From NCBI GenBank assembly GCA_020137815.1, contig CM035352.1, positions 7,998,001 through 8,062,000 of the forward strand: a stretch of 64,000 nt of DNA, in the 5' to 3' direction. The position numbers and the translations under genes were made by a program. The notes beneath the pieces were generated by a model. That model was given only the letters and a program-made list of their open reading frames with translations, was not told the DNA's origin and made no database searches. Source of the DNA: Hormiphora californensis. Lineage: Eukaryota; Animalia; Ctenophora. The number at the start of each line of letters is the position of its first letter. The stretch's first letter is position 1. Shown piece by piece: positions 1-64,000 of this stretch.

Positions 1-2418
1 GTGAGAGAATCACAGTGAGAGAATCACAGTGAGAGAATCACAGTGAGAGAATCACAGTGAGAGAATCACAGTGAGAGAATCACAGTGAGAGAATCACAGT
101 GAGAGAATCACAGTGAGAGAGTCACAGTGAGAGAGTCACAGTGAGAGAGTCACAGTGAGAGAATCACAGTGAGAGAATCACAGTGAGAGAATCACAGTGA
201 GAGAATCACAGTGAGAGAATCACAGTGAGAGAATCACAGTGAGAGAATCACAGTGAGAGAATCACAGTGAGAGAGTCACAGTGAGAGAATCACAGTGAGA
301 GAGTCACAGTGAGAGAATCACAGTGAGAGAATCACAGTGAGAGAATCACAGTGAGAGAATCACAGTGAGAGAATCACAGTGAGAGAATCACAGTGAGAGA
401 ATCACAGTGAGAGAGTCACAGTGAGAGAATCACAGTGAGAGAATCACAGTGAGAGAATCACAGTGAGAGAATCACAGTGAGAGAATCACAGTGAGAGAAT
501 CACAGTGAGAGAGTCACAGTGAGAGAATCACAGTGAGAGAGTCACAGTGAGAGAATCACAGTGAGAGAATCACAGTGAGAGAATCACAGTGAGAGAGTCA
601 CAGTGAGAGAGTCACAGTGAGAGAGTCACAGTGAGAGAATCACAGTGAGAGAGTCACAGTGAGAGAGTCACAGTGAGAGAATCACAGTGAGAGAATCACA
701 GTGAGAGAATCACAGTGAGAGAGTCACAGTGAGAGAATCACAGTGAGAGAATCACAGTGAGAGAATCACAGTGAGAGAATCACAGTGAGAGAGTCACAGT
801 GAGAGAATCACAGTGAGAGAATCACAGTGAGAGAATCACAGTGAGAGAATCACAGTGAGAGAGTCACAGTGAGAGAATCACAGTGAGAGAATCACAGTGA
901 GAGAATCACAGTGAGAGAGTCACAGTGAGAGAATCACAGTGAGAGAGTCACAGTGAGAGAATCACAGTGAGAGAGTCACAGTGAGAGAATCACAGTGAGA
1001 GAGTCACAGTGAGAGAGTCACAGTGAGAGAGTCACAGTGAGAGAATCACAGTGAGAGAATCACAGTGAGAGAATCACAGTGAGAGAATCACAGTGAGAGA
1101 GTCACAGTGAGAGAATCACAGTGAGAGAATCACAGTGAGAGAATCACAGTGAGAGAGTCACAGTGAGAGAGTCACAGTGAGAGAATCACAGTGAGAGAAT
1201 CACAGTGAGAGAATCACAGTGAGAGAGTCACAGTGAGAGAATCACAGTGAGAGAATCACAGTGAGAGAATCACAGTGAGAGAATCACAGTGAGAGAATCA
1301 CAGTGAGAGAGTCACAGTGAGAGAATCACAGTGAGAGAATCACAGTGAGAGAATCACAGTGAGAGAATCACAGTGAGAGAATCACAGTGAGAGAGTCACA
1401 GTGAGAGAATCACAGTGAGAGAATCACAGTGAGAGAATCACAGTGAGAGAATCACAGTGAGAGAATCACAGTGAGAGAGTCACAGTGAGAGAGTCACAGT
1501 GAGAGAGTCACAGTGAGAGAATCACAGTGAGAGAGTCACAGTGAGAGAGTCACAGTGAGAGAATCACAGTGAGAGAATCACAGTGAGAGAATCACAGTGA
1601 GAGAGTCACAGTGAGAGAATCACAGTGAGAGAGTCACAGTGAGAGAATCACAGTGAGAGAATCACAGTGAGAGAGTCACAGTGAGAGAGTCACAGTGAGA
1701 GAGTCACAGTGAGAGAATCACAGTGAGAGAATCACAGTGAGAGAATCACAGTGAGAGAGTCACAGTGAGAGAATCACAGTGAGAGAATCACAGTGAGAGA
1801 ATCACAGTGAGAGAATCACAGTGAGAGAATCACAGTGAGAGAATCACAGTGAGAGAATCACAGTGAGAGAATCACAGTGAGAGAGTCACAGTGAGAGAGT
1901 CACAGTGAGAGAGTCACAGTGAGAGAGTCACAGTGAGAGAGTCACAGTGAGAGAATCACAGTGAGAGAATCACAGTGAGAGAATCACAGTGAGAGAATCA
2001 CAGTGAGAGAATCACAGTGAGAGAATCACAGTGAGAGAATCACAGTGAGAGAATCACAGTGAGAGAATCACAGTGAGAGAGTCACAGTGAGAGAATCACA
2101 GTGAGAGAATCACAGTGAGAGAATCACAGTGAGAGAATCACAGTGAGAGAGTCACAGTGAGAGAATCACAGTGAGAGAATCACAGTGAGAGAGTCACAGT
2201 GAGAGAGTCACAGTGAGAGAGTCACAGTGAGAGAATCACAGTGAGAGAATCACAGTGAGAGAATCACAGTGAGAGAATCACAGTGAGAGAATCACAGTGA
2301 GAGAATCACAGTGAGAGAGTCACAGTGAGAGAGTCACAGTGAGAGAGTCACAGTGAGAGAATCACAGTGAGAGAAGTCACAGTGAGAGAATCACAGTGAG
2401 AGAGTCACAGTGAGAGAA
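1..2418. repeat. 14-bp minisatellite (GTGAGAGA[A/G]TCACA)n, about 170 copies, in an intron of the PH gene
   Basis: Directly visible tandem array with one variable A/G position; runs off the window start. Confidence 0.98.
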
Positions 2419-2500
2419 TGAGACTAAGACTAAGACTAAGACTGAGACTGAGATGGAATGAATGACAGTAGTTTTCTAACTAACTCCCCCTTACTCTCAG

Positions 2501-5500
2501 TGGACGAGAAGGTATTGTTTCGTTGCCCGGGAGTGTCTGTTTGTTACGTCATCAGACGATACCCTGGAACCCATCTGTGAAGTTCCCCTCCTCTCAATCA
2601 ACGTTAAACCAGACCCAGGTATGTGTTGAGTTGTTACCATGGTAACCATGTTATCATAGTAACTATGGTCGTAATGAGTGTTCCTTCTCAAACTCACATT
2701 ACAAACATCTCCCTACAGAACTAAAGAAACCGTTTGCATTCCGATTGAGCTCTGAACGGCTCGGAAGGGATTTATTGTTGGCTGCAGAGAGTCAGTGTGA
2801 ATATGAAACATGGCTGAAAATCTTCACGGACAGGGCTGTGCCAGCTTCTATTCTGGCACTCAACAAACCAAAGGTAATTGAGGCGTTGCCATGGTGACCA
2901 AAGGGGGCGTGACGTCACACATGATGATGACATTAAAGTGTTTTAGGGTCAGGTCTTTATTTAGTGTCCTTATCGATATTTTGCATAGGTTCCCAAAATA
3001 CCCATGTTTTCACATCATGTCGCTAAAACCCCACCTCTTCATGCAGGTTATTATAGGATTCCTGAGAACTCTCTTTCTCTCAACCTCTTTCTCCAAACTC
3101 TTTCTCTCCCACACTCCCTCTTATTATTTCCACTCTCTCCACTCTCATCTTTCAAAACTACTATCCCCCGTCTACTGCACTCCCCGGTTTCCCCTCTATT
3201 CCTCTAAACTCCCTCTTCTCCCCACCAGATAACCCGAGTAGAGGTAGCACCGCCAGTAGCCGCATCACGAATGAAGGAACTAGCGCACACAACCGGACTT
3301 CTATTCCGCCTCGTCGACAGGAACTGGGTCTGTAGCTGGTGTGCCCGTCACCACTCAAATCTCCTTCTTTATGACACGGAGAACTCGGCTCACCCCTTCC
3401 GGTCTATCAAGTTGTCTGGGTGTGAGGTTCTTACTGACACGTACAGGAGCGATCATGTGTTCCGGTTTCTAATCACGCCTGGAAATAAAACAGAGGTAGG
3501 TTCGCTACATTTTCCCATCATAGTGGGCAGACAGGTGATAACTATCACGGTTAACTACCCTCCACTTCAATATCCTAGGGATTGCCCCACCCGCCCTCCT
3601 CTACGCCTACATATATAGCGTTAGGCGCTAATAATAATAAGATCCTATACCATCAGGCGTTGACTCTGGGGACAGAAAACCACCAAGAGTTTGAGAAATG
3701 GCTGGCCAGTTTCAGAAGTGCAACCAGTGTCAGGTCTGCTAAGGAATGTGTTGCAGAGGATGATCTGAGGAAGAGCGGGGACAGACTGGAGAATAGCAAT
3801 CAGAGCCTACCTGCTGAAAGGTGAATTATTGTTACAAGCGAATAATTATTGTTGAGTTACTCAATAGGTGAATTAGGGAAAACTGGAAAGTTAGTTAGAG
3901 CTTTGGAAAAGTATTATTGCAGTCTGATATAGAAGGGGAGAGAGAGATAGAGAGATGGAGAGATAGAGAGACAGATATAGACTTAGAGATAGAGATAGAG
4001 AGATAGAGAGAGCGATATTAAGTGAACTGAGTTAAAAGTATTAGCAGCGTCAGAGCTGGGGAGTGGGTATATAATAAGAGACATTTCAACACTTTGTTGA
4101 AGCTGATTTTGTTGTTGCCCTCCCTCCATCTCTCTCTTCCTGCTAGTTGACATGCCTACCTACACTCTCTCTGTTCGCCTGTACACTTGCAACCACCACT
4201 GGTACTAGTAGGGGAAGTCGCTACAGCTTTTCTAATCCTCAGGGGGGGGGGGGGCTGTGCTGACAGGGTGTATGGGGGCCAGGGGGTCTGTGATGAAAAG
4301 AAATACTGTATATTTTTGGGCACCAAGAATTGCTAGCTAACCCTTCTCTCTCCGCAGGTTCACCTCAGGGTACGGTAGTGGTGATAGTCTAAACAGTATA
4401 GGTAGTGGTGTCTATGAAAACACCAAGAGTAACCGGAACAGCACTGATTATGAAGATTACGTGAACACTGAAACCGCCTCACACCACATGGTATGTTGTT
4501 GTAGTTACCATGGTTACATGTGTGTTGTAGTTACCATGGTTACATGTGTGTTTTGGTACCATGGTTACCGTGCAGTGGTTACCATGGTTACTAAATGAGT
4601 TACTAAGACATGTTCTCCCCTCGCAGGTTGAGGAGTGGGTTGACAGCGTCCACAGGCACCTTCCCCCTGAGAGACCAGAGAAAACAACTACATCGTCGGA
4701 GAACATGAGCTCATCACGTGACAATGTCGTTACGTCACGTGATAATGTCGTTACGTCACGTGATAATGTCGTGACGTCACGTGATAATGTCGTTACGTCA
4801 CGTGATAATGTCGTTACGTCACGTGATAATGTCGTGACGTCACGCGATAATGTCGCTTGGTCATCGAAAGACAACATCAAGGCCTCCTCGAAAGACAGCT
4901 TCAAGTCTTCCTCAAGGGAAAACATCAAGGCATCCTCAAGAGAGAACATCAAGACATTCCTCAAGAGAAAACATCAAGACTTCTTCAAGAGACAACTATC
5001 GCCCCTCCCCCTCCCTCAGAGGTCAAGATATCCAATATCCCCAGCCATCATGATCCCACCCCTGAGAAGAGTTCCAGTCGATAACAGACCATGACCAGGA
5101 ACTATCCATCCTCGACAAGCTAATCCCGGAGTTGGACAGTCTAGATCTTGTAACTGATCAGGAGTTTGAAGGCGATGGAGAGAGAGTTCGGGACGGGAGA
5201 GGGATTGTTAGCAGACGACCCAGCTGAGTTTCCATTTGAGGACAATGTCCTGGAGATACTGGATCAGGGACCTAAATTATCGGACCAGATCTTGGAGAGG
5301 AAGGAAGACTGATAGGAGATCTAGAAAGTCTTCTTCTTCATCCTCTTCATCTTCTTCATCTTCAAGCTCCAGTTCCTCATCCTCATCTCTTCATCTTCTT
5401 CCTCAGCCTCGTTACCACCTCCCCCACCTCCTGAAGACCTTCCCTCACCACCTGATCAGACACCACACAACACAGTCTCCCGGTTGTCATCCCTTGATAA

Positions 5501-7001
5501 ACTAGAGACGTGGAACAGTGGCCTAGATGAGTCCTTCAAGAGAGCGTCGGAGACCTTGACACGAGTTGAGGGGACACCGTCTGATCTAGTTCCAGGTGAG
5601 TGGTATAGTCAACTGATAATAGTGCTTTTCTTCCCTGCTAATGCCCCCTCACCCCCCTGCTAATACCCCTCGCCCCATTGTGAACAAACCCCTTGAACGC
5701 CCCTTTTAGATTACCCCTTCGTCCCAGTACCCCCTCCTATAATACCCCCTCTCTTTCCTCACAGCGACACCTGAAGATGACGACACGACCGGTTCAATTG
5801 ACATCCCAAGTCCACCTGAGTCCAGTTTCGGAAGCTGTGACAGTGCTGCGTCTGGTGCGGCAGTAGTGCCCCTAAAACCAGCCCCTAAAACTATTAGCAA
5901 GCTGGCCCGACCATCTGGCTCTAAACTAGCCTCACCTTCTCGTCTTGCCTCTCCATCAGGAACGGGGCTGAAAAAGTCATCCCAATCCACAGGTAAATGG
6001 AACGGGCCCTGTTTTTGACCCAAGAAATGGTTTGATTTCATAAAATACCTATTTCATACTCTCCTCTCTTTCCGATATGATATCTGACTTTCTCTCTCCA
6101 ATTATTGATTCTAACACTCTCTGTTTCAGATAACATGTCCTCTCACCTCCTCCAACCCCGGACCTCAACCGGAGCTGCCACAGGACAACCCAAAACCCGG
6201 AAAACCTCCCCCTACGGAACACTTCCCCGAAACAGGGCCAGTCCAGCAGCCACGAAACTCAGTAGATCTCGGCAGAACAGCACAGAGGGTGGCTCAGCTA
6301 CACCAACTGGAACTCTAACTAAGAAGAAAACTAGTACCCTACCCCGACCTGGTGGGGGTCTCCGACCTCCATCAGCTGGGGGCCAACACTCCCGGTCCTC
6401 ATCCCAGGATTCAGTCAACTCGACTGAGATGGAGTCACCACGACCTAGGACTCTCTCTAGAAATGGGCCAACTGAGAAGTCAATGAGGAGGAGACTGTTG
6501 TCTGGAGATCCAAACAGGGCTAGTCCTGGGTTGAGGAGGCTATCAGCAGGAAGTCCAAGAGGGTCACCTGATGGGAGGACAAGATCCATGGCTACACCAT
6601 CTCCCAAATCACTGAGTCCTGCCCCAAAATCAATGAGTCCTGCCCCAAAATCAATGAGTCCTGCTCCTAAATCACTGAACAATCCTTCCAAATCTCTACA
6701 CTCTCCCAGCTCATCTAAACTATCGAACACTGCTAAGTCTGTTAGCACTCCCTCTCCTAAATCGGGTCTGACAAAACCTCGGACCAGTAGTTCAGGGGGT
6801 GTTGGGGCACTGCGCTCTCCCTCCACAGGTTCGGGAATCAGATCGCCTGCCCAGCCACAACCTGCAGCCCCACAAGTGGAACCTGAGCAACCCCCTGTGA
6901 AGCCCAAGGTTGAGAAACCCCGATCTAGTGGGCTGGTAAAGCCAGGAGGTCTGAGAGCACCTGCTGCCACTGGACTGAAGCGACCGAGTACCATCAGGTA
7001 G
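2501..7001 (+). CDS. Tandem PH-domain adaptor with a long Ser/Pro-rich C-terminus (possibly AFAP1-like); 5' exons lie outside the window
   Basis: Approximate exons 2501-2618, 2719-2872, 3230-3495, 3656-3820, 4358-4490, 4627-5596, 5765-5992, 6130-7001. PH motifs WTRRYCFV...KPFAFRL...LLLAAESQCEYETWLKIF and WVCSWC...LSGCEV...LTLGTENHQEFEKWLASF. Exon 4627-5596 has apparent frameshifts. Confidence 0.8.
4712..4857 (+). repeat. Coding 21-bp tandem repeat (SRDNVVT, about 7 copies)
   Basis: Units tcacgtgataatgtcgt(t/g)acg, in frame with the exon. Confidence 0.9.
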
Positions 7002-7170
7002 TAGGGGTATACCAAGACGGTGACAAGGTGTGACAATGGGGGACTTGGGTGAATATGTTGTTGTAGTTGGTAGAGCTGGAGCACACACGTGCAGCTGAGT
7101 TCTTGGTTTGTGATGGTGATGGAGAGGTGTAGTAACTTATTACATGCCTTGTGTTTTATACAGTTTGTTT

Positions 7171-7277
<107 letters not shown>

Positions 7278-9317
7278 TGTGACTTTTGCGTGAATGTCAT
7301 GATCTGTCCCTGTTATTTTTTTTCGAATATTTTGAAACCTTTTTGAAGTTTGAAATCTTAATGGCATACGTTGTTATGCAAGAGTGATTTTGATACCAAA
7401 ATGCAAATGTTTATGAGTTTTGAGTTTCGTTTTATGCTTTTACTCAGATCCGCCTTTTCGATTTGTCATATAGTTTCCTGTCTGGTGGCGCCTTCGAGTT
7501 GACCGGGTCGAATCAAATGGGGGTCAATGACCCCGATTTGATTCGAGAAGTTTGTTCAGTAAACCCACAAAAAGTAAACCCAAATCAAACTAAAAGTGCT
7601 CACTGGAGCCTCAGCCACGCGGTCCAACTGTGCGATGCATCTCTGGGCCCATCTCTTGTGGAAACATGCTATCTAGCATGAGAACCGCCAGATCCTGGTT
7701 TTTTCTCAACCATTGAGAACAAAAACAGCTGAGTCAATGATTATATTGGGTCACCCCACCAGACAAGAAACAGAGGGGTCGACTGGAAGATACCAAGGTG
7801 TGAGCTTAGGCGAGGCAACAATCCAAGGCGATTCGGGTGACCCCTGGAGTTCCGATTCCCTCTGTATCGAGGGTGAAACGGAGGCGTCAAATGCCCTCTG
7901 TACCGATTGTCCTCTGAACCGATCGTAGGGAATCGGTTGGTGACATTGACACCTAGTGCGTGCGAGTGTGACTGTGAGCTCAATCTTGGTCGCGCACGGT
8001 GTCTATGTCACCAAGGGAATCGGTACACTTACGGAGGGTCTAAAGGAGGGGTCGGGCCCCCTGTGTACCGACGATATTTCCATCACCAATTCGTCGGTAC
8101 ACAGGGGCCCCGACCCCTCCTTTAGACCCTCTAGAGGGTATCGGTACAACTACAGAGGGCTATCGGTACTCCGGGTATAGTACCCAGAGTATCTGAGCGC
8201 TCAAAACGGGGTCCGGCGACGCTAGACAGGGGGGGCTGGGATTTTGGCCAAAGTGTGCTCATGGACGGGCAGGAGTATTGACAGGTCCGGGCATCTGCAG
8301 GCTGCACTCAGTAATTCATCGCCGCGTAGGGCAACATCCGGACCCCGTTTTGAGCGCTCAGATCGGGTCGGTACCGCCAGACACTTTCTAAGACAGGCTC
8401 CGGTCCCACCTCCTTTCCAAATGTCACTGACACTGTCCCAAACTGCCTGCTGATCCGATCTGAGCGCACTGTTTCAGTGCTGCTTGTAGTGGGAATACGG
8501 TGTCTGAATAATACGGTATTGGACCATTACGATTTCTGAAATACATATGTATTTGAAATACATATATATTTCGGTGTCACGTGTTGTCAATCTGGCGCTC
8601 TGATTGGTCTCGTCTTACCGTTTTTTACTGATACCGTGTTGAACCGACACTGTATTCTCACTACAAGCACCCATGTTTCTTTGTTGAGTTTCTCAAAATG
8701 GGGCACCGCTGCAGACTGTCTCCGTTTCTCAGTCTGCAGCGGCGCCAGACCCATTTCGCGTTTTGATTCAGATTTCAGTGCGCTCAGATCGGGTGCAGCG
8801 ATTCAAAGTTCCAAACTCAGATTTTTCAAAATGAATTAAATAATCATTTACTGGAATAAAAACAACTGTGATAAAAATGAATTTGAGCAGCAGGCGCTGG
8901 CAATGTCTGAACCCCGAGCGGCGGCATCTTTTCAAAGGTGTCAAATATCTCAGCGAAATAAGAACAGAATAAAATAGTTATCAGAATCCTCAAGTCCAAA
9001 AGAGGATTAAAATCTTGTCAATCATTAGTTATCGGTTATGCTAAATAATATAGTCAGAAGACTATAATTGTAGAATTAGAAGACCAAGAACAAATAACAG
9101 ATATCAGGGGTAAACCAAGCCGCCAACTATTTAGTCCAAGCGTTGGCTCAAATTCAAAATATATTCGATATCCTTGAAAAACGCACATTGTCCAAAAAAC
9201 AGCCGCTGCTGCAGTTTCAAATTCTGAATATATATTTCTTATATTCTCAGTCCATGAATAATATCACAAATTCGATCATCATAGTTTATCATCCTTGTCA
9301 GATCTGTTCTCTTCATA

Positions 9318-11413
9318 TCAATCAATATCCGAATCATCGAGAGGTTCAAATCCATCGTTCCCCTTCGTCAGGTGCATGTTCTCATCTGTTGACACATAGG
9401 TTCTGTATCCATGATCCCTGAAGGAGAGTGGTGTTACGTCTTGTTGTCTCCCCTCCCCCTTGTTGAGTATCAGTAGGGGGTTTTACTCAACAACTCTCAC
9501 CCCTGTCCCCTAAATCCAACATGGATTCAGAAACTCAACAAAAACCGTTCCCCTTTTTACCTGTTTCGGGCGATGATGAAGTAGACAACTCCAATGATGA
9601 GTGCCAGAGCGAGGGTAGCGGCGGTGATTATTAGTGCTAGCTTGGTCTTGTCCTCTACAATATCTTTAGGAATGATCCCGTATATCAGTTCACTTTCACC
9701 CTCTGAAATGTGATTATGAAATCATTATGAAGCCATCGGCATCAAGATCGCATGGGAGATCTTTTGGGTTCTATAATTGAACTCAACTCAAACTGTCTCA
9801 GTTTGGCGCTGAGACAGACTACAGATTGTGTGAGACATGATAATAAAATAATAGCAGGTTTCAAACAGCAAGACACATTACTAATCAATATAACGCATTA
9901 TCATAGTAATAGCACATTACTAATCAATATAACGCATGCTTACCAGTCTTGTGCGGCTTGGTAACAATCTTGGGTGGCTCTAGGGAAACAGAATATATCA
10001 TGCAAACATGCAACAAGAACATAACAACACATATCATTAACATTATCAATTAATTAATTGATCCCAATCACAAATTTCCATTTTGAAGCTTTATCTTTCT
10101 TTGTACTACAAAGTACCATTTCCGACAATTATCAATGGTGTCATAATAATAGTATTATCATTATACTACTGATTAATACTCATAAAAGATCAGAGAAGCG
10201 CCCATGCTCTATAGAAATACAATTTGTCTTACCTGTGGGTTTGGCGCAAAGCTTCTTATTGTACTGAAGAGACAGCATAGGGACGAGGGTATGGGAGAAC
10301 AGTGACTTGAGAGGGTCCGCCTTTAGAACTCTGTAATCGACACCAAAATCCAACTGAAATACGAGGAGTTTTAAATGGGGGAGTTTTAAATGGGGGAGTC
10401 TGACAATGGGGGACAAAATTTTTGATTTGCAGTTCTGTGGAATATTAATTGGTTTAGTTAATTGCTAACTTATTAATTATCCGATTGTTATACTTACTCT
10501 GAAATGGGTGACTTCCTGGGTTTTATCCAAAGTTACAACAATCTTTGACTCTGTCTCCGCCATCCCAGTATAGCTCATATTTCCCTTAGGAACCACTACT
10601 GTCTCCGACTTGAGGAAGTTCTGCGAAACTTCTGACCCTGCACAGATCAAGGGTAATTAGTAGGGCTAATTACTAATTAGTGTGATTCAGTACCACAATA
10701 GTTGTGTTAAATTCAATCGAACCTATAATAACTTACCATTAATATCGGCAATTTTGAATTTCAGTTCCACGCTTGGCTTTTCACACGGCATAACAGAGAA
10801 GTTGTAGAAAAGGGGGTGTCCAAGGATTTCAGTATTACAGGAAGCACCCATGCAGTCATCGTGCACTGTACAATTCTGGCCTATCCCCCTAATACTGCTG
10901 ATAGCAGTACGGACATTGCTGCACTTCTTTTCCACTGAGGCGGTTGCAGTGCTGTTGTTGGGTGATTTAGGGTCGGATGTTCCGTTCTTGGGTTTGGTGT
11001 CGTCACTCTTGGGAGTGGAGCCCTGAAATAAAAGGTGGGATTAGAGGAAGAACCAGGTACCACTACCAGTCCCAGCCCGGCCCTTACACAACAATACACT
11101 AGTGTCCATGGGCAACGTGCTCTGGGACGTGTTAGAAAGGGGGGGGGGGGTGGGGGACATACCCAATTCGTGACGCTTGGAGACTTTACAAAAGGGGTAC
11201 GTCATACACCATGAAAAAGCAGGGGATGGGGTTAGAAAACATGGTACTGACCTTCTTAGGGGCATCTGTAGCGGCTTTCACTGGTTCCTTTTTAGCAGAA
11301 TCCTTCTGTGTAGCTACTGGCGTCTTTTTAGTTGGAGTTTTCTGGGTTGGTGCAGTCAGAGATATCAGAAGGAGTGAGGTGAGGGCGATCAAAGCAAGCC
11401 ACCGGGTAGTCAT
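9318..11413 (-). CDS. Type I membrane protein: signal peptide, Thr/Pro/Lys-rich linker, Cys-containing ectodomain, one TM helix, short acidic tail
   Basis: Signal MTTRWLALIALTSLLLISLTA. Approximate exons 11413-11252, 11022-10736, 10637-10496, 10352-10232, 9980-9944, 9702-9562, 9417-9318. TM segment LALIITAATLALALIIGVVYFII; tail GYRTY...EPLDDSDID*. Confidence 0.8.
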
Positions 11414-11847
11414 GTTAGGAGAGCTGCTGAACACTTCTGGGAGGTGGATGTGTTAACATGGATTATGGAATGAGACAATAATTATTGAAGGAACGCGGAA
11501 AGAACTAAAGCTGCTCAATAAACTTATTCGTGGAAGAACAGATGTGAGAAAACTACAAAATAGAGATACAGATGGAAGTGGAAAATAGAGACAATACCAA
11601 ATACAGTTGTGTGAGACACGAAAAGAGAGAGAGAGAATACACAGGTGCGTCTCGAGACAAGAAATAATCAAACTACGCTCTCGAGTGTATAATTTGGGAC
11701 AAAGGGAAGTGAGATCAATGGAAGAGAGATGACGAGAACAAAAGGGCGACGGGAAGAGAATAGAAACTCGCAGAGAGTACACACGAGCACACACAAATAT
11801 AGAGAGATAGGAGCGGGAACTGAGCTTGTACAAGGAAGAAAGAGCTC

Positions 11848-11908
<61 letters not shown>

Positions 11909-11999
11909 GATGATTCAGCCATTAGGCCATATTCGTCAGCAACAGCACAGTGCAATACCACCATATGTTGAAGCACACAAAGAGAGAACTCGATGGCGA

Positions 12000-12141
<142 letters not shown>

Positions 12142-12142
12142 A

Positions 12143-12232
<90 letters not shown>

Positions 12233-13125
12233 CGTGTGTGTACAGCATTTCGACACGTGGCCCACACCACACGGGATCTCACCAACACATAAAGCACAGA
12301 TGGTCAATGACTTTAAAACTATGGAGCGAGAAATGGGACGCCCCCACAGATAATAATGAAATATATCTACAATATATCTTTTATCCTGTTCAAAAATAGA
12401 CTAATAGTAATAAAGACTCATGATAATGGAGCTTTTAAATCGTGCTCTACTACTTCACTACTACACTAAACACTACTAAAAGTACACTAAACACAGACAA
12501 AGACTTTAAAGATCACGGGGAGACATGTAACACAGAGAAAAGGACACAATATGGTACATGATACATTGTGACTCGTATTGTAGTTTACTACACTGTGTAG
12601 TTAGCGCGGGGATGTTATATAATTAGAAACGAAGATCTTTACATGAACACAACAGAATGAAAAAGATGATATAAGTAGAAAACGAAGAAATGAGAACAAG
12701 AGGGAGGCGTAAAATGCTGTAAGCCTTATTTAGCTTATATGGTTGATGATCGACACGTAGATTCAGATTGACGTGCAACTCGAACGACCGAACACTGTAG
12801 AGAGATCTAGGATGAAATAAACGAATGTTGACCACATACAGCATAAGAGAATGAAACATTGATCTATCCAAGCGAGGGTATCTCAGAGGAGTAATCTTAG
12901 CTATATGTGCAATTTGTACTGACATAAGAAGTAGGCTGACTCTCTCATCTCTACTATTAGAGTAAAGAGGTCAGAGTAGATACCAAGATTCTCCAGGTAT
13001 AGTAATAATGGTATGTTGTAATATTTGAACTGCTAAAATATAGGGAGTGGGTGGAACACACCACAAAAAGCAAACGAGGGAATGAAAATTGAGAAATAGA
13101 GAGGGTAACGGGAGCAAGAAAGAGA

Positions 13126-13197
<72 letters not shown>

Positions 13198-13687
13198 TTG
13201 TGTCGCAATATTCACAAGCTGGATCAGTGAGAAATAAAAGATAGTGAGGGGTAACAGCTTGGGTCCCTTTAGTTATACAAAGAAATATAGTACCACTCTC
13301 AAGATCAGAGACAAAGAGAACTATTATAGTATTAAGTTTCAAGTTAAGAACTACAGCACCTGATGTGATGGGTTGCGTAACAATTTGAAACCATTGAAAA
13401 GTCTCCAATAAGGAATATAGGTTCATACTGAAATTGTTTTCTCAGTTTTTAAAACTGACCACTGGAGGCCGGGCCTGTGGGTGGTCAAGACTCTATGAGA
13501 CAAGAGATAAACATTTTGCCCTTGACCACAATTAAAGTGGATGATGGTTACGATCCATTTAGAAATAATTATATCAGATATAAGGGGTGGGTAAAAAATA
13601 GTGTAACAAAATACATGCTCTTTTTACTGATACAAAATAGAGTTCTTCAAAATAAAATGTCTTAGCTGTTCGTTGTAGCCACATTTC

Positions 13688-16600
13688 TCAAATCCAGGCT
13701 TTCTGTTTGATCGTCCTGAATTGAAAAAAAAGGTTAATCAATGAGTGGGGTATTCAACTAGGTCTTATTGAACTAGAAATAGGTGGTGGGCGGTACAATA
13801 ATACTGAAGACATGATTGATCAAAAGTGAAGCGAGCATGGATCTGATAATCCTTGATAAAAGGGAGGAGGTAACAACTTACTTTTTGGTAAGTTTCCTTC
13901 GCTCCGTGCTACTCTTCACCAGTTTACCCTGTAACTACGTGGTTAGTGTTTAGGATTGCTAGGAAACATTGCAGTAAGAAATAGTTCTTAGGATCCATGG
14001 TCTAAACTTCTAAACTAAACTTCAATAACAAGTTAATCAATTAATTACCTCCACTAACTGGTTAACTAATCAACTAATTACCTCTTTAATGTAAATCTCG
14101 TTACGGGCAGCTCGAGAGTTTGAGATGTACTGCAGTTGTTCCCTCAGAGTCATCTCGTGGAAGATATAGCTGAGTTTTGATTTCGTGTTTGATAATGTTT
14201 CCAGCAACCTGCAGGAAGATGTACGATTTAGAAATTCTCAATCTTCTCTTTCTTAGGATTCATTTAGTTAGTGAAAGCGATCAATCAACCCCCCAAGTCC
14301 CACACGCTCTGGCCTCTGACCGGGACCCGATATCAAAATCTCGAAAATGAGAACTCCCCCCTCCCCTCCCCTAATTACCTCGTGTTAAAGACTCTATCCT
14401 GAGCACTCTGTATCTCATCTTCCGTTAACAGAATGGCCCGTGTATCTCGTATTGTTTTGATATGTTCCTGAACTTTGTAACTTTGGAGAAGTCGACGGGT
14501 GAGGTAGCCCCTTACCAGCGCACCTATCTTACTAGCTGGTCCAACAAATACCTGTAATACACTGATGATAAACACTGCAACTGATCGGTTATGAAGGGAG
14601 ATATAATTTAGAACTCATTTATTAATGATGAGAAGTCAAAAACTGAAATCTATTATTTGACAGTACCTGACTATCAGATGTCTTGTAAGAATCACATCGA
14701 ACCCTTCTGTGGGGTGCTACTGCTGCCGTGGGGGACATACTGGCTACCACTGCAATGCTCCTTTTAGGCGACATTATGCCAGCACCCTCCCCTCCTCTGT
14801 CAGGCACCGTGCTGGCCAATCCACTCCCGTGAGAGGACCGAGGAGATTGGCTGGGTATGACATCCCCTCCTCCTCTCTCCTGCTGTTTCCATGTGCCCCT
14901 AGGGGTAGTCTTTAACCGGGGGCTGTTAACTCTCGGGCTATTAACCCTGCTACTGCTGCCACGCCGTGTAGTAACGTTCGGTGAGTCGACCTCAACATAA
15001 AAGGATATATTACGGCGGGGTGATTCTTCCTCTGTAGGAGAGGTGGTAGGGGGATGAGAGTTAGTTCTAGGTTCGGCCCATTTGCCACCTTCCCTTGATT
15101 CTCCTGAAACCTCCCCACTGGCCTCAGCAGAAGCCTCCTCATTTTTAGCTGGCTCGGGCCCAAAATCCAGTTTCCTACGAGCACTGAGACTGAGGTCCAG
15201 TTCGATAGCTGCTTCCAGGGCTTCCAGGTGTCTCAGGACTTTGTGAGAGGGCGGACTAACTACCGAACTGAAAAGAGGGAGAGGTTGGAGGAGTTGAATA
15301 GTGTTAGTTAGATAAATCATACAATTTAAGTTGAATAAATAATGTTATCAAGTTGAGTTAATTGTATAACTAGGTAAGTCGAATAAAATTAGAAGCTGGC
15401 GAAACAATATTCTAGTTCTACCTGAGCAGTGTTGTTTGTGTGTTGCACATTGTGGCCCCCTCCTCTTCAGAGGTATCTGGTGCAGCCCTAACTAATCCTC
15501 CACTTCCTAGAAGACCCCCTGATTTCCTCTCGACTGGAGCAGTCCCTACTTGACCTCTTGTATTCCCTACTAGATCTCCTGCAGTAGCCCCGGGCAGACC
15601 TCCTGTACTAGTGCTACTGGAACCTACCAGACCTCCTGAACTATTTACAACTCCACCAATTGAATCGTATGTTCCCTCAGAAGTAAATGGAGCGCTTGTC
15701 TCCCTACTCCTGGAAGTAACAGGTGCTGTTATTCTGGCCTCCCTGAGAGATGGTCCGATGCGGGTTATGGCGGGAGATTGGCTATACTGACAAGCAGGAG
15801 CAGCCAGAGCGGTTCGTCTTGATTCTGAAAATATGTAGGGTTATTAGTTGTAAATTTGGTAGCTATGGTAATTGGTTACATGTGTACTAATTGCGACATA
15901 AACACTGCTTATCTGGCATCTTATCATGAATTTTTCAGGTCTTACTTATATTACGAATTTTGGTCAGTTTTGATGTTTGAAGTGCGCGCGCTGCATCGCG
16001 CGCTAGTTCACAACAGCCCTCATAACACGGTCACGGCGCCCTACAAACACTAACATTGGATGCACGGAAAAGTGCTGCAAAAAACACCCAATTTAGCAGC
16101 TCTACATACCAGGTTGTGTTATAACAGTGGTAGTGTGTTCTTCCCTTGCTGTAATGTAGACAGGAGAGGAGGAGGTGGTATCACTATCACTATCAATTAT
16201 CGGTTCAATTTCCCGCCTTTCTCCCTCCATTTCTCCAATTTCCCGCCCTTCTCCATCCATCTCCTCCATTTCTCCCTCCATCTCCCCTTCTCCGTCTATC
16301 TCTCCACTATCCGACTCATCAGGAGATGAGAGAAGCTCACTAGTCGTGTCTGTAGAGACAAATTCAGTTCTTGATTGCTCTGTACTACTAACCCTCTCCC
16401 TGTGTTTCTTTTTAATTTGCTGAAGTTGAAGTTTAGGGACTCTCTGATCCTGAGAAAAATAGAAGGAGATTTTAATTACTTTAAATTTAACTTGAACTAT
16501 ATTTAAACAGACTAAATCACCGCTGTTTCTCGTGCAATTAGCCACAATCTATTTTATATCAAAGTTAGTTACCTGATTTTCCCATTGTGTTAGCCTCTCT

Positions 16601-17386
16601 ATCGCTTTGTCAATATCAACTCTTAGTTCAGACCTTTTCTCTTGACTCAGCTAAAATAAACACATTTTGGAATCAATACAAACTAAAAAACAGAGGTCTA
16701 TACAGTTGGATCTCACGTGGAGACACCAATAATTTATAATGGAAGGCTGATCATGATCCCTGACTCACGTTTGGTAAGGGTAGGGCGACACAAGTAAACA
16801 ACCAATCAGAACTCGTTATTTAGGTCACGTGACTGGTTATCAGCCAATCAGGGACCAGTATTTCCTGATTCCTACTCCTAACTCACGTTTGGTAAGGGGA
16901 GAGCGACGTTGTTCAAATAGAAGTGTTGGGACATTCGGAGGGGTGGAATATCAGGAAGGGGAGGAAGGGGTAGTCTATCAAGTATTGAATCAGGCTTCTT
17001 TAGTAAATCAGATACCTGAAGAAGAACAAATATTAATTTGGTAGTAGATTTGAAGCTCTATACCCCACATCAACAATGATTTTGTGGCCAATATTTCCTA
17101 TGTTTTGTGACATATTTGGAAATTACCCCCCAGTTATCATCACTATTACAGTTAGAACCCCGATTTACCGAAACCCCGATTTACCGGGAGAATAAACTAG
17201 CCCCGAAATATTTTGACCTACTCTCACTAAAATTTTCAGAGAATAATTATTTTAACTAGTCATGACATGTTATCTCCACCGAACCTCTTTGTTTTGCAGC
17301 CTCTGTATCACGTGTCTAGTCTGAACTCTGAGGAGAAATGAACACCCGCTAGGGGAACAACTCCTTGCCTTCCTTCTTTTGTTCAT
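13688..17386 (-). CDS. CCP110: Centriolar coiled-coil protein 110 (CP110)-like
   Basis: C-terminal IQ-like block KIGALVRGYLTRRLLQSYKVQEHIKTIRDT matches the CP110 calmodulin-binding region. N-terminal FYLNNVALPLPN/LSQEKRSELR resembles the CP110 N-terminal motif. The first exon and start are uncertain. Confidence 0.8.
16787..16871. repeat. Short interspersed repeat (gacacaagtaaacaaccaatcagaactcgttatttaggtcacgtgactggttatcagccaatcagggaccagtatttcctgatt)
   Basis: Lies in an intron between two copies of the exon end and donor. Recalled as a very common Pleurobrachia repeat; not verified. Confidence 0.6.
17147..17205. mobile_element. Partial terminus of the tacagt..ccccgattta MITE family
   Basis: tacagttagaaccccgatttaccgaaaccccgatttacc resembles the end of the element at 49516. 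Confidence 0.5.
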
Positions 17387-18050
17387 TTGTTTTTCACTCA
17401 AACGGTATGGCTAATGGTCTTGTCTTCTAACTATTTATCATATACGGATATATAGCGGACCCAGCTGATCTTTTTCCTTCTCTCTCTGATCTTTGGGCAT
17501 CTTTTTTTCCTTTTTCTCCCCCTCTCTCTCTCTGCTTTCTCCACCGATCCGTGGGAGGAGGGGTAAATGGGCAAGGGACAACATTATCACGTGACCTGAT
17601 TATGTGGACACGTGATGGCGTGATGCCTACCAGCATGCTGTGTCTTCTCTTCACATATATATTCTGTACTGTTATGCAAGAACTCAATCACCGGGTGCGC
17701 CTCAAGGCTCAACCATGAGCGGATGACAAACCCACCTCCGCTGGCCCTCTTTTTCACCACTGAAAAGCCAATTTTATGGTTGACATGGTAACATACCGCC
17801 ATACGCTCTTTATACTTTGTTTGGGTTGTCAGCACTTTGTGAGGTGTCACGCAGCGTGGGTCTAACTCCGCTTCATGATACCTCGGGTATTTATACCATC
17901 ATGGTACAAAATTAGGTCGGTACTTTTTGTAAGTTGGTCTGTAACAGTTAACACCCTCTTTTATCAAGTGATATTTGTGTTAACATGATACGTCTCCTCT
18001 TTTATCAAGTGATATGTGTGTTAACATGATACGTCTCCTTCTCTTCACAG

Positions 18051-19095
18051 CTGCATTGTGTGGAACAGTTGTTCTCACAGGTTCGTAATATATATTTGAT
18101 GCTTTGTAGTTTATAAAATGTGCGACAAATATGATCGCAAAAGCATCGCCCCTTTACCCACCTGAAGTTAGGGATTTTGTTTGTCCGTCAAAAATCTACC
18201 AGAAGTGGACATTGTCAAACGAACATTCAACAACCGATCTCGGTCGTCTAAGCAGGTCACTAAGCGACCAGTCAAAACGTTAGACTGACTTCTGATAGGG
18301 ATGTGTCGAAAAAATTAATTAAAACTTCCCAAATGATCCCTATTTGATTCTTATAAATATATTTTATTTCAGACTGGACAGCTGCAGAGCGGAATGTAAA
18401 TATACCCTGGGACCTGGAGGCAACACCTCTCCAGATAAAGACGGACTCTACTCTGGGTAGCAATGATGCGATTTGGGTGTATTTGTATAACAAAAGCAGC
18501 ACCTATGTCGGTGCTGTGCACGTGAAATTCTCCTCCTCAATGCAGTATGAGATATACAAATGTGTATATCCGTACAGAAACCTGCCAGTACAACCCCCGA
18601 GTGAGGTGGAAAAGATCTGGACGATCACCAAGACAGAGGCCGCCATGATCATCACATGTAATGGTGTCGAGGTGGTGAACTACCTGTTCGCAGATAGTTC
18701 GGATAGCGACTGTAGTACCTTGTCTCAGCCTGATGTTGTGGAGGAGATTCACTTTAGCGGTGATCATGATAAAGCATCTGACTTCTACAGAGCAGGTATT
18801 AGAATCTCGATTAAATTCACACCAATTATAGTACTGCACAGTATGTGGTGGTGGTGGTGTCATATCTTGCTAACTCATTGACAAGTACAATGATCGTACA
18901 CCAATTACTATTTCCATTCAGAACCAGAGTGTCCTGCATTTACTATTGAGGGATCAACTCAAGAAAACTGGGAGGCCTCACCAATAGAGACAACTGCCAC
19001 CATCGACTGTGCTGCCAACCATATCCTAATGGGAAGTGCAACACTGACGTGTCAGCAGGATGGATCGTGGTCAAGTGATGTACCACAGTGTGTTG
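18051..19095 (+). CDS. Extracellular protein: uncharacterised beta-rich domain followed by a sushi/CCP domain (ends not resolved)
   Basis: Phase-1 exons at about 18051-18080, 18373-18794 and 18922-19095. Sushi motif CPAF...IDCAANHILMGSATLTCQQDGSWSSDVPQC. Confidence 0.75.
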
Positions 19096-19721
19096 GTAAG
19101 TTAATTTAGTAAATTATTTCATTTAAAAAGTTTCTTAGCTTTTGGATTTCTTACTCTTGTGGTTTCATAGAAAAACGTTTCTTATCTAAGAGTTTAGGAT
19201 GGAACATCAATCAGTCCTTCTCTAGATATCTGTCTGGGAAGGATTCAGCAAAATCGGGAAAAATTTGGTAAAAAGTGACCCATCTTCATACGATTCCTTA
19301 TCTCAGATATATTCCCTAACATAACACAGATTAACAATACATAATGCAGGGCCTGGCAAGGCCCACCCCGACCCCGAAAATAAACCAAACTCAACCCACC
19401 CAATAAAAAGACAACACAATTACTGACAGTTATAGTCGGTAAGTAATTGGTAATTATTAATTACCCAATTAATTACTAATTAACTTACCACTGCATCGAT
19501 GAATACACTCGTGCATATATCCATAGCTGCTAGATCACTATATGAAAGAGGATTTGATAAGATAGTGCGAAAAGAGATACATCGCAGATAATTGCTAACA
19601 AGCACATGTGTGCAGAGTTAGCAAATACTTGCAAAATACACACGTGGTACGCAAAATACACACGTGGAAACTGTTAGAAACTACAGACAAACTGACAAGG
19701 GTTTAGATACATATAATATAA

Positions 19722-21290
19722 ATAGGCCAGTCGTATGACGTTTATTTCTGGACATAAAAGTTGTAAATCTAATTCCACTTCTATTGCACTCTAATAGGTC
19801 CCTAGAAACACCACAAAAACAGCCCGGTCGGTACGTGGGGGAGAACTTGCCTTAATTGGGCCTAATTGGTTACAGGGTATTTTCAGCCTGAAGCCAAAAC
19901 CATAAGTACCCTTAGAATAGGAGTAGAGAAAAAACCAAGGGCATTAAAGTGATCAGCGTCCTCGCATTAGTGGGGGTAGACGCCAATGAAAAGTCTCTAT
20001 CTCATCTGGTTAATTAGATAATTGGATAATTAGATCTGTGCATAGCCGTTTTTGGCCATATGGCTATAGCCACTTAGGAATGGTTTAGAGACTTTTCACT
20101 GGTGCCATTTTGTAGGCAATGGCCAAGTTATGGGGGGTCGACGTCGGACTTTTAAGCTCTATCTCCAACCGTTTAGCCGTTATTTGACTTTAAAAGTGCT
20201 CAAAATGAGCAAAAAACGGTAAAAAGCCCGATTTTTAGCACATTTAAAGCCGAATAACGGCTAAACGGTTGGAGATAGAGCTTAAAAGTCCGACGTCGAC
20301 CCCCCATAACATGGCCATTGCCTACAAAATGGCACCAGTGAAAAGTCTCTAAACCTTCCTAAGTGGCTGTAGCCATATAGCCAAAAAACGGTTATGCGCA
20401 TAACTAATTATCCAATTATCTAATTAACCTGATGAGATAGAGACTTAAAGGGCCTAAAAACCCAAATTTTATTTAATTATTTTGAACACTACATCGTAAC
20501 AAGCATGCTATAGGAGTCCCAAAAAACATAAGTACACGCCCCACCCGCCCAATGTGAGCCCAGGGGGAGCCCCTCAAGTTGGGGCCCAGTCGGGGTCCCC
20601 TTGTAAACGCGCTTGTACTCCTTGAAATGCTAACAATATGATCCTCTCTGAAATTTGAAGTTTTGGGTAAAATTTAGCATTGTGTTTCAGGTGAGAACAT
20701 AATCTTTCTTGTCTCTGTATTCTGGTAATTTTTCTCCTAGTTTTGATGACTTAAACAATAATTGATGAGAAAGATTATGAAATCTACTAAAACACAAGGA
20801 TAGTTTCTATTTTATATTTGAGAGAGGATCATATTGTTAGCATTTCAAGGAGTACAACCGCGTTTACAAGGGGACCCCAAATGGACCCCAACTTGAGTGG
20901 CTCCCCCTGGGCTCACCTGGGGCCCGTGTGGCGTGTACCTATGTTTTTTGGGACTCCAATAGCATGCTTGTTACGATGTAGTGTTCAAAATAATTAAATA
21001 AAATTTGGGTTTTTAGGCCCTTTAATTCCAGCATCTACCCCCACCAATGCGAGGACGCTGATCACTTTAATGCCCTTGGTTTTTTCTCTGCTCCTATTCT
21101 AAGGGTACTTATGGTTTTGGCTTCAGGCTGAAAATACCCTGTAACCAATTAGGCAAGTTCTCCACCACGTACCGACCGGGCTGTTTTTGTGGTGTTTCTA
21201 GGGACCTATTAGAGTGCAATAGAAGTGGAATTAGATTTACAACTTTTATGTCCATTTTTATCTAAATCCGACGTCATACGACTGGCCTAT
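19722..21290. mobile_element. Foldback (palindromic) non-autonomous element of about 1 kb, centre near 20220, right arm interrupted by a nested MITE
   Basis: Termini ataggccagtcgtatgacg / cgtcatacgactggcctat. 19722-20215 is the reverse complement of 20225-20448 plus 21022-21290. Confidence 0.9.
20449..21021. mobile_element. TTAA-flanked MITE with long TIRs (Kolobok-like AG...CT ends)
   Basis: TTAA|agggcctaaaaacccaaa ... tttgggtttttaggccct|TTAA, with about 200-bp inverted arms. Confidence 0.85.
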
Positions 21291-21363
21291 AAACCACAAA
21301 AAGACAAGGGTTTAGATTAAACACACAAAAAGACTCAATACATTAAGACAATTTACGAAGACA

Positions 21364-24300
21364 TTATTCTGAGTCAGACAATGATCTCTGTTCTTCTATC
21401 AAGTAGAACACAGCGTTCTGAAAGTTTGTCAAACAGTATCCTTCCTTCCCCTTCAGCTTCCTGAAACACAGAATTAATCAATAACTTAATTATAATTATT
21501 AATCCCATTAATGTTTTAACAACCGATGGCCTACAACCCTATATGTACAGTGTACATATAATGGAGAGTTTGCCTTTCCTCGGTGTACCTTTATTCCCCA
21601 TTACTATCAGCACTAGACAACCTAACACTTCACCCTAATTCTCCCATCACTTACTCTTCAGGTGTCACGCTGTACAACATTAGTAACTCGGGATATAGAT
21701 CAGGTATGTTGGCCTGTGCTATTAGGTATATTGTAACAGGAACTAGATCATCGGCACCCATACACGACACTTCTCTAGCTTTTTCCTCACTTAGACCTTG
21801 GAGGGAAGTGGGGTAAAACAGGAGGGGGGAGGAGAAAGTGGGGTGAAAATGAAGGGAGGGAAGTGGGGTAAAAACGGGGACGGGGTGAAAGGTGAGTACA
21901 ACGTAGCCGTTCGTAGGGGAGAAAGAGCTAGTGGCTATATTGAATCTCGCCTAAATTACACATGGTTTCACATTGGCGGGTATCATGTACTACCTGATTG
22001 CATAGCTAGACCCTCTTTACAAATGTAAAGGAGGGTTAGAAAATATCACGTACCTGATGCAATGTGGTGATTATAAACACATTCAGGTATCTCCTGGTTG
22101 GACTGTACTAACAGTGCCATCTTCTCTTCTGGGGCATGAGTGTCACCGAGCTTGCGGAGGGTTTCTATAGCAACCGAATAATCAACCTTGAAACTGAAAT
22201 GTTTTATTGATCAGTGGAGTTGAGAGTAGCTGCTGTTTTTTATTCTTTCGAATAAGAAAAAGGAATATCATTCTAAAAAGATATAATAATATGCCATAAA
22301 TTATGAGCTTTATCTTATCAATGTTGTAGCATATAATGTTTTGCAAACTTTATTCTTGGGAAAATTCTAAAAATCTTATTTTAGCAAGAACCATCACTCT
22401 CTGCTTTCTCTCTATTCACACTAAACTACAGTGCAGTACTATTCATACTTATTTCCTCACTTGTCACGGATGTCAAGGTAGTGCTCAACAGAGAGACTAG
22501 AATTGCGTTGTAGATAGGTCTGGTACAGTGTGTGATCTGCTTCGTACGACGTGGCATACATCTTGATAAGTAGCTTCAAGAAGGGGCTGTAGAAGGTACG
22601 AGCTAGTTGTGCACTAGTTCCACGCTGATCTTCCTGTTATAGGAAGCTTGATATTAGGGGGCTTTTATTAGGAAGCTGGGAGACTTTATATTTAGACTCA
22701 ATCTTGGTCTCTGCACAGTAAAGGAAAAGTGGCTTAACAAAGCAAGATAAGATAGAAAAGTGACAGGTAAGGGTGTTTTGACAAGTTACCTCAGATAGTT
22801 CCTTGAGGAGGGGGTAACACCCATGAAGTACTGTCAGAATATTCCTGAAGTAATTCATAACATCATCACTGATCATCTCCAGTTCAGCAGAGATCCCTGG
22901 TCGCAGTACCTCCCTTTCATCCGCATTACCAAGATACATCTGATGGGAGAGGGGTGAGGTGGAGACTGGAGAATGGAGAGGAGAGAGGGGGAGAGGCTAG
23001 GGATGAGAGGAGAGAGAGGTTGAGGGATATGGGATTCGAGTGTAATTTAGTAAAACGTTTACCTTTTTATCAAGTGTATTCAGTCGGTAGAAGAAGTTAT
23101 GTTGTGCCTCTCCTAACGCATGGTATAGAGGGTGGTGTGGCTCTTGTAAACACCTGAATCATTGGTCAGTCAACATGGGTTGGGTTGTAGTGCGAACACA
23201 GTATCAGGCGACTCAAATCTTGCCTTGTTCGACCCTCCTTCCCCGCGCCCCGCGACTACAAAAATAAAATATCAAGAGTTTGAACAAAACAACTCAAATC
23301 ATGGCCATGGGTCAATAATTCATGAACTCGTTCACAAACAATTCACTGATTTCATAATGAAATTAGGCCCTTACCATCTCAGTATTGTTTGTGCCTTTTC
23401 CTCAGTACTCTGACCCGTAGGCCACACTTTATTCTGTACATCATATGCCATTACTGCTTTTATCAGAGCCCGCACTTGATCCATTTTAGCTAGTAGAATT
23501 CCTTCAAAAGTACAAACTACCGGTGCAGCTGCGGTCCCCTCGACCGATTCCTCCGCAGCTTCCTGCTCCAACCTCTGTTTCCTCTGTTCCGCCTTCTTGG
23601 CTAGGGTCGCTTCCAAACCCTGGGCTATTTGAAGGTTTTCCTGTTGTCTCCTAGCAAGTTCCAACCTGTCTCTGGCAGTTTGGGTCCTTCTCCTGGCATA
23701 CTGGGCACTGAGCTGGGCGTTCTGCTGTCTGGCCCTTTCTAAGGGAGATACTCGGAACACTACAGGGTTGGAGACAGTGCCACCTAGGTTAGCACCCACT
23801 GGTGCTGCGAAGTACTGGAGATCCTCAGGTGGTGGGGGTATGGAAGTTACAGCTGCACGTGCAATAGTTGACAGGTGGGCTGACTGGGCAGTTGGGGGTC
23901 CTTGAGATGGTGGGGGAGAAATAAATGAACGTCTTGGGGACTGTTGCGGAGATGGTTTTGGGGACGGTTTAGAGGGCGGTGGATTGGACGGTTGGTTCGG
24001 GGTAGAGGGCGGTAGATTGGACGGTTGGTGCTGGGTAGGGGGTGGTTTTGGTAAATTTGGAAGGGTTTGACTCCGCTTTACAGGAGCCTTGTACTTAGTT
24101 CCTGGCTTGTTGGCTGGTACATCGGGTAGAGAGTTGAGGATATCGAATATGTCGTCTCCCAGGGACTCCTCAAACAAGTCTCCTTGGCTTGAGGTCGGGA
24201 GAGTGGTAGAGGTTATTGTTGTAAGAGATGGAGCACTGATCGCAATCCCAGGTCCACCAGATTCATCCTCCTGGATGGTAGATCGAGGAGGCTCAACAGT

Positions 24301-24774
24301 AGGCACAGTAGCAGGATGGCCAGTAACAGGTTCTATAGCAGGTTCAGTAGGAGCCACAGTAGCAGGATCAGTATCTGACACAGTAGGGGGCTCAGCAGTA
24401 GCAGTAGCAGTGTTTTCCTTGGATGAAATTCGTCTTGAACTCTCCAAACACATCCCCGCCAAGTCCAACATCTTCTTTACACCAGGATCATCTTTATTGT
24501 TCTCTTCTGAAATGAGGTGGAATGTTTCAAAATGGGTGAACACAAACCGAAACAAATACACGTCATTTAATACGGGGAAGTCAATTTATTTATTATATCA
24601 GTGATCCCAATTTGATAGTATTTCTAATTTCTAACTTCTAAACTCACGGAGAAGTGATGTGCTGATGAATGAAAGTGTTCCAATATAGTGTCTGTAAGCT
24701 TCCCCCTCCTCTCCCCTCTCCTCGCACTGCAGAGCGAACCCAAGACGTTGATAGGCCTCCAGAACAGCACTCAT
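21364..24774 (-). CDS. VPS9D1: VPS9 domain-containing protein 1 (MIT-like N-terminus, coiled coil, VPS9 Rab-GEF domain)
   Basis: MSAVLEAYQRLGFALQCEE...EAYRHYIGTLSFISTSLL; KMLDLAGMCLE; SPLERARQQNAQL...RRQQENLQIAQ; VPS9 motifs GADDLVPVTIYLIAQANIP and GKEGYCLTNFQNA. First exon 24774-24648, large exon about 24507-23375. Confidence 0.9.
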
Positions 24775-25560
24775 TGCTTCAGGTTATGGTTTATAATGTC
24801 CAACTTATCTCGCAGCTCTCCTATCATTTCAGCCCCCTGGCAGGTCAAAATAGCCCTGAAGTAGAGACAGGTAGTTGGTACAAAACTAGAGAGGCATTTC
24901 TAGTTATACATGATGATACAAAACTTTTACATTTTAAAAACTTGTATTGTAGTTTTGGTACAAAAGAGAGATGCTGAATTCGGAAAATCTATAACCACTC
25001 AAGATAGACAACTGACTAGGGACACACACATCTATCATGCTCTCTCCTAGTTAAAAAAACAATCTCACAAAATACACGACTTACTGGTTGTCTATACTCG
25101 TCAACAACCGACCAATGCTGGAGAGGTTCTGAAAATGTGTTTTGAGTATTAGAAACAAAAAGCAAATTCTCGGAAAGATTCTCACACGATTCAACTGTAG
25201 TCTGGGGGTAGGTTGATGCTGGGTGGGGCTGGGGTGGGGGTGGTATGTATCTTACCGTGCTCAGAGAAGTAAGGCTGCTTTCTTGACTGCTCAAACTCTT
25301 GGCACTTTTTGTCAGCACCTGGAAACAAACAAACGGCTTTTAAAGTGAAAAGCCTTGATATGAATATTCTGAACATTTTGAAGTTAATTCTGACCCAGTT
25401 TCATCAAAATCGGGGCTGTTCTCTCTCAGCCTATTACCTCCTGAGCTTGTGAGTTTTTAACACTGTTTCGGACAATTTTAGAGAGTTCAAAGATAATTGC
25501 CTGTGAGTTTTCGTTCAGTTTATCTTTGGTTTCCTTGCTTCGTTCACGAGGTAGGCTCAT
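24771..25560 (-). CDS. BORCS7: BLOC-1-related complex subunit 7-like, 104 aa
   Basis: Exons 25560-25438, 25318-25256, 25128-25085 and 24855-24771 join in frame: MSLPRERSKETKDKLNENSQAIIFELSKIVRNSVKNSQAQEVLTKSAKSLSSQESSLTSLSTNLSSIGRLLTSIDNQAILTCQGAEMIGELRDKLDIINHNLKQ*. Size and pattern resemble BORCS7. Confidence 0.75.
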
Positions 25561-26819
25561 TAGACATACAACAACTAAAACTTTGATAAAACTTTGAGTG
25601 GTACGGCTCAATTTAATTTAATTAACATCGCTTTTCAAATTCGAAACCCAAATTAATCTGGCACCGTTACGATCGGGGTGTTTACAGGCCTGTTTACAGG
25701 TGCAAGCTGCCAAAAAAGCACCCTAAAATGGCTCTAACCACCAACGTCTAAACCACTCAACCGTTTTGGCTGATCCAGTTTATCTGATGGCAAATATCAA
25801 TCCCAAAGTCCGAACCCCAACCCGAGACCCAGGTCCAAGCCCTAACCATAAACCTAAAAAACCGTGAGTTTTGGCACTCAAGACACCCAGATTTTAACGT
25901 TTCCACTTTCCCAAATGAAAAATTTAAAACCTCGCCTTGGCAAACGCTGCTGGCCCCCGATAGCGCGGGATAAGGCAGCGCTTTTCAAAATCTCGCCTCG
26001 ACTTTTTAAAAATTCTGAAATTTTTTTTAAAAGTCAGAATTTTAAAAACTTGGATCCGCGCGCGCGCCTTACCTTGTCACGCGCAAAACCAGAATTCCCG
26101 CCGCGCGCACCGATTTTACGCCGCGCTTGACGCTGAAAAATTGCTGCTTGAATCTACTCAAGTTTTTTAGACTGGACATTTTCAAAATTTCGCGGACACT
26201 ATTTGTCCCTCTGGCCTTAAGGCTTCCAATCTCTGTGCCCTAAAGTCCGTTTCAAGCGACTTGACCCGTAATTCTTGGAATTTGGCGCATTGCGCGTGTA
26301 TTTACAAAGGGGAATCCTGAATTTCCAGGAATCTCAGGTCAAGTCGTTTGAAACGCACTTTAACACTATTGACAACACCATGGTACATTCAGCAAATTCG
26401 GGGTCCTTTAAATTCTGTTTTGATTTTCAATTTAATATTGAAAAAAGGCGACAAAATGTCCTAGGAAAAGGCGACAAAATTTCTCCAGTGGTAAAATCAA
26501 GTACATATATGATAAAAGTTGAAACATTTATTTTTGAGACATAAAAGGAATACTGTTAGAGTCATGTTTTGGTAAGCAGTAGAGTTTAAACTTTAAACTC
26601 ACTGTCCGAAGAAGCACGACGGGCGTGATAATCACCCACTACCTAGGTTATAAACACGCTGTGATTATAATACGGTTGCCTTGAACTTTGAAGCATGTTT
26701 ACAGGTGCACGCTACTAAATAGAATCCACTCATACTGACTTTTTTCAAACAGCTAGGTATAGCCAGTGGCTATTAGCCACGCAACCATATGGCTTATCTG
26801 TATCTGATAGAGAATCGAT

Positions 26820-27104
26820 CAGGGGCGGTGCGCGGCGTTCATTCACGAAAAAAAATTTGGGTCCAGCGCTGCAGAAAATTCATTTAAATGTAACGCGCGA
26901 AGGGTGGTCTGGACCATATTGGTCAATAGCGCTGCCACATTAGCTTTTTCCCGCGCGCATTCGTTTTTTAAATTGAAAATCGGCTCATTTTTTCACTTTT
27001 TTTGACGATTTTTTCACTTTTTGGCAAGTTTTCCCATTTTCTTTTCTTCTTTCGTCCAAAAAGTGGGTCCTGGACCCATGGGACCTAGCCTTGCTTCGCC
27101 CCTG
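26820..27104. mobile_element. Non-autonomous hAT-type element, 285 bp
   Basis: TIRs caggggcg / cgcccctg with an exact 8-bp TSD gaatcgat (26812-26819 and 27105-27112). Confidence 0.85.
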
Positions 27105-27420
27105 GAATCGATATCACTAACCGATAACACCAAACATAGCCCCAATACTGCCGAATATCTGACAGACCGCAGATTAGTGGACAAATAAGGAGTATTGAAT
27201 AGTGTTTGATAATATACAGGTCACGTAGACGTCTATAAGTTTATTTCAGAAAGTTAAAACAGACGATTTCGTCGTATCACGACATTGTCAGTGTTATAAC
27301 AATATTGGTCAGTCGTTTTAGTTTCTCAAACAAACTATTCGAAATTTATCTTTCAGTTTTTTAGTTAACAACTTCATACTGATCACAGTCCTCTTTTTTA
27401 TAAAGTTTTTAAAAGTTTCA

Positions 27421-28378
27421 TTATCTCCAGAACAAGATTGTATAGAGGGCGAGTACTGGTATTAATAGAACCAGACTGAGCGTTGTCCTTGATCCCTGTG
27501 AAGACCAGAGTTCCACATTTTCTTCACCTAACAGAAAAATGAAATGTGTTAGGAACATACATTTGGATTTTCTAGAGTTGAGGCAATAACATTTGAATAA
27601 GGGCGGCCATTATGACAGAGCAGCACTGTGACTCACATTTTTGTACATTCATGTAGATTTCACCCCATGGTAGTTCCAGTGCTTCATCCACCAAGTCCTC
27701 TGCTTTAGTACATAGTGCCTCTTCTGGCTCCATACAACCAGCAACCTTCAGTTTCAATGTTGTTTCAGCGACATCAAGCCGTGTATAAATCCTAAAACGG
27801 GCACGCGGTATTTAGGGAGTAAAAACATTGAACAACAAAATGTTAATACAACAGTGATTCTCTAAAGAATCAGAGATCAGGAGAAGAAGAAAAACAGGGA
27901 AGTAAAACTAGATGAGAATGGTTTTACTAAAAGCTTTGAACAAACAAAATGTTATTGATAAATTAAATTCTCATAAAACAACAGTGACCATTTTCTATTC
28001 CACTAACTTGGTCCTGAAATCAAATGTCCTGCACTTGAGACCCTCATCACAAAGTACCTCCCTGGCTAACTCACAGTTTTCCTCAGGAAAATACTCGTAA
28101 AAAATCTGAAATAAAGATTTTAAGCATTTTCCTAGTTGTGAGACACAAGCTTGCTCTTACAATACCATATATGGGCATCACGTGGTTGCTCTCACCTCGT
28201 GACATTATAATACCATATTTGGGCATCACGTGCTCACCTGTTCTATGTCATCACTGGTTGATTTAACACCCATTTCCAGACATTCTCTGCAAGTCTCCTG
28301 GGGGACTTTACTTTCTGATAGGTGCCTCTCAGATAAAGTTACCACCAATAACACCATACTAACTATTAGTTGCCTCAT
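27421..28378 (-). CDS. Small secreted Cys-rich protein with a hydrophobic C-terminus (GPI-anchor-like; possibly Ly6/three-finger-like)
   Basis: Approximate exons 28378-28238, 28105-28008, 27791-27637, 27528-27421. Signal MRQLIVSMVLLVVTLS; CRECLE...C...C...C...GC...C...C; ends SSQGSRTTLSLVLLIPVLALYTILFWR*. Confidence 0.7.
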
Positions 28379-29147
28379 CTTCCACACAGCTGTACTAAAA
28401 TGGATCGGAGTGTGGAGTGTGTGAAATGTTTTAAGCGTTTGGAGTGTGTCCTGCCGCGCCGGCAGCGAGAGCTTTATTTTTTATTGAAAACTGCAAGGAG
28501 AGGAAATGAAGAGAAATGCAATTATTGTGAAGCTAACGATCTAAACTACTACGAACTCATAAAACTAATAATAAAAGTACTAAGACTATATTAATTAGTT
28601 ATATAACCACTTCTCTCTCTAGCTCTCTTCCTCCCCTCTCTCTGATCTTCTCTCTATCTTAAGTCTTTCCCTCTGTTGGAACACAACTCTAAATCTCTAC
28701 AATTTAAATGATTACAATTACCATTACATACTGGTAATGTACTAAAACACAACTAGGAGTGGGCGTTGGCCGTTGGGCATGCAGCCCCCCTCCCACTGTC
28801 CACTCCCATGGCATTCTTACAGGGGGGGGGGTAGCCGGTAGGAGGCTGATATTTTGGCCAAAATGAGCTCAAAACAAATGCATTAACAATGTGCATGACA
28901 TCTTTAATAGTCAAGTTTTCTATGGAGGTTCATAAGAAAGACCTTGAAGTTTCGTAAGTGAATAAAATGTAGCAGTCTTTTGCACGGTTTGGATTTGATC
29001 TGCTGTACATGTTTTTACTTCAAAAAAACCCGCTTTTAAGTTATTTAACATCCACTGATTGTTTTTTCTAAAAAAACCCCGCCTTTTAATCCAAATTGTT
29101 TCCCAGTTTACTACCCCCATGACTTCTTCTCTAGGGAAAGAGAGGCC

Positions 29148-31236
29148 ATGGCACGTCGACTTGGAATGCTAAGTCTAGCTAACCTGAACCCATGCGTCAA
29201 GGAGATGCAGTATGCAGTTCGGGGTCCAATTGTTATTAAAGCTGCTGAACTGGAGGGACAACTAAACAAGGTAGGCCAGGGGGCAACTGATAAAAAGGGA
29301 GGCCAGTGCAGTAGTACATAATTGAAATAGGTAGTGGGCAAAAAGGGAGGGAGAAAACGAGTTGTCCAGCTAAGTTGTGCGTATGTACAAGACACGAGGG
29401 GCATTATTATAGTAAATTAAGTGGTAAAACAGTTCTAGACGTGAAGCTAGAAACAAGCTAGTGTCAATTAATAATTGAAGGGGCACTAATTGTGTACCAC
29501 ACATACGCACAGTAGTACGACACATAGTTTTACTGCTAAACTATCTTGCATTTTGGTATAATAGCAGTCTAGTACTAAGCTGCGGCAGAGTCGGAGTTGA
29601 GAGAACAGAGTTGACATAAAATAATGTGTTTTAGCTGCATATTACACGGGGGGGGGGGGGGGGGGTAAGTGTTTTTACAGTTCATGAGTTGTTCATAGGG
29701 CGGTTTCTAAGTTTCGTGGAAGCCGTTTCTCTGAGCCCTTCCGTGTGCTAGCTGGAGAGAGAGTTCTGAGAAAAATATAAAATGAGAGGAATTAGGTGAA
29801 GAGAGAATCTGCATGGAGAGAGAATCAGTATGGAGAGAGAAGAGAGAAAAGAGAAAGTTGTATGGTAAGCTGTCACCAAGCAAAAGCGGGATGTTCAATT
29901 TACCACAATAAAAAAGAGGGGTGTATCTGGTGTAAGAACATTAAACGTTTCGGTCCAAGATAAAAGTAATGTGTATATTGAAAACTTGACACGACAAGAC
30001 AAAGACTTAGACAAGACAAGACAAAGGGATAGGTATTATAACAAAAGGAGAGATAACTTAGAAAATATGGCATGGATATATCTTGGTGTAACACCCTGCA
30101 TACAAATCACACACAGTGTCATGTTTAGCATTGTTGTTGGGAGAAGCAGATTCATGAATAGTAATTGAGTGGCGGGGGACATGTGTTGTCAGATATATCG
30201 GGATAGTATTGGTATCTGTCATTAGTCAAGTGAGAAAGAGAGTGAGGGAATGAGAGGGAGAGTAAGGGAGAGAGAGATATAGAGTGAGATAAACGAGTCA
30301 CGAGAAGAAGATAAGAGAGAGTATTACAAATTGAACTATTAAGAGGGAATATTATTAACTTTACCGAAATGATTCGGAGTTCGCAACACCCACCCGTCCT
30401 AACACACCACCCGTCCTAACACACCACCCGTCCTAACACCCTCTCTCCCCTCCAGGGCGCCAAGTTACCATTTGAGCAAGTTATCAAAGCCAACATTGGT
30501 GATGCACACGCTATGGGCCAGAAACCCATCTCCTTTGTAAGAGAGGTGATCGCCTTGGCAACTTGCCCATCTCTCATGGATACTGCAACTGGGTTCAGCG
30601 ATGATGCGGTGACAAGGGCTAAAGAGATTTTGGGATCAACTGGGGGAGGAAGTGTTGGTGAGTTTATAGGAGTCTATAATAGTCTCGGTTGATGATGTTC
30701 AAATTAAGGGAATAGTATATGGGCTACAACACAGAATTCACTAAACAATGATCTCCACCTCTCTATCTATCTCTCTATCCCTCCAATCAACTCCTAACTC
30801 CACCTCTCTCTCTCCAGGTGCATATACTAACTCAGTTGGTATTTCCACTGTATTGAACCACGTTGCTGAATACATCACCCAGAGGGATGGTTACCCCGCC
30901 AGCCCTTCCGATATCTTCCTGGGTACTGGTGCTAGTGGCTGCATCAAGGTATAACGTGTTTTACAACGTGTAGTTCAGTTCTTAGTTTGTTCATCTATCA
31001 AATTATGTTACACCAACCTCCTTTCCCCATACTCATCTTGGTTTTCGAAACATCCTCACTAACATTTAGCTGTGCTATAGTTTACGCAGTTTGATTCAAT
31101 TTGATCCCACCCCTCCCCAGAATATTATGAAGTTGTGCCTGACTATGGATGCAGATAACAAGCCTGGATTCATGATTCCTGTACCTCAGTACCCGCTATA
31201 CTCAGCTTGTACCGCTGAGTTTAACGCTCACCTGGT

Positions 31237-31321
<85 letters not shown>

Positions 31322-32528
31322 GGGGGGAGTTGGTCCACCTGCCACCACCTCCAATCGGTTTCCCCCGGGCAACGGGGTCACACGGAGTACCTTTTTCCCC
31401 ATCCCCTTTTCCCCCTGTTCGATTTCCAGGTCCGTGTGGCCGCGGCTGAGCGTGGCTGTGTATCAGAAATACGGAAAAAAAATCAGAAAATACAAAATAC
31501 AAAAACATCTTGGCTAGGCGGTCCACAGTGTATCAACGCCAACTACTACGTTCCTACCCCGCCTTCTCCGGCTCAGGGTTACCAGTGGAACAGGCATCTT
31601 CCAGCCAACTGTGGACCCCCAACGCCCCTTTATCCACTAACCCGCTAACCAATACTGTTTTTGTTCTACTGGCCCCCCTAACCCACTTCTTCCTTTTTTG
31701 ATAGGGTTCTACATCGGAGATGATTCTTTGGAACGGGGTGGCTGTCCTCTCTGGAGCGGGGTCGGCTGTCCTTACTGGAGCGGGGTCGGCTGTCCTCTCT
31801 GGGGCGGGGTGGCTGTCCTCTCTGGAGCGGGGTCAGCTGTCTTTACTGGAGCGGGGTCGGCTGTCCCTACTGGAGCGGGGTCAGCTGTCCTCTCTGGAGC
31901 GGGGTGGCTGTCCTCTCTGGGGCGGGGTCAGCTGTCTTTACTGGAGCGGGGTCAGCTGTCTTTACTGGAGCGGGGTCAGCTGGCTTCTCTGGAACGGGGT
32001 CAGCTGGCTTCTCTGGAACGGGGTCAGCTGGTTTCTCTGGAGCGGGGTTGGCTGTCTTCTCTGGGGCGGGGTCAGCTGGCTTCTCTGGAACGGGCTGGCT
32101 GTCCTCTCTGGCTCGAAATGTAATCATCATCCATTTGTATTAATTTATTATTTTTTTCGCTCGAACCCGTTCCTGCTTGTTTTAGGCTGCCTTAGATCCA
32201 GACGGTTTGCTTCTTCAGTTCCTGATAAGTTGTCTCTTCTTAGAATACATTGTAGCAGATTGGGCTTCTTTGCAGATAGTTTAGGAGGTCTTGTGCTCCG
32301 TCACCATGAGCTTTAATCCCACTTTACTTCCCCTTTTTAATATCATCCCCTTTCCTTAACCCATATGTACATTGTTAAATTTACCCGTATGTACATTGTT
32401 CTACCTACCCTACCTTTACTCCGCAGGCCCTCCGGGCCCTCAGATCCAACAGGATCCGGGTCCGGGGGATTTAACCCTGCTCTCGCATGGGGCCTCACGG
32501 CCCCATGTGGGAGTGGTGCGTGTAGTGG

Positions 32529-32577
<49 letters not shown>

Positions 32578-33987
32578 ATTGCTTCCTTGTTTTTATAGAC
32601 GCATAATATGCACACGTCACGCAAATATCTCTCTTTTTATCTGAACAAAACCTGGACCAACAATGCTTGAATTTTCTCCACGTCAATTCTTTTTCTCTCA
32701 CAGCTGCATCTTTCTATCTCTCCATCATTATCTCCAACTATCTCACAATCCCCCTCCATATTTCTCTCTCCTGAGTCCTCTCTATTTCCAGATAAGTTAC
32801 TTCATGAATGAAAGTAACAACTGGACTTTGGACAGAGCTGAACTGGAACGAGCCTATGAAGAGTCTCTGAAACATTGTATCCCTAAAGCTATCTGCATCA
32901 TTAACCCAGGTATGAAACTTCTGGAACATTCTGCACACAGTAACACCACAGCTGTTGCTGCATAACGAATGTGTTATATTCGGCATCGCGCTTCTGGACG
33001 ATATTATGCAGCTCTTGTTTTAAGGTGCTGCGCGCTGTTACCGAATGCTTCCCTTGTGAAGAAAGCACACTCATTTTCGCGCGCCCTAACATCGGAGCGT
33101 GGGAAAAGTTCCCACGGTTCAAACCCGCGCTGACAAGCGCTATCCCCCACGCGGCATATTGCATAACAGGATTTAAGTAGGTGTTATGTTATAACCCCAC
33201 CCATGTTTCAGGCAACCCTACTGGCCAGAACCTGCCTGCCGAGAATATAGCCGAGATAATCCGGTTTGCACACGATAAACAGCTGCTGATTATGGCAGAT
33301 GAGGTCTACCAGGACAATATCTGGACAGAAGGGGATAATTTCACGAGTTTCAAGAAAGTTCTACGATCTCTCGGACCTGATTTTGATGACCAACCTCTAG
33401 CATCGTTCCACTCTGTCTCAAAGGGTTTCATGGGGGAATGTGGGCTGCGTGGTGGATATTGTGAAATGACCAACTTCCCCGAAGATGTTAAGACCATGCT
33501 ACTAAAACTGATCTCTGCCAGTCTATGCTCCTCGACATCTGGTCAAGTAGCAGTGAGCTGTATGGTAAAACCTCCTACAGGGGACGCCAGGGAGACATAT
33601 GATCGGGAGACCAAGGCTGTCCTGGCGAGCCTCAAAGAGAGATCTGTGATGGTACATGAAAAGTTGAATGCTATCCCGGGTATAAAGTGTAACCCCCTGC
33701 AAGGAGCAATGTATGCCTTCCCCGCCATAGACCTCCCCACTGGTGCTATTGAAACTGCCAAGTCACAGGGGATGGAGCCTGATTTCCTATACTGCTCGGA
33801 GCTACTAGATGCAACTGGGATTTGTGTGGTCCCGGGCAGTGGATTCTGGCAGACCCCTGGTACCTACCATTTTAGAATGACCATTCTCCCACCTAAGGAC
33901 CAGCTTGTGGTGTTTTTGGACAAGTTAGCCGAATTTCATGGACAGTTTTGTGAGAAATATTCTGATGTTTCTCCTCTGGGAAGTTGA
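29148..33987 (+). CDS. GPT: Alanine aminotransferase (PLP-dependent)
   Basis: Exons 29148-29270, 30456-30657, 30818-30948, 31121-31234, 32792-32909, 33212-33987. Motifs MQYAVRGPIV, ANIGDAHAMGQKP, PVPQYPLYSA, INPGNPTGQ, ADEVYQDN, SFHSVSKGFMGECGLRGGY, GICVVPGSGF. Confidence 0.97.
31323..31456 (+). ncRNA. HDV-like self-cleaving ribozyme (predicted)
   Basis: P1 GGGGGAG(31323-29)/UUCCCCC(31360-66); P2 GCCACC(31341-46)/G(C)GUGGC(31450-56); P3 ACC/GGU with 7-nt L3 UCCAAUC; P1.1 GG followed by GCAAC; P4 CGGGGUCACACGGA/UCCGUGUGGCCGCG; J4/2 G-C(31446)-UGA. Confidence 0.8.
31727..32111. repeat. 23-24-bp GC-rich minisatellite (gctgtcctctctggagcggggtc[a/g])
   Basis: About 16 degenerate tandem copies visible. 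Confidence 0.92.
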
Positions 33988-34983
33988 AATGTGTGAAGTT
34001 TTGTAGTGAGTGTTTAGGATATAAGAGAAAGATGTTTTTGATGGACTTTTTTATACGGAAAGATATGATTTTTCTTCATTTTTCAAAAAGATGTAAAGTT
34101 TTACTTTTAGATTTTACCCAATTACATGACTTGTTTTCAGTTCGATCTATGTAGCAGGGCTCCTCTCCCCTCTACTTTTCCACACTGACTAGAGATTTTG
34201 CTAAAAGTAGGGGATGGAGAGGGGCCCTGCTTGGCAAAGGGTGAATTGAAAGAATGGGGACCGAGACAAAATGCTATTAACATAATTCCCCGAGACTAAT
34301 CACCAATTAGGCTTCCCCCATTTTAGTTAAACAATGGATGGTAATGAGGGGATTTCTAGTTTCCACAAAATCGGGCCCATTATTACAGCCCCCTATTGTC
34401 TTAGGGTGATGCAATGAGAAGCTGCTATTAAAAGCTCTTATACCACCACTGCAGGGCGAATGAGCAGAACCGTTTTTGCATAATTGATCTGTACGCCATC
34501 TGGCTACCTCTTAAAACGCGGCACCAGATTCTTGGACATTAGGCACTTCTTCAGCTTCTTCGCGTTTTAGTGAGGAGAGAGAATGGTAGGCTCTATAGGC
34601 AAATCATATATAATACCATTGCGTTATATAAATGTCAGAAACTCCTCTGACCTTCTAAAATTGTGAGTGCACTTCTGTCGCAACTGTAATAATTCCCTAT
34701 CGACGCGTGACGCTCCCCGTGCTTCAGCCCATATGCTCTATCCCCCTGTTCCTCTCTCCCAGGGGAGGGTGTCAGGGAGGGGGATTACTGTCATCTGACA
34801 GGTCACACAATAGTAGTAGTGTGGTCATTTAATAATTCCCAGTCCCTCCTACTACTGGTGCCTCCTTACTCAACTATATTTCTACTAGTGCACTTTGTAA
34901 ATTTCCTTCAATCCGTCCCACCCTATCCTCCTGTACTTTAGTGCACGTGTCACTTAGTAGCTAACCCTCTTTCTCTCTCTCTT

Positions 34984-35031
<48 letters not shown>

Positions 35032-35194
35032 TCTCTCTCTCACTAAACTGGTGATCGTAGGATTTGTCACCTATAAATTCCCACTATAATAAATTCCACC
35101 TCGTGAATTACCGCGTGATAGTACTACTGCTGCGTGGTGGTAGCCCACTAATTCCCTCCGTCGACCCTCCCAATTCAGTTCTCCCCCTAGCACA

Positions 35195-35678
35195 ATGCCC
35201 TCAGTCGATCATCCCGTCCTAAGGGTCCTTCTCCTGACCATCCTCCTTCTCTCGTTCATATCAGCAGGTATGTCAAGGGTTTGGTTATGAAGTTACCCTT
35301 GCCAGCACGAGGGGTTATTTCGTAACCAAGTCATGGGTCTGGTCTCTGAGTTAGTGGCTAGTGAGTTACAGAAACCACTTTAGACTACTAGCTGTCTGGC
35401 GTTGCCCCGTTTTGATCTCTAAACCTGGTGCTTTCAGAACGGGCCAATGCCTGACATGAGTTACAACCCCTAAATATATTCACATTGTACCCGCCCTTTT
35501 GAAATGTTCCACGCCCTATAGTTTCTCTGCTAATAATATATGTTACGTTTCAGTGTACAGTCGATCAGTGGGATTAGAGGATGCGATTCTGGGGAGCGAT
35601 ATTGTCAGTTCTAACAACGAGGAAGAAGGCATGTTAGGACCTATCATGATGTTTGATGGAGATGCAGACTTGGCTTGA
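35195..35678 (+). CDS. 65-aa secreted peptide precursor (candidate neuropeptide)
   Basis: Exons 35195-35267 and 35554-35678 (G|gtatgt ... tttcag|TG): MPSVDHPVLRVLLLTILLLSFISAVYSRSVGLEDAILGSDIVSSNNEEEGMLGPIMMFDGDADLA*. An acceptor (ccccctag) lies 4 nt before the ATG. Confidence 0.7.
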
Positions 35679-36118
35679 TCTGACCTCGCTCTCCGCTCAG
35701 AGGGGCAAAGAAGGGGTCAGCGGGATAATGTGGGACATTTGGTGATTATTGTGGGGGCTGTACACAGGGTAGTTTGTAGGGACACAGGGTGCTCGGCTGG
35801 TCCTCACCCTCTTGCCAATTTGCCATACGGCTATATACCAGATATAACGTGAAGCACCTATCACCATGGTGATATGGTGATGTTACCATAATGTTGTTAC
35901 CATGGTGATTGGTGCCATGTAGGTGATGTTACCATGGTGCAGGTGATATTCAGAGAGAGAATTTGATGTATGAAGTTTATTATAAATTGTATTGATTCGG
36001 CATACTCTCAATATTTTACTATTGAAAACTTGGTGTCTCTCTAATTTAATAGTAACTAAACAATTCAAAACAATATTTACATAAAACCTCCCTCTCTCTC
36101 TCTCTATCATTCTCTCTA

Positions 36119-36184
<66 letters not shown>

Positions 36185-36211
36185 TCTCTCTCTCTCACTC
36201 TCTCTCTCTCA

Positions 36212-36244
<33 letters not shown>

Positions 36245-36449
36245 TCTCTCAGTCAGTTATTGTCTTCTACTCACAGCTTTAACAGCAAATGAACTCCCCT
36301 TTCTGTGGTTGCGGGTTTAGTATCATGTGGGCGTCAGATATGTATCGCATTTTATCTGATCGATACGAAGATTATTCATACCGGGTGTTACCCCCCAACT
36401 GGTAACCATGGTAACTGGCACTTGAAGGATACGTGCTCTGTGGTTCTCC

Positions 36450-54390
<17,941 letters not shown>

Positions 54391-54715
54391 CTCCGAACCA
54401 CTTTCTGTCCTGCGAGTCCTTGTCTGAGTGAAAGGGAGGGTGAGGGAAAGGGAGGGTGAGAGACAGACAGCTAGATGTTTAGAGGGAGATAAAGTCAGTA
54501 CGTAAATTCAGTGATGGATATTTAGATCCATGTATGGGATCTACTGCTATACTGAATAACCCTATGAATAAAAGCATAGTTTATTGGACGCGATAAGGGA
54601 CGTTTATATGGAGACGCCGACAGTACGGATAAGGGGTTCCATCTTTTTTCTATCTCTCTATCTCTCTCTCTCTCTGTCGGTATAAACGGGGAACTAAATT
54701 CATTTAGTGAAGGAC

Positions 54716-57345
54716 CTCGACCAAAACGCGGAGTTTTTACGTCAGCCGACCCGAAACCGGATTAAATTTTGCCACCCGCTGGTCTCAGGGCCTCCAAATA
54801 TGTCAAAATATGTCTGAATTGTCATTTGGGGTCATTTAGACCTTTTAATTACATGTAATTACCCTTTAATTACATGTAATTACATTTTAATTACATGTAA
54901 TTACTTCCAATTACATTCCAATTACTTCAGCACCTCGAGAGCTTTCGAACGCACCCTAGAACACCTTTCTACTCCTTCTAATTGCCGAGTTCTGTATACC
55001 CCTTATTTTGACTGTTTTTCGCGTCCTACCCCTTATAGGTTTGGGTATGGCCATCGCCACACCCCCTATACGTCGCGGGACCTCGAGACCTTTCCAACGA
55101 GCCATAGAACACCTCTCTACTACTTCAGGGGGCTTCAAAACTTTCACTCTAAAAATATCTATGGTTATGGTTATGGTTTATCTCGACCAAAACGCGGAGT
55201 TTTTACGTCAGCCGACCCGAAACCGGATTAAATTTGGCCACCCGCTGGTCTCAGGGCCTCAAAATATGTCAAAATATGTTAAAATTATCATTCTGGGTCA
55301 TTTAGACCTTTTAATTACATGTAATTACCCTTTAATTACATGTAATTACATTTTAACTACATGTAATTACTTCCAATTACATTCCAATTACTTCAGCACC
55401 TCGAGAGCTTTCGAACGCACCCTAGAACACCTTTCTACTCCTTCTAATTGCCGAGTTCTGTATACCCATTATTTTGACTGTTTTTTCGCGTCCTACCCCT
55501 TATAGGTTTGGGTATGGCCATCGCCACACCCCCTATACGTTGCGGGACCTCGAGACCTTTCCAACGAGCCATAGAACACCTCTCTACTACTTCAGGGGGC
55601 TTCAAAACTTTCACTCTAAAAATATCTATGGTTTTATGGTTATGGTTTACCTCGACCAAAACGCGGAGTTTTTACGTCAGCCGACCCGAAACCTGATTAA
55701 ATTTGGCCACCCGCTGGTCTCAGGGTATCCAAATTTGTCAAAATATGTCTAAATTGTCATTTGGGGTCATTTAGACCTTTTAATTACATGTAATTACCCT
55801 TTAATTACATGTAATTACATTTTAATTACATGTAATTACTTCCAATTACATTCCAATTACTTCAGCACCTCGAGAGCTTTCGAACGCATCCTAGAACACC
55901 TTTCTACTCCTTCAAATTGCCGAGTTCTGTATACCCCTTATTTTGACTGTTTTTCGCGTCCTACCCCTTATAGGTTTTGGTATGGCCATCGCCACACCCC
56001 CTATACGTCGCGGGACCTCGAGACCTTTCCAACGAGCCATAGAACACCTCTCTACTACCTCAGGGGGCTTCAAAACTTTCACTCTAAAAATATCTATGGT
56101 TTATGGTTTATGGTTTATGGTTTACCTCGACCAAAACGCGGAGTTTTTACGTCAGCCGACCCGAAACCTGATTAAATTTGGCCACCCGCTGGTCTCAGGG
56201 CCTCCAAATATGTCAAAATATGTCTGAATTGTCATTTGGGGTCATTTAGACCTTTTAATTACATGTAATTACATTTTAATTACATGTAATTACTTCCAAT
56301 TACTTCAGCACCTCGAGAGCTTTCGAACGCACCCTAGAACACCTTTCTACTCCTTCTAATTGCCGAGTTCTGTATACCCCTTATTTTCACTGTTTTTCGC
56401 GTCCTACCCCTTATAGGTTTGGGCACACCCATCGCCACACCCCCTATACGTCGCGGGACCTCGAGACCTTTCCAACGAGCCATAGAACACCTCTCTACTA
56501 CTTCAGGGGGCTTCAAAACTTTCACTCTAAAAATATCTATGGTTTTATGGTTTATGGTTTTATGGTTTTATGGTTTTTTTTTCATCTGGTATTAAGGGCC
56601 TGTCGGCTCGGCCCCGTTGTTTTAGTTTTAGGGGGGATGTTTTAGTGGGGATGGGTTGAGTTTGGGTTATATTCGGGTCGGGGGGCCTTGCCAGGCCCCG
56701 AATATCGACCAAAACGCGGAGTTTTTACGTCAGCCGACCCGAAACCTGATTAAATTTGGCCACCCGCTGGTCTCAGGGCCTCCAAATATGTCAAAATATG
56801 TCTGAATTGTCATTTGGGGTCATTTAGACCTTTTAATTACATGTAATTACCCTTTAATTACATGTAATTACATTTTAATTACATGTAATTACTTCCAATT
56901 ACATTCCAATTACTTCAGCACCTCGAGAGCTTTCGAACGCACCCTAGAACACCTTTCTACTCCTTCTAACTGCCGAGTTCTGTATACCCCTTATTTTGAC
57001 TGTTTTTCGCGTCCTACCCCTTATAGGTTTGGGTATGGCCATCGCCACACCCCCTATACGTCGCGGGACCTCGAGACCTTTCCAACGAGCCATAGAACAC
57101 CTCTCTACTACTTCAGGGGGCTTCAAAACTTTCACTCTAAAAATATCTATGGTTTATGGTAGATATTATGGTTATGGTTTTTTTTTCATCTGGTATTAAG
57201 GGCCTGTCGGCTCGGCCCCGTTGTTTTTAGGGGGGATGGGTTGAGTTTGGTTTATTTTCGGCTCGGGGGGCCTTGCCAGGCCCCGAATGGTTTTTTTTTC
57301 ATCTGGTATTAAGGGCCTGTCGGCTCGGCCCCCGGTTGTTTTTTT
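54716..57345. repeat. Five copies of a roughly 470-bp unit, with a GC-hairpin terminal module present two to three times
   Basis: Units start at (c)tcgaccaaaacgcggag near 54717, 55182, 55651, 56126 and 56704. Internal aattacatgtaatt palindromes. Module catctggtattaagggcctgtcggctcggcccc at about 56583, 57187 and 57300. Confidence 0.93.
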
Positions 57346-57478
57346 TTTTAGTTTTTCGAGGGGGATTTTTAGGGGGGATGTAGCTTGGCTTAGATTTAAT
57401 AAGTGGGGTCAAGGAAGCTTGAGGAAGTTTGGTCCAAGTTATGATTGGGAAGATGCTCATGTTTAGCACTCTGTATGT

Positions 57479-58062
57479 TCATTGTTCACACTCTGCACTA
57501 TCACACACTGGGGCCACTGTCACACACTCACTGAAGCAAATATCACACCGAACCATTTGACAGGAACAATCTTCTGCGGCTGAAAATTGACGGTTAACAT
57601 GGTAACTACCATTAATCATGTTACTGATTAGTAACAATTGGGGGAACTTACTTTCACAGACGCTGCAGTAGGGTCTTCCAGATGGTCCCTTCCCACCTCC
57701 ATACCTTACACCGCCAGGGCTACTAGCTGAAAAATATAATGTGTTATCAGTTGCATGTGTAAAACTGTCACTGCATGCTGCTGAAGCTGTTCTCGGTTTT
57801 TTTTGCACGTGCAAAATGAAGTGAAGCGCTGCACGTGCAAACACCACGTACACAACAACACAATTCGTTCGAGAAACAGTCATTTCTCTACTGGTAAACT
57901 GACTAAAGTACGGCAATTTCGGTTCGTTAGAACCATGAAGTACTAGCATGAGCTGCACATGTTACTGGCTACTGGCACACGTTACTGGCACGTTTTTAGC
58001 TCAACTTACTAAACTCTTCATCATCATTGTCTTCGTAACCAGAAAACTCTGGATATATTGAG

Positions 58063-58140
<78 letters not shown>

Positions 58141-61100
58141 TAGAGATATTACCACCACACACAGCATTACATACCTAGTGGACACTGATCAGTCTCATGA
58201 TCATCGAAGACATCACAATGATCACAAAACACCCGATCTGGCACAAAGTTAGGTGCCCGGGGAGGGGGAGAGGATGCACCACTCAGATTACTCAAATCAT
58301 CCACGTCCTCAAATGACATGCCGGGCGGGGAGTTGAGCCGTTGTTCCATCTCGTTAGCACGTGATCTCTCTCTGACTACCTCCTCCTCTAGGTCGTTAAT
58401 TTTAGTTTGAAGCAGCTTCATCTTGGACATGGCTTCCGTCCTAGGGGTGAGATTGTTACTTTAACTAGGGGAAGAGTAGGGGATGTCATACTTCTTGGGG
58501 GAGGGACTAGGGAGGACACTCTTTTCCACTTACAGTTGAAGTTCGGTTGTACGAAGGGAGGCAGTGAACTGATCCTCATTCTTCTTCAGCTCAGTAAATG
58601 CTGTCTCACTGATTTCTCTGAGAGTTGATACCTCACCTGTTAGCTCATCAAATTCCTGGTTCTACAGGGGGATTACATGTGATGATCTGGTTTAGGGAGA
58701 ACGGGGCAGAGAATCTAGCCTAGGAGAGTATTGTAGGGTGCACTTTGTCTCTTTGCTTCACTGTCTGATACACATGTTCACAGATATAATTCTCACACAC
58801 ACGTCCCCATGCGTGCATTTGTTATACCAGTCTAGTGTCTCTGTCAGTTATTATTTCCCACGCTTCAATCATCGATATACCGTCAACACTCTAAACTCAG
58901 ATGATGTCACAGTGGTGGTAACCATGGTAACATAGTGGTGGTAACCATGGTAACATAGTGGTGGTAACCATGGTAACAAAATGGTGGTAACCATGGTAAC
59001 ATAGTGGTGGTAACCATGGTAACAAAATGGTGGTAACCATGGTAACATAGTGGTGGTAACCATGGTAACATAGTGGTGGTAACCATGGTAACAAAATGGT
59101 GGTAACCATGGTAACATAGTGGTGGTAACCATGGTAACAAAGTGGTGGTAACCATGGTAACATAGTGTTGTTGTCTGTCAATACAAAAACAGCTCAGTAT
59201 AATAATACCTTCTCTTGGAAGGATAGTTTCAGTATTTCATTCTCCTCTGACAGGTTGCTGATCTGCTTGTGAAGGTTCTCAATCTCCTCATCCGATTGCT
59301 GAGGAGAGAGAGGAGAGTGAGTTGAAAGGTGAGGGAGGAGAGTGAGTCGGTCAGCGCGGTATAGATTAGGGTCAGGACACTTCAGAGAGTGAGTTGAAAG
59401 GTGGGGGAGGAGAGTGAGTTGAAAGGTGGGGGATTCCGGATTTGGGTTGATACAAGCGAGGAAGGTGGGGGGAGGGCCAGGGGTTGTGGAGGGTGAGGTG
59501 TGGGGGGTTGATATAAAAAATCACGGTTAGGGCATTCAAAATGGTAAAAAGAAGAGAGACGTAGCTCTGGTTTACCTTAGCATCACACTCCTCTGCCAAC
59601 TCCTTCATCTGTGCTTCACTCTCGCTCAGTTGAACTCGCATCCTCTCCAACTCCTCGCTCAGCTCGGACACCTTTTGCACGTGAGCCTCTCTCTCGGCCG
59701 TTACCTAGGCAACAGTGTGTGACGTCACTATGGAGATGATAATGACGTCATTACAGCAGGATAGGATGATCAAACATGGACAAGATATGTGGGTGGTGGA
59801 GGTTTCTGATTTAACCATGCAGAGGGGGTTTCTGATTTTATATTTATTGATTTGTTAGAAGGGGGGGGGTGACACGTAACACTTTGTAACACTTTGTAAC
59901 ATGTGCAGAAAACTTTTTGTGCACGTTACATGTTACAAAGTGTTACAAAGTGTTACAAAATGTTACAAAGTGTTACAAAATGTTACAAAGTGTTACAAAA
60001 TGTTACAAAATGGGCATTTTTTGCAACATTTTGCAACATTTTGCAACATTTTGTAACACTTTGTAACACTTTGTAACACTTTGTAACGCTTGTAACACTT
60101 TGTAACATGTGCAGAAAATATTTTGTGCGCGTTACATGTTACAAAGTGTTACAAAGTGTTACGTGTCACCCCCCTAGAAGAGACAGGTGGACAAAATACA
60201 CATGCGCCTAAAAACTACCACAGAGTATACTAAAATGTACATGAGCGGATAGAGCTGAGAGGGGGTTGACACACTTACAAGTACAACTTTGGTTCCCACT
60301 TAGACAAGACACGATCAATCTAAAAAGTGGGTCGCTGGCTCAGTGCCAAAATACTATATTTGTCATATTTTGAATGTGGCTGAGAGCAGAGGAATTATTT
60401 TTCAGGGGCTCTAATAAATGGATGAACTGGTCGAATGTGAATCACTAACTCCAAGACATCAGATTATTGGTGAGAGGTATCCCTCGATTATCATGCACAC
60501 AGCACACCCCCTCTCTTACCTCTGCTAGTTGCGTCTCAAGTTCAGATATCCTCGTCTCCCCTGCCTTCCTCACCCTCTCCATCTCCACTCTCATCACCTC
60601 CAGTTCACCCTGCAGTCCCTTCTCGACTCCATCCCGCTCCTGAGCAGAATCCTCCTTCAGCTTAGCTAACCTGCCTTCCAGTTCATCAATATTAGCTTCA
60701 AGAGATCGGACTAGCTCAGCATGTTCAGCACTCTCTTCCTCCCGCTGTTTCGTGACGTCAGCGAGGGCCTGTTCTGATTTGGCCAGTGCTGCTTCTGTTG
60801 GTGCTAGTTTAGCCACCTCGACCTTCAACGTAGCAATATTGTCTCTCAGTTCAGTAGATTCCTGAGTTAACTTGGTTATCTCTGCTGTTTTCGATTGCAG
60901 ATCACATTCCTTTGACTCAGCGCTGGCGAGGGCTTCTCTCAACTGCTCACTAAGTTCACTGTTCACCTTCTCCATCTCGATCACCCTCCCAGCGGCTCCC
61001 TCCTTCTCTCTAGCCAACTCCTCTCGAAGCAGCCCCAGCTCTTCATTCTGTTTCCCAGCCTCGACACTATTCGCTGTTTCAGTATCCCGCAGAGCCGTCT

Positions 61101-64000
61101 CCAGTTCAGAAATCTTTTTGTGAGCTGACAGGATCTGATCGTTTGTGTCATTGGTACTGGATGACAGGAGGGTCTCCAACTCAGATACCCTAGCACCATC
61201 CCGTTCAGCTTGTTCCTGTAACCGGGTGATATCACTTCCAGCTCGTTCTAACTCTCGTTCCAACTTGCTCCTCTCACTCTCTCCCTCTGATGTTAGTTTG
61301 GCCAACTCCGCTCGCAGGTCTGATATCGTGACATCACGTGATGTTATATCATCCGCCATTTGACCGCTATTCGTCTGCGATTCGGTTGCTAAGGCAGCGT
61401 GGGACTCCCTGAGAGTGGCCATGTCACTCTGCAACTCCTCATAGTTCTGTTGAGTGGTAGAGTGTTTAATATCAAGAGCAGCGAGGGCCTCCTTCACCCT
61501 CGATAACTCTCCCTCTCGTTCCACCATCTCCCTTTCAAGGTTCTCCAGCGCTGTCTTCCTGTCTCCCAATTGGGTCTCCAGCTCTAACACTCTATTCTTT
61601 AGCTCAACTGCGATCTCAGCCTCTTGACCTCGTTCCAGTGCCGCTGTCAACTCCTCCTCAAGCTCTGATAACCGTGTTTCGTCAGTGTTCCGAGAGTTCT
61701 TGAGGGCCGTAACCTCAGCAGACAGCTCAGCGACCTGTTGTCGCGTCATTTCAAGTTCAGCTCCTGCTGTGTCAGAGTGTAGGAGCTGTTGTTCGAATTC
61801 TTCCACTTTCTCCAGTTGGATGGTTAGATCAGATTCCAAGGTGGCGATCTGATCTTGAAGTTTGGTCCTCTCTGTTGTGTGATCTGATCTGAGAGATTCC
61901 ATTTCGGAGAGAATATTGTTGAGTTTATCGCTCAGCTCGCCCTTGTCCTTATCAGCCAACTGGAAGGGGAGGACATGGTTAAAATTGGGTGAAAAGGAAA
62001 CAACGAAACTCCCAGAAAGGGCATGATCTGGGAAAGGTAAATGCATGTAGTTCTCTTATATTTTGTCATTATTATTACATATCATGTTTGTAGATGTTCC
62101 AAAGCTGCTCTTACCTCGGCGACATGAGTAAGCCTTGTTTCATATGTTATCCTATCATTTTCAGCTGCCTTTAATTTATCATTCAGCTCATTTCGTTCCC
62201 TCTCACTCTGTGTGGAAGAGAATGCACATTTAGTCCCCCGAAAAATTAAAAGATCGGAATGGGATCGGAATCTTGGCAAGTCCTGATTAAAGTGCAATTC
62301 TCTATTTCTTACCTCTTCGTACATCTTCTTAAGGTTGTCATACTGCTCACTCGTTTGTCTCTGGGGAGTCTGGAATGATATGTAGCATTAGAAGATGAAG
62401 GAGGGAGTTTAGGGCATGATATAATACATCGCAGAGGAGAGAACACTTGTTATATTCTAACCCTCCTTTACATTAGTAAAGACAGAGTCGAGCAAGGCAA
62501 GCTAACACGCTGCTGTTGAAAATGTTGTTCACACTGTGCTTCACACACACAAAGATTCTTTACGACAACATGATAGAGTACTAAGCGAGAATTCTAACTA
62601 ACTACAACACGAAGAAGAGAAAAGGGAGAATTCTACCACGAAGGATCTAAAAAGGAGAAGATTCTATCACAAAGGATCTAAAAAAGAGAAGATTAAGGAA
62701 AGGTGGTAGCACTGCAGGGAACACCACCTCTTTAGATTCCCCTCTTCCATTCATCCTCTCATTTACATCACTTCTCCGGCCCGCTGCTACTTTTAGTGGC
62801 GTCCTGAACACATCAAACAGTGTCTCGTTTGATCTAGATCTATCCGCAACAACATCATGATGTCCCCGCTCGCTATTGGGCCTCCTGAGCTCATCATGCC
62901 CCTGATCATTGGGGGTTCTGGGCCTCCTAAACTCCAGTGAGGGTGGTCTGAGGAGTCGACTCCTGGCTGTTTGCTGCTGATCGGCATCTTCTGAAGACTG
63001 TTTCCGACGTTTTATTCCGAATGTGGTAGCAATTAGTGATGTCATATCGTTTCTAGTTCTTAACGCGGCAGAGAAATCAGGGACCATGTTTAGGGATGGA
63101 GGTGGAGATGGAGAACGGGTGTTTAGGTCACCTCCCTCAAATAGATCCGGAGTGGCGAGAACAGATCTAATTCCACCCTCCGTCTCCTCAGATTCCGAGA
63201 GAGAAGGAGCTCTGTTGTCTTGGGTACACAGCTGCAACTGCTGGGATCGAACAATCTGGACATCTTTTAGAAAATATTGGAGGGAATAGTTCGCACACTC
63301 TCGCACATTCACGTTCTATTGAGATGATCGGAACTCGGGAGGGATGGTACTCACTTCACACACTGCTTCTTTCTCTCACAAATCACACATGCTGTTCTTC
63401 ACACTTGCTTCCATTGCTGCTGCTAACCAGACACCTGTGTTCGAACATGTTCCTCACACACACGCTGCACGCATGGATGAATGGGAGGGACGCACGCACG
63501 GAGGGAGGGTGCACACATGTGTTCTCGCACTGAATCACCGCACTTAACCACACTCCGGTCTCTGCTATACTTACATGTCCATTCCTCTTGTTGACCTCAC
63601 TAAGCCGCTGCTGTAGATCCCCAATGTTCTTCTGCATTGACTCAATATCACGACTCTGTGGTAGAATACATAACGTCACACACACATAGCAACCCCACAT
63701 AGCAACAACATTTATAGCGCGTGGTAACCATGGCAACACGTTACCATAGCAACAACATGGTAACACTCACCTTGCTCCTCATGATCCCAGAGAGAGATGA
63801 AGTCAGTCCGGGCGTGCTGACAGGAGTATTTCTAGCTGAGAAATCAGGTTTCATAACATCTGGAGAGGTAACCTTCCTACTTGGTGTATTTTCTATCCCA
63901 GCAGGAGATGGGATCCTCTTCAGTGCGGTATCCATGGCAGGGGACATGATTCTACTACCGGCTGGTGAAATGATACCCTTCCTGCCAGAATCCAGGGAGT
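57479..64000 (-). CDS. CLIP1: CLIP-170/restin-like coiled-coil protein with C-terminal zinc knuckles; N-terminus (expected CAP-Gly) outside the window
   Basis: Long heptad-rich exon at about 61960-60520. RVFCDHCDVFDDHETDQCP and GRPYCSVCE match the CLIP-170 knuckles. The last exon is uncertain. Confidence 0.8.
58912..59166. repeat. 22-23-bp tandem repeat with the palindromic core ggtaaccatggtaac
   Basis: About 11 copies in a CLIP intron. Confidence 0.95.
59861..60174. mobile_element. Small foldback MITE of 10-bp tgttacaaag repeats
   Basis: TIRs ggggggtgacacgtaacactttgtaac / gttacaaagtgttacgtgtcacccccc, flanked by tagaa(g) on both sides. Confidence 0.8.

Follow-up and report, generated by a model that had tools for sequence, protein, structure and literature searches.

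The genes for a BORCS7-like protein and a VPS9-domain protein overlap by four nucleotides in the ctenophore Hormiphora californensis, and both open reading frames (ORFs) are likely carried on one bicistronic mRNA. In the window (the whole stretch of DNA analysed, 64,000 nucleotides of contig CM035352.1), the sequence ATGA at 24771..24774 of the minus strand contains both the upstream ORF's stop codon (TGA, 24773-24771) and the start codon of the downstream ORF (ATG, 24774-24772). The overlap sits in a single exon (24648..24855, minus strand), flanked by AG on its acceptor side and GT on its donor side, which holds the end of the BORCS7-like ORF (to 24771) as well as coding exon 1 of the VPS9-domain ORF (from 24774). 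This arrangement had been proposed from the DNA letters, and is borne out by both gene models. The 4-nt overlap of the two coding regions is unlike the genes of spliced-leader-resolved operons, which are separable.

The BORCS7-like ORF is an open frame of four exons and 104 amino acids that runs from 25560 to 24771 on the minus strand. Its first coding exon (25438..25560) opens with the ATG at 25560 and is followed by exon 2 (25256..25318), exon 3 (25085..25128) and the coding part of exon 4 (24771..24855), which belongs to the shared exon; the frame is maintained throughout, and the joints of exons 1 to 3 are found in both RNA runs described below. Pfam scans were done exon by exon, exon 3 being too short to scan. 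Exon 1 has PF16088 (BORCS7) as its sole Pfam match (E = 0.0069, residues 7-41 on profile positions 12-46), with a score of 17 bits for the exon scanned by itself against a curated cut-off of 27.3, and exons 2 and 4, scanned singly, gave no Pfam match. The length of 104 amino acids compares with 103 positions in the PF16088 profile. A profile search with exon 1 through 1.84 billion representative proteins returned four, one of which is repetitive and was set aside as unrelated. The remaining three, all representatives of clusters at 50% identity, are 55-62% identical over exon 1, their similarity stops at the same exon 1 end, and for each of them the best Pfam match is again BORCS7 (E = 0.0097-0.057). 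The upstream gene is, therefore, likely to be BORCS7, a subunit of BORC, which is described as acting in lysosome movement.

The VPS9-domain ORF extends over eight exons from 24774 to 21364 on the minus strand, and encodes 683 amino acids without an internal stop. The coding part of its first exon (24648..24774) lies in the shared exon, and exon 2 (23375..24506), which is largely Pro/Thr/Ser-rich, is supported by RNA joints as well as by its frame. Exons 3 (23063..23153) and 4 (22790..22939) are in open frame, with introns 2-4 spliced in RNA, and are followed by exons 5 (22461..22633), 6 (22054..22193), 7 (21655..21796) and 8 (21364..21460), also in open frame, with introns 5-7 predicted from GT-AG boundaries and frame. 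The C-terminal VPS9 domain is distributed over the last three of these, as positions 3-35, 40-69 and 80-101 of the PF02204 profile match successively on exons 6, 7 and 8, each match being below the cut-off when scored singly. VPS9 domains are Rab activators. The original prediction named the gene VPS9D1, which is a putative name, and what is supported here is a VPS9-domain gene; protein searches that took exon 1 and a portion of exon 2 as queries found no named relative. Searches by sequence of the ESM Atlas and the PDB gave no usable match, and single-exon protein searches together with metagenome, prokaryote-genome and viral scans found no relatives of the locus.

A related species, less than 90% alike in this region, provides a comparison for the first VPS9 exon. 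One of its contigs (X3, 324 nt) matches 24726-24664 and reaches 139 nt upstream of that match, past the ORF junction, of which 30 letters are shown. Judged by eye, six of the ten residues encoded immediately upstream of the match are kept, four of the six through a change at the third codon position, and the ten codons downstream of the match stay open across VPS9 intron 1. This codon pattern, together with the open frame, suggests that the first VPS9 exon looks to be coding and renders a start at 24774 plausible.

RNA evidence for the locus comes from X1 and X2, two runs that a single study obtained from seawater and that yield near-identical contigs at a depth of about 3. These runs are equal in size and may not be independent, and their status as RNA is deduced from spliced joints and from a leader sequence. 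Joints are present at all three BORCS7-like introns in both runs; of the seven VPS9 introns, the first has a joint in both runs and the next three (2-4) have one in X1. At this depth no RNA covers exons 5-8 or the interior of intron 1 of the VPS9 gene, which is not counted as evidence. One X2 contig (record 5) contains all three BORCS7-like joints and extends to 24732, 39 nt beyond the stop codon, with no differences and no gaps. An X1 contig (record 2) begins at 24786, 12 nt before the VPS9 ATG and hence within the BORCS7-like coding sequence, and splices into VPS9 exon 2 with no differences over the junction. X2 record 5 shares 55 nt with X1 record 2 and 26 nt with X2 record 4, and neither run has a loose end between 24855 and 24506 at a depth of about 3. 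Overlapping spliced contigs from X1 and X2 tile the locus; none of them includes joints from both genes, and a contig spanning two genes is not in itself proof of a single transcript. Because the overlapping spliced contigs tile both ORFs, one mRNA is the simplest reading. The earlier suggestion that one mRNA serves both proteins is thus strengthened by the tiling contigs and by a leader ahead of the upstream ORF, and falls short of a single molecule seen to hold the two.

The 5′ end of this mRNA is formed by trans-splicing. In an X2 contig (record 6), 18 nt hang loose at 25582, and together with the genomic AG they equal, by eye, the final 20 nt of the leader that PMC8527503 prints for Hormiphora californensis, a match that by itself would assign the window to a ctenophore, probably of this genus. 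On the evidence of this one contig, the AG at 25581..25582 (minus strand) is a trans-splice acceptor, the body of the mRNA starts at 25580, and the 44-nt leader is joined 20 nt ahead of the BORCS7-like ATG. No leader is seen at or after 24855, or before the VPS9 ATG, in X1 or X2 at a depth of about 3. A second AG (24838-24837, minus strand) lies 19 nt inside the shared exon behind a good pyrimidine tract; its use is not seen in RNA, and splicing there would throw BORCS7 out of frame and bring it to a premature stop overlapping the codon for Met87.

Three AUGs lie between the leader and the VPS9 start, at 25567, 25560 and 24827. The one at 25567 is the first of the mRNA and opens a 7-codon ORF (25544..25567, minus strand) that runs out of frame over the BORCS7-like start and has a T at −3; this short ORF could damp BORCS7 and pass ribosomes downstream. 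The BORCS7-like AUG at 25560 has a C at −3. The AUG at 24827 is an internal in-frame codon (Met87) with a G at −3, and defines an 18-codon ORF (24771..24827, minus strand) that ends at the overlap. The VPS9 AUG at 24774 has a G at −3, its frame contains a stop four codons ahead of it, and residue 55 is the next Met in that frame. Start contexts are judged here by the general rule of a purine at −3, which may differ from that of ctenophores; by this rule, a short 5′ UTR (20 nt after the 44-nt leader) is combined with a weak context of the BORCS7-like AUG. Between the BORCS7-like and VPS9 starts there are no out-of-frame AUGs and one in-frame AUG, Met87. The upstream ORF thereby has one internal AUG, where 4.2 would be expected at the density of the downstream ORF (p = 0.078), and a test of AUG depletion by codon shuffles gave p = 0.36, which is not significant. 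The scarcity of AUGs is suggestive, not significant.

Of the ways in which both proteins could be made, leaky scanning with short-ORF reinitiation fits best, translation of both ORFs being a prediction. We incline, with little more than even confidence, to a leader-bearing bicistronic mRNA from which the VPS9 protein would be made by scanning past, or by restarting after, a small number of upstream AUGs. The 40S subunit would load at the leader cap and meet only three AUGs before the VPS9 start, and those at 25567 and 25560 would be leaky, each having a pyrimidine at −3. Ribosomes that initiate at 25560 would make BORCS7. Others would bypass 25560, or would scan onward once the 7-codon ORF had been translated, and would arrive at Met87 or, about 290 nt downstream, at the VPS9 AUG. 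Initiation at Met87 would lead through the 18-codon ORF to termination on the ATGA, where a new start on the AUG that overlaps the stop is plausible. The ATGA would then be what is left after an intercistronic spacer was lost, rather than a viral-style coupling device. Single-gene isoforms may be present alongside as minor products, as they are at most fly dicistronic loci. A more elaborate version, in which the ATGA is conserved across ctenophores as a working relay that hands ribosomes from the 7-codon ORF to the Met87 ORF and then to a restart at the overlapping AUG, seems doubtful to us. Were it true, the ratio of a BORC subunit that positions lysosomes to an endosomal Rab activator would be fixed.

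The two proteins could instead be supplied by two overlapping single-gene mRNAs, which we regard as rather unlikely. The VPS9 mRNA would then arise from a leader joined at the 24855 acceptor (or at 24838-24837), or by transcription that starts in intron 3; it would carry the 18-codon ORF over its start, and the BORCS7 mRNA would end in VPS9 intron 1 or contain VPS9 sequence solely as 3′ UTR. A single pre-mRNA could yield only one of these two mRNAs, given that their coding regions overlap. According to PMC8527503, the leader is found on at least 56% of the long reads from Hormiphora, and 12 and 11 pyrimidines are found among the 15 bases upstream of the AGs at 24857-24856 and 24838-24837. Monocistronic alternatives are common in flies according to PMC4528330, and the Ciona operons described in PMC7986045, which are nearly spacerless, are resolved through trans-splicing. 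Against this, 24855 is cis-spliced in both runs, without a loose end, and X1 record 2 remains genomic across the AG immediately before the VPS9 ATG. The original prediction had raised a trans-splice at 24855 that leaves an 18-codon upstream ORF; the 18-codon ORF is real, whereas both runs show cis-splicing at that site at a depth of about 3. It had further held that the arrangement leaves no room for a polyA site. There is indeed no gap between the ORFs, but AATAAA occurs twice in VPS9 intron 1 (at 24589..24594, minus strand, with a second copy that starts at 24590), and is a candidate polyA signal for a BORCS7-only mRNA. This signal is weak, as the hexamer is commonplace (4 of the 10 introns, 3 of them among the remaining 9 introns of the locus), and VPS9 intron 1 is spliced out in both runs.

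True coupling on one mRNA, in which ribosomes that end the 104-aa ORF would restart at the overlapping AUG in the manner of caliciviruses, and VPS9 output would be tied to that of BORCS7, is in our estimation quite improbable. AUGA is a documented stop-restart geometry (PMC10275272), certain viral cases lack the UGGGA motif according to PMC5972666, and the in-frame Met87, with its purine at −3, counts against pure scanning, which it would hinder. The viral-type coupled reinitiation first envisaged is nevertheless disfavoured by the sequence: UGGGA (motif 1 of the TURBS element), searched for through the whole upstream ORF, is absent, and the junction region (24855-24700) folds worse than its shuffles (z = +1.87, 200 of 200 shuffles folding at least as well). 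A TURBS element was rejected on these grounds, and with neither a UGGGA core nor a stable structure in place, leaky scanning with short-ORF restart is favoured over coupling of the viral type. The insect and algal bicistrons that have been put to the test also favoured scanning over reinitiation (PMC2978622, PMC11291117), and some of the algal loci in that scanning set have an overlapping stop and start as well (PMC11291117).

A BORCS7-VPS9 fusion protein, whether explained by an error in the sequence, a ribosomal frameshift or an alternative splice, is the least credible of these possibilities, and we consider it very improbable. The two frames do abut, and a shift within the last four codons would join them, the in-frame stop of the downstream frame being only four codons ahead of the VPS9 ATG. 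The concern that a 1-nt error might conceal a fusion was answered by the RNA contigs, which cross the ATGA with no differences and no gaps in two runs; since they read it without mismatch or gap, a fusion hidden by sequence error is unlikely, and was rejected. Programmed −1 frameshifting typically uses a slippery heptamer of the pattern X XXY YYZ. No such heptamer is present in the upstream ORF, and the frameshift that had been offered as one route to the second protein was, therefore, rejected, the stop ahead of the VPS9 ATG also speaking against it. Alternative splicing can be reasoned away on phase, as the upstream donors have phases 0, 0 and 2, whereas the AG before the ATG and the acceptor of VPS9 exon 2 need phase 1. 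Readthrough of the BORCS7-like stop was likewise rejected, because another frame lies behind that stop and readthrough would not enter VPS9.

Two-gene mRNAs with a start/stop overlap are a type already known in flies, and the arrangement in Hormiphora is not a new mechanism. FlyBase annotates 159 dicistronic pairs, and at 114 of the 159 loci one or both genes also have a monocistronic form (PMC4528330). File S1 of that paper contains 28 overlap rows, corresponding to 14 pairs, of which two overlap by 4 nt and five by 1 nt. The 4-nt pairs are moi/Tgs1 and CG33649/DNApol-gamma35 (PMC4528330, Files S1 and S3), and Moi and Tgs1 are reported to be made from a single mRNA (PMC7605716). Like the locus described here, these pairs combine a small upstream gene with an unrelated, larger downstream gene through a 4-nt start/stop overlap, which, going by its geometry, must be ATGA. 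They differ in that other genes are involved, and in that the Hormiphora mRNA bears a trans-spliced leader and its single-molecule evidence is indirect. The rarity in animals of ATGA overlaps, implied when the locus was first noted, was thus overstated, given Drosophila dicistronic pairs with the same 4-nt overlap.

Flies offer a parallel for the upstream gene as well. CG18065, named as fly BORCS7 in a preprint, is listed in File S1 of PMC4528330 as di- or polycistronic only, located upstream of CG13430 (SP70) with a spacer of 235 nt. The same file has Drosophila Snapin and Muted on dicistronic mRNAs with unrelated partners. As is proposed for Hormiphora, genes for BORC/BLOC-1 subunits are thus dicistronic, and fly BORCS7 is also the upstream member of its pair. 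The fly loci have spacers (235, 18 and 5 nt for BORCS7, Snapin and Muted) instead of an overlap, and the partner of fly BORCS7 is SP70 and not a VPS9 gene. Because the partner differs and the fly genes are separated by spacers, the BORCS7 dicistrons of fly and ctenophore look like convergence, rather than shared ancestry of the pair. There is a hint of enrichment of BORC/BLOC-1 genes among fly dicistronic genes, although blos, Pallidin and four CG numbers presumed to be other BORC/BLOC-1 genes gave no match in File S1. Small proteins are over-represented among fly dicistronic genes (PMC4528330), and the dicistrony of BORCS7, Snapin and Muted may stem from the small size of these proteins and not from a common function. 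If the relay discussed above were real, the fly BORCS7, Snapin and Muted loci would make BORC/BLOC-1 subunits repeated passenger cistrons across the deepest animal split.

Leaky scanning has been shown for fly stoned and Snapin and for a silkworm tricistron (PMC2978622). For the two fly genes, that paper reports that the absence of an in-frame internal AUG is necessary, whereas the silkworm tricistron tolerates one. Green algal bicistrons use leaky scanning, some with overlapping stop and start codons (PMC11291117; green algal bicistronic loci are covered in PMC7896298 also). They share a short 5′ UTR and a weak first start context with the Hormiphora mRNA, as well as few upstream AUGs, a scarcity that in Hormiphora is suggestive and not significant; the Hormiphora mRNA has, in addition, the 7-codon ORF and the in-frame Met87 upstream and for which scanning is a prediction. 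The AUGA stop-start geometry is shared with the TURBS-dependent reinitiation of caliciviruses and influenza B (PMC10275272, PMC5972666), from which the Hormiphora junction differs in the absence of UGGGA motif 1 and of a predicted structure. Hydra RFC140-flp (PMC3273482) and the operons of Ciona (PMC7986045) are also tightly packed genes in organisms that use a spliced leader. In these operons, the downstream gene receives its own leader and the coding regions are separate, whereas in Hormiphora the leader is seen ahead of the upstream gene only, and cutting the transcript 5′ of the VPS9 AUG would leave BORCS7 truncated.

The interest of the locus lies in its lineage, in a leader that is able to split the transcript but is not seen doing so, and in the parallel with fly BORCS7. 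If the bicistron is real, mature bicistronic mRNAs would extend to ctenophores, which are early-branching animals, and an unsplit two-gene mRNA would be informative there, since the ctenophore spliced leader could split it. In the open-access literature, judged from search listings, no report was found of bicistronic or polycistronic mRNAs in ctenophores, nor of a BORCS7 and VPS9D1 gene pair; a search that combined BORCS7 with cistron terms yielded none naming BORCS7 among the matches listed (the best 25 of 1,164). The words polycistron, operon and bicistron do not occur in the main text of PMC8527503. Annotation that allows one ORF per transcript drops one of two such genes, which bears on claims of gene presence and absence in ctenophores. 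The locus, furthermore, is a compact system in which scanning and reinitiation could be told apart on a leader-capped mRNA.

Several other features were observed in the window. Just past the 3′ end of the VPS9 gene, at about 19700-21270, lie repeated blocks with near-duplicate ORF translations (19791-19943 with 21071-21265, and 20473-20673 with 20791-20997), and short X3 contigs match 21200-21259; these repeats are probably a non-coding repeat family. On the plus strand, an exon with a PH domain (Pfam) is found at 3208-3615, and a spliced class I/II aminotransferase gene, which we presume to be alanine-aminotransferase-like, occupies 29149-33984 (Pfam E = 6.8 × 10−20 at 33181-33984). A spliced gene on the minus strand, at about 28500-27400, is arranged head to head with it. 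A protein kinase gene (Pfam Pkinase) has exons at 37859-39111 on the minus strand, and 58170-62055, on the same strand, contains a 536-aa coiled-coil ORF followed by a match to the CLIP1 zinc knuckle (E = 0.0002), possibly marking a CLIP-170-like gene.

What the first reader, a model, noticed from the sequence alone, without database searches (positions are those of the whole stretch)
31323..31456. HDV-like ribozyme in sense orientation about 90 nt into an alanine aminotransferase intron
Seen: every element of the HDV/CPEB3 nested double pseudoknot can be placed. These are a 7-bp P1 starting with G, a 3-bp P3 with a 7-nt UCC-containing loop, GG of P1.1 followed by GCAAC as in genomic HDV, a 13/14-bp P4, the G-C-U-G-A joiner with the putative catalytic C at 31446, and P2 with one bulged C. 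Known: HDV-like ribozymes form the 5' ends of R2, RTE and other non-LTR elements, and one sits in a CPEB3 intron. Inference: it would cut ALT pre-mRNA just after the (GA)n tract, release the downstream element from the host transcript, and might affect ALT splicing.
Basis: partly seen in the sequence, partly recalled or inferred. Interest (0 to 1): 0.9.

Follow-up and report, generated by a model that had tools for sequence, protein, structure and literature searches.

The report
Ribozyme-headed jumping element in comb jelly
The HDV-type ribozyme fold is really there, as the front end of an abundant 1.2-kb non-coding repeat sitting in GA microsatellites of what is likely a comb-jelly genome; it would likely cut the repeat's RNA free for copying by an unknown retrotransposon, and is predicted to do so slowly because a near-universal active-site G is replaced by U, so it probably barely disturbs the host gene.

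Summary
All HDV helices map at 31323-31456, and no match with a P4 as long occurred in 250.8 Mb of shuffles; Rfam's HDV models do not hit it. The fold is the 5' end of a 1209-bp non-coding element (31323-32531) lying between two (GA)n tracts in an alanine aminotransferase intron of a probable ctenophore. Contig depth over the element is hundreds to about 2,000 times that of the exons. A second full copy (L013) is also GA-flanked and is identical in the ribozyme core and the folded 3' end (0/207 substitutions, against 29/611 elsewhere). Common variants keep the fold, but none is compensatory. In HDV that change is 290-fold slower (PMC3386971), and no G variant was seen here. Best reading: a SIDE/NARTc-like non-autonomous retroelement that targets GA microsatellites and is released by a slow ribozyme, with little effect on ALT splicing. 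Cleavage is untested and no autonomous partner was found.

The parts
31323..32531 (+). Whole non-coding element, 1209 bp, between two (GA)n tracts; no ORF or Pfam match found
   Evidence: Depth step at both ends; second full copy L013 with the same ends; six-frame translation; 0 of 6 frame pieces hit Pfam below E 0.1
31323..31456 (+). HDV-like double pseudoknot; predicted cut 5' of G31323; catalytic C31446; L3 = UCCAAUC with U31355 in place of G25
   Evidence: variants; U.U kinetics from PMC3386971
31387..31430 (+). L4, a 44-nt pyrimidine-rich loop that takes most of the variation
   Evidence: 7 of 10 substitution sites; all 3 window/L013 differences within the ribozyme
31457..31724 (+). A-rich spacer and unique 5' body
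   Evidence: 10 substitutions in 267 aligned nt against L013
31725..32111 (+). Internal minisatellite, 24-bp unit, 16.3 copies; shorter in L013
32415..32531 (+). Strongly folded 3' end ending GTGGACC, with no poly(A); candidate recognition signal for a partner reverse transcriptase. Its last 17 nt can pair with 31332-31349
   Evidence: fold of 32415-32535 z -5.87, 0 of 200 shuffles as good; 0 of 117 differences against L013; end pairing
31237..31321 (+). Upstream (GA)n tract, 42.5 units, starting just after the 5' splice site; likely the target
   Evidence: GA, GATA and GACA tracts precede other copies (table 7; L013)
32532..32573 (+). Downstream (GA)21 tract
   Evidence: same junction in L013
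31121..31234 (+). Upstream ALT exon
   Evidence: 82.5% identity to P0004 residues 156-195; splice sites
32792..32909 (+). Downstream ALT exon, in phase 0 with the upstream exon; the intron is 1557 nt, or 348 nt without the element
33212..33984 (+). Long open ALT exon (257 codons) used to place the host
   Evidence: PF00155; 76% to Bolinopsis microptera ALT2-like, at most 58% to other named animals

Best explanation
The HDV-like fold is the head of a high-copy, 1.2-kb, protein-free repeat that sits in GA microsatellites, and it likely works as a slow self-cleaving ribozyme that frees the repeat's RNA from host read-through transcripts so that a not-yet-found non-LTR retrotransposon could copy it into another GA tract. 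Proposed cycle: (1) Shown: copies lie between (GA)n tracts, with GA on the ribozyme strand; this one is in an ALT intron in sense orientation. (2) Inferred: the element is transcribed as part of the host pre-mRNA. (3) Predicted: C31446 cuts 5' of G31323 and defines the 5' end. With U.U in place of U20.G25, and an early competing hairpin, the half-life would be tens of minutes to hours, so most cuts would come after the intron is spliced out. (4) Inferred: the folded 3' end binds a partner RT/endonuclease that nicks a GA/TC tract and primes reverse transcription there. (5) Inferred: ALT expression is little affected.
For: Fold above chance. Depth in run X1 is 714,005 over the ribozyme bin against 266-390 over covered ALT exon bins; in X2 it is 7,385 against 6-24; it falls off at both GA tracts. 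L013 is a second full copy with the same two junctions. Both ends are conserved and the middle is not: 0/207 against 29/611 substitutions, Fisher P 3e-4. Of 10 substitution sites at >=1% in 4 runs, 7 are in L4, 1 in unpaired L3, 1 turns G-C into G-U and 1 turns CUGA into CUAA; none breaks a pair or touches C31446 (P about 0.015). In 3 of the 5 listed 5' loose ends at 31320-31323 the flank is a GA, GATA or GACA tract, and one GACA tract runs right up to G31323. Different tract types suggest pre-existing host targets rather than a tail carried by the element. Known precedent: R2 SIDEs (PMC3414825), NARTc and SIDERs (PMC4035085), and bipartite RTE, Ingi, Vingi and R2 derivatives (PMC5786205). The U23/U28 HDV mutant is active but 290-fold slower (PMC3386971).
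Against: No cleavage data. Loss of the L3 G abolished cleavage in a Nasonia R2 ribozyme (G to A), and the sow-bug R2 fold without it did not cleave (PMC3774820). Two trypanosome SIDER folds that looked adequate were inactive (PMC4035085). A competing hairpin, G31323-27 with C31348-52, is the MFE as soon as 30 nt are made and persists in the nested folds. No compensatory pair change was found. Three of the L4 sites are adjacent and come largely from one contig, so there are fewer than 10 independent events. Single-base deletions in P1 (31362) and P4 (31374) appear at 2-4% in X2; these are homopolymer errors or decayed copies. One RNA-library contig (X7 record 17) has 35 letters beyond 31332, about 26 past the predicted cut (letters not shown), so it is uncut RNA, antisense RNA or DNA. 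No target-site duplication can be read inside the GA tracts. No partner was found. Summed contig depth is not a copy number.
Confidence: 0.62

Rival explanations
1. Same element and same retrotransposition, but the fold is catalytically dead or nearly so. It is kept as a protein-binding or promoter module of the 5' end, as the R2 5' RNA binds its protein and Pr77 is also a promoter.
For: G25 is absent in the window and L013, and no G variant reached 1% in 4 runs. G-less R2 folds were inactive (PMC3774820). A misfold trap exists. An RNA-library contig crosses the cut site.
Against: C31446 and the C-N-R-A pattern are kept, including in the G31448A variant. 5' junctions sit at the predicted cut. 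The U.U mutant of HDV still reached 44% cleavage in 2 h (PMC3386971).
Confidence: 0.17
2. One reading: a fast ribozyme that cuts nascent ALT pre-mRNA and tunes ALT splicing, as in CPEB3.
For: Sense orientation 88 nt into the intron; intact helices. CPEB3 shows that an intronic HDV-like ribozyme can compete with splicing (t1/2 2-3 min, 9,931 nt to the next exon; PMC10919898). A ribozyme at wild-type HDV speed would cut 58-93% within 0.5-1.5 min.
Against: The U.U core predicts about 1% cut in 1.5 min. Only 1,469 nt separate the cut from the 3' splice site. The fold belongs to a high-copy repeat, and nothing shows that this insertion is conserved in relatives.
Confidence: 0.07
3. The element is mobilised by a Penelope-like element rather than a LINE.
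For: Naiad and Chlamys PLEs prefer microsatellites, and Naiads occur in ctenophores (PMC8557442). A few low-depth go-back joints exist (table 5c).
Against: The PLE passages read name hammerheads and (TA)n, (CA)n or (C)n targets, with 0 occurrences of 'HDV'. Both full copies are single, full-length units with no pseudo-LTR tandem or inverted 5' piece.
Confidence: 0.1
4. A non-autonomous DNA or rolling-circle (Helentron/DINE-like) element with sub-terminal inverted repeats GGTCCAC/GTGGACC, a 3' hairpin and central tandem repeats; the pseudoknot is incidental.
For: The 7-bp inverted repeat extends to 16 pairs. Central minisatellite. [quoted passage not shown]
Against: A complete double pseudoknot at the exact 5' end with 0 equals in 250.8 Mb of shuffles. 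The inverted repeat is offset by 9 nt at the left end. Its significance is modest: 56/3000 in one test, 131/1000 and 1086/3000 in wider ones.
Confidence: 0.04

Closest known systems
R2 SIDEs and R2/R1 hybrid SIDEs of Drosophila (PMC3414825; abstract and Discussion read)
   Same: HDV-like ribozyme at the 5' end, conserved 3' end, no ORF, presumed release from a host co-transcript.
   Different: SIDEs sit in 28S rDNA, are rare and have known partners. This element is dispersed in GA microsatellites, high-copy, 1.0-1.2 kb with an internal minisatellite, has U at G25, and has no identified partner.
NARTc, RIME and SIDER elements of trypanosomatids (PMC4035085; passages read)
   Same: Abundant non-autonomous non-LTR elements with a 5' HDV-like ribozyme, some of them weak or inactive.
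   Different: No Pr77-type 77-nt hallmark was tested for; here the fold is 134 nt with a long P4/L4; no poly(A) tail; metazoan host; microsatellite target.
Bipartite non-autonomous LINEs from RTE, Ingi, Vingi and R2 (PMC5786205; passages read)
   Same: Conserved 5' and 3' ends around a dispensable middle; RTE, Ingi and R2 are clades with 5' ribozymes.
   Different: Derivation by internal deletion is unproven, and GA targeting is not described for them in the passages read.
Kibi (TC-repeat-targeting) and Dong (TAA) non-LTR elements (PMC3812793; passage read)
   Same: Insertion into a simple microsatellite; Kibi uses the same GA/TC repeat.
   Different: These are autonomous elements of fish, insects and snail. 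The passage mentions no ribozyme for Kibi. No sequence link was tested.
CPEB3 intronic ribozyme (PMC10919898; abstract and one passage read)
   Same: HDV fold, sense orientation in an intron.
   Different: CPEB3 has t1/2 2-3 min matched to 9.9 kb of intron and is (recalled) single-copy and conserved across mammals. This one is a repeat passenger 1.5 kb from the 3' splice site and predicted to be far slower.

Membership tests
HDV-like ribozymes | Nested double pseudoknot P1, P1.1, P2, P3, P4 in the right order | tested here: met
   0 equal hits in 250.8 Mb of shuffles
HDV-like ribozymes | Catalytic C followed by N-R-A in J4/2, and a G at +1 paired in P1 | tested here: met
   C31446-U-G-A, variant C-U-A-A; G31323-C31366
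HDV-like ribozymes | U20.G25 reverse wobble in L3 | tested here: not met
   L3 is UCCAAUC or UCCUAUC, with U at position 6; compare CCUCCUCGUGG of R2Dm (PMC5035012). Strongly conserved but not absolutely required: U.U is active 290-fold slower (PMC3386971)
HDV-like ribozymes | Match to an Rfam HDV-type covariance model | tested here: not met
   No such family among 10 hits (E<=5) or 4 hits (E<=10)
HDV-like ribozymes | Compensatory covariation of the helices | tested here: inconclusive
   0 two-sided changes, 1 one-sided (G-C to G-U), 0 pair-breaking among 10 sites; copies too similar
HDV-like ribozymes | Mg2+-dependent self-cleavage 5' of G1 | not testable with these tools
   Needs a bench assay; all runs laid were contigs
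SIDE / bipartite non-autonomous non-LTR element | Dispersed multicopy unit with fixed ends and no coding capacity | tested here: met
SIDE / bipartite non-autonomous non-LTR element | 5' ribozyme and 3' end conserved relative to the middle | tested here: met
   0/207 against 29/611, P 3e-4, two copies only
SIDE / bipartite non-autonomous non-LTR element | Ends shared with an autonomous LINE in the same genome | not testable with these tools
   No genome held; pattern scans gave only L013 and chance matches
SIDE / bipartite non-autonomous non-LTR element | TPRT marks (target-site duplication, 3' tail, variable 5' junction) | tested here: inconclusive
   TSD unreadable inside (GA)n; no poly(A); 0-2 extra G at 5' junctions
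Penelope-like / non-LTR retrozyme | Hammerhead motif, pseudo-LTR or tandem arrangement | tested here: not met
   No Rfam hammerhead hit in 28000-36000 or at either end; single units in window and L013
CPEB3-type domesticated intronic ribozyme | Single-copy and conserved at the orthologous intron across species | tested here: not met
   High-copy repeat; orthologous introns of other ctenophores could not be examined

The most novel reading that the evidence does not exclude
A natural U20.U25 HDV-like ribozyme, a core made in the lab and said not to occur in natural HDV, is fixed across a successful ctenophore retroelement family because slowness is adaptive. The host intron is spliced first, the element is then cut out of the discarded intron, and its 3' end folds back on the spent ribozyme to bring both ends together for an undescribed GA-microsatellite-targeting retrotransposon. 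That would be a kinetic timer that lets a self-cleaving parasite live in sense orientation inside genes.
Probability: 0.22. Interest if true: 0.72.

Novelty: new variant of a known kind. Interest (0 to 1): 0.5.

Why it matters
The class is known: HDV-like ribozymes head many non-LTR elements and their non-coding parasites. Three features were not found together in the papers searched: a ctenophore host, a GA-microsatellite target, and a U in place of the nearly invariant G25 throughout a high-copy family. If it cleaves, it is a natural test of how far the U20.G25 metal site can be given up and of whether ribozyme speed is tuned against host splicing. It also points to an unidentified microsatellite-specific retrotransposon in an early-branching animal lineage, which bears on the evolution of target specificity and on R2-type insertion tools. 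For ALT biology it probably matters little.

Tried and rejected
Rfam searches of 28000-36000, the ribozyme alone and the 3' end alone gave no ribozyme family. No whole genome is held, so copies could not be counted or classified. The metagenome pattern scan gave 14 loci; 1 (L013) was the element and 13 had no BLAST similarity to it. Viral scans gave 0, 1, 1 and 0 loci and the prokaryote genome scan gave 2. All 4 were chance matches of 21 nt or less (the query ended 6 nt short of the true 3' end). No second copy lies in the window. Coding potential: a PEKPADPA-type frame in the minisatellite breaks with 22/23-nt units, and there was no Pfam hit. A second ribozyme at the 3' end or on the minus strand was rejected: the descriptor found 0 minus-strand hits, and by-eye fits to HDV, hammerhead and twister patterns (recalled) failed. 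End-to-end pairing appears in the full-length MFE (30 pairs), but wide tests were not significant (131/1000 and 1086/3000). The terminal test was only suggestive (56/3000 shuffles; 18 of 12,768 window 30-mers) and was chosen after seeing the fold. A head-to-tail or circular junction was not among the listed loose ends (67 more not shown). Six RNA runs from 3 studies hold the element's words, but the one laid (X7) is contigs and could be DNA, so transcription is not shown. An empty ALT allele could not be tested because contigs break at the GA tracts. Earlier-findings look-ups by sequence, genome and relatives were empty.

Full report
OBSERVATION. A descriptor scan of both strands found only this site. 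In 1,959 shuffles made in 1-kb blocks (250.8 Mb) there were 95 hits with any P4, 54 with P4>=4, 19 with >=6, 3 with >=8, 1 with >=10 and 0 with >=13. I wrote the descriptor after seeing the candidate, so this overstates significance somewhat. Rfam gave no HDV-type hit. The nested MFE is a different fold, z +0.56. The best nested fold that keeps P1, P3 and P4 is -43.1 against -47.0 kcal/mol, before any credit for P2 and P1.1.

HOST AND GENE. The long exon 33214-33984 is 76% identical to an alanine aminotransferase of the ctenophore Bolinopsis microptera and 73-74% to three unnamed proteins. Among the 120 hits listed, other named animals reach at most 58%. The host is therefore likely a ctenophore. 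tblastn with that protein gave six matching segments, and the exons checked have open frames and GT/AG ends. The intron runs 31235-32791 (1557 nt) and joins two exons in phase 0. Without the element it would be 348 nt, like its neighbours of 160, 172 and 302 nt.

WHAT IT BELONGS TO. Of 24 runs listed for 31320-32530, 20 hold it or part of it, from 10 studies; 6 are RNA runs. Laying four runs on 30400-33500 shows a sharp block. X1 depth is 165,470-1,868,850 inside the element against 266-390 on covered exon bins; X2 is 3,391-20,881 against 6-24. The tool warns that summed contig depth is not copy number and short overlapping contigs inflate it, so I read this only as hundreds to low thousands of copies. 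The block ends at the (GA)n tracts 31237-31321 and 32532-32573. A metagenome scan returned 14 loci, one of them a complete second copy, L013: 1040 bp, with (GA)n on both sides and what look like library adapters (recalled) outside. It may be a collapsed assembly of several copies. Against the window it has 0 substitutions in 90 nt of ribozyme core and 0 in the last 117 nt, but 29 in 611 nt elsewhere with the minisatellite left out (P 3e-4). The 3' end folds strongly (z -5.87) and has no poly(A). No ORF survives in both copies, and 6 frame pieces had no Pfam hit below E 0.1. The window holds 29 pure GA/TC runs of 20 nt or more, and only the two flanking this element carry it.

VARIATION IN THE FOLD. 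Four runs laid on 31314-31500 gave 10 substitution sites at >=1%. Seven are in L4. A31353T is in unpaired L3, C31443T turns G-C into G-U, and G31448A turns CUGA into CUAA. Both J4/2 forms keep the purine and a stop triplet; the SIDE paper notes a stop codon in J4/2 of 18/19 Drosophila R2 ribozymes (PMC3414825). Only 1 of the 10 falls in the 62 paired positions (P 0.016). Three L4 sites are adjacent and come mostly from one contig, so the test is weaker than it looks. No two-sided compensation was seen. Twelve of 19 indels were shown; two touch helices (31362 and 31374), at 2-4% in run X2 and absent or below 0.02% in the other runs. Of 3' end variants shown, T32461C and C32462T keep their pairs and G32492A breaks one unless its partner is among the 40 rows not shown. 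Five loose ends were listed just before 31320-31323: three are GA, GATA or GACA tracts, one is a C-run and one an internal duplication; 67 further loose ends were not shown. One GACA tract joins directly at G31323, the predicted +1.

THE G25 PROBLEM. L3 reads UCCAAUC. Set against the conserved R2 core CCUCCUCGUGG quoted in PMC5035012, ours is CCUCCAAUCGG, with U at the G25 position. No G variant reached 1%. PMC3386971 (passages and Discussion part 1 of 2 read) reports U and G at these places in all 508 natural HDV sequences. It gives k2 0.0060/min for U23U28 against 1.74/min for wild type, and suggests this is why such mutants are not found in nature. PMC3774820 (passages and section 16) reports no cleavage for a G-to-A Nasonia R2 variant or for a G-less sow-bug fold. 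A hairpin between G31323-27 and C31348-52 also forms early. If the HDV rate carries over, which is an extrapolation from a trans-acting construct at 37 C, the half-life is about 115 min and 0.3-3% is cut in 0.5-5 min. The 3' splice site is 1,469 nt away. CPEB3, by contrast, has t1/2 2-3 min over 9,931 nt (PMC10919898).

MECHANISM. Shown: the fold, its position at the end of a high-copy non-coding element, conserved ends and GA flanks. Inferred from R2 SIDEs, NARTc/SIDER and bipartite LINE derivatives (PMC3414825, PMC4035085, PMC5786205, PMC6765202): co-transcription with host genes, 5' release by the ribozyme, and 3' recognition by a partner that primes reverse transcription at a GA/TC tract. 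Predicted: slow cleavage, mostly after splicing. My split estimates are 0.95 that the fold is a real HDV-type structure, 0.8 that a non-LTR partner mobilises it through RNA, and 0.7 that it cleaves at all. The partner is unknown. [quoted passage not shown] One X6 contig has a GACA flank, the ribozyme's 5' half with 4 differences and then 124 unrelated letters (record 20); it may be a sister family or the partner. The last 17 nt can pair with 31332-31349, and 32460-76 with 31357-70. This would shut the ribozyme after transcription and join the ends, but support is weak.

LITERATURE SEEN. Passages: PMC5035012, PMC8557442, PMC6765202, PMC13188248, PMC5786205, PMC3812793, PMC4035085, PMC10919898, PMC10879173, bioRxiv 10.64898/2026.07.22.740005. 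Passages plus a section: PMC3774820, PMC3386971. Abstract and Discussion: PMC3414825. Not available: PMC3308841 (Ruminski 2011) and PMC3256349, and the supplements of PMC3774820, whose ribozyme alignment could show other natural G25 substitutions. Repbase could not be searched, so the family may already be catalogued as a repeat. The search for ctenophore + ribozyme + retrotransposon found 8 papers, 6 listed; none of the listed titles or passages read describes this element.

VERDICT. A real HDV-type fold at the head of a GA-targeting non-autonomous retroelement; a new variant of a known kind. The remaining interest is the fixed U.U core and the missing partner. Interest 0.5.

Noticed in passing
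run X6, record 20, laid on window 31323-31385: A 214-nt contig with a GACA-type flank, the ribozyme's 5' half (4 differences) and then 124 unrelated letters: possibly a sister family or the autonomous partner.
   Followed up: no
window 31332-31370 with 32460-32531: The element's two ends can pair (30 pairs in the full-length MFE), looping out the 32480-32513 hairpin; statistical support is weak.
   Followed up: partly
window 1-2419: 14-bp satellite, 173 copies, 97% matches.
   Followed up: no
window 54714-56568: Tandem array of a roughly 470-bp unit, 3.4 copies at 95%.
   Followed up: no
window 43963-44481: GGCGCC-rich 20-bp minisatellite beside an assembly gap; possibly another repeat family.
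   Followed up: no
window 34135-34251: Long imperfect hairpin just after the last ALT coding exon; only sub-threshold miRNA-model hits.
   Followed up: no
window 32359-32410: 24-bp direct duplication just before the folded 3' end, with length variants among copies.
   Followed up: no
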